In this document: piece by piece, positions 1 through 64,000 of the stretch
How positions within the stretch are numbered: the first letter of the stretch is position 1
Layout: each line of letters begins with the position of its first letter
From: a virus
Taxonomy: Duplodnaviria; Caudoviricetes
DNA length: 64,000 nt
Strand: one strand, 5' to 3'
Virus record (IMG/VR): IMGVR_UViG_3300029305_003320
Location: 1 to 64,000 of that record
Made by a program: the position numbers and the translations under genes
Notes under the pieces: model-generated
The model's input: only the letters and a program-made list of their open reading frames with translations
Databases searched by the model: none
Told to the model about the DNA's origin: nothing

Positions 1-2
1 AT

Positions 3-599
3 ATCCTCGTAGGATACGATTCTAGCATGACCGTCATCCAGCTTAACGAAGTTCACCAGCCTTCCCTTAGGAACAATGATCTCATCGAGATCCTTGAGAT
101 TCTTTAGGTTAGCAGGATTCACCTCTTCTGGAATGTACTCTTCTTCACACATGTCTGAGATCGTTCTGAATACAGGGGAACGATTGCCGTTCTCATCTGC
201 TTCATTGGCGATCGCGCCAATCAGTCTCGTGTAACGTTTCTTGTTGGGACGATCGGTCACCGTGATGATGAAGTTGATCGTTGCCCCAACTTTCGGTTTA
301 GGAAGAGGTTCTCTCATGACAGAGAACCTTACCCATGCCGGTGAAGGACCGACTTCGAAGCTAATTACTTCTCCGACCAGTCCTTTATCGATTAGGTCGT
401 TGCGGAACTTGTCGAGTTGCCCGCACGCCCTGGCGTGAACCTGCAGTGCCCTGATGATATCTGTGCGATCGACATTCTCACCTACACCAAGAACCCGACG
501 GAAAATTACCTTCGGGTTGATGGTTTTGATGAGCGACTTGTCTTTCGCAAGTTCTCCAAGGAACGCAGATGTCACTGTGTTGTTTATGGTATTACTCAT
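3..599 (-). CDS. Hypothetical protein, partial (runs off the window start)
   Basis: Hand translation from ATG 599-597 (ATGA overlap with the polymerase stop): MSNTINNTVTSAFLGELAKD...VPKGRLVNFVKLDDGHARIVSYED, no stop before base 1. Not in the ORF track. Confidence 0.75.
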   Translation of the reverse strand, partial: MSNTINNTVTSAFLGELAKDKSLIKTINPKVIFRRVLGVGENVDRTDIIRALQVHARACGQLDKFRNDLIDKGLVGEVISFEVGPSPAWVRFSVMREPLPKPKVGATINFIITVTDRPNKKRYTRLIGAIANEADENGNRSPVFRTISDMCEEEYIPEEVNPANLKNLKDLDEIIVPKGRLVNFVKLDDGHARIVSYED

Positions 600-2725
600 T
601 CGGATTTCTCCATTTGATTTGTTGTTCGCGAAAGTAAGCTATGGTCTCCGTATACTTCATTGAACAAGAGTTTATCATCGTCAAATCCGCATCGGATACC
701 AAGCTGTGACAAAATTAGCCTGCACGGCTTTACATTCTCGTAGATGATGTCTCTCACCATGACAAGAGGAATCAGTTCCTTTGGAATCTGTTTCACTATC
801 GGTGAGATTGCCATCTTGGACGGACACTTCGTATACTTCAGCAGGAAGTCCTGAAACTTCTTGCAAATTTTTGGTGACTCTTTGTGTAGCCATTCGAAAT
901 ACTCCGCTGTTGGTTCGGCGATAGGTAACACAATCGTCTTGGTTGGAACTTGAATATCACCATATTTCCAGGCGAATATCTCCTGCCACGCCAAGAAGTA
1001 GAAATACGCCGAAGACATAGGCTTCGCGTATCCGTCCTTGTTCTTGATTGACTCGGGTTGGCACCATCTTGTCAATCCGTTGACAGTATCCTGATAAATA
1101 AGCTTCTCACGTTCGATAACTCGTTGTATCAGGTCGTGTCCTGAAATCTTTGCATTGAGTGACTTAGATAGGATGCAGTCTACAATGAAGTCCTCTGCGA
1201 ACTTAGTGGACTCCTTGCACATGTTGCTACCTTTAAGTTGCACTCCCTTGATGTCTGTTTGAGGTTTTGGTAGGATTACTCCTTCCTGTACAGTTACAAC
1301 ACCAGCGTAGGTTTTCTTGATGTCTGCAAGACACATGGTCGGATACATGAATTCATTCTTCATCTTCATGTCCTTAATGTGTTTACCCTTTGCACCGTGC
1401 GAGATGCTGTAAATGGCTAGTACATGAGCTACAGCCTTAGTTATCCAATACACCATTAGCGTTGAAATTTGATATGCTGGAGTCGTTAGACGATAGATGT
1501 CTCCAGTATACCACTGAACCCAATCTTTCACAGTGAAGATAACCGAGTCGGTATCTGAAATAACTGACGAGTTGCGCTGCATCATCTTTCGATTATGTAC
1601 ATCGGGAACGTTGAGTTCTGTATCGATGAACGTATCGAAGATGTCTTTCATCTTGTCGAGTTCTTTTTGAACCCTATTGGCGATGTTTACGAACTTTACA
1701 GCTTTCTCTGGCATCTGAGAAGGAAGGTCATAGACCTGGATTTTAGGATTTCCAGACTTGACGGTGTCGTAAAACGCAACATTGCACATCATCACCAGAT
1801 CGCCATCTAGTTTGAACAAGTCGTCTGGTTTTACAGAAGGATCTTCTACAACTTTATTTAGATCGAATAGATCGTTGATCCATGGTCTAAATACTTCGTC
1901 GTTGAACATTACGACATGCCTAAGATTCTGATAATACCAGAAGAACTGAACCTCTTCTTTCTCTAGACGCATCACTAGCTCATCGACAATCCTGAAGTCT
2001 CCATCCTTGTATCGGTGATATATACGCAAACACTCGTGGAAGAATTCCATTAGCGTCTGTTTGTCTACCCACTTGAGGTTGTGGTTATCCATCACATTAC
2101 GAATTTTTTCCTTGTCGATTCCGGAATAGAGATGGATATTAATGTGATTGATAAGCTGTTCTACGCTGAACCATCCAAAGTTTCCACCTAACACATGTTC
2201 GATACAAGTGTTGGCATAACCAATCAAAGCTCTTCCGCCGCTAGTGATCGCATTATAGTTCCCTTTGTCATAGAAACCAGAATACGATGAACCGTAGTTG
2301 CCAGGAAGTGAATTGACTGTTATCTTAACGGATGACTGACCGAAGTAGGCTGTTAGATATGCAAGAACGTCTCCTGCTGCTTTGGCCTTGAACTGATCCT
2401 TTTTAAGTTTTCCGCGTTGATCCAGTTTGTTCTGGACCATCTGGATGGTAGCTCCTGTTTTGCGCTCATGCTGCATGTAGAAACTACCGCTGGGTGAGAC
2501 AATGTCATCTGCATGCTTGTCCAAATAATTAACCAGGTCAACTGCTTTAAGTTCAGGTCTACCGTCTTCAATATTTTCGACGATAATTGCAGTTTGCGGT
2601 TTGTATCTGTCTTTGCATGCAAGTCTGAAACGTCTATCAGCTTCTTCCTCAGAGAAGCCAAATACTCGTTTCATATAGCTGACCATCTCATCCCTGTAGG
2701 TCTGTAAAACCCCAGGTCTAGACAT
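596..2725 (-). CDS. Divergent family-B DNA polymerase catalytic subunit (phiKZ gp050-like)
   Basis: Motif B-like KITVNSLPGNYG and motif C-like ISDTDSVIF, then KNEF and KKTY. Start moved to MSRPG at 2725 because AAAGGAG lies upstream. No exonuclease motifs seen. Confidence 0.85.
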   Translation of the reverse strand: MSRPGVLQTYRDEMVSYMKRVFGFSEEEADRRFRLACKDRYKPQTAIIVENIEDGRPELKAVDLVNYLDKHADDIVSPSGSFYMQHERKTGATIQMVQNKLDQRGKLKKDQFKAKAAGDVLAYLTAYFGQSSVKITVNSLPGNYGSSYSGFYDKGNYNAITSGGRALIGYANTCIEHVLGGNFGWFSVEQLINHINIHLYSGIDKEKIRNVMDNHNLKWVDKQTLMEFFHECLRIYHRYKDGDFRIVDELVMRLEKEEVQFFWYYQNLRHVVMFNDEVFRPWINDLFDLNKVVEDPSVKPDDLFKLDGDLVMMCNVAFYDTVKSGNPKIQVYDLPSQMPEKAVKFVNIANRVQKELDKMKDIFDTFIDTELNVPDVHNRKMMQRNSSVISDTDSVIFTVKDWVQWYTGDIYRLTTPAYQISTLMVYWITKAVAHVLAIYSISHGAKGKHIKDMKMKNEFMYPTMCLADIKKTYAGVVTVQEGVILPKPQTDIKGVQLKGSNMCKESTKFAEDFIVDCILSKSLNAKISGHDLIQRVIEREKLIYQDTVNGLTRWCQPESIKNKDGYAKPMSSAYFYFLAWQEIFAWKYGDIQVPTKTIVLPIAEPTAEYFEWLHKESPKICKKFQDFLLKYTKCPSKMAISPIVKQIPKELIPLVMVRDIIYENVKPCRLILSQLGIRCGFDDDKLLFNEVYGDHSLLSRTTNQMEKSE

Positions 2726-2761
2726 GTTTATTCTCCTTTGTTTATAGAGTATGCCATAAGT

Positions 2762-2769
2762 GTAATATA
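2762..2769 (-). promoter_or_regulatory. phiKZ-type early promoter motif TATATTAC
   Basis: gtaatata on + strand, about 37 nt upstream of the polymerase start. Confidence 0.65.
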
Positions 2770-2795
2770 TAACCAAAAATGTCCACGTAATACGA

Positions 2796-2802
2796 TTTTA
2801 TG
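2796..2802 (+). promoter_or_regulatory. Late-type promoter motif TTTTATG
   Basis: ATTTTATGATTT upstream of ORF 2833. The motif recurs before other genes; phiKZ late promoters have a TATG core. Confidence 0.5.
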
Positions 2803-2832
2803 ATTTGTTTTAACCCAAATTAAGGAGCAATT

Positions 2833-3456
2833 ATGTTCGAAGATGCAGCGGCGGCAGATGATTCTGCCACAGAAAAGCAGGATCCTGAAAAGATAATGTC
2901 CGAAGAGATGAGGCTCTCTGTCAAGTACAGCATCATGTCTGGCATTGTCATGTCAGTAGCGACTTATCTCACAAGCACTAATGCTAATAGCGATGACATT
3001 CGCGCCAAGATGAAGACTCTTGTCAATGCATTCAAGTCTGGTGGTGATGTTGAGAATTCTGATGCTGAGTGGCTCACGACAGAATATCTAGACTCCGTTA
3101 AGCGCGCCAATATACCTGACAGCGGATATTGCCATTATGGAGATTCTGCTTACTTCTCGTGGTATTCCGCTATCAACGCAATGCTCAATGATGACTCTGT
3201 CCGTAATAGGTGGCTTGATGAGAACAATGCCAAGTTCACACAGAAGGAACGTGAGATCATTGGTCGCTACAACAAGGCTCGCTCTGAATTTTATCTGGCA
3301 GAAAACGCGTTCACGCAGTACATGGCTAGCGTGAATAAGCTTACCATTAACCAAATACTTCTCAAGTACGCTACTCAGTTCCAGCAGGTTGTTCCTGAAT
3401 GGTATAAGAGGGTGCTTCGTTGCGCTGGGTACATGAACCCACCTGAAGAAGGGTGA
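2833..3456 (+). CDS. Hypothetical protein
   Basis: 207 aa ORF, RBS AAGGAG. Confidence 0.8.
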   Translation: MFEDAAAADDSATEKQDPEKIMSEEMRLSVKYSIMSGIVMSVATYLTSTNANSDDIRAKMKTLVNAFKSGGDVENSDAEWLTTEYLDSVKRANIPDSGYCHYGDSAYFSWYSAINAMLNDDSVRNRWLDENNAKFTQKEREIIGRYNKARSEFYLAENAFTQYMASVNKLTINQILLKYATQFQQVVPEWYKRVLRCAGYMNPPEEG

Positions 3457-3464
3457 GGTGTTTC

Positions 3465-3650
3465 ATGTCATCCGAGCAGACGATAGATGAAGAGCTTAAT
3501 TTGCTCGAAAAGAAAGACATAGAAATTCGTACAGAAATGTCAATAATTCAGAACCGTGTCGTTCTCTCTAACATAGTGAGTACTCACAGAGATTTGAAGC
3601 AGACTTGTGATATTAGGAAGATTATCGGCATTGCTAAGACGTTACATTAA
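3465..3650 (+). CDS. Small coiled-coil hypothetical protein
   Basis: GAGGTG RBS then ATG at 3465 (MSSEQTIDEE...). Confidence 0.65.
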   Translation: MSSEQTIDEELNLLEKKDIEIRTEMSIIQNRVVLSNIVSTHRDLKQTCDIRKIIGIAKTLH

Positions 3651-3680
3651 ACCGCTATTCTCTTGAAGGAGGTTGATGTC

Positions 3681-4448
3681 ATGGAAGTTGATTTCAAGAC
3701 TAAACTCAAAGTGGTTAAATTTATAACGTCAGCATTGTTTGCTCGTAAGCAACCGTTTATGATAATAAACGGTAATGAGCAAGGTGTGTTTTATTACACG
3801 AATATTGAAGTTTCAAGAGTTGTGCTTTATAGACCAACGATAGAGGATGTCGTTAGTAAGGTCAAGATAGTTAGCGAAGATGTTTTGAAGATGCTATATG
3901 AAGCGTATCCGGCATTTAAGAACATTGTGGCCCAGATTGATCTTAGGAAGTTTAGTACAGCTGTCAACAAATGTGTTAAAGAAGAGCCCGATAGGTTTCC
4001 TGAATTGGTTGTCAACAAGGACACTAATGAGCTTACGATGTGTACATCCAAGAGAACGGTGTCGTTCTTAGTTGGCAACCTTGTATCTGAGCACGATATC
4101 TCGTATTATGAGGAGATCGTTAATAAGTTCAGCAAGTTTGGTGATAGACTTGTGAGAAGAAGCTTTAAGGGAGTTCAGGTTGATGGAGATGACAAGGTGT
4201 CGCTAGAGATAACTGACATTGAGTGCGATAAAGATAAAGCCGAATTTGGATTCCCGATTAAGGATGGAGTGAATCTTGTGTCAATGAAGGAGTATATCAA
4301 TAAACGTAAGCTAGACGCTTCGTATTCAGTTGGTATGCTTGTTAACAGTATGGCCAGAACAGCAAAGGTCATGATTGATTATGCTGATGATTGGCTTAAT
4401 GCTAGTACGATGATGCCAGGTTCGCTTTGGTTCTTATCGAAAGTGTGA
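3681..4448 (+). CDS. Hypothetical protein
   Basis: AAGGAGG RBS then ATG at 3681 (MEVDFKTK...); followed by a hairpin. Confidence 0.8.
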   Translation: MEVDFKTKLKVVKFITSALFARKQPFMIINGNEQGVFYYTNIEVSRVVLYRPTIEDVVSKVKIVSEDVLKMLYEAYPAFKNIVAQIDLRKFSTAVNKCVKEEPDRFPELVVNKDTNELTMCTSKRTVSFLVGNLVSEHDISYYEEIVNKFSKFGDRLVRRSFKGVQVDGDDKVSLEITDIECDKDKAEFGFPIKDGVNLVSMKEYINKRKLDASYSVGMLVNSMARTAKVMIDYADDWLNASTMMPGSLWFLSKV

Positions 4449-4459
4449 TTTCTTCTCTA

Positions 4460-4490
4460 CCAGGTACCCTCCAATTTGGAGGGTACCTGG
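4460..4490. terminator. Long perfect hairpin
   Basis: ccaggtaccctcca-att-tggagggtacctgg. Confidence 0.75.
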
Positions 4491-4559
4491 TTCATATCCA
4501 TTATTTAATAACTTTGGACAATATTACGTTCTCCGTTCATTTAAAGAAGGAATACAAAT

Positions 4560-6254
4560 ATGGATACTGCTAAAGAAGTTGACTTGGAAGGTGGAATAGA
4601 GGGAGAGGGTGCTGCCATGCAGCCACCTACTTCTGAGCAACCGCCTGTAGCACAGGAACCTCAGGACGATGATCTTCTAGGTCAGTCTCTAGGTGGTGGA
4701 GAAGCTGCCGAACCAGAGCAGCCTGCTGAAGAGGCTGCGTCTCAGGAAGAGAAACCTGCTCCTAAGTTCTCTTTAAAGATTGAGACTGAATCATTCGGTC
4801 GTCGTAATATCACCGAATTCAACATCAATCAGTTTCTAACTGGCAAGTATGATATCAATGTCCTTGACAAGATCATTTCCGAAATGTATCCTGACGAGGA
4901 TTCTCAGAAGAAAGCTCTAGAAGATCCTACATCGTTCCTGAGTATTATCATTCAGTGCATTCGTAATGGTTGGGGATCCAATGCGCTACCGTCTTATCTA
5001 CAGGTGTTCGCTGCCAAAGATAAGAATGGGGATACACCGGATAAGTTCCTTATCTCTCAGAGTGACAAGACTCTTGGGAACTTTGGTGATGTTACTGCAC
5101 ACGAGACCAAGAAGTCTTCTGGTGTACTTACGGGTGATGAAGCTCGTAAGGCGTTCATGGGTAAGCTTAATGGTTACCGTAGGGTTAAGCTTCTTAACTC
5201 CGGTTTCTGGATTGCACTTCGCCGCCCTTTAATCCATGAGCTTCAGGATATCTTTGACATAATCGACATGGAGCAGAAGGAGATCGGTTACAACATCGGT
5301 TCTCACTTCGCTCTTCTTGCCGACATGTATGTCAAGAAGATCTTCCTTGAGACACTCATCAAGTTCAGGATCATTGTCGACTCAAATCTCGACGGTATCT
5401 ATAACGACGGTGTGTTTGTGAGTGCCCTGTCATTCCTGGATTACGAGTCGATTCTTCAGGCACTTCTGTCTCTTATGTCTCGCAAGGGACTTCGTGCTCG
5501 TGTTGTGTGTCCTGAGTGCAAACTCGTTACCATCCTAGAGGATATTGACATTTCGTCTGCCAAGTTTGTCAATCGCAATATCATCTCTGATAAGATGATC
5601 GAATGGTGGAATACCAAGACTACACCTGACGGTAAGCCTATTGGCAAACGTTCTGTTGCAGATGTCATCAAGTATCAGAAAGAGATTCTTGGATACAAGA
5701 GTGAATTCATTGATACGTTTGGTGACTCAAGAGTCAAGATGACATTCGAAGTTCCTACGTTCAAGACGTACTTTGAGGCTGGTGAAGTTCTGTTCGACCA
5801 GCTCCGTGCTGTTATCGACGAGCGCAGCTCCATTGATGCGACTAGGAGAAGGATTATCTTCAACAATACTGCAGCGCACGCATTTCACATGATCGCTCCG
5901 TGGATCTCTGCCATCTCATGCATCAATGATGACGGTAGCGTTGCATTCACATCAGAGCTTGCTACAGATGCAAGTGACAAGGATCGCAAGAGCTTCATTG
6001 AGACAGTTATTGATATCTTCGATACTGCAACGCAGGATGATCAGCAGAATGGATTCTCCAAGTTCTCTGAGTTCATTGCGAGCTCGCGCATCTCTTGGAT
6101 TGGAACGTATGCACTTGAGTGCCCACGTTGTCATGCTAAGCCGGATGTTGAACTCACCAACCAGTTCTATCCGCTGGAGGTGCAGACAATTTTTTTCGGC
6201 CAATTGTACCGTCTCTTGCCTCAGGCTCTTACGCAAGCGGAGGAAGGACGGTAG
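4560..6254 (+). CDS. Baseplate-hub/tail assembly chaperone-like protein (T4 gp26/lambda G-like position), two CxxC motifs
   Basis: Acidic Pro/Glu-rich N-terminus; CPEC and CPRC motifs; ends in ...QTIFF with an in-frame T TTT TTC heptamer; followed by a gp51/T-like ORF. Function inferred. Confidence 0.5.
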   Translation: MDTAKEVDLEGGIEGEGAAMQPPTSEQPPVAQEPQDDDLLGQSLGGGEAAEPEQPAEEAASQEEKPAPKFSLKIETESFGRRNITEFNINQFLTGKYDINVLDKIISEMYPDEDSQKKALEDPTSFLSIIIQCIRNGWGSNALPSYLQVFAAKDKNGDTPDKFLISQSDKTLGNFGDVTAHETKKSSGVLTGDEARKAFMGKLNGYRRVKLLNSGFWIALRRPLIHELQDIFDIIDMEQKEIGYNIGSHFALLADMYVKKIFLETLIKFRIIVDSNLDGIYNDGVFVSALSFLDYESILQALLSLMSRKGLRARVVCPECKLVTILEDIDISSAKFVNRNIISDKMIEWWNTKTTPDGKPIGKRSVADVIKYQKEILGYKSEFIDTFGDSRVKMTFEVPTFKTYFEAGEVLFDQLRAVIDERSSIDATRRRIIFNNTAAHAFHMIAPWISAISCINDDGSVAFTSELATDASDKDRKSFIETVIDIFDTATQDDQQNGFSKFSEFIASSRISWIGTYALECPRCHAKPDVELTNQFYPLEVQTIFFGQLYRLLPQALTQAEEGR

Positions 6255-6706
6255 CGGAAATCGCATTGGATACTTCCCTCGCCAAGCATATCTGCGAAGT
6301 GTGCAAAGAACCAAGGGGCCTCGAAAGAGATTTCTTGATTCGATACCTCATCGTCCGAGATGAGTTTTGGTGGAAGCTATCTGACTCTCCATGGAGGATG
6401 AATTTAATGCATCCTCCTTATCCGCCACAGGTTGATCCTGTGACAGGTAGGAAGGTTGAAATCTACAAGGTTTCAGAATGGAGAGATCGCGTTCTCGATC
6501 TTTGCGAGTTTGAGATTACTCATCAGTACTTTGGATTGTCCTATACTGATCTGATGAATCTTGATACTGCAGAGTTCGAGGACATTGAAGATAGAGTTCA
6601 CAAGATCGCTGAGCAGAAAACTCAGAACATGAACAAGATGAAAGCTGAGATGTCTGGGAAACCAATGCCAAGTTCAACTAACCTACTTAAGGATTTACAC
6701 AGATGA
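6194..6706 (+). CDS. gp51/T-like chaperone C-terminal segment, probably reached by -1 frameshift from ORF 4560
   Basis: The -1 frame is open from 6152 to stop 6706; the track start is TTG 6266 with no obvious RBS; C-terminal YFGLSYTDLMNLDTAEFEDIE resembles gp51/T-type motifs. Confidence 0.55.
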   Translation, partial: FRPIVPSLASGSYASGGRTVAEIALDTSLAKHICEVCKEPRGLERDFLIRYLIVRDEFWWKLSDSPWRMNLMHPPYPPQVDPVTGRKVEIYKVSEWRDRVLDLCEFEITHQYFGLSYTDLMNLDTAEFEDIEDRVHKIAEQKTQNMNKMKAEMSGKPMPSSTNLLKDLHR

Positions 6707-8805
6707 CAGGTACTGCAGATGAAAAATCCTTAGGCGCTAGCAGACTTCTGCTAAACGTCTGTAAAGGTATGCGTAACATCATTGAGCACGATGTCATCAA
6801 GACTGAGATGGCGAAGGTCACTGATCTGATCTTCGACCATCTCAAGGATCATTATGGTCCGTTCAGCTCATTCGCTGGTCTTGACAGCAACCGTCCTCTT
6901 GAAGATACTGTCTTCACTAAAGACGGTGCTAACATCATCCGTGCCATGGAATTCATAAGTCCTCAGGAAGACTGGGTACGTAGAGCTGTGTCTTATATCG
7001 GCAACCGAATTGAAAAAGCTGCTGGTGACGGAACGACTTCCTCAATGATGTTCACATGCGGTATGCTTAAGCACATGAGTGCTGGCATAGATCAGTTTAG
7101 ACCTTTGAGTTATGGACAGCTTAGACGGGCTTATGATGAGCTAGTCGAGGACGTCCGTAAAGGGTTTAAGGGATACACGATGTCGGCTAAAAAGGACGAC
7201 AAATACATACCAGAATTGGTTTATCGTCTAGCCTGGATGCAGGCGTACACATCGTCTCATGGCGATACCGAATTGGCAGATGCTGTTGCCAAGATGTTTA
7301 AGGTGTCTCCGCCGTCTATGTGGTCTAAGATCAACTTCGGTCGTAGGCGTTTTGAGAGTGAAAATAGGTTCGACATCATCGTGTCTAAACATCAGTACGA
7401 AATGGAAGCTGATATTTGGAATAAGAGCGTTTATAACGCTGATGGCGGAGAAGCTTTAGAGATGAAGAATGCAACACTCGTTGTTATCAATGACTGTGTT
7501 GCATGTAGCGATGTGCACTGGGATGAAGTTACTACTGCGATAGCTGAATCTACAAGAGAAGCTCCTGTAGTTATTCTTTGCCATTCTGGTATAGATACAA
7601 CGACGTGGGGAGAACTCACTCACTTTGCAACTCGTAAAGAAGAGAAGTTCAAGAACTGCTACTTCACTGTGTTCTACACCAAGCCTGTCCACTCGATGAT
7701 CAACGACTTCACTGCACTTCAAGCGATAGGTGGAGCTGATGTGTCAGAGTATACCTCTGGTAATGTTAACGGCGACATGACTGGCCGACCATACATCATC
7801 AAAGGAGTCGATGTCTACCACAAGGGAGAGAAGCTTGAGTTGGACAAGCTTTACGTCGACGAACGTCCTGATACAGATGTAATTCGTGATAGGCCTCAGT
7901 TGACTGATACGACTCTTCCGTTCTTTTCTGAATTCGCAGAATCTATTCAGAAGAGGATAGAAGGTCTTGAGCAGTTCGATGATACACGTCAGGTTCAGCG
8001 CGAGAGACTAAGTCTGGAACGTATTTATAACAAACTTAGGTATGACAAGACGTATACTGTCCTTATCGGTGGCAATACGTTTGACAACCTTGCTATGTTC
8101 GACGTTCTTGACGATGTACTTCGTGCGACTATACGTGGTCTTGAGAATGGCATTACCATCAGTAACAACAAAGCTCTCTACAACGTCGTCAAGGATTTGA
8201 TGATAGAGTATGCTGACAGGTTGATTGCAGATCTAACTGTAGTCGACAAAAAGATTACATCTATCAAGAAGTGGTTGTGTGAGTCTATCATGCATACTCT
8301 AGAGATGTTCTCTTATGTCGTGCTCAAGATGCTTTATCCTAAGGGACGTGAAGGCATTGAAGGTGAAGAGGCATTGTCTTTCTGGAAGAGATTGCTAAGT
8401 ATGCAGTTCTTCCAAGATACTAATATCCTAAATGCTGGATATCCTGAGAGTGATAAGATCAACCAGTATTATCTAGTCAATCCTGAAATCGGTAAACTCT
8501 TTACTGAGTCTGAGATTCTAGACTGGCATAACTGGTGGTTTAATAACTCCGTTGACATACTAAACTTCGATAGCACTAAGTGGTGGCGCAAACAGAGTCT
8601 GCGCGGTGTTGATAAGACTCTGGGATATGCTATAGACCACTTTACGCTCAATGACTATGACATGTCTGGTATCATTGTCCAGCCGGCCAATGCAGATATA
8701 GTTATGCTAGAGCGTTTTGGTGAGATAGCTCTGAGGTTCATTCTAACTGAGCGCGTCATCGTAAGTGGAGGCGCGTTTGTCAACGATAAGGATAAGAAGC
8801 AATGA
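6703..8805 (+). CDS. Phage-encoded GroEL-like chaperonin (divergent)
   Basis: HYGP, FTKDGANII, AAGDGTTSS (ATP-binding GDGTT) and VLIGG...DDVLRAT motifs; 700 aa. Confidence 0.85.
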   Translation: MTGTADEKSLGASRLLLNVCKGMRNIIEHDVIKTEMAKVTDLIFDHLKDHYGPFSSFAGLDSNRPLEDTVFTKDGANIIRAMEFISPQEDWVRRAVSYIGNRIEKAAGDGTTSSMMFTCGMLKHMSAGIDQFRPLSYGQLRRAYDELVEDVRKGFKGYTMSAKKDDKYIPELVYRLAWMQAYTSSHGDTELADAVAKMFKVSPPSMWSKINFGRRRFESENRFDIIVSKHQYEMEADIWNKSVYNADGGEALEMKNATLVVINDCVACSDVHWDEVTTAIAESTREAPVVILCHSGIDTTTWGELTHFATRKEEKFKNCYFTVFYTKPVHSMINDFTALQAIGGADVSEYTSGNVNGDMTGRPYIIKGVDVYHKGEKLELDKLYVDERPDTDVIRDRPQLTDTTLPFFSEFAESIQKRIEGLEQFDDTRQVQRERLSLERIYNKLRYDKTYTVLIGGNTFDNLAMFDVLDDVLRATIRGLENGITISNNKALYNVVKDLMIEYADRLIADLTVVDKKITSIKKWLCESIMHTLEMFSYVVLKMLYPKGREGIEGEEALSFWKRLLSMQFFQDTNILNAGYPESDKINQYYLVNPEIGKLFTESEILDWHNWWFNNSVDILNFDSTKWWRKQSLRGVDKTLGYAIDHFTLNDYDMSGIIVQPANADIVMLERFGEIALRFILTERVIVSGGAFVNDKDKKQ

Positions 8806-9197
8806 TTACCACTATCAACAACATCCTTCTGCAGATCAACATAGAAGTCACATTTAAGCTTAACAGTCTAACTGATAAGCAGACGTATCGTGGAAGGATT
8901 ATCGGTATCGGTGGTTACGATATCGCGTGCGTGTACCATGATGTAGTTGCTCCTCACAACAACATGGAAAGCAATGTTGCTCAGATGGAGCCTGCTGCTC
9001 TGACGTATTTAATCCTTAAGTGCGATGACGGTATGATACGTCCGTTCGCAACTGCATGGATTAAGGAGAAGACGTTTGACCGTACTGACAATGTGACAGA
9101 TATGCAGATCATCTGTCACAATTTGTCTGAGATGAAGAAGGCTGAGATACTCACGTATCTTCGTGACTACTACTGTCCTGTTACAGTCGTTTCGTAA
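8802..9197 (+). CDS. Conserved phiKZ-like small protein (possible SH3-like fold)
   Basis: Pattern GRIIGIGGYD...TYLILKCDDG..RPFATAWIKE recalled from jumbo phage proteins; overlaps the chaperonin stop. Confidence 0.45.
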   Translation: MITTINNILLQINIEVTFKLNSLTDKQTYRGRIIGIGGYDIACVYHDVVAPHNNMESNVAQMEPAALTYLILKCDDGMIRPFATAWIKEKTFDRTDNVTDMQIICHNLSEMKKAEILTYLRDYYCPVTVVS

Positions 9198-9208
9198 AAG
9201 AACATACA

Positions 9209-9241
9209 CTGTAGGGAGTGGGTCGAGCCCACTCCCTACAG
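9209..9241. terminator. Hairpin between convergent genes
   Basis: ctgtagggagtggg-tcgag-cccactccctacag. Confidence 0.8.
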
Positions 9242-9249
9242 GTAGTATT

Positions 9250-10590
9250 TTATTTCAGGTACTTTTCGCACACCTTGACATAGATGTCTCTCAGCTTAAC
9301 ACCGGCATTCATGGTGTTAACCATTTCAGAAGCCATTTTGGTCATAAGAGCTATTGTCTCAGATACATAGCGAGCCTGAAGCTGTAGTGCCCTTCCTAGC
9401 GCAGGATCTACAGGAACAGTAACATGCTTAGTCTCTGCTTTACCACCTGACATAGCATACGCTTTGAGATCATCAAGCACTAGTGTAATACAATCACACG
9501 TATACTTGAGGAATGTGTTGGCAGTTTCAACCGTAGAGTTGATAGCTACGCACAACCCTTCTTCACGATAGAACGCTTCGCAGAATACACCATCGAACTG
9601 TTCTACTGTTGTGTAGGTCGTCTCATAGTCAACATCATCGACTACATCCTGAAGCGGCTTAATAGACACAGCGCTAGCACCACGGCCTCCGTCAACGAGA
9701 CCAATACCGGCCTTGTTCATCATATCACGGAACCCAGATGGGTTCTTCATGACAGTAAATCCGCCCTTGAATCCACTTGTGGACATGTTGGCGAACTCAT
9801 TGACCTGAGCTTGATCTCTGCTAAGGAATTCTTTGAACTTAGTCATGATCGGATTTTCAGGATCCTTGCCGGACTGCGCTATCTCTAGAAGTGCTCTGCT
9901 AACCAGCTGACTATCTGTGACATTTTTCTTGTCAACAGCCTGTAGACCGAGGATGTCAATGATGCCGTTATTGAAGAATGCTGCAATGACGCGGAACACC
10001 GACGCACGTTCAATGATGCCGCGCATGTCTAGACCCTTTCCGCCGCGTCCGCCTTCTTCATTAAGCGTCTTGCCTAAGATCTTTAGGATCTCAGGAAGGT
10101 CTTCCTTACCCTGAAGAGCACGCATGAGATAACGCATCCTATCTGCTGTGTAGCCTTTCATGCGGTAGACCATGAGGACTCTCTTTAGCCAGCTGCATAA
10201 TCTTCCAACAGCATCGACTATCCATTTCCAGATGCGTTTAATAACATCCCAGATAGCACCGAGGATACCTTCCATGCAGACTTCACACTTGTCTGCATCT
10301 GTACCGACAAGATTAACAAGATCCACATTGATTGCATCAAGGAATCTGTTATCCTTGTTGACCATGTCCAGCCATTCCTGAGAGAATCCATTATTCTCTA
10401 GAGAAACCTGGACTGTCTGTAGATCTCCGTAGAATCTCATTAGAGCTTCGCCTGTTAGACTAATCTCATTGAGAGCTTCTTTAGCAGCTGCAGCTGCCTG
10501 TGTCTCTTCGACTAGATTTCCTACGCGCCCTGCTAGGACATTTGCCTGACGCATCATCCCGTCAAGAGATGATTGAATTGCGAGTTTCAT
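9250..10590 (-). CDS. Inner head / ejection protein family paralog
   Basis: About 105 aa propeptide-like N-terminus, then CMEG and amphipathic ILGAIWDVIKRIWKWIVDAV, the pattern of phiKZ gp093-097-like head proteins. Confidence 0.6.
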   Translation of the reverse strand: MKLAIQSSLDGMMRQANVLAGRVGNLVEETQAAAAAKEALNEISLTGEALMRFYGDLQTVQVSLENNGFSQEWLDMVNKDNRFLDAINVDLVNLVGTDADKCEVCMEGILGAIWDVIKRIWKWIVDAVGRLCSWLKRVLMVYRMKGYTADRMRYLMRALQGKEDLPEILKILGKTLNEEGGRGGKGLDMRGIIERASVFRVIAAFFNNGIIDILGLQAVDKKNVTDSQLVSRALLEIAQSGKDPENPIMTKFKEFLSRDQAQVNEFANMSTSGFKGGFTVMKNPSGFRDMMNKAGIGLVDGGRGASAVSIKPLQDVVDDVDYETTYTTVEQFDGVFCEAFYREEGLCVAINSTVETANTFLKYTCDCITLVLDDLKAYAMSGGKAETKHVTVPVDPALGRALQLQARYVSETIALMTKMASEMVNTMNAGVKLRDIYVKVCEKYLK

Positions 10591-12185
10591 TATTTACCCT
10601 TCTTTGCGAGTTGTTCAAGTTTGTATCCGAAGAACGAAACCATATTGTTGTTGACTTTCTGTAGATCTTCGATGACTTCTTCTATTTCAGCATCGACTCT
10701 ACCATTGACAAGCCAACGAATAAATGATGCTACACCGAGCATTTTCGTAAATACGCGGTATCTCTTTACCTGACGATCGAAATACTTGTCGTGAGCAGAC
10801 ATTGCGTTGATTGCTCTAGCAATCCTTTCGATGTCGTTAACGTATTTAGTAACATACTCAGCAGATGCACCGTGAGCTTTGAGTTCCTTAATGGTTAGTC
10901 TTAAGATCTCTTTGTATCTTTCCGTATTTGGTGGATACATGCGGAAATCAGGATCGCTGTAGAACTTGTGAGCGGCATGCGAGATACACAGTCTCTGAAC
11001 AAGTGATAACTTAGACATGTCAGCCTCTGCTCTCCTAATGATCTCTATGTCCTTAGATGACTTGCCGATCATTAGGTAGAACTTATCAGTCTTGGTCATG
11101 CCTTCAACTAGTTCAGGTCCGTAGCCGTGAGTAAATGCATACTCGTCAGCTTTGCGTTCCTGCCAAGTCCACATGCGTTCATTAGAAGGAAGATCCCCGT
11201 ACTTAACCTGCTTACCATCAGATCCTCTTAGGAACATTCCAGATGGATCACAGATTAGTATATCGAAAGCTTTAGTGAAAATGTCTGCCAGTAGAGAGAA
11301 GGATGCATCCTTAAGACCTTTAGCCATCATAGCTTTACCCTTTTCAGCAGCATTGCTAGTTGACAGAAGATCTTTCTCTGCTTGGTTAGCTACTTTGATA
11401 AGAGCAGCTGCATCCTTTGTGTACCCCGCCTTGAGTCCAACTTCTCCAGCTTTCTTACCAAGTTCAATAGCCTTATCTGTAGTGAGACTTCTTCCAAAGG
11501 CTCTCTCAAGAGCATCAAAGGAAGAGATTTGAGCGTACATATCTGCAGCATGTTCAATCAATGTTAGAGAATGCCCAATCTCGTGGAGTACGATGGCAGT
11601 GATCTCTCTAGCAGTAAGATTATCTATACCTGCATTCTTTGGAAGGAAATCCTTCATCATGAATCCAAGAGACAAGTCGAACCCGATTGCTACTCTGACA
11701 AGTCTCTTAACAGCTTCCCTATCTACTTTCTTAATGATGCCTTTGGTGACATCATAGGTGCTTGCCAGCTTGATAAGCTGATCGACAGTGAATTCATCCT
11801 TATTGGCTTCCCCCATGAGAAGCATGTCGTTAAGAATGGTATCTGCCTGACCATTAAGAGAGTTAACTATTTGAGCAGTGCCTCTAGCAGTGATTTCATC
11901 TGTGCTCTGGATACAAGTCCATGTACAGAAGCAAGATTCGAAGTATGGCTTAAACCAAATCTCTTCTATATTCAACCCAGTGTGTTTCCACACAGTCTGC
12001 ATGAATCTCTTAGCAGTGTTCTTATAGAAGAATTCTGTTAGAAGTTTAGTCTTGTTATTGAAGGAAATCGTTCCATTAAGGTTCTTATCCCTATAGTCGA
12101 TAACCTCCTGCCAGAGTGCATCCAACTCAGCGCCTAAGCGCGAGTTGGTAACTGCATGCATGGCTTCAGTTCCGAGTGAAAGCAT
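10590..12185 (-). CDS. Virion protein with zincin (M48-like) metalloprotease motifs
   Basis: EITAIVLHEIGH (HExxH) and downstream QERKADEYA; lies in the head gene block. Confidence 0.6.
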   Translation of the reverse strand: MLSLGTEAMHAVTNSRLGAELDALWQEVIDYRDKNLNGTISFNNKTKLLTEFFYKNTAKRFMQTVWKHTGLNIEEIWFKPYFESCFCTWTCIQSTDEITARGTAQIVNSLNGQADTILNDMLLMGEANKDEFTVDQLIKLASTYDVTKGIIKKVDREAVKRLVRVAIGFDLSLGFMMKDFLPKNAGIDNLTAREITAIVLHEIGHSLTLIEHAADMYAQISSFDALERAFGRSLTTDKAIELGKKAGEVGLKAGYTKDAAALIKVANQAEKDLLSTSNAAEKGKAMMAKGLKDASFSLLADIFTKAFDILICDPSGMFLRGSDGKQVKYGDLPSNERMWTWQERKADEYAFTHGYGPELVEGMTKTDKFYLMIGKSSKDIEIIRRAEADMSKLSLVQRLCISHAAHKFYSDPDFRMYPPNTERYKEILRLTIKELKAHGASAEYVTKYVNDIERIARAINAMSAHDKYFDRQVKRYRVFTKMLGVASFIRWLVNGRVDAEIEEVIEDLQKVNNNMVSFFGYKLEQLAKKGK

Positions 12186-12312
12186 AAAATTCCTCTTATT
12201 GCATTTAAGGTTAAAATGAGCTATAGCATTGTCTAAATACGCAGGTATTTATACAGTTTTGAACCGGATATTTGGCAACCAGTCCTACCCATCAGAAACA
12301 AAAAAGTAAGGT

Positions 12313-12344
12313 ACCCTCCCTGGCGCATCTGCGCCAGGGAGGGT
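12313..12344. terminator. Long perfect hairpin
   Basis: accctccctggcgc-atct-gcgccagggagggt, with an A-run on its left (U-run on - strand). Confidence 0.75.
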
Positions 12345-12366
12345 TGTGCGACTCAACGGAAGTTTT

Positions 12367-12468
12367 CTACGCATGACAGTAGCACTGATACTCATCGGCA
12401 CGTGGTGCATCCACGATTAGTGAGCTTAGAACTGCAGTCATGTTTGTCAAGGATGCGAATAGCATCAT
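12367..12468 (-). CDS. Putative 33-aa early microprotein
   Basis: GGAGG RBS 8 nt before ATG; MMLFASLTNMTAVLSSLIVDAPRADEYQCYCHA; lies between TATATTAC (12544) and a hairpin; not in the ORF track. Confidence 0.5.
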   Translation of the reverse strand: MMLFASLTNMTAVLSSLIVDAPRADEYQCYCHA

Positions 12469-12543
12469 CGTAGTTTCCTCCGTTTCGTTTTAGTTTCATT
12501 GCGGCTTTACTAACTGCTACCTGCAGTGCCGACTTACATTGTG

Positions 12544-12551
12544 GTAATATA
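12544..12551 (-). promoter_or_regulatory. Early promoter motif TATATTAC
   Basis: gtaatata on + strand. Confidence 0.55.
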
Positions 12552-12576
12552 TATTCAAACGTAATTGAAATACATT

Positions 12577-13587
12577 TTACCATCCATAGTCTTCTACCGC
12601 ATCTGAAGGATCTTTACCGTTGGCTATGCAGTCTGCATCATGTGCGATCTTGCCCATGATCCTATCCATGAATGTTAGACGATCGCTTACAACCTCAAGA
12701 GCATTCTTGGTGATCTGAAGAACCTTGGTCTTGACAGTTAGTTCTGCCTGGACCTTTGATAGATCAGATTCATCTGCTCCATTGGCTATCTGCTTATTCA
12801 TCTTACGCTTTAGATCAGCGATAGTTGTCTCTAGCTTAGAAGCCATCTTCTTCAACTTGACAATGTTTCCAGTGCAGTCTATGTACATTCTAGCACTGAC
12901 ATCACACACTGGAGCTAGCCATCCAAGTGTTTTGTAAGATCCTGAATTCAGCTTGACTTTAATTAGGGTGTCATCAAGCTGATTATCAGAGAACTTAAAT
13001 CCGCACAGAGAAGACTGTGTCGTCATGATGTTATCCGCGGCTGCAGCAGATGCAACATCATTGATCTGTAGAAGTAGTTTAGTGATGTTGTTAGTAGAGC
13101 TACAGATGAGTTGGAAGTCTTCAGGTGAGATAGTCTCGGCATTGAACGCTTCAAACTTCTGGACAGAATCCATAGAAGCTCTCATTATGGCTATACGCTG
13201 CCGATACTTAACAGCCTGAGCAGCTGCTCTGTACTGAGCACTGAATATCCACCGTAGACAATGCATTACTGCATCGTACAGTCTGCAGAGAAGCCTCCAC
13301 AGCTCATAGACAACAGTCTTAACTACCGTATATGCAGTGCCTATCCACTCCTCGGATCTCTCAATGTGAACACAGTCACACTGATACTCCTTGCAGATCG
13401 ACTCGTACTCACAGATGTAGTCCATAACCTCTTCAGGTATTTTGTCCTGCATCTTGTACTGAGACGAAATGCGTCTGGTTAGATCCAACCCGTGGTTGAT
13501 AGAGTTGACTAAGTCGTCTACAACAACGCCACAGGAGGCCAATTCAGCCTGGATAGATCTCATCCTTGCTTGATTTAGCTTATTCAT
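12577..13587 (-). CDS. Inner head / ejection protein family paralog
   Basis: Start MNKLNQ after AGGAGG; RSEE followed by amphipathic WIGTAYTVVKTVVYELWRLL; C-terminal coiled coil. Confidence 0.55.
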   Translation of the reverse strand: MNKLNQARMRSIQAELASCGVVVDDLVNSINHGLDLTRRISSQYKMQDKIPEEVMDYICEYESICKEYQCDCVHIERSEEWIGTAYTVVKTVVYELWRLLCRLYDAVMHCLRWIFSAQYRAAAQAVKYRQRIAIMRASMDSVQKFEAFNAETISPEDFQLICSSTNNITKLLLQINDVASAAAADNIMTTQSSLCGFKFSDNQLDDTLIKVKLNSGSYKTLGWLAPVCDVSARMYIDCTGNIVKLKKMASKLETTIADLKRKMNKQIANGADESDLSKVQAELTVKTKVLQITKNALEVVSDRLTFMDRIMGKIAHDADCIANGKDPSDAVEDYGW

Positions 13588-14827
13588 GGTCAGGACCTCC
13601 TTTGTTGTCGCTCTTCTGAATCTCAATGATTCTCTTGAGTTGCTTTTCAGCCCAGAGAGACCACTGGTACTCACCCCAGATAAATCCTAGAACATCGCAG
13701 TTAGCATGTTTAGGACACAGCTGGTCTATAGCAGCTAAAGCCCATTCAGGACCCCAACCGTCTCTAAATCCAGATATGAATGAATCATTAAGACACAGTG
13801 CAGCAGCAGGGGTCAGCCTCTTTAGCTGACGAGCTCTTCTGAACACTATGTCACTCTGACGATCGTTAGATGAGCTAGCATCTTTACCAGAACTCTCTGC
13901 ATTCTCTGCAAAGATGTACTGATACAGATTACTGATATCTGGTTTGTGACTGTCACTGCTGTAGCACCTACCGCCAAACGAATCAATGATTGTAAGAAGA
14001 GTGTCTGCTGCTAGACAGAATACTTCCTTGTACATATTGAATCCGCCGATATCGTTGGCAGGTATCGTGTCGGCTAACAGTCTATATATCCACTGTGTGT
14101 CGCTGCGGATCTTGCGAATATGACTCATGAATCTACCATCTACGACTTCAAGACTGACTCGAGCATCTGATTTATTGTATTTGCTCGGATCGTACATAGT
14201 CGTTGGATATTTGTTCCAATCCCTATCCCAACCATCCATAACAGCATCAGCTGTTATAGTAGCATTGAGAGCCTTAAGATTAGATATCACAGTTCCTATC
14301 TCAGTAGAAGACGGATAGGACAGTACAGCCCTAAACACATTAGGGTTGGTTGCCATACCACGTTCTATGTTGTAGATCTGTTCTGTGACAGTTTCATTTA
14401 TGGCTCTGATGAACAGTGTAAGTCTGTACTTCAGATAGCGATGAGCCATCTTGTACATTTCCTTTGGGAATATGATTTTACCGTTAACATCTCCAAAGCA
14501 TCCATCTTCACATTCACATACTGGATCACCCCATGAGTTAGGTCTCATGTAGTCGTAGTGTTTCCACATGTGCTGTGAGCCTTCTGTACGCTGAACGAAC
14601 TTGTTAAGAAGATGAGCCTGTGTAGTGGCGATCACCCAGATCGCCACTACATCAGGTGTCGTTGCCAGAGTTAAGTGCTTAAGTAGGTTGGTCCACGTGA
14701 ACACACGGTACACGTCACCGGACCCCATAAGAGCTTTGTATTCAAGAGAATACGCTCTAGCGTTGCATCTATCTTCAAGGTCGCGCAGCTGGCGGTAATA
14801 ACCGGTTATAGCTGAACTTCCGAACAT
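13580..14827 (-). CDS. Putative virion protein (position of phiKZ gp091)
   Basis: 415 aa ORF in the head operon; assigned by synteny only. Confidence 0.45.
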   Translation of the reverse strand: MFGSSAITGYYRQLRDLEDRCNARAYSLEYKALMGSGDVYRVFTWTNLLKHLTLATTPDVVAIWVIATTQAHLLNKFVQRTEGSQHMWKHYDYMRPNSWGDPVCECEDGCFGDVNGKIIFPKEMYKMAHRYLKYRLTLFIRAINETVTEQIYNIERGMATNPNVFRAVLSYPSSTEIGTVISNLKALNATITADAVMDGWDRDWNKYPTTMYDPSKYNKSDARVSLEVVDGRFMSHIRKIRSDTQWIYRLLADTIPANDIGGFNMYKEVFCLAADTLLTIIDSFGGRCYSSDSHKPDISNLYQYIFAENAESSGKDASSSNDRQSDIVFRRARQLKRLTPAAALCLNDSFISGFRDGWGPEWALAAIDQLCPKHANCDVLGFIWGEYQWSLWAEKQLKRIIEIQKSDNKGGPDHE

Positions 14828-14830
14828 AGA

Positions 14831-15811
14831 TTAATCCTCGTTGTAATACTTGTCAAGGTACTGGTCCATACGAGCAATCTGATCGTTGTAGTTCTTGATG
14901 ACCTGAACGATCTTCTTGTAGCGAGGACTCTCAGGGTTCTCACCATCTAGCTCCATCTGCAGGAACTCAACACGAGCTTTGTTTTGCTCGCGAAGAGATC
15001 TGATTAGACGAGCCACCCAGTCGAACATATCTGTCCAACGATCTCCGATCCAACGGAAGATGGCGAGACCACGGCAACCGCGTTTGACATCCTCTTCGTT
15101 GACTCCTCCACCGATCTTGGCGAACTTGGAGGACGACTGGTTGTCAGTCGTGAGAACACAGACATCGTCACCAGACTGCTTATAGCGCAGAACTCCAGCA
15201 GTGAATGTCTTGCCAAGTTTACCATTGATCATGCGGACGCAGATGCTAGCGATATCGTCAGCCTTGTCCAGAAGGAATGCCTTCTGATACTTGGCTAGAG
15301 CGAACTCGTCAGGCTTCTTGTCGGCCATGACCGCAGAGATAAGACACTTGCTGTAGTTAGCTAGTGTCTCGGCGGAGTCAATCACTCCGTAGATCGCAAC
15401 GTGGGAGATCTTGGTGTTGTAAAGATTGAAGTTCTTGTCAACGAAGAGCTTGTCGACATTAGCCGACACTTCTTCCAGAATACCGACGGTAGCCTGCATG
15501 GACTCGACTATTGCTCCGAAGTATCCAGATTCCTGGCGAAGCTTAGCTGCCCCAACAAGCCCCTTGTCAAGTTTATTCCAAACCTGAACCAAGAAACTCT
15601 GAGAAGCTGCTTTACGGGAAGCCATTAGGTTGGACTGAAGCTTAGCAAGAAGTGGTCCGCAGTCAGTAAAGAACTGGAGCTGGGACCGGATCATGCTTGC
15701 TGCATTGGACATGTAATCAAGGAGTTGATCCTTGGACATGTTCTTAGCAGCTGTTCCATTCTTGACGGCATCACTAACTTTGGAGTCAAGTTTATTAAGT
15801 GCATTACTCAT
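14831..15811 (-). CDS. Inner body protein, phiKZ gp090-like
   Basis: C-terminal IFRWIGDRW...EQNKARVEFLQMELDG...QIARMDQYLDKY matches the recalled family pattern; synteny. Confidence 0.6.
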   Translation of the reverse strand: MSNALNKLDSKVSDAVKNGTAAKNMSKDQLLDYMSNAASMIRSQLQFFTDCGPLLAKLQSNLMASRKAASQSFLVQVWNKLDKGLVGAAKLRQESGYFGAIVESMQATVGILEEVSANVDKLFVDKNFNLYNTKISHVAIYGVIDSAETLANYSKCLISAVMADKKPDEFALAKYQKAFLLDKADDIASICVRMINGKLGKTFTAGVLRYKQSGDDVCVLTTDNQSSSKFAKIGGGVNEEDVKRGCRGLAIFRWIGDRWTDMFDWVARLIRSLREQNKARVEFLQMELDGENPESPRYKKIVQVIKNYNDQIARMDQYLDKYYNED

Positions 15812-15829
15812 GATTCATATTCCCTTCTA

Positions 15830-16921
15830 TTAGAAACGAGGGGCAGAACCAGAAGCGAGGATGGTCATGAGCGTCTTGAGATCGACGGCATCCTTGTCTC
15901 CATTCTTGCCAACCGAATCCTTGATGTGATCGATGGAATAGTTGCCAGCGTGGTTGATACCATTTAGGAACAGATCTACCGTTCCGTAGTTGGGATCGAA
16001 CACGACCATCATCATGCACATGGCTGTGGACATGATGTTCTGACGAATCTTGTAGTTGCGATAGTCGAGACCTTCGTCCTTCATAAGACGATCTATCGTC
16101 TTACGAGACACTACAATGATCGACGAAGCTGCATTGTGGTTAGCAGTGCCGTTGAGAGGATTGTAGTTGTTGGCCTCACGAGCAAGCTGATTCCTGCGGT
16201 TGTCTTCGATTTCACGAAGTATACCTGTCTTGTCGGCCTTGAGAGCTTTACGACGCTTGCGAACTAGATCGCACTCGAAGATGAAATCTTTCCAGAAGCG
16301 AATCTCACCGGCTTTCCACTTCGCCCAACGAGAGAAGAACGTCGGCTTATAGGTAGAGTTGATGAATTGCTCCATCACTGTTGTAGGAATGGTGTAGGGA
16401 AGAACCTGTACATAGAAGTACAGAGGAACCTTGGCACCATTCTCACCAGTGATGTTGACTTCAAGAAGACGGCCGGAGTAAAGAGTAGGATCGCTCTTGA
16501 TATCCTTAACGGTTAGCTCACGATTGTCCTTGGTAACTTTCTCCTTCTCTTCTTCAGAGTTGTCCTCAAGAGCTACGGAGATCTTGACATTCTTATCGCC
16601 GAACTCTTCACTGATGATGTCAATGAAATTATGGAAGTCTTCTGTCGAAATGGAAGCGGCCAACTGACGAACCGTACGACCACCAGAAATCACATCATTC
16701 AAACCAATGCTCGTAAGAACGAATCCTCCAAGCATCTGATTGACGAACTTCATGATGTTCGTGATACCATCTTCACGAGCTATCGTATCTTCGATGTAAG
16801 CCCGAGAGATGATCATCGTCTTTTTCGAGTACTCCGTGAGGGACGAAGTCGTCCTATCTTTGAGATCACGGATTACATTCATCAGGTCGGTAACCGTTCC
16901 GACTGTAGATGTAACAGACAT
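15830..16921 (-). CDS. Inner body protein, phiKZ gp089-like
   Basis: SLTEYSK..., GEIRFWKDFIFECDLVRKRRKALKADKTG and NAASSIIVVS motifs; start refined to MSVTS (AAGGA RBS). Confidence 0.65.
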   Translation of the reverse strand: MSVTSTVGTVTDLMNVIRDLKDRTTSSLTEYSKKTMIISRAYIEDTIAREDGITNIMKFVNQMLGGFVLTSIGLNDVISGGRTVRQLAASISTEDFHNFIDIISEEFGDKNVKISVALEDNSEEEKEKVTKDNRELTVKDIKSDPTLYSGRLLEVNITGENGAKVPLYFYVQVLPYTIPTTVMEQFINSTYKPTFFSRWAKWKAGEIRFWKDFIFECDLVRKRRKALKADKTGILREIEDNRRNQLAREANNYNPLNGTANHNAASSIIVVSRKTIDRLMKDEGLDYRNYKIRQNIMSTAMCMMMVVFDPNYGTVDLFLNGINHAGNYSIDHIKDSVGKNGDKDAVDLKTLMTILASGSAPRF

Positions 16922-17042
16922 AGTTTGATCCTTCGTTTTATTGATATAAATAAGGTGGAAACTATAGTATAGTTTTTCTAAAATAGCCCTTATTTGGCAC
17001 ACATTTGTGTGGGATTTGGGTCTTATTACAAGGAGGCTGATT

Positions 17043-19382
17043 ATGGGACTTGGTGATATGATAAGTGGAGCCGGAGACGCTATCAGTTCCGGTGTGTCCA
17101 AGCTCAAAGATTGGCTTGGAGGTGATGAAAAAGCTGGTGCTGAAAAAGATCCTTGGGCCGGTCTAGGTCGACCATTCGTTGAGAAGAAGGATATTGTAAA
17201 ACTTGATACCGAAGATAGTTCGTTGGGCACCAGAACTGTACCTGAACCACGAAAAGGACATGGCGTACGAGAAGAAGGCTCTGATGCCCAAGGAAATAAA
17301 TTGTGGCACAGAGAAGCCCAGACAACTACTTCTAATTGGCAGAATTTTGGGCCTAGAAAAATGGGAGAAGCTCGTGATCTTCCTCATTTGGACACAACCA
17401 ATGAAGAAAGCGATGCTGTAAGGACTGTACCTGAAGATAGACCTAGTCATAGAACAAGACCAGAGGGTCTAGTCGGAGAAGACGGGAAGTTAATGTGGCG
17501 TAGAAGAGAGGAAAAGTCTGGAAAAGATGTAGATCCAGATAAATACAAACTAATCAAACTTCCTCCTGACGATCCGTCTCCTGTAACTGAATATATATCT
17601 GTCGGAGGAGTCAGATACAAATATCAATACGCCAAACCTAAGGCAAAAGATGTGGCGGCTGCTGTTGAAGCCGAGTATGACGGATCAATTCCTTACAGAA
17701 ACTTATATCAGAAAGCGTATTCTGATATACTTGCAAAAAATCGTAAAGCTGCTAGAGATAAAGCTATAGTCGTTTTAACATCTTTTGCTAAAGAATTTGA
17801 GGACGCTAAAGCTGAGCCAGGTATTTCCAGAAGAATTGATGTTAATGTTACAATGGACACAGCCGAAGGTAATTTTGATGTGGTTAGTCCTGTTAAAACT
17901 GGAGATGGTGGAAAGCTTACAATAACTCCGAAGAATGAGCATGAGCATTCTCTATCAGATTTGGATCCTTATCGTCATGCTGTTTTTAAAAGTAACTCTG
18001 ATGTAACTGAAGACTACCTTTCTCTTGCGGATTTCGTAGAACGATTGATGCTTGAAGACTATGAATGGCGACGCAAAAATAGACACACAAAAGAACATAA
18101 GTCTGCCGAAGATACAAAAGCGATTCTTAAGCGGATGGGGAGATCTTTAGGGTTTAGCGAGGATGATGTTGCCAATTATAGTAAAGCTTTAGATGCAGTT
18201 GCTGACGCTAAGAGACCTACGAAAGTAGACGTTCCGATATCAGGGAAAGAGTTTAGGCCCGGAACGTTTGGTAGAGGAATTAACTACACACCAGGCGGTT
18301 CATCAGAAGTAGTAAACGAGACAGGTCATGAGCTCGCTTTAAGATTTGCCGGGTTTGGTGACATAAATGTCGCACAATATCAGTTCTTTCACAATTTCAA
18401 CATCTTTAACAAGTCATTTACTCCAGGCGGGGCACGTGAACTAAAAGGATTTACATTTATAACAAGACCCCACTTAAATCTTACAAATAGAAATCTAGCA
18501 CACATTTCAAGATTCACACATCTCCTCCAAGCGGATAACACTAGTGTGTCTATGTACATAAGGCAAATGCTTGATACTAGTTATGCCACGAAGTATGGTG
18601 GAGTTGGAGGGTCAAAGTTTTGTCCGTTGCTAGACACCAAAAATCCATTCAACGTTCTTCTGTGCAATGCTCTTGTATCTATCAATGGGTTTCCTGATCC
18701 GGATCTCGCAATAGAATCCACATCTGGAGGATTCTTCTCTGAGCAGCAGACCAACGTAATTGGATACAACAGACTTGCAAAAGGTCAGGACTTACAACTA
18801 GAATTTAAGGACTACGAAGGCGGAATTGTTCTAGCCATGCATGACGTCTGGTGTCAGTATGCTGGATATATTGCGGACGGACAAATGATGCAGTATCTCG
18901 ACGACATAGAAGATAACATTATGGGATATACTGTATCTATTTATAGATTCGTGACAGACCACACCGGAAGGTTCATCACTAGATGGGCTAAAGCAACAGG
19001 ATGCTACCCTAAGTTGTATCCTACAGGAACTCCGTTTAATGTAAATGATGGAGAGCAGGTTCTTTCTGCAGTCAAGAGATTCACTGTTCCATATTGGGCT
19101 CACCATTTTGATTATAACAATCCGGAAATTCTTATGGATTTTAATGAATTGGTAAAGAGATATTGCCCTGAGATACAAGACTATTCCAAGAGAAGACCGG
19201 TGCGTCCTAGTATCATTAATAATAATTTGATGGGTATACCGTATGTGGAAGAACGAAGTGGTAGATTTGAATTGGTGTTCAAGGCGGAGCTTGAGCCAAC
19301 ATTCCAGAACGACTACAATCGTAAAGCCACACTCGTAGGCGATGGTTTAGATACATTCCATTCATTTGGAACAACAACTTAA
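17043..19382 (+). CDS. Baseplate/tube-like virion protein, phiKZ gp088-like, with long N-terminal extension
   Basis: C-terminal half GFTFITRPHLNL...NPFNVLLCNALVSINGFPD...TGCYP matches the recalled family; AAGGAGG RBS before ATG 17043. Confidence 0.65.
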   Translation: MGLGDMISGAGDAISSGVSKLKDWLGGDEKAGAEKDPWAGLGRPFVEKKDIVKLDTEDSSLGTRTVPEPRKGHGVREEGSDAQGNKLWHREAQTTTSNWQNFGPRKMGEARDLPHLDTTNEESDAVRTVPEDRPSHRTRPEGLVGEDGKLMWRRREEKSGKDVDPDKYKLIKLPPDDPSPVTEYISVGGVRYKYQYAKPKAKDVAAAVEAEYDGSIPYRNLYQKAYSDILAKNRKAARDKAIVVLTSFAKEFEDAKAEPGISRRIDVNVTMDTAEGNFDVVSPVKTGDGGKLTITPKNEHEHSLSDLDPYRHAVFKSNSDVTEDYLSLADFVERLMLEDYEWRRKNRHTKEHKSAEDTKAILKRMGRSLGFSEDDVANYSKALDAVADAKRPTKVDVPISGKEFRPGTFGRGINYTPGGSSEVVNETGHELALRFAGFGDINVAQYQFFHNFNIFNKSFTPGGARELKGFTFITRPHLNLTNRNLAHISRFTHLLQADNTSVSMYIRQMLDTSYATKYGGVGGSKFCPLLDTKNPFNVLLCNALVSINGFPDPDLAIESTSGGFFSEQQTNVIGYNRLAKGQDLQLEFKDYEGGIVLAMHDVWCQYAGYIADGQMMQYLDDIEDNIMGYTVSIYRFVTDHTGRFITRWAKATGCYPKLYPTGTPFNVNDGEQVLSAVKRFTVPYWAHHFDYNNPEILMDFNELVKRYCPEIQDYSKRRPVRPSIINNNLMGIPYVEERSGRFELVFKAELEPTFQNDYNRKATLVGDGLDTFHSFGTTT

Positions 19383-19398
19383 TCGTTACGGAGATAAA

Positions 19399-22300
19399 AT
19401 GACAAACACGAAACTTGATGATTGGGCACTTGAAGGGATTAAAACCCCTCAAGTGCTCCAAAGTTACATACTAGATAAGTTTTCAGAAGCTTCTGAAGGT
19501 AAGTTTGTGGTTACAGATCCTAATAACGTTGCAGCGTTCTTAATCGAGGCATTTGCAACTATGGGGTCTAATATCCTTAGGCGTGTGGATGATAGCGTTC
19601 AGCCGGCTATTTATCCTAGCAGGGCTATAAGCACCTCTGACCTATATAAGCATTTGTCAGACTATGATTACGTTGGCATCTTCTCGTATCCTGCTCAGGC
19701 TACGATTATGATGATCTTCGACGTGTCATATTTGATGACGAACGGTGTACCAGTTGATTCCGGAACATCTTCTTCTGTGAGACAGTTGATTATTCCTGAA
19801 ACGACTCAGTTTACTGTTGGTCAGTACAGGTTTGGGTTGTATTATCCTATCAAACTAAGAGTGTCTCCAAATACTCGCATGTTTGTAGCTGAGTATGACA
19901 CGACCAAGACTAATCCTCTAAAGGTTCTGTCGACAAATACACTAGAATACGAACTGCATAAGAGCAACGGTCTTACGTATGCGTTTGTGAAGATACCTGT
20001 ATATCAGTTCTCTACTGCTACAACTGTCGAGCCTCTTGTGAACGGATCGGGATATCGTAGAGTCATTGATTATACAGATAAGTTTTATGCCATTAAGTGC
20101 ATGGCTGAGACATACGTAGATGGAGAAGGCTGGGCGACAAGAGAGCTTGCTCTTTCTATGTCTGGAAGAGTATACGATCCTGATGTGCCTACTGCTGTAT
20201 TTACTGTCGATGCCGATAACAATCAGTGCATAGTAGAGATTCCGTATGTGTACTTTACCAAGGGTATCATTCGTGGTAATCTGAGAGTTGACATATATAC
20301 AACTCGAGGATATCTAAACTACACTGTTCCGGCTGATACATCTGACTTTGTGACTATCGACATGTTCGCTACAGCTCTTGATAGCGATATAGCCAAGTTC
20401 GTTGAGCCGTTCAGAACAATGCCCGGTCTCGAAGCACATCCTTACACGGAGCAGATAACAGGCGGATCTAATGGTTACTCTTATGAAGAGCTCCGTAGAC
20501 GTATCGTTAACGACTCTTTTGGAATGAAAGTTCTTCAGACACCTAAGGATGTCGAGACATATTTCGCAAATGAAGGATACGTTGTATCTCTGTACAAAGA
20601 CGGAATAACAGATCGTGTGTATAATGCCCATGCGACTCTTCGTTGGACAGATAATTCAATTGTAGCATGTGCTTCGATAGACACACTGATTACCAATGAG
20701 ACACTGAATTCATCTAAGTCAGTGATAAATGTTTTAGAAGACACATACACGATCCTTCCATCAACAAGATATAGGTTGGATGTTAATAGCGGACTGTGTA
20801 TACCCCTCACCGACACTGAACTTCAGGAACTCAATGATCTTGAGTTAGTAGATCGTGTTAAAGCATTTAACAACAATGAATACACTATCTGCCCTTTCCA
20901 CATTCAGGTATCAACTGCAGCGAAGTATCCTACAACCGCTGTGTTCGATCTGACAGATGCTGATATTGATTCAAATGTGTTTCTTACATCAAGAGAAAAC
21001 GTTGACAAGTCATTATCTGTAAGTTCGGCTGTAATGGAAGTAGTTCCTATGGACTATACCGGTAATAAAGACATGGTTACCGATAAGTACAGAATGACTA
21101 TCAATGTTACAAGGTCTGGTCTTGACAGTACAACCGCTGTAATGCTAGATGAAGGTGTAGAGGGCGTTAAGCAGTTTAGAGTTCTAGTTGGCGTCAAGAA
21201 GCTTGATGGGAGTTTTGCATTCGCTGAGGCTAACTATGTGAATCGCGTTAACAATGTCGATGTGTTCCAGATGGACATATCTGCAACAGCTGCATTCACA
21301 CAAGTTGGTGATGAGTACGCCGTAAGACTCAAGACTCCATTCACTACTGCAGAAGAGGGTGTTGATGTACTCCTTAATTCTGAAGTAAGAATCGTTTTGC
21401 TTCTTAGGAAACTTCTGTTCTCGGATAATGTTGTACTAACTCAAGACTACCTGTCTTCTGATTTCACTAATAGTGGACTAGAAGATCTTCCGATGTTCTC
21501 AGCTGTATGTGAGAATAGACTAGTTGTTCATTTTGGAAAATTGGTGAATGAACTAGACGCTCGCATGTCTTTGATGTACAGTGAAGAAAAGTATCGTGAA
21601 TATGAAACTACTCAGTTCAAAGTCCTTGAGCAGCCAATTTACGAAACTGATAACGATGGCGTGCCGATCGCTATTGTTAGTGAGGGTAATCTAAGGTTAA
21701 CTGAAAAATACCCTGTAGGGACACTCGAAGCATTTACTCATACACTTCCTCAGGAGCAGATTACGCTATCTACACTGTTCTACACCAATCTACACGGATG
21801 TAGCTTTGTAGCAGATCCGGTAGCTGGTAATACAGGGATGCTAACAAGCGGAGTTCTGTATTACCAGTGGGGCCAGGACACAATTGATGCAATGGAAGGT
21901 GTCACAGCAACTGTGTACAATGCCCCAATTGTTCCTAAATTCTCAGTTACAGCTGCGACCATGGATAGCTCTGGAACTAATGACTGTATAGGAGATTATC
22001 TCCTGGCAGAAATACTTGACAATAATGGAGTTCCTAAAGCTAAATCTAGTTCATCTGAAGATAACAGATGGTACAGAGTGTTCAAAGACAAGAACGGAGA
22101 TACAGAACATTATGAAGTTACTCCGATGGATGCCTTGCAGTTTGTAATAAATCATGCTTTATCCATTAAGAACAATGCATCATTAACCGTTATCGATGGT
22201 GTAGAGGAATATCACGTTCAGGAATCCGGCGGTAGCTATAACTACTATCTTCCTGGAGTTTATAATGGAAGCAACGATGGTAGCTACAAGACGAATCCTC

Positions 22301-23796
22301 TATCGAGCGTTGAAGCTCGTGAAGGTATGTTTGTGTTTGTTGTACATGATGCAACTGCTACATCTAGATCCAATTATGATAGTTTGAATGTGATCAAACT
22401 GTCTAATAAGTCTATATCAGGATCGGAAAATAATTCCAATTCTGAAGGCACTTTGGGTGGCACGCCATCTGCACTGTACTTCTATCACAACGGCGAATGG
22501 CATCTTGTAATGACATTCACCAGTAGCACTAACAATACAAACTCGTACGATTCGTCTGGACTTCATGGCGGAGTTCCAGCTTCTATTGAGTGGGCGAATC
22601 TTCGTCTAAACGAGCTTGAATCTGTAGTTGATAATGAGTACGAATTAGGCATTCGTCATGGGTATGTGTATCTAATACACAGAATAACTCCTACACAATT
22701 CGTTGAAGGACGTACGGATGTTGAGGACTATAATTGGGAGAATTCTCCAAGTTCAGTTATTAGCCCATTCCAATACGTTGCCTTCATGACAACAGATTCG
22801 AATGGGGTTCCAGTATTTACTGGACTTAACAGTGCAGATAGATTCATTCAGATAGATACTCTAAATACTCCGGCTGATCCTAGCAAGACGTATTACATTG
22901 AAGATTCGTCAACTGGATCATTCCTGGAAAGAACAGGTGTGTCTTCGTTTGAGGCTGGTGTTGCTTACTATGATAAAGCAACACTTCGTCCGTGGGACGC
23001 GTATGTTAACAAGTGGCCATGGGAAGTATCTGAGTGGAGAAAGTTAAATCGTGTAGCGGATACTACAACTGGTGCGTATGCTTATACGTACACAGTAGAT
23101 AGCCTGTTTACAACGGTTATGGACAAATACAGACTGACTCCATACTGTAAGTACGTCGCAGGTCAGTATCGTTTGGATTCTAATGGCAAACCGTATGTAG
23201 AAACTCCTCGTCAAGTTCAGTATCTACTGAATATGCTTCAGATAGATGCGAAGTTGGCAGAAACAACAGTTGTTAAGAGTACAAGATCTTATCCTAGGAA
23301 TCTTATTTCCTTGATGAGAACTCATTTTGCTAATCTTGGCAATATTAAGAATAGACTGTATACCAACACTAAGTTGTTCTTTGAACCAATGAAGTCAATT
23401 GGTTATGGTTTATTCTACACAGATGGTGAAACCACCACTGAATATCCACTAGATATCACCATGGGATTCAAACTTCATGTGTCTGCAGAAATTGCAAGCG
23501 ATGATACAATGCTTGACAACCTTAGAAGGTCTGTTATAAGCATCATCGATGACCACATGGCTGAGGGCGGATGCAGTATGACGACCATAGCGGAACTCAT
23601 TAAGCAGAATAACTCTGATAGTGTGAGGTACGTTGACGTCCTAGGTATCAACGGAAACCAGAAACTTCAGACGATGAGGTGTGTTGATCCTGAGGTAAGA
23701 CCTCACTTAAAGCACACACTTGAGCTAGAGGATGACGGCATTACCATTACACTACAGCGTGGTTTGACGCTCGAGTTCGTGGTGGCAAATGAGTAG
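19399..23796 (+). CDS. Baseplate wedge-like virion protein, phiKZ gp087-like, with large insertion
   Basis: DPNNVAAFLIE...IYPSRAISTSDLYKHLSDYDY...P, ITGGSNG.S.EELR.R (gp6/J-like) and C-terminal TKLFFEP motifs; synteny with gp088-like. Confidence 0.7.
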   Translation: MTNTKLDDWALEGIKTPQVLQSYILDKFSEASEGKFVVTDPNNVAAFLIEAFATMGSNILRRVDDSVQPAIYPSRAISTSDLYKHLSDYDYVGIFSYPAQATIMMIFDVSYLMTNGVPVDSGTSSSVRQLIIPETTQFTVGQYRFGLYYPIKLRVSPNTRMFVAEYDTTKTNPLKVLSTNTLEYELHKSNGLTYAFVKIPVYQFSTATTVEPLVNGSGYRRVIDYTDKFYAIKCMAETYVDGEGWATRELALSMSGRVYDPDVPTAVFTVDADNNQCIVEIPYVYFTKGIIRGNLRVDIYTTRGYLNYTVPADTSDFVTIDMFATALDSDIAKFVEPFRTMPGLEAHPYTEQITGGSNGYSYEELRRRIVNDSFGMKVLQTPKDVETYFANEGYVVSLYKDGITDRVYNAHATLRWTDNSIVACASIDTLITNETLNSSKSVINVLEDTYTILPSTRYRLDVNSGLCIPLTDTELQELNDLELVDRVKAFNNNEYTICPFHIQVSTAAKYPTTAVFDLTDADIDSNVFLTSRENVDKSLSVSSAVMEVVPMDYTGNKDMVTDKYRMTINVTRSGLDSTTAVMLDEGVEGVKQFRVLVGVKKLDGSFAFAEANYVNRVNNVDVFQMDISATAAFTQVGDEYAVRLKTPFTTAEEGVDVLLNSEVRIVLLLRKLLFSDNVVLTQDYLSSDFTNSGLEDLPMFSAVCENRLVVHFGKLVNELDARMSLMYSEEKYREYETTQFKVLEQPIYETDNDGVPIAIVSEGNLRLTEKYPVGTLEAFTHTLPQEQITLSTLFYTNLHGCSFVADPVAGNTGMLTSGVLYYQWGQDTIDAMEGVTATVYNAPIVPKFSVTAATMDSSGTNDCIGDYLLAEILDNNGVPKAKSSSSEDNRWYRVFKDKNGDTEHYEVTPMDALQFVINHALSIKNNASLTVIDGVEEYHVQESGGSYNYYLPGVYNGSNDGSYKTNPLSSVEAREGMFVFVVHDATATSRSNYDSLNVIKLSNKSISGSENNSNSEGTLGGTPSALYFYHNGEWHLVMTFTSSTNNTNSYDSSGLHGGVPASIEWANLRLNELESVVDNEYELGIRHGYVYLIHRITPTQFVEGRTDVEDYNWENSPSSVISPFQYVAFMTTDSNGVPVFTGLNSADRFIQIDTLNTPADPSKTYYIEDSSTGSFLERTGVSSFEAGVAYYDKATLRPWDAYVNKWPWEVSEWRKLNRVADTTTGAYAYTYTVDSLFTTVMDKYRLTPYCKYVAGQYRLDSNGKPYVETPRQVQYLLNMLQIDAKLAETTVVKSTRSYPRNLISLMRTHFANLGNIKNRLYTNTKLFFEPMKSIGYGLFYTDGETTTEYPLDITMGFKLHVSAEIASDDTMLDNLRRSVISIIDDHMAEGGCSMTTIAELIKQNNSDSVRYVDVLGINGNQKLQTMRCVDPEVRPHLKHTLELEDDGITITLQRGLTLEFVVANE

Positions 23797-23830
23797 TTTC
23801 CTACCGTGTGAAGGTAACAAAAAAGATGAT

Positions 23831-23864
23831 ACCTAGGTGCACGGCTCGCGCCGTGCACCTAGGT
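23831..23864. terminator. Hairpin between convergent genes
   Basis: acctaggtgcacggc-tcgc-gccgtgcacctaggt. Confidence 0.8.
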
Positions 23865-23876
23865 TAGTCTTTTTCA

Positions 23877-24425
23877 TCAATCTTCTCCTGAGGTTTGGTA
23901 TTTCTTTGGAGGCTGACTAAGGTCAACTGCCACCATTGAAACACACACATTCTCTACGTGAAGATTTACCGCATCAGCCCAGCAATCTAGCACAGGAGTG
24001 AACTTTAGTTTGTCCAGTGCATCTTCTAGCTTATCGAAGGTATGAGCATCAGTAAGACGATCTACAAGTTTGTCTTCATAATTAATGTAGACTTTCTTTT
24101 TGGTGTCTTTCAGAGTCCCGCCTATGACGTATTTGCAAGAAGTATCGTCGAATCCAGATACTTCGTAAACTATAGCGTAACCGTTTTCATTAGGTAAACA
24201 TTGCCCAACAAATCCTCTATGACCAAATCCTAAGATATATTTCCCGACTTCATTAGCAATAGCAGGTGAATTGAACATAGTAGCATCTGAGATAGACTCT
24301 ACAAGAGAAAGTTTGACTTCTCCGTTTTCATCAAACTCTTGCCTCACGAACTTTGGAGCCTCATTTTCTTTTTCGAAAATGTAAGCATACCCAAAGAGCA
24401 ATCGCTCGTTTAGTTCACTTGGCAT
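23877..24425 (-). CDS. Hypothetical early protein
   Basis: 182 aa ORF, AGGAGG RBS; internal repeat (VESISDATMF / VDRLTDAHTF). Confidence 0.75.
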   Translation of the reverse strand: MPSELNERLLFGYAYIFEKENEAPKFVRQEFDENGEVKLSLVESISDATMFNSPAIANEVGKYILGFGHRGFVGQCLPNENGYAIVYEVSGFDDTSCKYVIGGTLKDTKKKVYINYEDKLVDRLTDAHTFDKLEDALDKLKFTPVLDCWADAVNLHVENVCVSMVAVDLSQPPKKYQTSGED

Positions 24426-24638
24426 CTATTTCCTCCTGTTCCTTTTGCGAGCTTTCTTGGCCGCTTTACGAGCCTTATCAGCTTGGCGTTTACGCTTGAC
24501 CTCTATAAGAGATCTACTTGGTCCATGGTGAACTCCGAATGCGTCGTCGACCATTTCCATTGGGCTTCCCCAAGGCTGGAATGCAGTTGATGCCAATGCA
24601 GAGATCATCGCCAATTTAGTTAAGCCGTTTGAGCTCAT
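24426..24638 (-). CDS. Small protein with very basic C-terminal tail
   Basis: Ends KRKRQADKARKAAKKARKRNRRK. Confidence 0.65.
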   Translation of the reverse strand: MSSNGLTKLAMISALASTAFQPWGSPMEMVDDAFGVHHGPSRSLIEVKRKRQADKARKAAKKARKRNRRK

Positions 24639-24641
24639 AGT

Positions 24642-24824
24642 TTAAACCCATTCTACTCTAATCTTGGTAACGTAGTCGTTCTTCTTCTCTGCAGAAGTAC
24701 TCTCTCCTACTTTGAATACTTTAGCTTCGGATTTCTTTTCTGACCATTTGCCGTTACCGCAGGCATACACCTTCTTATTGAAGATGTCTGTACCTGTAAT
24801 AACGAATTTGCCTGTAATAGCCAT
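24642..24824 (-). CDS. Small hypothetical early protein
   Basis: 60 aa, AAAGGA RBS, downstream of TATATTAC. Confidence 0.65.
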   Translation of the reverse strand: MAITGKFVITGTDIFNKKVYACGNGKWSEKKSEAKVFKVGESTSAEKKNDYVTKIRVEWV

Positions 24825-24862
24825 GGTTAAGTCCTTTCTTTGTGAGGTGGTATTACACTAGT

Positions 24863-24870
24863 GTAATATA
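24863..24870 (-). promoter_or_regulatory. Early promoter motif TATATTAC
   Basis: gtaatata on + strand; overlaps an 18-bp palindrome at 24851-24868. Confidence 0.65.
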
Positions 24871-24879
24871 TGCCCATTA

Positions 24880-25614
24880 TTACACAGGGATTGATTTGTC
24901 GTAGACAGAGTTTGTAAAGTCAACCTTCTCTTTTCTCAAGAACTCAGAGATGTCTCTAACGGATTTACCACGCCAGTCCATCAAAGAGCTAGCAGAGTTT
25001 AAGATGCCAAGATTGACAGGAAGTTCGTCTACAAACTTCTCAGACTCGTGTTTTCTCCACTCTCCGTTCTGATCCTGTTGAGTGTTTCTGGTTATCCTGA
25101 AGATATATCCTCCACGCTTCCTGATCATTTCGGCTTCATTTGGGAAGCGAACGTCACTGATGAGAACTACAGCTTTAGGGCTCCAAACGTTTTGACGTGG
25201 CTCATCGCGAAGTTTGTATCCGTTCATGTAGTTGCCGTTATTAAGCTCATTGTTGAGCTCATCTATCTTCGAACTCAAGAAATCAACCCACACGTTTGGA
25301 TGTAGATTGTTTCTAAACATTTCAGACCCTACAAGTTGCATGAATCTTCTTGGAGTAACTGGAACATTCTTTCCATTTGAATATTCAGTTAACCATGGAT
25401 GAGCCCAATGCTCTTTACACGCCTGATCTGATAAAACTTGATCGCTGAATCCGAAGATTCCGGCTATCTGTCTGATAGGATCTGCGAACGCCATTTTCTT
25501 TCTCAAAACGTTGAGAGCTGCAAGCGAGTCTGCAAGAGCATTGACGGCAGAATCTTTTCCTGATTTTGCCGCTCCGCAGAACCCAATTACCATAATTTTT
25601 CTGTTGTCTAACAT
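24880..25614 (-). CDS. Deoxynucleoside monophosphate (dNMP) kinase
   Basis: P-loop GFCGAAKSGKDS, FADPIR, TPRRFMQLVGSEMFR, VLISDVRFPNE and HESE motifs; start refined to MLDNRK (AAAGGA RBS). Confidence 0.9.
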   Translation of the reverse strand: MLDNRKIMVIGFCGAAKSGKDSAVNALADSLAALNVLRKKMAFADPIRQIAGIFGFSDQVLSDQACKEHWAHPWLTEYSNGKNVPVTPRRFMQLVGSEMFRNNLHPNVWVDFLSSKIDELNNELNNGNYMNGYKLRDEPRQNVWSPKAVVLISDVRFPNEAEMIRKRGGYIFRITRNTQQDQNGEWRKHESEKFVDELPVNLGILNSASSLMDWRGKSVRDISEFLRKEKVDFTNSVYDKSIPV

Positions 25615-25652
25615 GACCAATTTCCTTTCATTATACGTATATTTACGAACTA

Positions 25653-25659
25653 TTTTATG
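25653..25659 (+). promoter_or_regulatory. Late-type promoter motif TTTTATG
   Basis: Upstream of the 25702 operon. Confidence 0.45.
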
Positions 25660-25701
25660 TTCAACATCCATTAATAAATAACATTATAACAAGGAGCTTT
25701 T

Positions 25702-25896
25702 ATGCCCGGAGCAATAACGAAACGGCAGGTTCTTGCGATACTTGCCGTTTATGCTGTTACACGTGGCGTAATCGATGCGCTTAAACCTGTTGAAGATGAT
25801 ACCGCCGAATCGGCAGCCTTCGATAAGGTGGCGTTCGATGCCACGATGAGTGCTATAACATCCAAGGCCGAGAGCCTCACGGAAGGAGGCAAGTAA
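25702..25896 (+). CDS. Small hypothetical protein with hydrophobic N-terminal segment
   Basis: 64 aa, AAGGAG RBS. Confidence 0.65.
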   Translation: MPGAITKRQVLAILAVYAVTRGVIDALKPVEDDTAESAAFDKVAFDATMSAITSKAESLTEGGK

Positions 25897-27509
25897 TGGC
25901 TGATCTAACCAGTTTCCGTACTATGCTTGCAGATCGTGCAGCAGCCGATAAAGGGCTGCCGCATATCGCATTAAAGTGCTGTACTGATTTCGATATCGAT
26001 CTTCAGAGGTTGATCAATGTTGACAACCGTCAGGAAGGTGAGTCAGATTCGCAGGTTGTGACTCGTTACATAGACGAGATCTGCGACGCTCTCACCAGCC
26101 CTGAATATGCCGGTATAGCTGAGAAGATCCAGTCAGTGATCACAGCATTCTCAGATCGTATTAAAGGAGCCAATGCATCCATCAATGACGTCCGCAGGAC
26201 TGCTAAGCAGCTTGCAGAGGTCATGGAGAAAGGCAAGACTGAATATCTTGCTAAGGATCCGTACGTGGCAACACACCTCAATTTAACCAATGTGTCAGTA
26301 GACTTCCCTGTGTGGGAGTGGAACGGGCCCAAACTTCTCGGTGGTTCCACTTACATTAAGGAGAGAGTTGGGGGACAAATCGTTGCCAAGGGCATTGAGC
26401 CTCCTCAAGATTTTGACTACAGAGCGTTCGTTAATGGCTGCGAGAATATAGCCACTAAGACGACTCTTGAACCAGTAGATGCACAGCCAGAAGTTATCGA
26501 GAATGCAACTGATGCTATTGTCGATGCTCTTGGCGGAGAGTCTACCAAGGAAGAAGTTGCCGACGTTGTCAGCGTTCTCTTCGGTTCTAAGAGCGTTCGT
26601 GGATATGTTCTTAACCTGCAACGCATCATCGGGATGAGTCCCGCTGACCTGTTCGCTCGAGTTAAGGAATACGATCAGTTCATCTGCAAGTATTATCCTG
26701 TAGCGGAATCCATTACTGAAGGACATGTAACTCTTCCTGAGTCATGCGCTGAGAAGGTTAAAGAAAATGCCGAGAAGCTCCGCACACTGTGCGAGTTCAT
26801 GGCGTACTTCGAAGCTATGGAGCGCGAGACAGTTTTCAAGTCGGCTATCCTTCTTCAGGGTGGTCTTCTGAACTCTGATGCTCAGGCTGAGTACACTGAT
26901 GCAGGGGGCACTGCTCTAATGATAGCCCACTACCTCAGGTACATGTACAAAGACGATGTCAATAAAGTTCCTGCACGTGGTATCTCCGGCAAAGTGATCA
27001 TTGAGTCGGCCGCTCACAATGAGAAAATTGTGAAGTCCGATATTAGCAATATCACAAGTCGCATTGCGATAGCTACGACCAGGGCCCGCAGTGAGGCATT
27101 CAGAACAGTTGCCCACCGCTATGTCTGCAACAAGATAGATCGTGAAAATGCTGATGCTACAAGTGGAGAGAAGTCCATTGCCATTGAGCGTTTCATGTCT
27201 GACACTGTGAAGAAGATCTCCGGTAGGATACTTCATCACGACATCGCCTTCCTTGATGCTGCCCTCATGCTCATCATCGAGCTGGACTACTCCGGTACGT
27301 TCGTTGAGCAGATGTACAACAAGCTAGGTACTGCGTACCTTGCTAAGATTAATTCTGCTGAGGATGGCAAGGTTTCCGAACTAGACCTCCAGGTTGCTGG
27401 TATGGAGGTCGTTGCTGAGATGATTAGCGGATTTATTGTTGACAAATTGGTCGACGCTTGCGTGTGCAAAGACGAGACCAACAAGTCCCCGATTGTCCCT
27501 GCTCAGTAA
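25896..27509 (+). CDS. Putative virion structural protein
   Basis: 537 aa, GGAGG RBS, mostly helical; same strand as and downstream of the gp087-like gene. Confidence 0.5.
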   Translation: MADLTSFRTMLADRAAADKGLPHIALKCCTDFDIDLQRLINVDNRQEGESDSQVVTRYIDEICDALTSPEYAGIAEKIQSVITAFSDRIKGANASINDVRRTAKQLAEVMEKGKTEYLAKDPYVATHLNLTNVSVDFPVWEWNGPKLLGGSTYIKERVGGQIVAKGIEPPQDFDYRAFVNGCENIATKTTLEPVDAQPEVIENATDAIVDALGGESTKEEVADVVSVLFGSKSVRGYVLNLQRIIGMSPADLFARVKEYDQFICKYYPVAESITEGHVTLPESCAEKVKENAEKLRTLCEFMAYFEAMERETVFKSAILLQGGLLNSDAQAEYTDAGGTALMIAHYLRYMYKDDVNKVPARGISGKVIIESAAHNEKIVKSDISNITSRIAIATTRARSEAFRTVAHRYVCNKIDRENADATSGEKSIAIERFMSDTVKKISGRILHHDIAFLDAALMLIIELDYSGTFVEQMYNKLGTAYLAKINSAEDGKVSELDLQVAGMEVVAEMISGFIVDKLVDACVCKDETNKSPIVPAQ

Positions 27510-27516
27510 CTCATAC

Positions 27517-27549
27517 GTAGCCAGTAGGGTGCATCACACTACTGGCTAC
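27517..27549. terminator. Hairpin
   Basis: gtagccagtag...ctactggctac. Confidence 0.7.
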
Positions 27550-27575
27550 ATCACTTTTTTAATAACGGAGAAATC

Positions 27576-29147
27576 ATGAACCTATGTATTAAGAAACCTG
27601 GCATGTCTAGTGAGATAGTCACAGACAAGCTAGAGATGACAAGTATTGAGTGTGAAGCACTCGAGACCCTGTATGCTGCAGGGTTCCAGCTGGATAGTAT
27701 TAGCAGAGTTATCGACAATGCTAACTTTGCTCTAGCGTGGCTGAACAGTGCAGATGATAAAAAGTCTGTAGTTGACATGCTTGAACTGGAGAAGTCCTGC
27801 GAAGGACTCATTGCCAAGATTGATGGTGAAATCACAGCAGAAGCTGCAGTTGAGGGAATCGGAGAAGCTCTAGGCAGAGCCTGGGAAGCTATCAAGTCCT
27901 GGCTTGAGAAACTGTTCACTGCTGTGTTTAATCTTATCGCAGCTATCTTTGGTGCTGATGGGATCAAAGATAACAAACAGAAGCTTACTGATCTGAAAGA
28001 GACGGCTCCTGATGCAGATATTCTTGCCAAGGCTGACCTTAAGGGATCCGGTGTAGATATCACAGCTGAGCTCATCAAAGGTCGTACAGCTCTTATAGCA
28101 GAACTACTTCCTCAGCTTCAGAAGAATGCTGAAGAACGTCTAGCTGCCGCTGAGGCTTACAAGAAGGATCTTCAGTCTCAGGTAGAGATGGCTCGTCTAG
28201 ATGAGCGTGTTAAGGCACTCCAGACACTTGTAGATAAGTCTACTGAGCTTTCTACCAAGTACAATACTGCGATGGCTGAGCTAGCATCCAAGAACAGCAC
28301 TGCTGTTAACAACAATAACAACAACATTCTTGCTGGTTTGACTCCTGCTATTCTTACAGGTTTCGCCGGAGCTTATGCTGGAGCGTTTGATCCTAGTGGT
28401 CCTGCGGCAAAGATTGCAGAAACAACTAAGAAGATCAAGAAGGTCACAGAAGAGATCGAAACTGAGACAAAGAAGCGTAAAAAGAAGCCTGAGACAGGAG
28501 ATGGTGGCGGCACCACTCCAAAGCCTCCGGCACCAAATCCGAATCCCAATCCTCCTAAACCGCCTGCTCCGAATCCAAATCCCAACCCAAATCCGAAACC
28601 CCCTGCGCCTGCACCAGATCCTGTAACCAATCAGGCTCTTAAGGTTCTAGCAGATCTTGGAAAGACGACAGCGTCTGACTTCCGCATCATTAAGGCGGAA
28701 GATAAGTACGTTGACTCTGTTTGGGGTAAGATTAAGCGCGGTGCTGGATGGGTCTGTCGTAAAGGATGGGGTGGTAGAAACATTAAGGGTAACAAGGGGC
28801 TTCTTGCTGCTGCTCGCGAGCATAACAAGACTGCAACCAGAACTGTCATGCTTTGGGCATTGCGTCTGTATGTTATCGATGCCAATGAATCTACCATCGC
28901 TGATCTAGCTCAGAAGATTGGAACTGAGACAATGGTTATCAAGGCATTCATCACTGCCCTTAGAGCCACCGGTCTTAAGAAAACATTTGACACAGATAAA
29001 GGTGAATACCAGTGCACTGTGCCAGATGATGCTACAGCGAAGAAAATCGCTGCCGCACTTAAGATCAAACAGACCGATGTCGAGAATATCGTCAAGGAAG
29101 CCAATAAGCTCCCTGATCCTAAGGACTACAAGCCTGAAGAGCACTAA
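27576..29147 (+). CDS. Inner head / ejection protein paralog with Pro-Asn linker
   Basis: EAAVEG followed by IGEALGRAWEAIKSWLEKLF; PKPPAPNPNP repeats. Confidence 0.65.
   Translation: MNLCIKKPGMSSEIVTDKLEMTSIECEALETLYAAGFQLDSISRVIDNANFALAWLNSADDKKSVVDMLELEKSCEGLIAKIDGEITAEAAVEGIGEALGRAWEAIKSWLEKLFTAVFNLIAAIFGADGIKDNKQKLTDLKETAPDADILAKADLKGSGVDITAELIKGRTALIAELLPQLQKNAEERLAAAEAYKKDLQSQVEMARLDERVKALQTLVDKSTELSTKYNTAMAELASKNSTAVNNNNNNILAGLTPAILTGFAGAYAGAFDPSGPAAKIAETTKKIKKVTEEIETETKKRKKKPETGDGGGTTPKPPAPNPNPNPPKPPAPNPNPNPNPKPPAPAPDPVTNQALKVLADLGKTTASDFRIIKAEDKYVDSVWGKIKRGAGWVCRKGWGGRNIKGNKGLLAAAREHNKTATRTVMLWALRLYVIDANESTIADLAQKIGTETMVIKAFITALRATGLKKTFDTDKGEYQCTVPDDATAKKIAAALKIKQTDVENIVKEANKLPDPKDYKPEEH
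28513..28622 (+). repeat. Coding low-complexity repeat (PKPPAP-NPNP)n
   Basis: TTPKPPAPNPNPNPPKPPAPNPNPNPNPKPPAPAPDP in ORF 27576. Confidence 0.85.
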
Positions 29148-29158
29148 CATCTCCAGTC

Positions 29159-29190
29159 AACCTACACCCGGAGTGATCCGGGTGTAGGTT
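29159..29190. terminator. Hairpin between convergent genes
   Basis: aacctacacccgga-gtga-tccgggtgtaggtt followed by a T-rich tract. Confidence 0.8.
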
Positions 29191-29247
29191 GTTTATTATT
29201 TTTGACAAAAAAGATGGTGGCCAACTTAATAGTCAGCCACCACCACA

Positions 29248-29760
29248 TCAGGCAGCAGCCTGAGTGATTGCAGCTCTCAGCACACTCAGAGTCCGATTCC
29301 ACGACATGAGGAATTTTCTCATGAACGCAGTGATCTGTTCTTCATTGCACGAGGAGAAGTCCTTCAGGATATCAAACGAATTCCTGTAGAAGTTTTCATT
29401 GCCTGCATCAAACGTGATGTAGGTTCCATCGGCATACGTGTTCGTCAAGTCCGCGTATACTACATTGCCGTCATCATTCAAGTCGAATGCGACATGTGCA
29501 ACGGAAAGTACCAGTGCTTCTTTCGGGGAGTCGATACGAAGGATGTACCTATGATCGGAGTCAAAGACTTCGTCTTCAAGGTATCCTATTTCGATACTCC
29601 ACAGATTGTTGATCTGGATTGACAGTCCGCCTGCAGTGGCAGAGTTAAGCGGCACTATGCGAACATAGCCGGTCCCTTCTGGGAAGATGTTGTTGATTTC
29701 CTTAGACATTTGTCCAAGTGCATTATCGAACCGAGTTACGAGTTCTGTGTTTGTACTCAT
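29248..29760 (-). CDS. Hypothetical early protein
   Basis: Start refined to MSTNTEL (AAAGGA RBS, A-rich leader, TATATTAC at 29831). Confidence 0.75.
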   Translation of the reverse strand: MSTNTELVTRFDNALGQMSKEINNIFPEGTGYVRIVPLNSATAGGLSIQINNLWSIEIGYLEDEVFDSDHRYILRIDSPKEALVLSVAHVAFDLNDDGNVVYADLTNTYADGTYITFDAGNENFYRNSFDILKDFSSCNEEQITAFMRKFLMSWNRTLSVLRAAITQAAA

Positions 29761-29830
29761 TTGCTTTTCCTTTCTTGTTGTTTGTGAACCTGTTCGTAAA
29801 CCGATACTACTTAGGCTCTTGTTCATGCTT

Positions 29831-29838
29831 GTAATATA
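29831..29838 (-). promoter_or_regulatory. Early promoter motif TATATTAC
   Basis: gtaatata on + strand. Confidence 0.65.
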
Positions 29839-29865
29839 TGCCTAAATAAGAGTTCAATTTTCCCA

Positions 29866-29872
29866 TTTTATG
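29866..29872 (+). promoter_or_regulatory. Late-type promoter motif TTTTATG
   Basis: ATTTTATGACTT upstream of the lipoprotein gene. Confidence 0.5.
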
Positions 29873-29895
29873 ACTTCTTTAAAGGAGAAACTTTT

Positions 29896-30081
29896 ATGAA
29901 AAAACTAAGTATCGTATCACTAATCGGGCTCGCAGTTGTGTTCTGTGGATGCTCGCCTTGCGCTGGTTGCAAATCAACCGGTGATAATAACAAACCAGTT
30001 GCACCTGAGACTTATCAGGATGGCGGAGCCCAGAAGGGAGATCCACAGCTTCCTGAACAGAAACCATGGTGGAAGTTTTAA
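29896..30081 (+). CDS. Small lipoprotein
   Basis: MKK plus hydrophobic stretch plus lipobox-like VFCG-C; AAAGGAG RBS. Confidence 0.65.
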   Translation: MKKLSIVSLIGLAVVFCGCSPCAGCKSTGDNNKPVAPETYQDGGAQKGDPQLPEQKPWWKF

Positions 30082-30096
30082 TGAGGAGAGTGTGTC

Positions 30097-30852
30097 ATGC
30101 TTAAATGGCTTATAAACCTATTTAGGTCTCAGGAAGCTATAGACAAAGAGACTATAGCTTCAATGAAAGGTAAGTACAAACTTGGATGCGTTGCAGTCCC
30201 TAAAGATTTTGGGACTCTTCCAAAACTTAGTTTTGGATCTACCAGGTTCCAGGCTCCTAAAACAGTAGACCTGAGGGACTACTGCACCCAGACTGAAAAT
30301 CAGGGTGATAAACCCTATTGTGCCGCGTATACAGCCGCAGGTTTTGCTGAAAATATCCTTTGGCGCAAGAATGACTATATCACTCAGATAGATCCTGTCG
30401 CTATCTACAAGCGCGCTAAACAGATCGATGGTGATCCCTATGGTGAAGGTACTTCTCTCACAGCAGTCCTTCAAGTTCTGCTTGAAAAAGGATACTTCAG
30501 CTCAAAAGAGTGCAGGATTCAGGTAATTGATAATGTATCCGGATTCGATAACTCTATCAAGTATGCTATCCACAAGTTTGGTTGCTGCTTGTTAGCATGC
30601 AACATAACTGAGGAATGGTACCTGTGCGGTAAGAATAAGACATCCATAACAGGCAAGTCTTATAACAATTCGCTTGGTGGTCACGCTATTCTCTGCTGTG
30701 GGTATAACGAAGATGGGGTTATTATTCATAACTCCTGGGGTGAAGAGTGGGGTCAGTATGGATTCGCTCTTATTACGTGGAGTGCTTTAAGAGCTCAGTT
30801 CCTCTATGCTGCTGTTCTTAGTAATGCGCTAAACAACATGGCGATTAAGTGA
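30097..30852 (+). CDS. Papain-family (C1A) cysteine peptidase
   Basis: ENQGDKPYCAAY (Q, catalytic C), GGHAILCCGY (H), IHNSWGEEWGQYGF (N). Confidence 0.9.
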   Translation: MLKWLINLFRSQEAIDKETIASMKGKYKLGCVAVPKDFGTLPKLSFGSTRFQAPKTVDLRDYCTQTENQGDKPYCAAYTAAGFAENILWRKNDYITQIDPVAIYKRAKQIDGDPYGEGTSLTAVLQVLLEKGYFSSKECRIQVIDNVSGFDNSIKYAIHKFGCCLLACNITEEWYLCGKNKTSITGKSYNNSLGGHAILCCGYNEDGVIIHNSWGEEWGQYGFALITWSALRAQFLYAAVLSNALNNMAIK

Positions 30853-30858
30853 GGGTTT

Positions 30859-31872
30859 ATGGACAAAATTCTACTTCAAGATGTAGGATCTGAGATTATC
30901 TCGGATGCTACAGAAGCTATTCAGATTAGGGATGATATGGTTGAGCTCGGATTCTCGTCTAAAGCTATCGACTATGTCTGCGCGGATCTGAAGCAGGCTA
31001 TAACCATCATTAGGAACAGTGGAATCAAGGGTTATATCTACATGGTTGACCATGATGACGCCATGGCCGATAGGTTTAATATTCCTAAGTACGAGGCGGG
31101 TCTTTCGGTTGAAGCGCTTAAGGAATGTGAAGATAGGCACCTTAATGCCGCCATAGAAGGCCTAGAGGAATATCTCACTAGGTTCGTTGAGTTAATTAAG
31201 ACGATCATTGAAAAACTCAAATCCTGGTGCAAGACTATTCTTTCGTTCAGGAAGTTCCATCTGGATTATATCTCTAAGAACCTTGAGAGACTCTCCATGC
31301 TTCAGCCGGATACCAAGGTTAGTGGAGTAATGGGATATAAGGATGCTAACAAACTTCTTAGTGCGATTGAAGAAGTTCACAAGTATGTGAAGAGCATACC
31401 AAACAATCCTAACACTCAGGTTTCTCAGAATGGAAATCTTTTAAAGGTAATGACAGATCTTTGTCTGTCGTATGAACCTGGAGAAGACGGTACGTTCTAT
31501 GTGAATAATGCTGTTGTAGGTATCTCTGAGAGGTATCCTATTAAAGAGTTGTGCACACTTACTGAAGCTGGATGGTCTGCATCTAGCGCTAAAGACTTCG
31601 CTAAGAAGTTAACACAGCAGGATTCGCAGAAGCAGTTCAATGAGATCATTGCAACTGCTGAACGTCACGGTAAGTACGTATCTGAGTTCCAGATTGATGT
31701 TGTCAAACAGGCGAAGGAACCCAAACGTGACAGCACAGCTGCTGCTATGGTTAGATCCCATGGTTCTGTGGTGCGCATGCTTAGTAAGTTTGCTACTGTA
31801 GAACACCAGGCAGTTCTGCATTGCTGCAAGACTGTCAGAGGACTGATATCGGTAACACCTCCAATGAAATAA
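30859..31872 (+). CDS. Inner head / ejection protein paralog
   Basis: NAAIEG followed by LEEYLTRFVELIKTIIEKLKSW; N-terminal region resembles ORF 27576. Confidence 0.6.
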   Translation: MDKILLQDVGSEIISDATEAIQIRDDMVELGFSSKAIDYVCADLKQAITIIRNSGIKGYIYMVDHDDAMADRFNIPKYEAGLSVEALKECEDRHLNAAIEGLEEYLTRFVELIKTIIEKLKSWCKTILSFRKFHLDYISKNLERLSMLQPDTKVSGVMGYKDANKLLSAIEEVHKYVKSIPNNPNTQVSQNGNLLKVMTDLCLSYEPGEDGTFYVNNAVVGISERYPIKELCTLTEAGWSASSAKDFAKKLTQQDSQKQFNEIIATAERHGKYVSEFQIDVVKQAKEPKRDSTAAAMVRSHGSVVRMLSKFATVEHQAVLHCCKTVRGLISVTPPMK

Positions 31873-31880
31873 AATACCCT

Positions 31881-31914
31881 CCTAGGAGACTCGGCTATAG
31901 CCGAGTCTCCTAGG
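31881..31914. terminator. 34-bp perfect palindrome between convergent genes
   Basis: cctaggagactcggcta-tagccgagtctcctagg. Confidence 0.8.
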
Positions 31915-31919
31915 TTGAG

Positions 31920-32438
31920 TTATTGCCCTGTAAGTGCGCAGAAAATCTTCTTTATGAAATCCCATCCGAAATAAGTTACTGTTCCTACTGCAGCACTTAT
32001 AGCAGCTGTGACTCCGTGTCTGAACTTCTTATGTTCGTTGGACTCTTCATTAAGAGCGTCTATTTCTTTCTGGGCAGACTTCCAAAGAGAATCCACTTTC
32101 TTTACATATTTGTTAAGCTCAAGTAAATTCTTCTTGTTGATAGCCAAACTACTTCCGTGCTTGTTGATCTTATCCTCACACTCAGCTACTCTCTGATGCA
32201 TACCTGTCACAGTATGAACTATGAGCTGAATATGATCCATAGTACTGCCTATTAAGGTAGTTATACGACAGAGTCTGGAATTGCAGTTGTCATCCCATTT
32301 GGTTATAGACCCTTTAAGCTCGTCTATCTCTTTTTGTAGACCGTCACACTTATCGGTTAGAGATTTCTTGACTTGCTCTATCTTCTTAGATAGCTCGTCA
32401 AGCTCATCTCTAGGAGTGGGCTGTGGGGTATCACTCAC
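31920..32438 (-). CDS. Coiled-coil protein with C-terminal hydrophobic segment
   Basis: Heptad-rich body; GVTAAISAAVGTVTYFGWDFI near the C-terminus. Confidence 0.6.
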   Translation of the reverse strand: MSDTPQPTPRDELDELSKKIEQVKKSLTDKCDGLQKEIDELKGSITKWDDNCNSRLCRITTLIGSTMDHIQLIVHTVTGMHQRVAECEDKINKHGSSLAINKKNLLELNKYVKKVDSLWKSAQKEIDALNEESNEHKKFRHGVTAAISAAVGTVTYFGWDFIKKIFCALTGQ

Positions 32439-32456
32439 GGCTTACCTCCTTGTTAA

Positions 32457-33329
32457 TTACTTGGCTTTAGCGTACAGAGTGTTCACGCACAGGACGTAGT
32501 TGTGTTCTAAAGCCATTTGACGAGTGGCTGCCATACCGTAGGCATTGTATATCAATGCGATGTCCTTAGCAACCGTGGAAATGTTGTTGATGTCTTTGGC
32601 AGTGACGGGAGGATTGTCTACATCTATTACAGAAGTGATAGATTTAAGAAGTTTCTCCATTTCGTCAATAGACTTAGTTATACCATTTACGTCCTGCAGA
32701 CGATACTCATTTGCAATAAGTGTGTTGCGGACTTCAACCCACTCCTCTATTGTAAGGAATGCTCTGTCAAATGAAATCTTGGTCATCTTGGGGCCACTGA
32801 ACTGTCCCATGCAGAGATCGATTGCGGGCTTAGCTGTCTTAACTATGCCCTCTACAAGGTTAGCAGTAGTGTCAGCCTGATCTGGAAGCTTGTCGTCTCC
32901 AGAATTAAGCGAGTTCATTATCTCACGGAACGAGATAAGCACCAACTTTCCAGTGTTTACAGCGTTAAGCTTCATGTAGACGGCAATAAGAGAATCTACT
33001 GCTTTCTTATAGGTATCCTTCATGTTGGACGGGCAGTCTACCATAACCTCAACAAGTTTCTCATAAGGGAGCTTATCGACAATGCGGGTCTTCATCGTAT
33101 TAGATGCATAGAACTCGTGTAGTTCGCTTCTCTTAAGAGATTTGGTGAATCTGGTCATGTTAGTTCCGAAGGTCTTAAATAGCCCGCCTATACCGTCGCA
33201 GATGGCTACGAACATCCTACCAACGATATTGGAGTTGAGCCCTTCTACTGCACCTACCTCAAGTCCTTCTGCAGCATAAACCTCTTCGATTTTAGCGCAT
33301 ACGGACTTATAGAATTCTAGTTCGTTCAT
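32457..33329 (-). CDS. Inner head-like virion protein
   Basis: Start refined to MNELEF; GAVEG followed by an amphipathic helix; TTTTATG motif upstream. Confidence 0.55.
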   Translation of the reverse strand: MNELEFYKSVCAKIEEVYAAEGLEVGAVEGLNSNIVGRMFVAICDGIGGLFKTFGTNMTRFTKSLKRSELHEFYASNTMKTRIVDKLPYEKLVEVMVDCPSNMKDTYKKAVDSLIAVYMKLNAVNTGKLVLISFREIMNSLNSGDDKLPDQADTTANLVEGIVKTAKPAIDLCMGQFSGPKMTKISFDRAFLTIEEWVEVRNTLIANEYRLQDVNGITKSIDEMEKLLKSITSVIDVDNPPVTAKDINNISTVAKDIALIYNAYGMAATRQMALEHNYVLCVNTLYAKAK

Positions 33330-33356
33330 GGTATAAATTCCTATGTTATTAAAAGT

Positions 33357-33363
33357 CATAAAA
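33357..33363 (-). promoter_or_regulatory. Late-type promoter motif TTTTATG
   Basis: cataaaa on + strand (ATTTTATGACTT on -). Confidence 0.5.
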
Positions 33364-33371
33364 TGGCAAAA

Positions 33372-33399
33372 AGAAGACGACCTATATAGGTCGTCTTCT
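33372..33399. terminator. 28-bp perfect palindrome
   Basis: agaagacgacctat-ataggtcgtcttct, preceded by caaaa. Confidence 0.75.
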
Positions 33400-33404
33400 A
33401 TTCT

Positions 33405-33959
33405 CTACACCTCAATGCAGATATCGTTGTAGATATAGAAATCCAGTACGAATTTGGCTATCTTGTTGCGAATGGTTTCACGCACTATCTGCATGTCATT
33501 GAACACGTCATTGATAGGCGCAATAACGAACTTTTTGTTCTCGCCGATCTTTTCATAGCAGTCAGGTTTGAGTCCCTGGATCTCGGATTCCTTGATCTCG
33601 CAGCTGGTTGTGGCGGCAGCATGCGCTCTCATCATCGCATCTGTTAGATCGCACAATATCTTATCGGCGTATTTGTTACGCCCTATCTCAAAGGCTTCCT
33701 TAAGATCAAACTGACTGACAGTGTCTGGATTATACTCCCCTCTTACAAAGAGGATGGTAGACTCCTGATACCATGTTTTTGGTTTCGTGTCAGGATCGGA
33801 CCGAATACTAATCACATAATCTGTGGTTCCCTCTTCATTTTTCCGTCTGCCGATGACGGTGATAGAGAGGTTCTCATGAGTGAGCTGAACGTCAAGGACG
33901 TTAACACTACCCATTATACACTCAATATCGTATCTTTCTAGTGTGCTTAGATTGTACAT
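33405..33959 (-). CDS. Hypothetical early protein
   Basis: 184 aa, AAGGAG RBS, TATATTAC upstream. Confidence 0.75.
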   Translation of the reverse strand: MYNLSTLERYDIECIMGSVNVLDVQLTHENLSITVIGRRKNEEGTTDYVISIRSDPDTKPKTWYQESTILFVRGEYNPDTVSQFDLKEAFEIGRNKYADKILCDLTDAMMRAHAAATTSCEIKESEIQGLKPDCYEKIGENKKFVIAPINDVFNDMQIVRETIRNKIAKFVLDFYIYNDICIEV

Positions 33960-33991
33960 AAGTACTCCTTTTGTTGATTGTTACTATACTG

Positions 33992-33999
33992 GTAATATA
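33992..33999 (-). promoter_or_regulatory. Early promoter motif TATATTAC within a 14-bp palindrome
   Basis: GGTAATATATTACC at 33991-34004. Confidence 0.65.
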
Positions 34000-34040
34000 T
34001 TACCAAAAAGAAGACCGCCTTGCGGCAGCCTTCCCGCATC

Positions 34041-34298
34041 CTACTGGATGCAGCGATTGAGGAAATCCCCAACATCGTCGGAGATCTTCTCAACCACAAT
34101 CTGGTTGCCAGCCGTATTTGGCTGGTCGAATCTGGCCTTCAGAACCTTGATATGCCCCTTAAGGGCTATCACAATGACGGCTTCTCCGTCGGTAAGACCT
34201 GCCTCGATGGTCTCGGCCACCGTATGCTCTTTCTCACCAATGTTGATGCCGTCGCTGTTAAATCCAGGGACCGGAGTCCATCCGCTTGTGTTTGTCAT
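34041..34298 (-). CDS. Small hypothetical early protein
   Basis: Start refined to MTNTSGW (AAAGGA RBS; promoter variant TATATCAC at 34335-34342). Confidence 0.7.
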   Translation of the reverse strand: MTNTSGWTPVPGFNSDGINIGEKEHTVAETIEAGLTDGEAVIVIALKGHIKVLKARFDQPNTAGNQIVVEKISDDVGDFLNRCIQ

Positions 34299-34485
34299 AA
34301 CTAATTCCTTTCTTTGTTTGGTTAGACTATGCAGGTGATATATAAGTGAAATGGTTTGATCTACATGTTTTGATTTACAATGTGACACATTCTTATGTGT
34401 GTGAACAAAAAGAAGAGAAGCTCTGGACCTCTCTTCTTGCGTATTGGTCACGTACAAAAGAACGCATACCTAATGGCACAATCGG

Positions 34486-34602
34486 CTACTTGCCTATTCG
34501 GCTCAGCAACCATCCGATAATGGGCGGCGTAACAAGCCTGGCAATTTCTGCTAGGCAATATACCACTGTCCAGAACGGATCTGCGTCAATAGATTGCGAC
34601 AT
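34486..34602 (-). CDS. 38-aa hydrophobic microprotein
   Basis: AAGGAG RBS; MSQSIDADPFWTVVYCLAEIARLVTPPIIGWLLSRIGK. Confidence 0.55.
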   Translation of the reverse strand: MSQSIDADPFWTVVYCLAEIARLVTPPIIGWLLSRIGK

Positions 34603-34705
34603 GTTTGTATCGCTCCTTACTTGCATTGTAAGGTACAAAGACCACACCACTCGGTGTGTACTATCTTTGTAACCAAGGGAATGATATATACATGAAACGG
34701 ACGAT

Positions 34706-34741
34706 CTACACCTCCACGGCATCACTGCCGTGGAGGTGTAG
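34706..34741. terminator. Long perfect hairpin
   Basis: ctacacctccacggca-tcac-tgccgtggaggtgtag. Confidence 0.75.
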
Positions 34742-34749
34742 GTTTGTCT

Positions 34750-35562
34750 TTATACCCATTCGTAGTTCCAAACTACATATTCTGTTCCACCGTACCATTT
34801 ATAGACTCTGTCTTTATCTAGTGTACGGACTTTACCTATTTGCTCATAGGTATCTCCTCTGGAAGGATCATACCAGTTCACTATAAAAACTTCGCCTTTT
34901 TTGCTGGCAATAAGTCTTAGGAATCCGAGTATAGATCCTGTAGCCGGGCTTCTGATGGTTCCTCCTTTTTCAAAATCCAGATGGAACTTCTCTTCACTTT
35001 TATCGAATGTGGCTTTAATTAGATCTTTGTCTGGAGTTTTATTATCAGATCTAACGAGTATAACTTGTTTAGCCCTTTTCGTGAGATAATCGGACTTGGC
35101 GGCCAGTTTTAGTCTTTGTGCTGTGGCATCCAGTAAGTAGATCTCGCCTCGTATATTAACAAGATTAAAAACATGACCGCTTCCGGACTCCCATGTGGCG
35201 GAAATAATAGCTCTTGATCCGTCACCCCATTTTTTCATAGTGTTTTCAGTTCTGTTGAATATATCTTTACCTGATATAACAACAGGATCTATCTTTTTGA
35301 ACAAGTGCCACATTGCATGAGGAGACTTACTACCTTTAGGGACATCGAACACTCTGTCCCATGGCGTGTCGGTGATAGTTACTTCCTTGTCAACGCCTCT
35401 GTATTTGAGTTCCAACGCAGCTGCGAACTTCTGACAATTGTTGCCCACTTTGTATTTGCTAAGTTCCTTAAGGAATTGCTTAGCTTTCTTGATTTCTGGC
35501 GGATCGTCACCAGATGCATCTGTAGACTTATTCTCTACACTTATGCCAAAGTTAACTCTCAT
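34750..35562 (-). CDS. Papain-fold toxin (Tox-PL / glutamine deamidase-like) domain protein with MRVNFG leader
   Basis: NNCQKFA (C), WESGSGHVFNLVN (H), IYLLDAT (D), GDGSRAII; N-terminal MRVNFGISVE. Confidence 0.7.
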   Translation of the reverse strand: MRVNFGISVENKSTDASGDDPPEIKKAKQFLKELSKYKVGNNCQKFAAALELKYRGVDKEVTITDTPWDRVFDVPKGSKSPHAMWHLFKKIDPVVISGKDIFNRTENTMKKWGDGSRAIISATWESGSGHVFNLVNIRGEIYLLDATAQRLKLAAKSDYLTKRAKQVILVRSDNKTPDKDLIKATFDKSEEKFHLDFEKGGTIRSPATGSILGFLRLIASKKGEVFIVNWYDPSRGDTYEQIGKVRTLDKDRVYKWYGGTEYVVWNYEWV

Positions 35563-35605
35563 TGCACCACCTATACCTTACAAAGACATTCGTAGTCTTT
35601 ATTCA

Positions 35606-35851
35606 TTATTTTAACAAGCGCAGACTGTAAAGTAAGTGAAGTATATTCACTGGTGAGAATTTCACAGTGAATCTGTCTGACGGATCTCTTCCGTCACTCT
35701 TGCATGTGGATAATTCTTTATCAAACTTATGCTTTATTTCTGATATCTCACTGTGATCATAATACTTTATCGCATTAAGAGCATCTTTTATTATATTCCA
35801 TAGTCCTTCAATCGATGCAGAATATGTTGGCACTCCGAAGTCTACTTTCAT
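35606..35851 (-). CDS. Short inner-head-like protein with MKVDFG leader
   Basis: MKVDFGVPTYSASIEG-LWNIIKDAL; AAAAGGAG RBS. Confidence 0.65.
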   Translation of the reverse strand: MKVDFGVPTYSASIEGLWNIIKDALNAIKYYDHSEISEIKHKFDKELSTCKSDGRDPSDRFTVKFSPVNILHLLYSLRLLK

Positions 35852-35909
35852 TTCAAGTTCTCCTTTTAAGATGGTTACATGGTCAAAAGAGAGACAACAC
35901 TTAAAGGTA

Positions 35910-35945
35910 AGTTACAGAGTGCGGGGCATCCCGCACTCTGTAACT
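35910..35945. terminator. Long perfect hairpin
   Basis: agttacagagtgcggg-gcat-cccgcactctgtaact. Confidence 0.75.
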
Positions 35946-35955
35946 ACATTCTAGT

Positions 35956-36528
35956 TTAGTCTTTCCGACGGGCAAGTGTTGATACCATGAATGCATCACA
36001 ACGAAATGCAAATTTGAACAGGTCAGCTGGCAATTCTGCAGAAACTCCGATTGGATTCTGTAGAGTATCTGATGCGTAACACATTGCAATTGGTGGCATT
36101 TCGATGAATCGAAATGCGTCCTTTGTTCCACGTCCTTCAACTTCCGTGAACTTAGGTTCGAACCCAATGTAGGTAAACCCGTTTAGTAATGTTTTCGCAT
36201 ATCCAAACATGCATTCATCAGTCACCGTCCACGTTGGTGGTGTAATCTCTTCAGGTTCGACATCACTTATATCGTACGCCTTGACATTGAGCTTGAGTCC
36301 GCCACCAACATCATGCTCTCTCTTTAAAAGCATCCTGATAGGCAGATACTTGTTGATATCGCTAACATATACTGTTAGTATAGCAGACTTATAATCAAAT
36401 GCCGTTGTAATAGCTGGTATTTGATCAAGTAGTGTGCGGATACGGTTGGCTGCTAGAACAACCGGGTTGGCTAGGTTCAGTTTTTCAGCAGCTGCCGCCT
36501 TGACGGACTTTCGTTTCTTCGTGGCCAT
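35956..36528 (-). CDS. Hypothetical protein
   Basis: 190 aa, AAAGGAG RBS. Confidence 0.75.
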   Translation of the reverse strand: MATKKRKSVKAAAAEKLNLANPVVLAANRIRTLLDQIPAITTAFDYKSAILTVYVSDINKYLPIRMLLKREHDVGGGLKLNVKAYDISDVEPEEITPPTWTVTDECMFGYAKTLLNGFTYIGFEPKFTEVEGRGTKDAFRFIEMPPIAMCYASDTLQNPIGVSAELPADLFKFAFRCDAFMVSTLARRKD

Positions 36529-36596
36529 GATACTCCTTTATGTTGTTTGTAGACATAACATCTACATTGCCTTTAATTTAAGACGGGATTTAGAAG

Positions 36597-37019
36597 CTAG
36601 ATGAGGACTAGACTGAGCTGCCATTTAGACAGTAGTCCCGAACTAACTATTTTCTTAATTGCACGTTCCGCACCGCCACGAGTTTTGTAGACCCTAATGC
36701 GATTGTTGTCGAACACAGGAAAACCTTTGCGCATCCCGCTATAATAACTAAGTTTGTTGGGATCATAATCGCCTTTGTTCCCACATGTAATTTTACCTGC
36801 AATTGCCCACCGACGACAATTGCGCGCAACCCAGATGAATCCCTTACGCGATATTCCGCTTGGAAGAAACGGAGCCGGAGGGTGTGAGTTACGAAGTATG
36901 CTTAGTGCTGAGCTAGTCATTACAAGTTCGTCGTATGTAAGGTGCTTCTTCTCCTTAGCGGCATTGATAGGTTTGCCTGATAGTTTTGGTACAGGGTTGA
37001 TAGATCGTTTCATTATCAT
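36597..37019 (-). CDS. Basic hypothetical early protein
   Basis: AAAGGA RBS; TATATTAC at 37064; exact start uncertain (37019 or 37013). Confidence 0.65.
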   Translation of the reverse strand: MIMKRSINPVPKLSGKPINAAKEKKHLTYDELVMTSSALSILRNSHPPAPFLPSGISRKGFIWVARNCRRWAIAGKITCGNKGDYDPNKLSYYSGMRKGFPVFDNNRIRVYKTRGGAERAIKKIVSSGLLSKWQLSLVLI

Positions 37020-37063
37020 TTCCTTTTTCATTGTGATGGTTGTAACTATTACAACTCATATAA

Positions 37064-37071
37064 GTAATATA
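37064..37071 (-). promoter_or_regulatory. Early promoter motif TATATTAC
   Basis: gtaatata on + strand. Confidence 0.65.
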
Positions 37072-37092
37072 TTTCTAAAATTATAATAAATG

Positions 37093-37123
37093 GGCATCTC
37101 CTGGGCTATACCCAGGAGATGCC
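37093..37123. terminator. Hairpin
   Basis: ggcatctcctggg-ctata-cccaggagatgcc. Confidence 0.75.
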
Positions 37124-37128
37124 GAGTT

Positions 37129-37857
37129 TTATAGTTTGCGCAGTTGTTTGTCCGTGTAAAACAGGAAATAATCAATAATCGAATATAGCTTAATTGCCAT
37201 TCTCGAGTATGTATAGAACGAACTAAAGTTTCCTATCTTGTCAGTCCTGGCTCCTGTGTCGAATGCTTTCTGCCCTTTGTACACTTTGTTAGCCATGCTG
37301 GCTTCCTTAGTGCTCTTAATCATGGTTTCCCATTTTGCAGATTTTAAAGTGTCCATGTGACTAGCAGCCCCGCGCCTAAAATCTTTGGCTATACTTGTCA
37401 CGGTTGACACAGAAAGTCCCATGTCTACATAAGTCCTGTCTTTGTAGCATAGTCTACGTTTTAAAGCGTCATCTTTCTCCTCTGTTATGAGGACAAAGTT
37501 TGACATGTTCTTATCCAAGTCACCCCTTATATTGTTGAGCCTGCCCACCAGGTCGGAATACAACTTATCAGAGTCGTTAGACTTAATCTCAGCGCGTTTT
37601 ACGGCGTCAAAATTGTCAACCATGAACTTGGTTACAACTTCTGTAAATTTAGTTGCTTGGATAAGTATGTCACCTTTAGGGCAGTAGAAGTCAATGGTTC
37701 TTCTTTCAAACTTGGCTCTCTGTTCGGGTTTTAGTGTTATAAGACTCTTGATAAGACCATCTATGATGTGTGCAGATTTACTATCTCTTGTAAAGGTGTG
37801 CTGGAGCTTTGTCCAGAATCCCTCACATGAGGGTTCTATTCCAAAATTAACCCTCAT
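37129..37857 (-). CDS. Inner-head-like protein with MRVNFG leader
   Basis: MRVNFGIEPSCEG-FWTKLQHTF. Confidence 0.65.
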   Translation of the reverse strand: MRVNFGIEPSCEGFWTKLQHTFTRDSKSAHIIDGLIKSLITLKPEQRAKFERRTIDFYCPKGDILIQATKFTEVVTKFMVDNFDAVKRAEIKSNDSDKLYSDLVGRLNNIRGDLDKNMSNFVLITEEKDDALKRRLCYKDRTYVDMGLSVSTVTSIAKDFRRGAASHMDTLKSAKWETMIKSTKEASMANKVYKGQKAFDTGARTDKIGNFSSFYTYSRMAIKLYSIIDYFLFYTDKQLRKL

Positions 37858-38443
37858 GATTCTTGCCCTCCTTCATGATGTAAGCATAATGCTCCTCATT
37901 TGTCATACCGAACCACTGCTTACATTTCTTATCTGACTCGGCTTTCATTGCTTCAGACATGAGTTTCCAATTGTTGTGTACTCTAGTCTGCTCAGCATTG
38001 TCTGGCTCTTTGTGGATCAACTCTATACCTGTCTGAGCTCTCCATGCATGAACCTTGTCATTCTTAAGTTTCTCGTAAACCTTTTCAGGATAGTGCTCTT
38101 TGATATAAGACAATTTGTAAGGTCTTTCATACTTACTCTTCTTTAGAGTTAGTACGAGTATCTTAGGATACTTCTTAAGGATTTCTATCTGTTTATTAGT
38201 GAGCTGTTTGTAGTAAGGACTATCTTCAACTCTAGAAATCTCTCTAGCACCAACTATCTCAAAACAGTGATTGCTGTCGATAGCTTCTGCATAGACGTAG
38301 TCACCTTTTTGGAACTTGGCTGCGTCAGAACTGACTCTATGTGTGATAATAGTAGTTTGTTTCTTAAGAGAATCTATTTCGGATTTAGGGAATGATATAT
38401 CCTTAACTACAACTCCGCTGCGTTCTCCAAAATTGACTTTCAT
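37847..38443 (-). CDS. Two-domain hypothetical protein with MKVNFG leader
   Basis: N-terminal ASCH/PUA-like pattern (THRVSSD..KFQKGDYV); C-terminal VHAWRAQTGIELIHKEP...FGMTNEEHY segment recalled from phage hypotheticals. Confidence 0.55.
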   Translation of the reverse strand: MKVNFGERSGVVVKDISFPKSEIDSLKKQTTIITHRVSSDAAKFQKGDYVYAEAIDSNHCFEIVGAREISRVEDSPYYKQLTNKQIEILKKYPKILVLTLKKSKYERPYKLSYIKEHYPEKVYEKLKNDKVHAWRAQTGIELIHKEPDNAEQTRVHNNWKLMSEAMKAESDKKCKQWFGMTNEEHYAYIMKEGKNHEG

Positions 38444-39267
38444 TGTTTTAATCCTTTTGATACTAAAATAGATATTCTACCTAGATCGGATGCCCACTGC
38501 TTATATGCATAAAATCCTTCCCTGCAGTCCATAACAGTTCTCTGAACTTTCATGAATTCGCCATCAGCAACGTCCGCTTTTGTGGCATATCCAAGTGTTT
38601 TATAGATTCCAAATGGACCTATAGATTTATCATCAGGGCCATTTCTAAAATCCAGTATCCCTGATTCGTATTTGCCATCTCCGAATACAACATTCACGAG
38701 ATATTCAAAACACTTTTCTAGTTTTTCCTTTGAGTATCCTAGTTGTTTAAGAGATCCGGATTTCCTAGTAGCCTTGGAAGAGTAACTCTCAGCAGATTTT
38801 ATATGATCTTCTAAAGATTTGCTGTATTTTAACTTCAAAAATTTATAGAAGCATTTTCCTACTTTTGTTGACAGCATATCTTCTTCATACCACTTATCGT
38901 CAACGGATTCTCTTGAGTTTTGAGCTGAAGCATAAGCTTTGAAGTCTGATACAGTTAGTTTGCTAAACTCCAGCACTAATGGCTGTACCTCTTTATTTAA
39001 GAGTTTTAAAAGCGGATCTAGAGTAGTTTCAAGAAAGTGTGTTACCTGATCTGCTGAAGGTATATCTCCGGAAGGTGTCATTTCTAATATTTTACCTACA
39101 GTGCTCTCAGACGCCGATTTAAGATCATTCGACATCTTAGAGTAATAGCTTTTAATAAAATCTGCTGTAGGATCTTTGGATTCCTTTTTTGTAAAAATGG
39201 ACTTTATTTTATCCAAAAGACCTTCCTCAGACATTTCAACAATAGGAGTGCCAAAATTTACTTTCAT
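38440..39267 (-). CDS. Inner-head-like protein with MKVNFG leader
   Basis: Start refined to 39267 (GAGGA RBS): MKVNFGTPIVEMSEEG-LLDKIKSIFTK. Confidence 0.65.
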   Translation of the reverse strand: MKVNFGTPIVEMSEEGLLDKIKSIFTKKESKDPTADFIKSYYSKMSNDLKSASESTVGKILEMTPSGDIPSADQVTHFLETTLDPLLKLLNKEVQPLVLEFSKLTVSDFKAYASAQNSRESVDDKWYEEDMLSTKVGKCFYKFLKLKYSKSLEDHIKSAESYSSKATRKSGSLKQLGYSKEKLEKCFEYLVNVVFGDGKYESGILDFRNGPDDKSIGPFGIYKTLGYATKADVADGEFMKVQRTVMDCREGFYAYKQWASDLGRISILVSKGLKQ

Positions 39268-39309
39268 TGTTAAATCCTCATTATGAAATTTCTCTGAGCA
39301 CAAAAAGAA

Positions 39310-39332
39310 GAGAGTGCCTGTTAGGCACTCTC
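39310..39332. terminator. Hairpin
   Basis: gagagtgcct-gtt-aggcactctc, preceded by caaaaag. Confidence 0.7.
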
Positions 39333-39336
39333 CAGG

Positions 39337-39855
39337 TTATTTCCCTTGTCCGACTGTTACGTTTGGTTTTACAAGACTTGGGGCGTTTATGTCATCCAGC
39401 CAAGCGAAGTACCTCTTGATACAGTCTCCAAGCTTTTTCTGTTTTTCTTCTATAGCTTTACGAGTCAGCCAGTAGATACCACCACACTTCTCAGTTTCAA
39501 CGTTCTTTGGCTCTCCGTTGAATTTAACAACTTTAAAGATGTGCACTTTGTCAGGGATGGTCTTTCCTTCAATTTCGTATTCCCTCTGGAACTGAAGTAT
39601 CTCCATAAAGTTCTCAATCTCAACGGCAAGCTCTTCTTTATTCTCGGCTATTAATGCCTCAGTAACAGCTTGGTCTGGCTTTACCTTGCCTATAGGGAAA
39701 GTTAGCTGCTCGTATTTCTTGTGCAGCATCACTAGATACTCGAGATCACTTTTATCTTCAGTATATCTGGTGAATATTGCAACCACAGATTCATGAGGTT
39801 TCTTATCTTCTTTGTTGATAAGTTTATTATCCTCTGTTCCAAAGTCAATTTTCAT
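39337..39855 (-). CDS. Nudix hydrolase (degenerate box) with MKIDFG leader
   Basis: HESVVAIF...YLVMLH...LTFPIGKVKPDQAVTEALIAENKEELAV, a Nudix box with variant residues; PKNVETEKC..IYW. Confidence 0.75.
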   Translation of the reverse strand: MKIDFGTEDNKLINKEDKKPHESVVAIFTRYTEDKSDLEYLVMLHKKYEQLTFPIGKVKPDQAVTEALIAENKEELAVEIENFMEILQFQREYEIEGKTIPDKVHIFKVVKFNGEPKNVETEKCGGIYWLTRKAIEEKQKKLGDCIKRYFAWLDDINAPSLVKPNVTVGQGK

Positions 39856-40874
39856 TTGTTCTCCTTGGATTTTTCTGGTTTACACGTCATTATCTTGGAT
39901 CCTTTACGGCAGAATGATTCGAACTCGACCATATCACATCCGTATTTTGGGTATCCGTTAAGTTCGAATACTTGAATGTCAGTTTTCTCCATGTTTGCCA
40001 TTGCTGTGCCAATCCACTTAATTAACTCATTTGGATTCTTGGTTTTCCAGTTGTTGTTCTTGAAAGGTCCCCAGGACCCTTCAAGCCATTTCCATTGGTC
40101 ATCAGTATCCCAATATATCAAGAACGTGTGCGTTGGGCAGTCCATAAACCCACCGTTCTTATCAACCATGAAGAATGTTCTAAACTGAATCCCCTTTGCC
40201 TTCTTGAGATACTCTCTGCTTATGGCGACAGTATCGTAGCAGTTTCCTATTCCTGACTTTATCGTCTCTTCTGGAGTAGCAAGTCTCCATTCCGAGTCGT
40301 AGTCCTGCCATCTAGTATTCTCATGTGACTCGTTCCATGGCTTGTTAGTTTTAGGGTCTCTTAGACCATATCGGATATTCTTGAATATATCCTTGATAGT
40401 CTCGACTTCCGTCTTTACGACTTCAAACTCTTTGTCCCACAAAGTACCTTCATATTCAGAGCCGTCAGGCTTCTTGGCTTTGAATGTGTGTTTGCCACCA
40501 ACAGAGGTGATCTTTATTTTTTGGAGATACTTAACCGTTACAGGACATGTTACCCAGACTTCACCTGTAAGCACTACATCTGGAACTTGATCTTTTGTAG
40601 GCTTAGTTATGTGTTTAAGCAAATTGTCCTTATCTTTATCTTGAAGGTCTATAGTGAAAACATAGATTTCAGTCCCTACGTAGTTCTTGCCTATGGCTCT
40701 AAGACAGTTTTTGATTGAACTACTAAAAGAGACTCTCGGAGTCTTTCCGTCCTCTATTCCCATCTTAACGTATTCGTTGTCAGGGACTCTAGGGAATAGT
40801 GTTGTACCATTGATATTCTTTCGAGATATGTGGTACAACTTTGGGACATCTCTAGTCCCGAAGTTTACTTTCAT
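39852..40874 (-). CDS. ADP-ribosyltransferase-fold-like plus transglutaminase-like fusion with MKVNFG leader
   Basis: N-domain LYHIS...PRVSFSSSI...TGEVW (H-S-E pattern); C-domain GIGNCYD...PTHTFLIY...WKWLEGSW (C-H-E). Confidence 0.55.
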   Translation of the reverse strand: MKVNFGTRDVPKLYHISRKNINGTTLFPRVPDNEYVKMGIEDGKTPRVSFSSSIKNCLRAIGKNYVGTEIYVFTIDLQDKDKDNLLKHITKPTKDQVPDVVLTGEVWVTCPVTVKYLQKIKITSVGGKHTFKAKKPDGSEYEGTLWDKEFEVVKTEVETIKDIFKNIRYGLRDPKTNKPWNESHENTRWQDYDSEWRLATPEETIKSGIGNCYDTVAISREYLKKAKGIQFRTFFMVDKNGGFMDCPTHTFLIYWDTDDQWKWLEGSWGPFKNNNWKTKNPNELIKWIGTAMANMEKTDIQVFELNGYPKYGCDMVEFESFCRKGSKIMTCKPEKSKENK

Positions 40875-40922
40875 GGTTAAATCTCTCTTTCATTGCTGTA
40901 ATAAATAGACATACCATCGTTG

Positions 40923-40954
40923 GTCCATCTACCGGATTACACCGGTAGATGGAC
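40923..40954. terminator. Hairpin
   Basis: gtccatctaccgg-attaca-ccggtagatggac. Confidence 0.75.
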
Positions 40955-40964
40955 TTTATAGACG

Positions 40965-41420
40965 TTATTTGTCTTTCTTCTCTTTTTCTTCGAGTTCTTT
41001 TATTCTAGCATTCAACTCATCGAACCCCTTCTTGGACAGAGGCTCTCCAGTGTCTGGGTCCATTTGAATGGCGCTGTCATCGCAGAATCCGATCATGAAG
41101 CAATCCTTCTCAGACGTGACTTCTAGTTCGACACCTATGTGCTTCTTACACCATTTCTTAATGACATTGGCCATGTCTTCATAAGAAACATTATTGATAC
41201 TTCTAGACACATGGGACAGTCTTGCAGTGAATACTTTAACTACTATGCCCTTTGCAAGCCACCCTTTAACTCGTTCTACCATTTTCGGAATAGGATCTCC
41301 TATTACGTCCCATCCTTTAAATGTATCATAACTTGCAAGAGTTCTATCTAAGTCTACTCCTATCCAGGGGGGATAATTAGGTTTCTCTTCCTTGGACTCT
41401 ACTCCAAAATTAATCTTCAT
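40965..41420 (-). CDS. HAD-superfamily phosphatase (polynucleotide kinase 3'-phosphatase-like) with MKINFG leader
   Basis: WIGVDLDRTL (DxD), VKVFTAR, EKD..M..FCDDSA. Confidence 0.75.
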   Translation of the reverse strand: MKINFGVESKEEKPNYPPWIGVDLDRTLASYDTFKGWDVIGDPIPKMVERVKGWLAKGIVVKVFTARLSHVSRSINNVSYEDMANVIKKWCKKHIGVELEVTSEKDCFMIGFCDDSAIQMDPDTGEPLSKKGFDELNARIKELEEKEKKDK

Positions 41421-41503
41421 TAAAACCTCCTTATGGAATGGTTATAATCGAAAAAAAAGAAACCGCCACAAAGGCGGTCTCTCGTGTGGTTCCGATGCAA
41501 TTA

Positions 41504-41830
41504 TTACACCGAAATAGGATGGTCGAAGTCCCACGTCTTTTCACCCCGCGGATACCATGGACTGTCGAGTCCGCGGCGCATCGCTATCACGTATTCACAT
41601 ACCTTGCTCCCATCATTGAAGACCTCGAGACGTGTATCGTACGAGTCCGACAAGTACGATACCTTCGTTACATCTGCAATTGACGAGAGAACGTTTTCCA
41701 TGCTACGTATAGCAACTTGGCCCCTCCATAGCCCATCTGTGTGTCTCAGGGCATCTGAAGTGATCGTCCCGTCAGATACGGGCTGCTGGGTATAGACCTT
41801 CCCATTTACCAGTCTGAGAACGCTTACCAT
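41504..41830 (-). CDS. Hypothetical early protein
   Basis: 108 aa, AAAGGA RBS, promoter variant TATATCAC at 41883-41890. Confidence 0.7.
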   Translation of the reverse strand: MVSVLRLVNGKVYTQQPVSDGTITSDALRHTDGLWRGQVAIRSMENVLSSIADVTKVSYLSDSYDTRLEVFNDGSKVCEYVIAMRRGLDSPWYPRGEKTWDFDHPISV

Positions 41831-41908
41831 GATTAATTTCCTTTCTTTGGTTAGAGTTGTTGATACTGGTTTAACTATTTTAGTGATATATATTCATAAA
41901 AATATGAT

Positions 41909-41940
41909 CTACACATGGTGGCACATGCCACCATGTGTAG
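41909..41940. terminator. Long perfect hairpin
   Basis: ctacacatggtggc-acat-gccaccatgtgtag. Confidence 0.75.
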
Positions 41941-41946
41941 TCTGTT

Positions 41947-42540
41947 TCACTTCTGCTGGGTTTTCCATTCCAGGTAGTTGTCATGCAGTACGTTCTTATG
42001 GACATGGTTATACAGGTCCATTGACACTCCTAGATTTGCATAGTCACCAAGCGGAGGAATGCGAAGCGTCTTGACCCAATATTCTCGATTGAAGAAATTT
42101 TCAACCACATCAGGCCGCTCAGCTTTTAGACGATCTGCAAATGCACTTGCCTGTGCAGCATACACAGTTCGTAGATTAGGATCATCTACCAGATGAATAG
42201 TCTGTAAAACCTTTCCATCCAGTAAGAACTTGCTGTCTTCGACAAGCTCTTCATCGGGGTTTCCACCTTGATCTGGAACAGCAATACCTGCGCATGTCCA
42301 TCCGTAGAATCCGTCGAGATCATCCTCTTTACCGTATACCAATCCGCAATTTCCTTTGAAGAAATTTTCTGACTGGTTCCTCCATGTGTCTAGACATAGC
42401 CATAGGTTGAAGTCTTTGAACGGAATTTCATCTTCCTTCTTTAGCATGACATATACGCAAACACGGACGTTTATTGCGTCATGGCTACATACTATTAAGT
42501 CGGATAACTCTAGTGGAGGTTTGGAAACTTTAATTTCCAT
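41947..42540 (-). CDS. Hypothetical protein
   Basis: 197 aa, AAGGAG RBS. Confidence 0.75.
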   Translation of the reverse strand: MEIKVSKPPLELSDLIVCSHDAINVRVCVYVMLKKEDEIPFKDFNLWLCLDTWRNQSENFFKGNCGLVYGKEDDLDGFYGWTCAGIAVPDQGGNPDEELVEDSKFLLDGKVLQTIHLVDDPNLRTVYAAQASAFADRLKAERPDVVENFFNREYWVKTLRIPPLGDYANLGVSMDLYNHVHKNVLHDNYLEWKTQQK

Positions 42541-42551
42541 GGCAGTGCTCC

Positions 42552-43067
42552 TTATAGTTCAGCCCATCTGACGAAGATACTTCGAGACTTCCTGGTGTCA
42601 CCAGGCCTCCTTTCATCGTCAAATATAGGCTTCTCTCTGAACAGAGGTACATAGATGGTCGACCACTTGCGGGCAAGCTCTTTGGACTCTTCAGTGTACT
42701 GAAGTTCATCTAGTTTGCTTAACCACTTGTTTCGGCTCTCTATGATCGCGGCTAGAGTAGATACCCTTCCGCGCGTGGCGACTATGCGAACAATGACATT
42801 CTCTTCATCATCGAAGTCTTCATTGACGCGCTTGTCGATGCCAGTGAATATGCGATGCCAGAGATCGACATTGCTTTCCAACTCAGGCTCTTTTTTAAGG
42901 GACACTATGTTCCACTCTACTTGAAGAGTATGCTTGTCCCACCTATAGTCGTTACTGGCGAATTCCGTCTTGCACCCTGGAAGCGAGCGACATATGTCGC
43001 GCGCAGGAGGGCACTCAATGAATCTTTCCGGGTTGTCACCTGGAAGTATGTTGAATACATGTATCAT
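42552..43067 (-). CDS. Hypothetical protein
   Basis: 171 aa, AAAGGA RBS. Confidence 0.7.
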   Translation of the reverse strand: MIHVFNILPGDNPERFIECPPARDICRSLPGCKTEFASNDYRWDKHTLQVEWNIVSLKKEPELESNVDLWHRIFTGIDKRVNEDFDDEENVIVRIVATRGRVSTLAAIIESRNKWLSKLDELQYTEESKELARKWSTIYVPLFREKPIFDDERRPGDTRKSRSIFVRWAEL

Positions 43068-43082
43068 ATGAATCCTTTCCTT

Positions 43083-43358
43083 TTAGTCGAACGGATCAAG
43101 ACTGCGTTCCATCTCATCGAACGATTTGATGGAAGGTCTATGTGATTTCCTCTTGGTTGAATTGAGCTTTCCGCTTGTTTGTTTTCTGTAAGGCACAAAC
43201 GGATCGCTGCTCTGGTTTCTTGGAGTGAACACGTCAGTTTGATATCGAGCATTGAATTTTTCAATCTGCGACTTTTTCTTGGGGAGACTCGACTTGTGTT
43301 CCTCTTTAGGCTGTTCTGTAGAGTTGGATCCCGTTAAACGTTTTAAGAATCCCCACAT
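43083..43358 (-). CDS. Small hypothetical protein
   Basis: 91 aa, AAAAGGA RBS. Confidence 0.65.
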   Translation of the reverse strand: MWGFLKRLTGSNSTEQPKEEHKSSLPKKKSQIEKFNARYQTDVFTPRNQSSDPFVPYRKQTSGKLNSTKRKSHRPSIKSFDEMERSLDPFD

Positions 43359-43392
43359 AACTGTTCCTTTTTTTGGTGTTAATGAAAGTCAA

Positions 43393-43419
43393 GTAGTCCC
43401 TAGAAGTTCTAGGGACTAC
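43393..43419. terminator. Hairpin
   Basis: gtagtccctaga-agt-tctagggactac. Confidence 0.7.
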
Positions 43420-43426
43420 CTAACGG

Positions 43427-43570
43427 TTAGTAAAGGTAGACTGTATCATCGACTACCCTTCCGACAGCTGTCCCATCTACGACAAGCTCGGAATTGCGAT
43501 CGTCGCCTATGACGTGCGCTTTCATTCCGGCCTTCTCGAGACGTTCAAGCATGATGTCTAGTCCGATCAT
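43427..43570 (-). CDS. 47-aa early microprotein
   Basis: AAGGAG RBS; MIGLDIMLERLEKAGMKAHVIGDDRNSELVVDGTAVGRVVDDTVYLY; own TATATTAC at 43611; not in the ORF track. Confidence 0.7.
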   Translation of the reverse strand: MIGLDIMLERLEKAGMKAHVIGDDRNSELVVDGTAVGRVVDDTVYLY

Positions 43571-43610
43571 GGATGAATCTCCTTGTTTAGTGTTTGGTTT
43601 ATCCATGAGA

Positions 43611-43618
43611 GTAATATA
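43611..43618 (-). promoter_or_regulatory. Early promoter motif TATATTAC
   Basis: gtaatata on + strand. Confidence 0.65.
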
Positions 43619-43649
43619 TACCTAAATAAAGGAACAAAAAGATGACTTA

Positions 43650-43676
43650 CGCAGGTGGGCATTATGCCCACCTGCG
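43650..43676. terminator. Hairpin
   Basis: cgcaggtgggca-tta-tgcccacctgcg. Confidence 0.75.
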
Positions 43677-43686
43677 CAGTATCACC

Positions 43687-44367
43687 TTAGTGCCAGAAGT
43701 TACCGAGATTTCTTGGTTGCTCTACTCGTTTCCACCGAGCCATCGTGCGATTGGCTTCGAGCTTCTCGAGATAGCTTGCAACCCTCCATCCGGTAAAGAT
43801 CTCGAATGATGGCATGTGCCGCATGAGATCACTGGCTTGAGTCACCAATCCCTTGTACATCCTGCGGATATGGTTTACCGCAGTTGGCATGGTCTTAGGA
43901 CTTGGAAATACGCAGCAGGCACAGCCTGATGCGCTCTCCGTTAGGAACTCTACAAGATCGACGACACCTTTGTGGGTTATCACCTGCTTATGTGCCTCAA
44001 GTTTCCCTGTGGCCACAGCCCGTGAGATGATTCCTCCGGTTATGATACCATATGCTTCGCGAAGTGCATCTTCGAAGATTATCTTACTCACGTCCTCACG
44101 CTTAGTGAGTGCTTTACGAAGAACATCAAGGAGAATAGGTTTCTCCTCAAAATCCTCCCAGCTCTCAATAAGCGAGATTCCAGCTTTCAAATCATCTTCA
44201 AACATGATAGGATTAGCCTTACGCTCCTGCAGAAGCATACCCATATCGACCCAGCGGCTGCCGCCGTTGTAGTCGATCTTCATGATTCCAAGAGGAACTT
44301 CCCAGAGACTGCCAGAGTCGCCCTGAATAGTCGCCTTTCTGTTCCTAAAGTCGAACTTCCTGATCAT
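43687..44367 (-). CDS. Hypothetical early protein
   Basis: 226 aa, AAAGGA RBS, TATATTAC at 44400. Confidence 0.75.
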   Translation of the reverse strand: MIRKFDFRNRKATIQGDSGSLWEVPLGIMKIDYNGGSRWVDMGMLLQERKANPIMFEDDLKAGISLIESWEDFEEKPILLDVLRKALTKREDVSKIIFEDALREAYGIITGGIISRAVATGKLEAHKQVITHKGVVDLVEFLTESASGCACCVFPSPKTMPTAVNHIRRMYKGLVTQASDLMRHMPSFEIFTGWRVASYLEKLEANRTMARWKRVEQPRNLGNFWH

Positions 44368-44399
44368 CTTAGGTCCTTTCTTGTTTGGTTACTATTTTT

Positions 44400-44407
44400 G
44401 TAATATA
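44400..44407 (-). promoter_or_regulatory. Early promoter motif TATATTAC
   Basis: gtaatata on + strand. Confidence 0.65.
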
Positions 44408-44431
44408 TAAACAAAAAGAAATGAAGTACAT

Positions 44432-44461
44432 CCAACTAACTCCTAATTAGGAGTTAGTTGG
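44432..44461. terminator. 30-bp perfect palindrome overlapping a stop codon
   Basis: ccaactaactcctaa-ttaggagttagttgg. Confidence 0.7.
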
Positions 44462-44893
44462 TGTATCAAATAAACCTTTGACCATTAAGGAATAATGTAC
44501 AACGATTCGATGCCATGTGTTGGGTGAGTAAGCTGGGCCATACTGTGTCTGTGTTATGGTCTTTGCAAAAGTTTCGATGTAATAAGACTGGACTGGTTTA
44601 GCTGCAGTCACTTTATTTCCGAACACAGAAATCGGTTTGATATCGATATGTATACACTCTGCAGGTACATCAAACTTAACATCCAGTGTAATCTCGCCTT
44701 TTACCTCGCCAAGAACCTTATCGATCTTTAGATCTTGATATACTCTTTTAGTGACAGTTCTTTCAGGAAAGAGTTTTGACATGCATTGGTTGGCAATGCA
44801 TGTTACGTCGAATTCACATACCGGCGTGTCTCTAAGCTGATTCTTCAACCAGTTCCAAAAAGGAAATGCTAATTTCAGTTTATTCTTTGCCAT
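44447..44893 (-). CDS. Hypothetical protein
   Basis: Start refined to MAKNKLKL (GGAGG RBS). Confidence 0.7.
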   Translation of the reverse strand: MAKNKLKLAFPFWNWLKNQLRDTPVCEFDVTCIANQCMSKLFPERTVTKRVYQDLKIDKVLGEVKGEITLDVKFDVPAECIHIDIKPISVFGNKVTAAKPVQSYYIETFAKTITQTQYGPAYSPNTWHRIVVHYSLMVKGLFDTPTNS

Positions 44894-44947
44894 CTTTAAT
44901 CCTCCAATGAGAACATACAACATCCAGAAAATGTAAAAAGTAAAGTA

Positions 44948-44977
44948 GATCAGGTTGGCCATACAGCCAACCTGATC
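44948..44977. terminator. Hairpin
   Basis: gatcaggttggc-cataca-gccaacctgatc. Confidence 0.7.
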
Positions 44978-44989
44978 GCAATTCCAGTT

Positions 44990-45511
44990 TCAATCTGCAT
45001 TTACAAGGTAGAACATGGAAGTGTTAACGTTTTTAGAATTGACCGTTGAATCTATGTGATATCTACAGGCTACCTTGTTATTGGCAGTCTGAAATAGTCC
45101 CATGTCTTCATCAGTCTGGTACATTACACAGTATAGCTTTACTGTGTTCTTTCCTTTGCTGAGTTTCCCAATATACCTGCTAAGCAGAATGGGTACTTCT
45201 CCTTCTGTCCCCGTTGCCCGGATAGCTTTCATTCCCGATATAGATTCAAGAGTGAGTTGTATCCAAGCGTCTATTTCCTTGTCTACAACGACAGATAAAG
45301 TTGCACGTATTCTTTTAAGTGATTTGATTGCAGACACTTCTCGCGATGTATCTCCAACTTTCACCTTGGCACTTATGACCTTATTGGCCAAGCAGTCTCC
45401 ATATGAAGCGTGAATATAACTCAGTATTTTCACACGAAGATTGCATATTTCAGCACCGATATTGGATATGAAACCCAATATCGGGTGTTTCAGTTTTATT
45501 GTGCAACTCAT
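44990..45511 (-). CDS. Hypothetical protein
   Basis: 173 aa ORF abutting the upstream gene. Confidence 0.7.
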   Translation of the reverse strand: MSCTIKLKHPILGFISNIGAEICNLRVKILSYIHASYGDCLANKVISAKVKVGDTSREVSAIKSLKRIRATLSVVVDKEIDAWIQLTLESISGMKAIRATGTEGEVPILLSRYIGKLSKGKNTVKLYCVMYQTDEDMGLFQTANNKVACRYHIDSTVNSKNVNTSMFYLVNAD

Positions 45512-45940
45512 TTATTTCTCCCAGTAACGTTTGACGTACCCGGGTCGGTCTTTCTCTTCTCTAGGATCCTCAAACCCTGGAGCAGGTTTCCATCCTGGAG
45601 GGAATAGTGTAAACTTCTTCTCTGCAACTACAGGTGCCGCTATCGGTGGCTCTTTGTAACCAACCTCAAGCTTCTCTGCAATGTCCTTGCGAAGAAGCAT
45701 GATCACGCGAGGCAGTGGTCCCCACGGAGTACTGACATCTGACCCAAATCCTATGGACTGATAACGAGCTGTTTTGAACGGCTCATCTGCATAGTCTAGC
45801 TCTCCGGGCCAGATGCTTTCAATTGGAGTTCTGGAGATATTGTAAATAGGCTTGGGATCTTCTTTTTCAAGATCATGACCCATAGCCTTTACCATGTCGT
45901 ACATCTCTCCAACGGTTTTGAATTTGTATTGTTTAATCAT
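45512..45940 (-). CDS. Hypothetical protein
   Basis: 142 aa, GGAGG RBS, overlaps the upstream stop. Confidence 0.7.
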   Translation of the reverse strand: MIKQYKFKTVGEMYDMVKAMGHDLEKEDPKPIYNISRTPIESIWPGELDYADEPFKTARYQSIGFGSDVSTPWGPLPRVIMLLRKDIAEKLEVGYKEPPIAAPVVAEKKFTLFPPGWKPAPGFEDPREEKDRPGYVKRYWEK

Positions 45941-46229
45941 TTGGAAGTGCCTCCAACCAAGTTGCTGTTACGTCGTGATTGTAAATCATCTTAGAACGCA
46001 TGGCTAGCTCTAGAGCCGGTGATGCTTCAAGGTAGTCGAATTCACCTATCTCGAGTTGTTTTCCTTCAGCTGTAAACAGCACCCACAGTTTCCCGTAGAC
46101 GTGTTTAGCTTTATAGCCATTAGCGTAGATGATCTCAATCGGTTGAGTGGGAGTAAGAGTTCCTGTTATGTCTTTAATAATGAGAGAAGCTGCTTCGTCA
46201 GCTCTCTCAAGATTACTGGCATTAAGCAA
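45933..46229 (-). CDS. Hypothetical protein
   Basis: 98 aa, AAGGA/GGGT upstream. Confidence 0.65.
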   Translation of the reverse strand: MLNASNLERADEAASLIIKDITGTLTPTQPIEIIYANGYKAKHVYGKLWVLFTAEGKQLEIGEFDYLEASPALELAMRSKMIYNHDVTATWLEALPND

Positions 46230-46250
46230 GAACGACCCTATCCTTGTTAG

Positions 46251-46688
46251 TTACTTGCCACATTGTTCTTTCTCCGGTTGTATCCGAACGGTTGTTGTCA
46301 TTGTCTTGACGTTTTCAACATATGCACACACCTCGAAGTCGCATCCGCATGGCTCTATACGTGTATAATCGACAGTGAATCGCGCGGTGTATCGTTGAAG
46401 CAGTTCTTCAGCCTGTACTTTGGCATTCATGCGATTCTCTATTTCAACCGCCATCATGCCAAGCATTCGCTTATCGTACTGCCCTTTGAGACGATCATTC
46501 ATCACGTCAAACGCTTCTTTGCACGCAGCATCTTCGTGAATCTTAGCGTCATAATTAGGCTCTTTCCACTCCTTATCGGAAAATTCTATGAATACCTCTT
46601 TGGCTGTAGGAGCCACTTTACGACACATCTTCAGAAGTTCTTTCTGTAGCGGAGTATAATACTCCGGTATGTCATCATCGTTTGACAT
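46251..46688 (-). CDS. Hypothetical protein
   Basis: 145 aa, AAGGA RBS. Confidence 0.7.
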   Translation of the reverse strand: MSNDDDIPEYYTPLQKELLKMCRKVAPTAKEVFIEFSDKEWKEPNYDAKIHEDAACKEAFDVMNDRLKGQYDKRMLGMMAVEIENRMNAKVQAEELLQRYTARFTVDYTRIEPCGCDFEVCAYVENVKTMTTTVRIQPEKEQCGK

Positions 46689-47262
46689 TGTTAGTCCTTC
46701 TTAACTCGTTAGTTATGGCAGACTCTGTAATGCAGAAATCTCTGTGTAGAGCAGTTCCTGTGCGAACTAGCCCAGAGTAAGTAACTGCATCAAGCAGCCT
46801 CTGTAGACAGTGGCACGGTACTGGAATCAGAGCATCTGGGTTCTCTGGCCAAGGTCTCCCTGGACTCACGAACTTCTCAGTGTCGAACTCCAACATCCTG
46901 TACAAAGCAGCTAGACCTATAGCTTCAAGGACATATATCCCTTCAGCTTTTTGTATAGCATGCTTTGATGTTCTATAACCTTCCATGCTCAGGTGCCTCC
47001 TGTCTTCAGGATGCGCTTTTAAATGTTCTTCACTCTCGCACATGCGGTGTAGTGCACTGACGTATCTATCCGACATTACACCGGTTTCTTCTTCGGTCTG
47101 AGGAACACGGTGAAATTCATCGTCCCAGAACATCGTCTGAGCAACATGTTTGGTCATGTTGTCGAGAAGAATCTGTTTCATCTGCTCTTTGAAGACCTTA
47201 TCCTTAATGATCTCAGTACGAAGTTTCGGAATAGTAACTTCGGATGCTAGTGGTAAGCTCAT
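46675..47262 (-). CDS. Hypothetical early protein
   Basis: Start refined to MSLPLAS (AAAGGA RBS); TATATTAC at 47299. Confidence 0.7.
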   Translation of the reverse strand: MSLPLASEVTIPKLRTEIIKDKVFKEQMKQILLDNMTKHVAQTMFWDDEFHRVPQTEEETGVMSDRYVSALHRMCESEEHLKAHPEDRRHLSMEGYRTSKHAIQKAEGIYVLEAIGLAALYRMLEFDTEKFVSPGRPWPENPDALIPVPCHCLQRLLDAVTYSGLVRTGTALHRDFCITESAITNELRRTNNVKR

Positions 47263-47298
47263 AGTTGTTCCTTTCATTGTAGGTTGTCTGACATTATA

Positions 47299-47306
47299 GT
47301 AATATA
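47299..47306 (-). promoter_or_regulatory. Early promoter motif TATATTAC
   Basis: gtaatata on + strand. Confidence 0.6.
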
Positions 47307-47307
47307 T

Positions 47308-47646
47308 TTACAAACTGATCAAGAGAGTCCTAGGACTCTCTTGATCAGTAAAGTATTCTGCAACTGCACTATTCATGTTCATTGGTTTGTCACATTCGTC
47401 TCCGTCAATGTTGGCAAAATAAGGCATCTTCTTTGTTAACTTGATAGGAGGATCTATAGGGAACTTTTGAAACCCAACATCATAGCAGCTGAACCCTTTA
47501 CAAAACGGGCACTGTATAGAGAATGGAACCGGCTTGCGATTAGGATCTTTACCTTCAAGACCTGTCTCAAGATACATCTTGAATCCCTTACCGCAGTCGT
47601 GGCATCCGTAGATCATGTATCCATCGGAGTGATGTTTATGTGACAT
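47308..47646 (-). CDS. Zinc-ribbon protein
   Basis: CHDC and CPFC motifs plus further Cys. Confidence 0.65.
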   Translation of the reverse strand: MSHKHHSDGYMIYGCHDCGKGFKMYLETGLEGKDPNRKPVPFSIQCPFCKGFSCYDVGFQKFPIDPPIKLTKKMPYFANIDGDECDKPMNMNSAVAEYFTDQESPRTLLISL

Positions 47647-47666
47647 AAGTACTCCTGTACTGATGG

Positions 47667-47909
47667 TTATTTATTACGGTTCTTCTTGCGTGCAATCTTG
47701 GCCAATTTAGCCTTGCGTTTAGCCTTTTCCTTCTGTTTCTTAGTTCTTGTATCAAGAGTCTTAAAGAACCTAGGATCTAATGTTGTCATAGGACTAAGTA
47801 TCCTTGGAGGTAAAGTTGTATTACTAGATTTTGGCCATCCTGTAGGATCGATGGTTTCCTCTATTTCAACATCCTGGTGCTTAAGACCAGGTTCATCTGT
47901 CACATGCAT
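47667..47909 (-). CDS. Small protein with very basic C-terminal tail
   Basis: Ends KKQKEKAKRKAKLAKIARKKNRNK; AAGGAG RBS. Confidence 0.65.
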   Translation of the reverse strand: MHVTDEPGLKHQDVEIEETIDPTGWPKSSNTTLPPRILSPMTTLDPRFFKTLDTRTKKQKEKAKRKAKLAKIARKKNRNK

Positions 47910-48013
47910 GACTGTCTCCTTGTTAGATTAGACTAATCAATAGCGATAAAAAATAGAAAAAGAATAGTTGGATGGTTATCCGAGTTATTTACTAAAAAGT
48001 AAATAACTCAGAA

Positions 48014-48053
48014 GCACCTAGACCAGTGGCGCACGCGCCACTGGTCTAGGTGC
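48014..48053. terminator. Long perfect hairpin, preceded by a second AT-rich hairpin (47982-48009)
   Basis: gcacctagaccagtggcg-cacg-cgccactggtctaggtgc. Confidence 0.75.
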
Positions 48054-48063
48054 AGACGGCAAT

Positions 48064-48495
48064 CTATATCTCGAATCCGCTAGGCACAGACTCGTAAATT
48101 TTCTGTACCCTTTCTGCCTCGGCCCTCGCCTTGGCGGCAATTTCTGCATCAATAGCTTCACCTTTCCTTCTCAAGTCAGCGATCTTATCCTCGATATCAG
48201 ATCTGATCGTTGCCCAGTTTCGGATCAGCGCAGCCTGGAATTCCAGACTTGTGTCGCGGATCTGGTACGTGTCAGCCAGAACTCCACCTTCGAGAGTGGT
48301 CCCATCTGTGTAGTTTGGTCCATATCCCTCATGCCCATGGTTTATGAACCTTATGAACATAGAGGTGGTAGGATTGTCAGAAGGAACATTCACCTTAAAG
48401 ATAGTGTTGTTCATAGCTGCACGAGTATCGATCTGTAGGTTATTGAGCCATTGAGCGATTTGCACAATTGCCGATTCGAATTCTTCTTTTGTCAT
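48064..48495 (-). CDS. Hypothetical early protein
   Basis: 143 aa, AAAGGAG RBS, A-rich leader, promoter variant TATATTAT at 48539-48546. Confidence 0.75.
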   Translation of the reverse strand: MTKEEFESAIVQIAQWLNNLQIDTRAAMNNTIFKVNVPSDNPTTSMFIRFINHGHEGYGPNYTDGTTLEGGVLADTYQIRDTSLEFQAALIRNWATIRSDIEDKIADLRRKGEAIDAEIAAKARAEAERVQKIYESVPSGFEI

Positions 48496-48581
48496 GGTTT
48501 AACTCCTTTCTTGTTGTTTGTTTAGCCAGACTAGATGGATAATATATAATTAAAAAGATTTGATCTACAAAATAAACAATA

Positions 48582-48614
48582 CATCCACTCCTGGGTTATG
48601 CCCAGGAGTGGATG
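48582..48614. terminator. Hairpin
   Basis: catccactcctggg-ttatg-cccaggagtggatg. Confidence 0.75.
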
Positions 48615-48622
48615 CTTATAGA

Positions 48623-50224
48623 TTATGCTGGCTGAGATCCGACCTCACACTGCTTGAGTATCGCAAACACTTCATTGACCGACATGCCTAGAGCTTTAGC
48701 ACCACCCTCTATGTAAGGAACACACAGTGGGTTATTGGTGTTCAGTTCATTAGCCGTGTTGTAGAAGTGCTGAACGGATTTAACTTCTCCGTTACCGAAG
48801 TCAATGTCAGGAAGAGATGCAATGAACGCCTCAAATGCTGCGAGTTTGCCCATCTTACCGAGAGCATACTCTAGTGCCAGTTTAGACACTCGAATAGCAG
48901 GATACGGTACGTACGGATACACCAACGTTATTGTGCCGGCTTCCTCGTCTTTGACGCGCTCAGGAACTCCACCTTCGTAGAGATACCCAGACGGAGGTTT
49001 AGGACCTTCGTCGATGATCTTCCACACCTTGTAGACATGTGTCTTGGTAAGGTTCTCCTCATCGACTTCCCAGTGATCTTCAGCCTCCTCGTCTTCAGCG
49101 AGATCAGGAGCTCCTTCGTCGACTATAGTCCACACTCTGTACATGTGGGTTTCAGTCTTAGACTCTAGGTCAAGATCCCATCCGAGATCTTCGAGTTCCT
49201 GGTTCTCACCAACCTCAGGAGGATTGTCGATCTTGGTTATGACAGTATAAACGTGAGTACGAGTTGTTCCATCGTCATCCCAATGATCTTCATGGATGTA
49301 CTGGTTCTCTTCTAGCTCAGGAGGATTGTCCACTATGAATCTTACGTCATACACGTGAGTCTTTGTGGTACCATCATCTTCCCAGTGGTCTTCGACGATC
49401 TGCTGACCTTCTTCAAGCACGGGGGGATTATCTACAATGAACCTGACCTCGTAATGATACGTTACTGTAGTTCCGTCGTCCTCTTCAATCTTGTCAACGA
49501 TTTCCTGACCTTCTGCTAGTTCTGGCGGGTTGTCGACAACATAGCGAATGCGGTCGTAAACCTTGGTCTTGTAAGTGCCGTCGTCTTCCCAGTGGAAGTC
49601 GAGGACTTGCTGACCCTCCTCAAGAACCGGTGGATGATCGACGATGATGCGTACCTCATAGCGATGAACGTACTTATCGTCGACCACTTCCCAACGATCA
49701 GACACGATCTCCATGTCCTCAGCGAGTTCCGGAGGATTATCGACACGCTCAAGTACGTGATAGACGTGAGTCTTGGTCATGTTCTCGTTGTCGTAGACCC
49801 ACTCGTCTCCGTTATAGTGATGAGTCGTCTCATCAACTTCTGGCATACCTTCATCAACTACAGTCCAAACAGGATAGATGTGAACGTACTTATCACCCTG
49901 CTCTTCCCAGTGGTCATTTTCTACAACCTGATTATCTTCCAGTTCAGGAGGATTGTCTACATTCTGAAGTTTGCGAATATGACGATAAACATATTTAGTT
50001 CCATCCTCAAGGTCGGCATACTTATAACCATCATCGAGGATAGTGTAGCCTTCTTCTTCCTGCGGTCGTTCCCACTGCTCAAGAGGCCAGTATCCCAGTT
50101 TGTGGAATACTTCAATGGGCGCGTTTTCATACTTAATACCGTTGTGCTCAGGAACGGCAGGTGCCAATTCAACATTGACACCTCCGTCAATCACACGGTA
50201 CAACTCAGTTGTTAGTGTGTTCAT
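48623..50224 (-). CDS. Acidic tandem-repeat protein, tail-fibre-assembly-like context
   Basis: About 10 copies of a ~34-aa unit IVDNPPxLEEGQxIVEDHWEDDGTTKTHVYxVxx; helical C-terminal domain. Confidence 0.6.
   Translation of the reverse strand: MNTLTTELYRVIDGGVNVELAPAVPEHNGIKYENAPIEVFHKLGYWPLEQWERPQEEEGYTILDDGYKYADLEDGTKYVYRHIRKLQNVDNPPELEDNQVVENDHWEEQGDKYVHIYPVWTVVDEGMPEVDETTHHYNGDEWVYDNENMTKTHVYHVLERVDNPPELAEDMEIVSDRWEVVDDKYVHRYEVRIIVDHPPVLEEGQQVLDFHWEDDGTYKTKVYDRIRYVVDNPPELAEGQEIVDKIEEDDGTTVTYHYEVRFIVDNPPVLEEGQQIVEDHWEDDGTTKTHVYDVRFIVDNPPELEENQYIHEDHWDDDGTTRTHVYTVITKIDNPPEVGENQELEDLGWDLDLESKTETHMYRVWTIVDEGAPDLAEDEEAEDHWEVDEENLTKTHVYKVWKIIDEGPKPPSGYLYEGGVPERVKDEEAGTITLVYPYVPYPAIRVSKLALEYALGKMGKLAAFEAFIASLPDIDFGNGEVKSVQHFYNTANELNTNNPLCVPYIEGGAKALGMSVNEVFAILKQCEVGSQPA
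48930..49990 (-). repeat. Coding tandem repeat, ~102-bp unit
   Basis: Repeated DNPP/DEGP...HW...T(H/K)VY units in the translation; boundaries approximate. Confidence 0.8.
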
Positions 50225-50235
50225 TTAAACTCTCC

Positions 50236-52569
50236 TTAAGGAAGCGTATCGTAATTTACTGTGAACTCAGCTGCCCTCGTACCGCACTTTGTCTCATAAA
50301 TAAGTGTGATTGGTATAATGGTTCCTGAGGTAGCAACAGGGGTCTCTCCGGATACAGGTGTATAATCAAAACTGATAGTGTAGTTGTAGAAGGTACCGTC
50401 TAGTATACCATCAGTATTTAGACTGGTAGCTCCTGCTACTTCACGGGTTATAGTGGTCCCACCACTTATCGGATATTTGATCTTTAGAGAAACACCCGCA
50501 TGTAGATTAGTACCTTCTAAAAGTTTTGATCCATCTGCAGTAAACTTGGTTCCATCCCATTTGACATGTGCATCGGTAATTATTGGAGACCAATCAGTTC
50601 CATCATCGAATTCAGTAATCTCGCCGATGACTAGTTTACTATACGGCTGTTTTACAGTGATCTTAGCAGGAAGCTTATATGCTTGCCACTTGTTTACGAT
50701 AATACCCTTGATTCCTGCCGGAAGTTCATCTAGACTAAACCCACATGGAAGTCCTGCACACACTTCGGGCTCGTTTGGAAGATACACTTCATAATTCCTT
50801 AGCTCACCACTTGGTGGTTCGTCTACATATAGCTCAGTTCCTGGACCTAAAGTGCCTTCTGGTAAAACTGTTACTACAGATCCAGATCTTAGAGTGACAT
50901 TAATGTCTCCGGAGGTAATGGTATCTTGGGAAATTTCCAAACTTTTAGGATCAGCTGATCCTCCGAGTAGCCTACCATTCTCAACAATCTTCACATCCAT
51001 AAATTGCAGAGAGTTGGGTGTGGAGTTGATCCCTGTTCCGAGTTGAACTGATCCAGTTGCAGTGGCTTGAGCACTATGTCCTATGGCAACTGTATTGGCA
51101 CCTGTCGCTTGTGTATGATCCATAGTACCAGATTGCCCGGATCCTATTGCAACAGATCCATTACCAGTTGCTTTAGTAGAATAGCCTATCGCAACTGATG
51201 TAGCACCAGATGCATAAGCGTTATTTCCAGTCAGATCAGTTTCTACATTAAGACTCTTTGATCCGCCACCAATAGCTATCGATTGTCCTCCGGCCGCATT
51301 TGCACAATATCCGATTGCAACACTCTGTTGAGTTGTTTTGTTAGATGCGTTCGTAGCACTGGCACGTCCTCCGATTGCAACCGATGCGTTTCTTATTATC
51401 GTGTCAGAAGAGCTAATTGAATTTATTATAGTCTGACTAATTCCAGCTGCCGCATCTTTTCCTATTTCTACAGGACAGTTCTGTTCGTAACCGTCTTTTA
51501 CAAAGGTTATTCCCTTGCTTATCTGTGTGTTAGACAAACGAACAGTGGGTCCTTCTAGTTCTTTTCTGACTAGATAGTCTAGAGGATCATCGTTAATGTA
51601 GACAGCTTTAAGACCCGGTGAATACTGTGAGTATCCAGGCATGCCCCACGCAACTATGTTGAATGTCCCTGGGCCATGAGTCTTACCATAACGCCAGTCG
51701 TACTTTCCAGGTATGTAATCAGGACTGAACAATCTGTAGGTGTTGTCATCTGCAACATCTCCTTCATTAACAGATTTTACCTTGTAAGTAGATCCTTCCT
51801 TTTCGTAGTAGTATTCCAGATATCCTAGCTCAGGGAGAATCGATCCAGGAACTATCTTAACATACACGTCTCTGTCATTGATCACATAATCATAATAGAA
51901 TCCTAAAGAATTGGCAGTTGATCTGATGTTAGTTATAGTCAAGATCTGTTTCGTGTCAGTAACATGTATGTGGAATCCTGGAAATATGTTATTTCTTAGC
52001 GACTGCAGATAAATGGCTACATTAGCTGCAGTGTTGGTGTAATCGTAAGTGACCCCGTTGGTAGAAGGCCTTCTTCCGTGACCAATTACAGTGGACCACT
52101 GGTCCGCAGCAGTTATTCCGTAACCTATAGCTGTAGCGTTACTTGTTACAACGTTCAACTGACTTCCCCATGCGTAGGAGTGCATTCCTATGGCTTTATT
52201 CGATGTTCCTATCGTCACAGAGTATCTTCCTAGTGTCGGAGAATTAGCTGCACTTGCTACATATGGAGGAACGCCTACTTCGTTGTCTATACCTAAGTTG
52301 ACATTGAACGAACTGTAAGTATAAGAAGGGTACCAAGGGCTGTTATAAAAGTTAACAGAAGTACCTGGTAAATAAGTCGACTCAAATGGATCCCACCATG
52401 CATGGAATACTTTATTTGCAATATTCACTACATTAGTAGGGTGCACCCACGGCGCAGATGATGGGGCAGACCCTTTAGTGTCGGCATAGAACTCTCCGTC
52501 ATATGTCGTAGATTTGGCCACTGCAAGTGATGTGACTAGTGCTGCAGTAGCTATTAATAATTTTTTCAT
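50236..52569 (-). CDS. YadA/Hep-Hag head-repeat adhesin or fibre-like protein with Sec-type signal peptide
   Basis: MKKLLIATAALVTSLAVA; repeats SVAIG/SIAIG/TVAIG/SVQLG; no C-terminal autotransporter barrel recognised. Confidence 0.65.
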   Translation of the reverse strand: MKKLLIATAALVTSLAVAKSTTYDGEFYADTKGSAPSSAPWVHPTNVVNIANKVFHAWWDPFESTYLPGTSVNFYNSPWYPSYTYSSFNVNLGIDNEVGVPPYVASAANSPTLGRYSVTIGTSNKAIGMHSYAWGSQLNVVTSNATAIGYGITAADQWSTVIGHGRRPSTNGVTYDYTNTAANVAIYLQSLRNNIFPGFHIHVTDTKQILTITNIRSTANSLGFYYDYVINDRDVYVKIVPGSILPELGYLEYYYEKEGSTYKVKSVNEGDVADDNTYRLFSPDYIPGKYDWRYGKTHGPGTFNIVAWGMPGYSQYSPGLKAVYINDDPLDYLVRKELEGPTVRLSNTQISKGITFVKDGYEQNCPVEIGKDAAAGISQTIINSISSSDTIIRNASVAIGGRASATNASNKTTQQSVAIGYCANAAGGQSIAIGGGSKSLNVETDLTGNNAYASGATSVAIGYSTKATGNGSVAIGSGQSGTMDHTQATGANTVAIGHSAQATATGSVQLGTGINSTPNSLQFMDVKIVENGRLLGGSADPKSLEISQDTITSGDINVTLRSGSVVTVLPEGTLGPGTELYVDEPPSGELRNYEVYLPNEPEVCAGLPCGFSLDELPAGIKGIIVNKWQAYKLPAKITVKQPYSKLVIGEITEFDDGTDWSPIITDAHVKWDGTKFTADGSKLLEGTNLHAGVSLKIKYPISGGTTITREVAGATSLNTDGILDGTFYNYTISFDYTPVSGETPVATSGTIIPITLIYETKCGTRAAEFTVNYDTLP

Positions 52570-52591
52570 CTCTTCTCCTTCATCTCCTTGG

Positions 52592-52599
52592 GTAATATA
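52592..52599 (-). promoter_or_regulatory. Early promoter motif TATATTAC
   Basis: gtaatata on + strand, 23 nt upstream of the adhesin-like start. Confidence 0.5.
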
Positions 52600-52641
52600 A
52601 AAAGATTCCTATCAAAAGATAGTGGGCTTAGTAATTATCAA

Positions 52642-52671
52642 CAGAGTGGTGGGATTTATCCCACCACTCTG
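52642..52671. terminator. Hairpin
   Basis: cagagtggtggga-ttta-tcccaccactctg. Confidence 0.75.
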
Positions 52672-52679
52672 CCTGTAAC

Positions 52680-53405
52680 TTATGGATATCCCCACTGTGT
52701 AGAATCCACACCTAAATCTTCAAGCCATTGTTTTCTTGCAGCAATCAGTGCAGTTTTATCACTACTATGCCCGGTCCAGTTGATTTTTTCTTCATTTGTT
52801 ACCCACACTCCAGCTAAGCTTTTGAAATTTTCTTTCCAATCTCCAGAAAAGATGCTACTACAAGAAGTCGGGCTTGTAATCGCCCCTGTAGTATAACTGG
52901 AAATCGTCTTGAATAGTTTCTCTGCGTAGCACGGCTGATAGATATTCAAACTTACACTCATTGCCGCTGGTACAAAGAATACAGATTTTTTAGAAGTATC
53001 TGCATTTATGTACATGTACGTTTGTGTACCAGGAAATATTGGGGTCATCATATTTGAATTTTTTAGTGACCCTGAACTTCCTTGCAAATACAGTAATCTG
53101 TTATTCTCATTTTGTAGATTGCTTGGAGAATCGGCAAGGAGTATATAAGCATCGCCCTCTGTATCAAATGCGCTAGTGTTATATGCAACATATAGCCAGC
53201 CTGGACAATTTACCTTGTATATCCATTTAGAATTTGTATCAGTTAGTTCATATGCCATTTCAAAACATGCTGTATCAGCGGGAACACCGCTTTGCTTTAC
53301 TATTCTAGCCATGTTTGCTCGATTAGTTCTGTCTGCAACTAGCTTATTGAGTTCCCTGGATCTATCCGGTTCATTGCTGTGTAAGAATTTAGATTTTACA
53401 GCCAT
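52680..53405 (-). CDS. Tail-fibre tip-like paralog 1
   Basis: IYKVNCPGWLY...GSSGS..NSNMMTPIFPG...VFFVPA shared with the two upstream genes. Confidence 0.5.
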   Translation of the reverse strand: MAVKSKFLHSNEPDRSRELNKLVADRTNRANMARIVKQSGVPADTACFEMAYELTDTNSKWIYKVNCPGWLYVAYNTSAFDTEGDAYILLADSPSNLQNENNRLLYLQGSSGSLKNSNMMTPIFPGTQTYMYINADTSKKSVFFVPAAMSVSLNIYQPCYAEKLFKTISSYTTGAITSPTSCSSIFSGDWKENFKSLAGVWVTNEEKINWTGHSSDKTALIAARKQWLEDLGVDSTQWGYP

Positions 53406-53429
53406 AAATCCTCCATGTTAAGGTCAGTT

Positions 53430-54644
53430 TTAGAAAGATTTGAAACTGTCAGTAGTTTTGTTTAAATCTAGCCACTCTGAAACTGAACCAGGGGCTGATT
53501 TTTTATAGGTCGATGATAAACTTCCTTTTGACAGGAACTCTTTATCACTGTTAACATCAATAGGTATTTTTTCTAGACTACTGAATTCATACACCTTAAA
53601 GTTTGCATCTTCTCCTGAAATAGGGGGCTGCCATTGGGAGAATACTTCACCCCATTCTGCATCAAATGCACTTTCTAATGGGTATGTATAAATGATGAGA
53701 GATGACATTTTAGAAGACTCCATTGGAACCGGTAGGTGCGTTACAAACTTATCAGATGCCCAGTTTATGGTGAAAGACATCGATGCACGTTTGCCTGCTT
53801 TCGTTACAGCAGTCTTTTTAGTTAACATGTTTAACGTGCAGTCTGATAAAGACGATCTTACTTCTGTTAAAGCATCATGACTTCCTGCACATTTTGCTGG
53901 GACAAAAATAACTTTATCCTTGACAGAGCTATTCTTGCAGTGCATTATATACATTCCTGGAGTCTCTGTTTGCAATCCGCTTTCAAGCTGATCACATAAG
54001 CCAGAATAAGAATATGGGTTCTCTGAAGCTGTAACTCCTTTAGCCTTATTCCAATAGACTGTAAACCAGGATTGTATAACTGCATCTGGATCATCAGGAT
54101 TTGAAGGTAATATTGGCGTAATTTGACAGCAACTCCCACCAGAACCACTCCCGGTTGAATAATCAACATATGTCATTCTTTTTGACTGTACTACATCCTC
54201 TCCAAATGATTTCGGGAGAATTATCTTACACATCTCAGAATCTGACGGAGGGCTCGGAATATCATCACCGCCTTTACCCTTTTTATATGTAGCATCCTTC
54301 CACATGAATTTTGCAATCTGAGTAAATGCTTCACTTTCATCAAGTTGCTTGTTAAGATATGCATCATGATACACATCAATCTTGTATGCTGCATTAGATA
54401 ACACGATACCATTCATTTTCGAATTATCTAATTCCTTGTTCGGAGCTTTAAAAATCCATCCGGGTGAGTTTACATGGTAGATCGTGTCCTCATCCATTGC
54501 CTCAGCTCTAGAGAAATCAGGAAACGCTGTTGTAAATTCAGAACTTCCCATTATCTCTTTATTTATGTTATCCATCTTTCTCGCTATATCCTCTATTGGG
54601 CTTTTATGGATAGGAGAATATAGCATCTTTTGTAGTATGCTCAT
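53430..54644 (-). CDS. Tail-fibre tip-like paralog 2
   Basis: IYHVNSPGWIF...GSGSGGSCCQITPILPS...VIFVPA. Confidence 0.5.
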   Translation of the reverse strand: MSILQKMLYSPIHKSPIEDIARKMDNINKEIMGSSEFTTAFPDFSRAEAMDEDTIYHVNSPGWIFKAPNKELDNSKMNGIVLSNAAYKIDVYHDAYLNKQLDESEAFTQIAKFMWKDATYKKGKGGDDIPSPPSDSEMCKIILPKSFGEDVVQSKRMTYVDYSTGSGSGGSCCQITPILPSNPDDPDAVIQSWFTVYWNKAKGVTASENPYSYSGLCDQLESGLQTETPGMYIMHCKNSSVKDKVIFVPAKCAGSHDALTEVRSSLSDCTLNMLTKKTAVTKAGKRASMSFTINWASDKFVTHLPVPMESSKMSSLIIYTYPLESAFDAEWGEVFSQWQPPISGEDANFKVYEFSSLEKIPIDVNSDKEFLSKGSLSSTYKKSAPGSVSEWLDLNKTTDSFKSF

Positions 54645-54652
54645 TTTGACCC

Positions 54653-55444
54653 CTACTTTCTAAATACATATCCTGCATTATGAACTGTGAATTTGTTAAA
54701 TGCCAGGCTTGATATTATTTTTCCTGATAGTTCCTGTAATCCTCTTCCAGGATCATATCCGGCTGCTGCTATGAATACAACTTTAAGAGCACTAACATCG
54801 GTGTTCTCAATACTTACAGCTATGTGTGTATATTTACCAGGACATATTGGAAACATGTTGTTGCTTCTAGAACCGCTTCCGTTTTTTGAACTAAATAAGG
54901 TAAAATACGTTCTTCCATACTTTTCATAGTAAGTTATGCCATTTGAAAACACAAATATGCCAGATACCGCAGTAAACGTTGAGCCACTTCTTATGTAATA
55001 TGTTTTAGACGAATCTGGGTAACTATCAGTAGTTTTAAGATACTTGTCTCCATCTGAGAATGGGTTGTAAGATGCCGGAGCACTCTCTTGACCAGAAGCA
55101 TATCCGCCATCAATATAAACCGTGTAGGCAAATTTTGTAGTGTTTCCCTTCCATCTCTGAGAGTATATAAATCCAGGAGATGTAACTTTATATATCTGCT
55201 TATTAGTAAGTTCAAATTGACTTACACAATTTGGTAGCATGACTTTATCCGAAGGAAACCCTGGAGATGATTCTAGATCGTTTTTATAAATTTGTATGTC
55301 TGTAAATGCTGAATATGATTTTTGGATCCGCATTAGTTTCTTTTCTCTGAGTGCAAAGTTTTGGTCATCGGCAGGATAGAGAATTTCATCGTTTCCAACA
55401 TGTTTAAAGAGACGACCTGTGTCCTCAATTATGTCTTCCGCCAT
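54653..55444 (-). CDS. Tail-fibre tip-like paralog 3 with KTYY module
   Basis: IYKVTSPGFIY...GSGSRSNNMFPICPG...VVFIAA; contains YLKTTDSYPDSSKTYY. Confidence 0.5.
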   Translation of the reverse strand: MAEDIIEDTGRLFKHVGNDEILYPADDQNFALREKKLMRIQKSYSAFTDIQIYKNDLESSPGFPSDKVMLPNCVSQFELTNKQIYKVTSPGFIYSQRWKGNTTKFAYTVYIDGGYASGQESAPASYNPFSDGDKYLKTTDSYPDSSKTYYIRSGSTFTAVSGIFVFSNGITYYEKYGRTYFTLFSSKNGSGSRSNNMFPICPGKYTHIAVSIENTDVSALKVVFIAAAGYDPGRGLQELSGKIISSLAFNKFTVHNAGYVFRK

Positions 55445-55469
55445 ACTTATTCTCCTTTATTAAAAAGTT

Positions 55470-55476
55470 CATAAAA
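55470..55476 (-). promoter_or_regulatory. Late-type promoter motif TTTTATG
   Basis: cataaaa on + strand (ATTTTATGAACTT on -). Confidence 0.5.
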
Positions 55477-55518
55477 TTTCACCCAAATGACAAAAAGAAA
55501 GAACACTAATGAATTTGA

Positions 55519-55552
55519 CTACATCTGGTTGCCTTCTGGCAACCAGATGTAG
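55519..55552. terminator. Long perfect hairpin
   Basis: ctacatctggttgcc-ttct-ggcaaccagatgtag. Confidence 0.75.
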
Positions 55553-55560
55553 AGAAAAGG

Positions 55561-55773
55561 TTATAGTCCTTTTTGTAGGTGATCATCTGCTACAGAACGT
55601 TTACGTCTATGTTTAACTTCCTTTTTCACCGGAGCCTCCTCCTGTGCTACTTGTGGAACCTCATCAAGGTTAACTGTAAACCCGTCGTTAATGTTGAACT
55701 TGGCATCACAGATGTCTAGTTTTTGCATAACACCTATGATGGTTTCAACCTTTCCTGTTATTGTAAGCTTCAT
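55561..55773 (-). CDS. Small hypothetical protein
   Basis: 70 aa, GGAGG RBS. Confidence 0.65.
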   Translation of the reverse strand: MKLTITGKVETIIGVMQKLDICDAKFNINDGFTVNLDEVPQVAQEEAPVKKEVKHRRKRSVADDHLQKGL

Positions 55774-55788
55774 ATTAGAATCTACCTC

Positions 55789-56037
55789 CTAAAACGAGAA
55801 GTAATGATCATGAACGTAGTTCACTAAATCGCCGACAGTTTTAATTGACTCGCTATCGTTCTCTGGAATAGAGATATCAAATTCTTCTTCTATTGCCAAT
55901 ATGAGTTCGACAACATCAAGAGTGTCTGCAGCAAGATCCTCAATCAAATCCGAATCTAGTTTAATGTTCTCCTTGGATACTCCAAGTTGAATATGTACGA
56001 CATTCTTTACTCTGTCAATTAGTTGCTGCTCAGTCAT
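55789..56037 (-). CDS. acpP: Acyl carrier protein homolog with Thr at the phosphopantetheine Ser
   Basis: QLGV...IKLDSDLIEDLAADTLDVVELILAIEEEFDISIPENDSESIKTVGDLVNYV; canonical motif is DLGADSLD; Thr codon ACT at 55923-55921. Confidence 0.9.
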   Translation of the reverse strand: MTEQQLIDRVKNVVHIQLGVSKENIKLDSDLIEDLAADTLDVVELILAIEEEFDISIPENDSESIKTVGDLVNYVHDHYFSF

Positions 56038-56039
56038 AT

Positions 56040-56507
56040 TTACTCCCTATTCACCTTGATGTTAAAGTCAAAAGCGCACGATTTCTTGGCAACATCCATC
56101 TGCCAAAGATCTGCAAGTTTCTGCAGCCATGCTCCATGTGCTTCACGCATCATTACCCTATAAAGAACATCGGTCATTTTAGTATCCATGATCTTGTGAG
56201 GATCGTATTCAGGGAAAATGTCAGGAATCAGAAGTTTAATATTGCTAAAAGGATCTTTATCCCATTCACCTGTCTTTTCATCCTTCATGTAAAGAGCAAC
56301 TGAAAATTTGCCTTCAAGATTCTTTTCTATCAGGTTTCTAGACAGGTTACTGAGACTATGGGAGAATCTAAACAGCACTGGTGTCTCTACTTCACCGTCT
56401 TTATAAATGAACATCCAGCTAAGATCCTTAAGATTAAATTCAAATGTAGGAACATTCTTAACGACCTTGCTTTCGTGAACCTTATTTTCTATGACTGCTT
56501 CGGACAT
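56040..56507 (-). CDS. Hypothetical protein
   Basis: 155 aa, AAGGAG RBS. Confidence 0.75.
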   Translation of the reverse strand: MSEAVIENKVHESKVVKNVPTFEFNLKDLSWMFIYKDGEVETPVLFRFSHSLSNLSRNLIEKNLEGKFSVALYMKDEKTGEWDKDPFSNIKLLIPDIFPEYDPHKIMDTKMTDVLYRVMMREAHGAWLQKLADLWQMDVAKKSCAFDFNIKVNRE

Positions 56508-56566
56508 ATTTGGTCTCCTTGTTAATCATAATAAGGGTATTACGCCTAAATATATAAAAATAAGTA

Positions 56567-56596
56567 ACCACTCTGGGGATAACTCCCCAGAGTGGT
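56567..56596. terminator. Hairpin
   Basis: accactctgggga-taac-tccccagagtggt. Confidence 0.75.
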
Positions 56597-56618
56597 CTTA
56601 GCAGTGGTACTGCACAGA

Positions 56619-57323
56619 TTAATCGTTATACTCTGTATCTTCACCAAGTTCTTCGTCTAGTACTCTTGTAGAAGCATAATGCCCGTTCTGTAGGGCTTTA
56701 AGTATAACTTCTTGCATGGCAGACAGCTGTTCTGTTGTAGCACTAGAACCCAACGGAGTCTTATCTATGAGAACAGCTAGCTGAGTTATAAACTTTAGAA
56801 TCATCTCATTATTTCTATTAACGAGGGTCTGAAGATCATCTATCTGCGACTTGGACCAAGTTTCATCCTTAGTGAAGTAGTTAGACAAATCGATTGCATT
56901 ATTAAACGCTGCCCAGTATTTCTCATACCTAACTTCTTCAGTATTAGGGTCGACTACTGCTTCCACGGTGTAGATGTATCCAGTACCATTAACTATGTAA
57001 AAATCTCCATGCTTAGGATCTGGTATTTCACTTAGAGACTCAACACTTGCTCTAGATCCTTTCCAGTTGATACCAGCTTTAAGACTTTTTGTATCATCGG
57101 TGAGTTTGAACTCAAGCCCGTTTAGCTTAGTATCTACAACACTAGTTGTGTACTTGTCAAGAGAAGCGCGTATAGCGGCATCGCGTTCTGCAGCTTCTTT
57201 TTTGATAGCGTTCTTTACAAGAGCTTCAACCACATTGGCCGGATACACCAATGCGTTTTGCGGTATAGAACCAGCTCTAACTGGTTCAACTATAACCACA
57301 TTTTCAGGGGATTCATTGGCCAT
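56619..57323 (-). CDS. Fibre-like virion protein
   Basis: INWKGSRASVESL...GDFYIV...IDLSNYFTKDE, a motif common in phage fibres; start refined to MANESP. Confidence 0.6.
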   Translation of the reverse strand: MANESPENVVIVEPVRAGSIPQNALVYPANVVEALVKNAIKKEAAERDAAIRASLDKYTTSVVDTKLNGLEFKLTDDTKSLKAGINWKGSRASVESLSEIPDPKHGDFYIVNGTGYIYTVEAVVDPNTEEVRYEKYWAAFNNAIDLSNYFTKDETWSKSQIDDLQTLVNRNNEMILKFITQLAVLIDKTPLGSSATTEQLSAMQEVILKALQNGHYASTRVLDEELGEDTEYND

Positions 57324-57410
57324 TTTAGCATCCTTTTTAAGAATTAAAATGTCATAACATTGCAACCTTCGCAACCATCGTATGCGTTAAAAATCTAAGG
57401 AGATTTGATT

Positions 57411-58442
57411 ATGTCAGATGCATATCCAGTAGCCAATCTGGAGTTTGGCGAGATCAAGATGAGCGAATATATCGCTGACATATCTGATCTTGCTTTACTC
57501 CTTAAGGCTAATGAGGAATACATAAAAGGAGGGATATTAACCCCATCTCTTCCTGAGGGTTCTGACCTTCCTCTAAATACAATAATTCAGCTTACAGAAG
57601 CAGTTCCTGGGACTGACGGGAATGGCAATGCGTTTGTTGCGGGGCATTTCTATCAGTACGTTAATACCACCGGCACCCCTAACTGGTATGATGTCACTGA
57701 AGGGGTTACTCGCATTAAACGTACAGGGTATGGGTGCTATTACACTATAGATAGTCAGCATGTGAAATGTGTCTGGTCTGATCCGGTTTCTGATGCTGAT
57801 GATAATGAGTGGGCTAAATCTGAGTTATATCTTGTATATGCTGACACAAATGGAATGACTCAGTACGAGCTCATGTATACTGAACTTGACTTCAACGATT
57901 GCTCCAAAAAAGATGGAATAGTCATAGATGTCAGTGATGGAATAGATGTGTCTAAGAGTAAGTTTGTTGTAAGGTATTATTTTGAAGACACTACAACTTA
58001 TTCGTCTATAACACTACCTCCAGTTACCAATATGGCTAGGTCTAGTGCATTCAGCATATTCCAGTCTGATTGGGCGGAATCGGATCCAAATAACGCGTCC
58101 TTTATTCAGAACAAGCCGGTTCTTATTAGAAGAATATGGTGTGAGGGGAACGATGTTTATGTTGATTCAGACGATCCTTCTATTCGCGATAGGATAAGTC
58201 TAGATGAACATGGGAATATTTGGCTAGATAATCTACAGTCTATCAAGATAGGTCGTGTTAACAACTATCCTGACACAGATGGTTCTGAACTACAAACAGT
58301 TGATCTGGTAGACACAGAGACGTTTGTTTGTAGAGAAGAAGATATCATCTCTAAGTTAAACACATTAGCTACTGCCTACAATACCTTAGTCGGTGTCGTG
58401 ACAGCTTTACTTAACGCAGGCAAACCAACAACGGAACCTTAA
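57411..58442 (+). CDS. Tail-fibre-like virion protein
   Basis: QSDWAESDPNNASFIQNKP fibre motif; C-terminal coiled coil; AAGGAG RBS. Confidence 0.6.
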   Translation: MSDAYPVANLEFGEIKMSEYIADISDLALLLKANEEYIKGGILTPSLPEGSDLPLNTIIQLTEAVPGTDGNGNAFVAGHFYQYVNTTGTPNWYDVTEGVTRIKRTGYGCYYTIDSQHVKCVWSDPVSDADDNEWAKSELYLVYADTNGMTQYELMYTELDFNDCSKKDGIVIDVSDGIDVSKSKFVVRYYFEDTTTYSSITLPPVTNMARSSAFSIFQSDWAESDPNNASFIQNKPVLIRRIWCEGNDVYVDSDDPSIRDRISLDEHGNIWLDNLQSIKIGRVNNYPDTDGSELQTVDLVDTETFVCREEDIISKLNTLATAYNTLVGVVTALLNAGKPTTEP

Positions 58443-58444
58443 TC

Positions 58445-59926
58445 ATGGCAAAAGTAAAAATTGGTACCCTGAGTAATCCCGACACCCGCCTCGATAAGAA
58501 CTCAGGTAATGCGATTGCTAATAATGCTGTCGCGCTAGCTCTAGAAGCTCTTATTCCTAACTATCTGGAGGGTAAGTCTGCAGAAGCATTTAAACGCACT
58601 ACAGATAAACTGATAGTTAAAGATAGCACATTTACAGATTTTCCTGCATCTGTGCATGTGTTTAGTAATGGAATATTCTCTGGGCCAGATGGTCTGATGA
58701 TGCCGACTGACAGAACAGCCACTGGAGGTGAGAATTTTCATGGTATATTTTTTAGGCAGCAGAACGAAGAAGGTGAATTTGTATATAGTAATAAACTTAT
58801 GATGGCAGGTTCTATTAATCTGCCGGTGTATGATAGGATTAATGACAGGTACATCATATCTGCTGAATATGGTGTGTTTTATGGGGTTCCTAGCGGGACT
58901 ATTCCGAATCGTACTATATCCTGGACCAGATACAATAATGGTATATTCAACTCCGGAGACAATTGCGCGCCATCGGCGTTTATTGTAGAAAGATTTGATA
59001 TTAGTACAAAAACATCGACTGAAAAATGTATAAGTCTTATTGGGAGAGCTTGCTCTAATAACGGAGGAGCTGGGTGGTATGGAATTACTTCCGACGGTAC
59101 AAGTTCATCTAGAGCACCTAGTGCCATTATAAATGAAGTTGTAGTTGCATGCAAACCTTCTGGAGGACTTGAATATAGTACAACTCTTGTACCAGAGATG
59201 TTTAAATCCTCTCCTACAGGATCTGCAATAACTTGGACAGATGTTCCTGAATTCTCCAATGTTAAATTTACAGGATTAACTATGTCAACTTTGCCTAATG
59301 GTGTAAAAGTGATTTACGCTAAATCCAATGGCATGGTTGTGCTGTCATATGACGGAATTACCTGGGACGAAGTTTTCAGTTACACTCCTGATGTTGTAAA
59401 TACCGGAAGAAAATGTGTTTTCATAACAGATTCTGGAGGAATAGTCGTAGCAACTGAAGATGATTTGTGGTTTTCAGATATGCTACCTGCAGCTACAATC
59501 GAAATGACTAAGTGCTCCATATCAGGATCAGACTGGAGAACTCCAACTGTCGTTCGTTTAGATGACACTACGTTTTATGTAACAACGAGAGTGTCGTCGT
59601 ATGGATTGGCTGTGTCTACTGATGGAAAGAACTGGACAGATCTCTCTGCGATTAACTTTAGTGATACCACTACTAAGGGCATTATAGATAATCCTGTTGT
59701 CTTTGATGGGAATATATACTTTCCGACATACGACGGGATTAACTATATTAGAATGATGCCTGTAACAGAGTTCTTTGAGATGATAGCACTCGACCGCATT
59801 GTTAGTGAGCACATAGATCTTCTTCCAGAAGGATCTACTGCGTTATTTGACAATGAAGATCTGCGTGATAAGATCAATGAACTTATTTCTGTGGTTAATG
59901 CTATACGGAAAATTGTAAAAGCATGA
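58445..59926 (+). CDS. Receptor-binding/fibre protein with Asp-box (BNR) beta-propeller
   Basis: DTRLDKNSGNAIANNAV N-terminal fibre motif; SYDGITW and STDGKNW Asp-boxes; C-terminal coiled coil. Confidence 0.6.
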   Translation: MAKVKIGTLSNPDTRLDKNSGNAIANNAVALALEALIPNYLEGKSAEAFKRTTDKLIVKDSTFTDFPASVHVFSNGIFSGPDGLMMPTDRTATGGENFHGIFFRQQNEEGEFVYSNKLMMAGSINLPVYDRINDRYIISAEYGVFYGVPSGTIPNRTISWTRYNNGIFNSGDNCAPSAFIVERFDISTKTSTEKCISLIGRACSNNGGAGWYGITSDGTSSSRAPSAIINEVVVACKPSGGLEYSTTLVPEMFKSSPTGSAITWTDVPEFSNVKFTGLTMSTLPNGVKVIYAKSNGMVVLSYDGITWDEVFSYTPDVVNTGRKCVFITDSGGIVVATEDDLWFSDMLPAATIEMTKCSISGSDWRTPTVVRLDDTTFYVTTRVSSYGLAVSTDGKNWTDLSAINFSDTTTKGIIDNPVVFDGNIYFPTYDGINYIRMMPVTEFFEMIALDRIVSEHIDLLPEGSTALFDNEDLRDKINELISVVNAIRKIVKA

Positions 59927-59931
59927 ATTCT

Positions 59932-59969
59932 AGTGGAGTACCTGCGGCATTAGCCGCAGGTACTCCACT
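59932..59969. terminator. Hairpin between convergent genes
   Basis: agtggagtacctgcggc-atta-gccgcaggtactccact. Confidence 0.8.
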
Positions 59970-59976
59970 TTAGGAT

Positions 59977-60483
59977 TTACGATCCGAAAAATGAATTTAT
60001 GAGATCTATCAGTTTATTGACTGCTGTAACTATTTCTTCTTCTGACCAATTTTCGGCGTTTATTTTGTCCAGATTCTCAAAACTAACACCATTATCCGGA
60101 ATCTTCTTGGTGTTTCCAAGGATTGCTAGGAAATTATTCAAACTAGTTGACAGCTGAGCTAGTTTAGGAACTGAAGGGACCTTATTTACATTAGCATTTA
60201 CAGCTGTCTTACTATTAGTAGTGTGATCGGCTATAGCTCTGGCCACATCCTTCGTGGTTGCAAAATTGGTATCTGGATTAGCTGCTATGTTCACTATCTC
60301 AGTGATATCGGTCCCGTTGATAAAGACCTTCCTACCTTTAAGGTTGAGAGTTCCATCTGCAGCATCGAGTCTTAGTTCGGAGCCTTTTTTGTAAAGAACC
60401 TCGTGGACCCGCATAGTGTTACCGCCGATTACATAATAGACGTTGCCGTCTTCCCTTTTTTGATAACCAGGGGTGGTTGCCAT
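59977..60483 (-). CDS. Short fibre-like protein
   Basis: Beta-spiral-like LRLDAADGTLNLKGRKVFING; C-terminal EEIVTAVNKLIDLIN coil. Confidence 0.5.
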   Translation of the reverse strand: MATTPGYQKREDGNVYYVIGGNTMRVHEVLYKKGSELRLDAADGTLNLKGRKVFINGTDITEIVNIAANPDTNFATTKDVARAIADHTTNSKTAVNANVNKVPSVPKLAQLSTSLNNFLAILGNTKKIPDNGVSFENLDKINAENWSEEEIVTAVNKLIDLINSFFGS

Positions 60484-60541
60484 ATACGCTCCTTATTTTC
60501 TTTTAAATTAAAACAAATTTTGTACATAAGATCGCCGCCAA

Positions 60542-60548
60542 TTTTATG
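60542..60548 (+). promoter_or_regulatory. Late-type promoter motif TTTTATG
   Basis: ATTTTATGAACTT upstream of 60571. Confidence 0.5.
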
Positions 60549-60570
60549 AACTTTTTTGGAGGCACTTAAA

Positions 60571-62079
60571 ATGAAGAGATTCGGTTCATTTAAGCCGCTA
60601 GATTCAGTTGTCTCTCAGGATAAACTATCTAATCTCCACGTAGCAGTCAGCTCTGTATCAGAGCTGACTGAGGAGTATCCTAATAACACGATAGCTGTAT
60701 TCATCAAAGCGGACGGGATTTATGAGCAAGGAGATGTTGCCGTCAAGAAGAATGGTGTGTGGACTAGGCTAAAGTCTCACTTTGCCTCAGTTGGTCCTGT
60801 CACTAATCTCAGAGGATTTAGACTTGATAAAAAGGTTTATCTAAAGTATAAATCTCCTACAGATAGTGTTGATAATAGAGGCAATATTACTGCCAGATGG
60901 AGAAAGGAAATCGTAGTAAGAAAGTACGGCTCCGCTCCTACAACTGAATACGATGGAACTATTGTGCGAGTTGTCACTAGGAAGAATGTTTTCAATGACA
61001 ATGCTTCTCAGTATTTGGTGGACTATATCCCAGATGCTGATAAAGACTCTCAGTGGTATTACAGAGTATTTGTAGTCGCTGACAATGGAAAAATTGATTA
61101 TAATAACACAGCACCTGGTATCACTATTTACGATATGCCATGGAGTAGTGTAATTGAAGCTGTGAGAGACGGACAGGCTAGTAAGATCTTTTCTGTTGGA
61201 GATGCGTTTAGGCTTGATGACGGCAATGAACTTGTTATAGCTAATATAACAACACGTTCTCCATACAGAATAACCATGCTTCTCAGGTATCCTAGATATA
61301 TGATGCCGTTTGATGGAGTTAAAGGTCAGTATAGACTAACAAGAGATACAAGAGTAGTCGCCAGGAAAACCTACTATACAGTCGATCCTTCATCTCCTAC
61401 TGGATACAGCGTTGCATCTTTGTATTCTGGTACTCCGATAACAATAGATCTATACGAGGAAGTTAAGGCTGGTATCTCAAGTAAAGGCGATGCTGGCAGA
61501 ATAACTAATGGATGCAATAGGTGGTCCATATCCGACATTAGGTATTGGATGAATCTCATGAATTACTCATCTGTATCTAGCGCAGATAAAGCATTTATGA
61601 GACTACATGGCGGAGAACTTACTGAAGAGGAGTTTGATAACCCTTCAATCATACCAAATAGCAAGCCGATTCCCCCGTACTTATATCTTAAGAGGTACCA
61701 GCCTGATATCCTTGGGTGCATAGCAACTACGACTTGCAAAACTGCACTTCCGCCTGTAGACGGCATTAATATGGAAGAAACTCAAGATAAGTTCTTTATT
61801 CCTTCTTATACAGAAATAACTGGTGAGAAGAATAATGATAAGTATTCAGAGGGGTCCCAGCTTGAATTGTATTCCGAAGGTTTAGAAACTGGTGTGTGTA
61901 AAAGACTTGTAGTTGATGGAGGTGAAACATCCTTCATAGAAGCTGCATGTTTTACACGATCTCCATATCTCGGAGATTCGTCTAATGGGTTCCAACTTCT
62001 ACCTACATACGGAGGAGAAGCTAGGCTCATGACGGCCAAAACTGACGGTGCGATACTAGTCGCATTTAACATAGGTTAA
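60571..62079 (+). CDS. DUF6273-like domain virion protein
   Basis: FSVGD, GCNRWSISDIRYWMN, DKFFIPSYTEI, EGSQLELY and FTRSPY motifs; N-terminal Fn3-like IVVRKYGSAPTTEYDG; start refined to MKRFG. Confidence 0.65.
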   Translation: MKRFGSFKPLDSVVSQDKLSNLHVAVSSVSELTEEYPNNTIAVFIKADGIYEQGDVAVKKNGVWTRLKSHFASVGPVTNLRGFRLDKKVYLKYKSPTDSVDNRGNITARWRKEIVVRKYGSAPTTEYDGTIVRVVTRKNVFNDNASQYLVDYIPDADKDSQWYYRVFVVADNGKIDYNNTAPGITIYDMPWSSVIEAVRDGQASKIFSVGDAFRLDDGNELVIANITTRSPYRITMLLRYPRYMMPFDGVKGQYRLTRDTRVVARKTYYTVDPSSPTGYSVASLYSGTPITIDLYEEVKAGISSKGDAGRITNGCNRWSISDIRYWMNLMNYSSVSSADKAFMRLHGGELTEEEFDNPSIIPNSKPIPPYLYLKRYQPDILGCIATTTCKTALPPVDGINMEETQDKFFIPSYTEITGEKNNDKYSEGSQLELYSEGLETGVCKRLVVDGGETSFIEAACFTRSPYLGDSSNGFQLLPTYGGEARLMTAKTDGAILVAFNIG

Positions 62080-62089
62080 GGAGTTAATT

Positions 62090-64000
62090 ATGGCAAAAAG
62101 ATTTGGAGAAATTAGACAGCCAGAACAACTCCTCGATGTGGAGAATCTGACTGGATACATTTATGCTACAGAGGAACTGCCCGATCCATCCTCAGTAGAG
62201 CTTCTAACTTGCAGATTTCTGCTTAAGTATCAAGAAATAGGAGAAGATCGTTATGCTCCTGGCAGAATCTATATTGTCAGACTCATTGATGATCAGCCTA
62301 CTTGGATCGATATTACCATAACTGAACGAGGGGCACTTGCTGCTCCATCTGGTGTATGGAAACGTCTGACAACTGATGCTATCATTCTACATTGGCTGAG
62401 TCCTGAAGATGTAGTAGATAATGAAGATCCTTTCGAATCTGCCACATGGGATCATGATGTGATAGTCAGAAAGAGAGGTGAGGTTCCTACTAATCCCCAA
62501 GACGGAGAAGTTGTAGGATATTCTCCAATTAAAAGTCAGTATCATGAAAACTCTTTGGGGTTCGTGCATCCGCTAGATCCTGCTTATGACAAAGACTACT
62601 ATTACAGAATCTTTGCTGTGACCAAGAGCGGTGTATACACAGGATCCGATCCTATTAAAGCTTCATGGACATGGCCAGAAATTAGAGAGGAAATAGGTAA
62701 GAGCGAGGATAATATCGGACTTTACAAAAAGATGTTTCGTATAGGAGATATATTCCCACTTCCTAAACATTCCAAGTATGGTACTCTTTATGCCCAGCTT
62801 GTAGACTGCAAATATTCTCTAAAGCGTGAATACAGTGGTGGTAGCGCTCACATATACAATCCAGAGAGTCTGACATTCATGATAACCAATGTGTTAGGAG
62901 CTAACTCTTCTGGTTGTGGTGGGTTGTCATTCGACAATAAAGAGCTTAAGTACACTCTCACCAATGATACTGTGTTTAAAACTAATAAGAAGTATTTTGT
63001 AAGAGATCCTTCTGTTAGTGTAACTGATGCTACCTCTGAAGATGAATTATTTGTAGAATACAACTACAGAGAAACTTATTCTGCAGGTGCACATTTGCCA
63101 ACAACATTGCTTGAGAGCTATGATGGGCATTGTAAGAATGACATATATGAGCTAAACACATCTATACGGTATTTCCAGAACAATTCTGCTATACGAGCAA
63201 GAGAAATAGATGTAACAGCACAGGTATTTAACATGTCAGGAAATGGGTCGTGGGTAGAATCTAATATCAGATCTTGGCTAAACACCGATCTTCCTTCTGT
63301 GACAGCACTTTCTAGTGCAGGATATTCACAGTATCCAACTAACGACAGATATGGATGGAAATTAGTTACACCAGAATCTCGGTGGAAAGAAGCGTCTGAT
63401 GAGATAATCAACCAGGATGAATCCAAGACCAATGTGTGGTTTAGTAATCCTCGTAATGGTTGGTTCTATGCAGATGTAACTAACTTACAGAATGTCGCAC
63501 CTGAGGATCCTGATTCTGCTCATTACGTAGATATTCCGTTGTTCACACACGGATTCCGTGATACAGAAGAGGGCAGAGCTTTCCTAGACTGCGTAATGAC
63601 ATCATACATCAGTACATTTACTGATGCTTATGTTAACAGAAACATTAAAGACACTGTTAATGACAACTCCAATGTAAGCACAGTAATAGTTAAGCAGTCT
63701 CTTGATAAGTTTTGGCTACCATCTTTCGTAGAGATATTCGGAAAGAATGCTCGTGCCGGGTACAATGGAGATATCAACACTTCTAACTTTGGATCCAACA
63801 ATGAAGGATCCTGTTTCAAGTTATTCAACTCATCATTTGATGAAGTTGAGATAAAAAGAAGTGTTCCTTATTCAAGAGATCTTCGGATTAAACTAGACCT
63901 ACTCGGCAATCCGTGCAAGTGGTACACTAGGTCAGTTGATCAAACATCTCCAGGTAGAGTGTTCTATGTTGACAAGGATCTTCCTGAAGATACAAGGGAT
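62090..64000 (+). CDS. DUF6273-like domain virion protein paralog, partial (runs off the window end)
   Basis: AAGGAG RBS, MAKRFGEIRQPE; VIVRKRGEVPTNPQDG, GSWVESNIRSWLN, DKFWLPSFVEIFG, WYTRS read at several points; not in the ORF track; frame not checked codon by codon. Confidence 0.7.
   Translation, partial: MAKRFGEIRQPEQLLDVENLTGYIYATEELPDPSSVELLTCRFLLKYQEIGEDRYAPGRIYIVRLIDDQPTWIDITITERGALAAPSGVWKRLTTDAIILHWLSPEDVVDNEDPFESATWDHDVIVRKRGEVPTNPQDGEVVGYSPIKSQYHENSLGFVHPLDPAYDKDYYYRIFAVTKSGVYTGSDPIKASWTWPEIREEIGKSEDNIGLYKKMFRIGDIFPLPKHSKYGTLYAQLVDCKYSLKREYSGGSAHIYNPESLTFMITNVLGANSSGCGGLSFDNKELKYTLTNDTVFKTNKKYFVRDPSVSVTDATSEDELFVEYNYRETYSAGAHLPTTLLESYDGHCKNDIYELNTSIRYFQNNSAIRAREIDVTAQVFNMSGNGSWVESNIRSWLNTDLPSVTALSSAGYSQYPTNDRYGWKLVTPESRWKEASDEIINQDESKTNVWFSNPRNGWFYADVTNLQNVAPEDPDSAHYVDIPLFTHGFRDTEEGRAFLDCVMTSYISTFTDAYVNRNIKDTVNDNSNVSTVIVKQSLDKFWLPSFVEIFGKNARAGYNGDINTSNFGSNNEGSCFKLFNSSFDEVEIKRSVPYSRDLRIKLDLLGNPCKWYTRSVDQTSPGRVFYVDKDLPEDTRD

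Follow-up and report, generated by a model that had tools for sequence, protein, structure and literature searches.

Unrelated Proteins of a phiKZ-Like Jumbo Phage Share a Six-Residue N-Terminal Tag, a Candidate Capsid-Loading Leader

Introduction

Bacteriophage T4 places a capsid-targeting sequence (CTS) on the internal proteins IPI, IPII, and IPIII and on the propeptide of Alt (Mullaney and Black, 1996; reviewed in PMC9026906 and PMC5694885). Alt is an ADP-ribosyltransferase (ART) and is packaged by way of that propeptide (PMC5694885). In giant phages the characterized propeptides are mostly longer than 100 residues, that of SPN3US gp45 has 20 residues, and the N-termini of SPN3US gp53 and gp54 are identical; this N-terminal conservation was considered reminiscent of T4 CTSs, and a targeting role was inferred for giant-phage propeptides (PMC5694885). 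The SPN3US and phiKZ literature infers such a role and names no signal (PMC5694885; PMC10052503). In phiKZ, gp93 and gp162 attach to the inner face of the capsid by their N-terminal regions (PMC11297242). A 17-residue N-terminal peptide is removed from phiKZ gp162 by a cut right after S-L-E; gp93-97 carry S-L-E at residues 10-15, and for SPN3US (gp53/gp54 or gp45) S-V-E lies at residue 15. How a giant phage chooses the dozens of proteins that it packs beside its DNA is the question addressed by the short N-terminal tag described here.

Results

The window, a stretch of 64,000 nucleotides, belongs to a viral contig of 83,868 bases (83.9 kb) with a CheckV completeness of 32%, about a third of a phiKZ-like genome. 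The contig comes from an uncultured phiKZ-like jumbo phage, as it holds a phiKZ-type major capsid protein (MCP; profile match to PhiKZ_MCP, PF25620, E 1e-22, contig positions 70347-72566) and the virion gene set. Its 1465-aa virion protein has matches in 290 phiKZ-like phage records, and its virion proteins are ~25% identical to those of SPN3US and Erwinia jumbo phages.

An earlier note, made from the letters of this DNA alone, had pointed to eight minus-strand open reading frames (ORFs) that begin with M-[KR]-[VI]-[ND]-F-G. All eight were found within 34750-41420, with starts at 35562, 35851, 37857, 38443, 39267, 39855, 40874, and 41420:

40965-41420, minus strand: tagged gene 1, 151 aa; M-K-I-N-F-G, an acidic linker containing G-V-E and K-E-E, and a HAD-like phosphatase domain from W19 (W-I-G-V-D-L-D)
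39852-40874, minus strand: tagged gene 2 (g40874), 340 aa; M-K-V-N-F-G, lacking a canonical cut site, two domains
39337-39855, minus strand: tagged gene 3, 172 aa; M-K-I-D-F-G-T-E, a linker of ~20 residues, and a NUDIX hydrolase domain
38440-39267, minus strand: tagged gene 4, 275 aa; M-K-V-N-F-G, later M-S-E-E followed by G-L-L, no family assigned
37847-38443, minus strand: tagged gene 5 (g38443), 198 aa; M-K-V-N-F-G-E, lacking a canonical cut site
37129-37857, minus strand: tagged gene 6 (g37857), 242 aa; M-R-V-N-F-G-I-E-P-S-C-E followed by G-F-W, all-helical, no family assigned
35606-35851, minus strand: tagged gene 7, 81 aa; M-K-V-D-F-G, later S-I-E followed by G-L-W, truncated copy
34750-35562, minus strand: tagged gene 8 (g35562), 270 aa; M-R-V-N-F-G-I-S-V-E, followed by a glutamine-deamidase-like domain of papain fold

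When the motif scan at residue 1 that the earlier note had proposed was run on the whole contig, only these eight ORFs began with the tag. In six frames [KR][VI][ND]FG occurs nine times, eight times right after a start Met and once internally (7327, plus strand), the single internal copy being about what chance would give. From the amino-acid frequencies of the contig, the chance of finding the tag is P = 4.6e-6 per protein, and the probability of at least 8 among 102 ORFs is ~5e-32. A stop codon lies 6-24 codons upstream of each tagged start, and a Shine-Dalgarno-like run is clear for seven of the eight genes and weak for gene 2.

It is the peptide and not the DNA that is conserved, again as the earlier note had held, because pairwise nucleotide identity across tag codons 2-6 is 0.83 at position 1 and 0.91 at position 2 versus 0.46 at position 3, and 0.28-0.38 in the flanking DNA. 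A conserved start could in principle serve translation initiation or mRNA structure in co-regulated genes, in the manner of a downstream box, given that Lys (AAA/AAG) at codon 2 is frequent in well-expressed genes and that the eight genes form one cluster. However, the tag codons vary freely at synonymous positions under a fixed amino-acid sequence, and the regions upstream of the tagged genes have nothing in common beyond the Shine-Dalgarno run, so that we consider such a role very improbable.

The bodies behind the tag are unrelated by blastp, with no significant pairwise similarity among the eight apart from a short stretch right behind the tag that three proteins have in common. Several of the domain labels first proposed were upheld. 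Gene 1 belongs to the D-x-D-x-T motif family of HAD proteins, in which ~105 ordinary homologs begin 2-6 residues ahead of the catalytic motif and only the 12 members of the jumbo-phage clade have a tagged extension of 14-18 residues; since ordinary homologs lack these residues, the tag is an appended extension. Gene 3 matches NUDIX (PF00293, E 5.6e-7) and gene 8 matches Gln_amidase (PF15644, E 1e-7), a domain type that actinobacteriophages carry in fusions with MuF-like capsid proteins. Gene 2 had been described as ART-like plus transglutaminase-like, and the second half of this label stood: in its AF2 model (pLDDT 86.8) the C-domain is predicted to adopt a transglutaminase-like cysteine protease fold (Z 10.9 to CPR-C4, Z 9.6 to vasohibin). 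An ADP-ribosyltransferase-like fold of the N-domain is suggestive only, with a consistent series of ART toxin fold matches at Z of only 4.5-6.4 and no Pfam match for ART. Four of the eight bodies have no family assignment.

Two labels were not confirmed. Gene 5, checked as the "ASCH-like" cargo, gave no confirmation of that assignment; its N-terminal domain is fused in relatives to a transglutaminase-like domain behind the same tag. Profile comparison gave no support to the "inner-head-like" label of three tagged proteins: none of the eight matches the Pfam model phiKZ_IP (PF12699), profile comparisons return probabilities of 0.1-2.2, and gene 4 has no profile similarity to phiKZ_IP. Gene 7 is a truncated version of a 261-aa tagged protein in relative L014.

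Candidate cut sites had been reported in six of the proteins. Indeed, [S/A/G]-x-E, the motif type of the phiKZ prohead protease, ends at residues 6-20 in 6/8 tagged proteins versus 19/88 untagged ORFs (Fisher p = 0.0036), and a canonical site within 20 residues is absent from genes 2 and 5. The specificity of the protease, for which no gene was noted on the 32% fragment, seems to be kept, as suggested by the MCP maturation site, [S/A/G]-[L/V/M]-E135, which is retained in 33/34 sequences. Six ortholog families of tagged proteins have a variable N-terminus, and in four of the six conservation begins directly behind [S/A/G]-x-E, for example at S-C-E or A-Q-E followed by G-F-W, or at S-V-E or A-L-E in the deamidase family. 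Orthologs of gene 6 are conserved from E12/G13 on, its first helix begins at residue 14 in the AF2 model, and pLDDT is <50 at residues 1-12 of gene 6 and 1-7 of gene 2. Ortholog conservation and predicted order thus appear to start soon after the tag and its short linker.

These sites and this boundary would fit cleavage as well as targeting, and binding by the six residues is something that we infer. The leader might therefore be a protease-removable propeptide only, which for instance keeps enzymes inactive or unfolded until maturation, with the head address elsewhere or with passive entry. Nevertheless, the six residues are much better conserved than the candidate cut site or the linker, which is not expected of a spacer, nor is their co-variation within genomes across unrelated cargo (see below). 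Moreover, two of the tagged proteins lack such a site altogether, and the equivalent residues in T4 are targeting determinants (PMC9026906). We regard a pure propeptide as unlikely.

The tagged cluster is split by an untagged insert and is punctuated by hairpins:

41457-41483, minus strand: terminator-like hairpin, ending the upstream unit just ahead of the first tagged gene
39309-39333, minus strand: terminator-like hairpin between tagged genes 3 and 4
37093-37123, minus strand: terminator-like hairpin behind tagged gene 6 and ahead of the early-type insert
35956-37071, minus strand: untagged two-gene insert (144 aa and 190 aa)
34703-34744, no strand assigned: long symmetric hairpin directly behind the last tagged gene

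An early-promoter-like motif, T-A-T-A-T-T-A-C, lies at 37064-37071 ahead of the insert, and relatives L011 and L014 have conserved copies of both insert genes, likewise without the tag. The motif occurs 12 times on the contig and stands ahead of none of the eight tagged genes.

Relatives link the tag to an internal head protein. In L011, whose HAD protein is 98% identical to that of this phage, the exact tag begins a 368-aa protein (L011:17587-18693) that matches phiKZ_IP (PF12699) with 33.1 bits, above the Pfam cut-off of 27; a tagged protein of another relative (L002:2800-3810) matches with 33.8 bits. Distant members of the L011 protein family start with M-K-F-N-L-G or M-K-L-I-S-G at 24-27% overall identity. 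On the contig itself, the six-residue tag is absent from the larger internal-head-like proteins at 27576-29147 and 30859-31872, so it would not be the sole route into the head. The first of these is:

27576-29147, plus strand: untagged protein of 523 aa, whose match to phiKZ_IP (PF12699) is weak, at 21.1 bits against a cut-off of 27

These observations bear on sorting to a phage nucleus, an early-infection vesicle or the envelope, the first two of which the earlier note had offered as the alternative to the capsid. Nucleus-forming phiKZ-like phages do sort proteins selectively (PMC13282480), and the tag is short, N-terminal, and common to enzymes. Yet two proteins of the contig that typically reside in the replication compartment, the DNA polymerase and the DnaB-like helicase, lack it, which disfavors nucleus or vesicle sorting. 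The PF12699 protein of L011 carries it, it is too little hydrophobic for Sec or lipoprotein export, and the early-type promoter motif is absent ahead of the tagged genes. Such a signal is accordingly improbable.

Across genomes, tags cluster by genome and not by protein family (14.9 versus 6.6, the observed value being reached in 0/2000 permutations, from hand-picked N-termini of few genomes). Near-identical phages differ in cargo set and order, domains are reshuffled behind the tag, and GNAT appears among the tagged cargo of relatives. This variation suggests an arms-race locus like the T4 internal-protein locus. It could also be taken to mean that the shared start is a by-product of cassette exchange at a conserved 5' end and that the peptide has no function, the more so as the T4 locus is likewise variable among relatives (PMC9026906). 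However, the tag DNA is unconserved (third positions 46%, flanks ~30%), which makes its 18 bases a poor recombination substrate, and the peptide is retained even where the proteins as a whole are 24-27% identical. We find a mere by-product still harder to believe than a compartment signal. A search for a cultured phage carrying the tag found none.

Discussion

The shared start is probably a capsid-loading leader similar to the T4 CTS, cleavable in most of the proteins and borne by a set of ejected enzymes that can be swapped. We give this reading, based on sequence comparison, a probability of roughly 0.6. The portable capsid address proposed in the earlier note is favored by the add-on nature of the tag, its PF12699 carrier in a relative, the boundary of conservation and order, and the co-variation within genomes. 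It needs correction in that the six residues are only a lineage form, two of the eight proteins lack a canonical site, and two cargo labels are unconfirmed.

Under the leader model, each tagged protein would be made late in infection with a flexible leader, composed of a basic-hydrophobic-polar-hydrophobic core (here K-V-N-F-G) and a short, often acidic linker. As the prohead assembles, the leader core would dock on a phage-encoded component inside it, perhaps the inner face of the capsid or the prohead core, and the prohead protease would cut most of the proteins at the first [S/A/G]-x-E, leaving the mature enzyme free within the head. The deamidase-like, NUDIX, HAD-like phosphatase, and ART-like/transglutaminase-like enzymes, with GNAT in relatives, would then exit together with the DNA and act in the host at an early stage. 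The locus may work as a cassette site, in which the cargo is swapped and the leader retained. The tagged cargo are plausible early host-takeover or counter-defense enzymes, and counter-defense may be what the packaged set serves.

Judged by sequence, the tag is the form that a looser motif, M-x(0-2)-[KR]-hydrophobic-x-hydrophobic, takes in one lineage; behind this motif come a linker and a protease-type site. We tentatively extend this to a genome-specific N-terminal code across phiKZ-like jumbo phages, made of that motif plus a protease site and read in each by one co-evolving phage-encoded prohead receptor, a proposal that we hold as possible but doubtful. Were it true, sequence alone would reveal the full set of enzymes that any such phage injects, and six to fifteen added residues could load foreign proteins into giant capsids. 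Even by itself, a short recognizable tag would list candidate injected effectors of uncultured jumbo phages from sequence alone, here the same deamidase-like, NUDIX, HAD-like phosphatase, and ART-like/transglutaminase-like proteins and the GNAT of relatives. It would also provide a handle for experiments and for the packaging of foreign proteins in large capsids.

The earlier note knew of no description of this tag, which holds in the literature searched. The principle of a loading leader is not new, since short N-terminal leaders that are cleaved off occur in phiKZ (gp162), and T4 uses its CTS. By analogy only, the cargo-loading peptides of encapsulins are also short terminal peptides that dock unrelated enzymes inside an HK97-fold shell; they differ in being usually C-terminal and uncleaved, and they involve neither DNA nor ejection. 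Similar types of cargo domain occur in the MuF-fused polymorphic toxins and polyvalent proteins of phages, which are thought to be head-packaged and injected (PMC5576092; PMC5512222). Their address is a whole MuF domain, or their enzymes are concatenated in one giant protein, whereas here separate small enzymes each bear a six-residue tag. In SPN3US, the common start is confined to two paralogs, gp53 and gp54, with propeptides of ~124 residues and sequences unrelated to the tag.

The inner-body proteins of phiKZ (gp92-97, gp153, and gp162, with protease gp175 cutting at S/A/G-x-E) come from the same phage supergroup and have the same cut-site motif, and the tag is found on PF12699 members encoded by relatives of this phage. 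Similar starts in phiKZ, however, belong to paralogous helical proteins, most characterized propeptides are long, and the leaders have no common K-V-N-F-G core, in contrast to one compact tag on unrelated enzyme folds.

As for T4, the CTS is a 10-20-residue N-terminal leader on unrelated, mostly basic head-internal proteins with targeting residues near the N-terminus, and here a shared leader at the extreme N-terminus of unrelated proteins is found in 8/8 at residues 1-6. The T4 leader ends in a prohead protease site with Glu at P1, as the candidate [S/A/G]-x-E would; the set of internal proteins varies among relatives, one T4 cargo is an ADP-ribosyltransferase, and T4 proteins are delivered with the DNA, as the tagged proteins would be. 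Unlike T4, this phage is phiKZ-like (T=27 capsids), its site is S/A/G-x-E instead of L/I-x-E, its invariant core has just six residues with a linker of variable length, and its function is one that we infer. Visual comparison with the T4 leader shows no resemblance in sequence except the initial M-K. Because the sequences do not resemble each other and the phage is phiKZ-like and not T4-like, the tag is best seen as an analog, not a homolog, of the T4 leader.

The tag in the contig

Eight minus-strand open reading frames in window 34750-41420 start with M-[KR]-[VI]-[ND]-F-G, exactly at the coordinates claimed in the earlier note. They are named here by their starts (g35562, g35851, g37857, g38443, g39267, g39855, g40874 and g41420). 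The window covers the first 64 kb of one contig of 83,868 bases, and a six-frame search of this whole contig for [KR][VI][ND]FG returned nine occurrences, eight of them directly behind a start methionine. The ninth lies inside a 700-aa protein at 7327 on the plus strand, which is about the number expected by chance. Based on the amino-acid frequencies of the contig, any one protein would start with the tag at a probability of 4.6e-6, and the chance of meeting it in at least eight of 102 ORFs is about 5e-32. A loose regular expression for the more general motif was discarded as a stand-alone detector because it matches 16 of 96 ORFs, including signal peptides and other proteins.

A common start could also, though improbably, be a translation signal or a by-product of recombination. 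Every tagged start has a stop codon 6-24 codons upstream, and a Shine-Dalgarno-like purine run is clear in seven of the eight genes and weak in g40874. Beyond this run, comparison of the eight upstream regions revealed nothing in common. Within tag codons 2-6, pairwise nucleotide identity is 0.83 at the first position, 0.91 at the second and only 0.46 at the third, and the DNA flanking the tag falls to 0.28-0.38. The conserved element is therefore the peptide rather than the DNA, as had been proposed.

An appended and variable N-terminal extension

About 105 ordinary members of the large HAD-like family to which g41420 belongs (motif D-x-D-x-T) start 2-6 residues ahead of the catalytic motif, whereas in the jumbo-phage clade all 12 members have 14-18 extra residues in front, opening with the tag or one of its variants. 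When cultured phages were searched with the HAD-like protein by tblastn, alignments began at query residue 19-20. Judged from these sequences, the tag is thus an add-on outside the fold. AlphaFold confidence is low (pLDDT <50) over residues 1-12 of g37857 and 1-7 of g40874.

The first 8-20 residues are variable in six ortholog families, and in four of them conservation begins directly behind [S/A/G]-x-E, the motif of the phiKZ-type prohead protease. In one family S-C-E or A-Q-E precedes an invariant G-F-W-x-K-L-Q-H, and the deamidase family has S-V-E or A-L-E at the conservation boundary. A short stretch behind the putative cut site, E-G-[LF]-[WL], is common to three of the eight tagged proteins by blastp; a canonical cut site is absent in two of the eight. 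Less probably, such leaders could be propeptides that carry no address.

Over four lineages, the leader follows the consensus M-x(0-2)-[KR]-hydrophobic-x-hydrophobic, in a version peculiar to each genome: K-V-N-F-G in this phage, [VI]-K-L-x-[ILS] in relative locus L004 and [KR]-Y-[ST]-[LVI] in relative locus L001. In a small set picked by hand, tag likeness was 14.9 for unrelated proteins of one genome vs 6.6 for orthologs of different genomes, a value reached by none of 2000 permutations.

Putative cargo encoded by the tagged genes

Pfam assigns g35562 to Gln_amidase (PF15644, E 1e-7) and g39855 to NUDIX (E 5.6e-7). The predicted fold of g40874 is confident (pLDDT 86.8). Its C-terminal half is modelled as a cysteine protease fold of the transglutaminase-like type (Z 10.9 to CPR-C4 and 9.6 to vasohibin), with an Atlas TM of 0.83 to DUF553/Transglut_core. 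For its N-terminal half, matches to ADP-ribosyltransferase toxins recur as a consistent series, of moderate strength only (Z 4.5-6.4). The deamidase-like, Nudix, HAD and transglutaminase-like labels of the earlier note are thus upheld, and its ART-like label is only suggested. The label ASCH-like for g38443 found no support in Atlas features or in Pfam searches of 13 family members. Three proteins had been called inner-head-like, but profile similarity to the phiKZ internal head proteins (phiKZ_IP, PF12699) was absent; HHalign of two unknown cargo families against phiKZ_IP was negative, and this label was therefore dropped. The model of g37857 is all-helical and matches no known family; Foldseek against viral models returned nothing significant, the weak top rows being mostly jumbo-phage proteins. 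The 81-aa g35851 is a shortened version of a tagged protein that has 261 aa in a relative. In agreement with the proposal of unrelated cargo, blastp detected no full-length homology among the eight, and only the tag is common to all.

Six of the eight tagged proteins are basic (pI 7.9-9.5). Mean GC is 0.389 in the tagged genes vs 0.433 in the remaining genes of the contig, a difference compatible with recent acquisition of accessory cargo. A GC dip to 0.374 was seen at window 38000-40000, vs 0.42-0.47 elsewhere.

The transglutaminase-like domain was found in three N-terminal settings (behind an ART-like domain, behind a g38443-type domain, or with neither), always with the tag in front. Atlas rows show this domain type combined with ASCH or GNAT in bacterial proteins.

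Positions of the transglutaminase-like domain and of its N-terminal partners
Window 39852-40874, minus strand: g40874
Window 37847-38443, minus strand: g38443
P0016-P0031: proteins
L011:11032-11643: relative locus
L014:12615-13652: relative locus

Putative cargo exchange among relatives

Metagenomes contain many homologues of g40874 and g41420, and the same kind of tagged cluster was present in all eight relative loci examined. Judged by their names, the related metagenome records probably stem from studies of the ruminant gut. In distant homologues of g40874, a variant of the tag was seen. In locus L011 (HAD protein 98% identical), eight genes start with M-K-V-N-F-G or a one-residue variant. 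One of them encodes a 368-aa protein that scores above the Pfam threshold for phiKZ internal head proteins (33.1 bits vs 27). This gene is missing at the corresponding window position (gap 33359-33405), so cargo has been gained or lost between very close phages. In place of g40874, g38443 and g35851, L011 has a GNAT and a stand-alone transglutaminase-like protein, both tagged. More distant relatives of the internal head protein start with M-K-F-N-L-G or M-K-L-I-S-G, at an overall identity of 24-27%. In locus L003 (9812-10852), a frameshift or stop splits the g40874 ortholog, leaving a tagged fragment of 56 aa and a second part of 283 aa.

Phage identity and neighbouring genes

A major capsid protein (MCP) of the PhiKZ_MCP family is encoded at contig 70347-72566 (PF25620, E 1e-22), and its gene adjoins a DnaB-like helicase gene, as in phiKZ. 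A 1465-aa virion protein matched 290 phiKZ-like phage records at about 25% identity, and other virion proteins are also encoded. Contig completeness is 32% (CheckV), and near-identical proteins are located on contigs of up to 281 kb. Among 50,697 phage records, neither the region (megablast) nor g40874 and g37857 (tblastn) found a match, leaving the contig unlinked to any cultured phage or virion proteome; IMG/VR protein scans found no relatives.

Two further genes were noted. The first, at window 30097-30852 (plus strand), sits among internal-head-like genes, a position kept in loci L013 and L015, and its product resembles peptidases of the papain family (PF00112, E 3e-7, above cut-off). The second, at window 50236-52569 (minus strand), has an early-type promoter motif in front and adjoins the tagged cluster in loci L002, L003 and L014 (about 42% identity); its product of 777 aa starts like a signal peptide and gave faint matches to the YadA head.

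Transcription context

The 84-kb contig has 12 copies of the octamer T-A-T-A-T-T-A-C, about five times the 2.6 or so expected by chance, with 11 copies on the minus strand and one on the plus strand (33996). Eleven of the 12 lie 5-45 bases, mostly 22-45, ahead of a called start, including those of the DNA polymerase and of an untagged two-gene insert inside the cluster. It looks like the early promoter core of the phage. None of the 12 copies precedes a tagged gene.

Terminator-like hairpins divide the tagged cluster into three units, and no convincing late-promoter motif was common to their upstream regions. T-A-A-C-C-A-T was observed 23-26 bases ahead of four gene starts, two of them belonging to genes that open tagged units. 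This heptamer may belong to another class of promoters, but its counts are weak (20 vs about 10 expected).

Selected copies of the two motifs
Window 37064-37071, minus strand: T-A-T-A-T-T-A-C
Window 33992-33999, minus strand: T-A-T-A-T-T-A-C
Window 44400-44407, minus strand: T-A-T-A-T-T-A-C
Window 2762-2769, minus strand: T-A-T-A-T-T-A-C
Window 35871-35877, minus strand: T-A-A-C-C-A-T
Window 41438-41444, minus strand: T-A-A-C-C-A-T
Window 47663-47669, minus strand: T-A-A-C-C-A-T
Contig 76373-76379, minus strand: T-A-A-C-C-A-T

Discussion

The best-supported reading, to which we assign a probability of roughly 60%, is a leader similar to the capsid targeting sequence (CTS) of T4 that would load the prohead with small enzymes from an exchangeable set, and a phiKZ-type protease would then probably take off most leaders. 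Certainty is lowered by the two tagged proteins with no canonical site and by the larger internal-head-like proteins, which do not carry the tag, among them a weak phiKZ_IP-like protein at window 27576-29147. A sorting signal to another compartment, the phage nucleus or a vesicle, is a less favoured reading, since the tag is missing from the replication proteins of this contig.

Loading by a short leader has a precedent in T4, in which internal proteins and Alt are loaded via a 10-20-residue N-terminal CTS that the prohead protease removes; targeting is done by the N-terminal residues, and Asp at the cut site stops processing but not targeting (PMC9026906). Giant phages mostly have long propeptides of >100 residues with no common short signal, although SPN3US gp45 has one of 20 residues, and SPN3US gp53 and gp54 have identical N-termini "reminiscent of" CTSs, from which a targeting role was inferred (PMC5694885, PMC10052503). 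Short cleaved leaders exist in phiKZ (as related in PMC11297242 and PMC9026906). By its genome sequence, gp162 of phiKZ has the Glu of an S-L-E at residue 17, and gp92-97 and gp153 have S/L-L-E at residues 10-15. Within the clade, [S/A/G]-[L/V/M]-E is almost invariant at MCP residue 135 (S-L-E-S-L, 133-137; 33 of 34 sequences) and probably marks the maturation cut of a propeptide of about 135 residues.

A different known route for placing such domains in heads is fusion to MuF (PMC5576092, PMC5512222); in actinobacteriophages, MuF-like capsid proteins are fused to domains that match the deamidase-like part of g35562. As the earlier note had supposed, no description of a compact tag common to unrelated enzyme folds in a phiKZ-like phage was found in the literature searched. 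The loading principle is already known from T4 and short cleaved leaders from phiKZ; what may be new is the compact tag across unrelated enzyme folds in a phiKZ-like phage.
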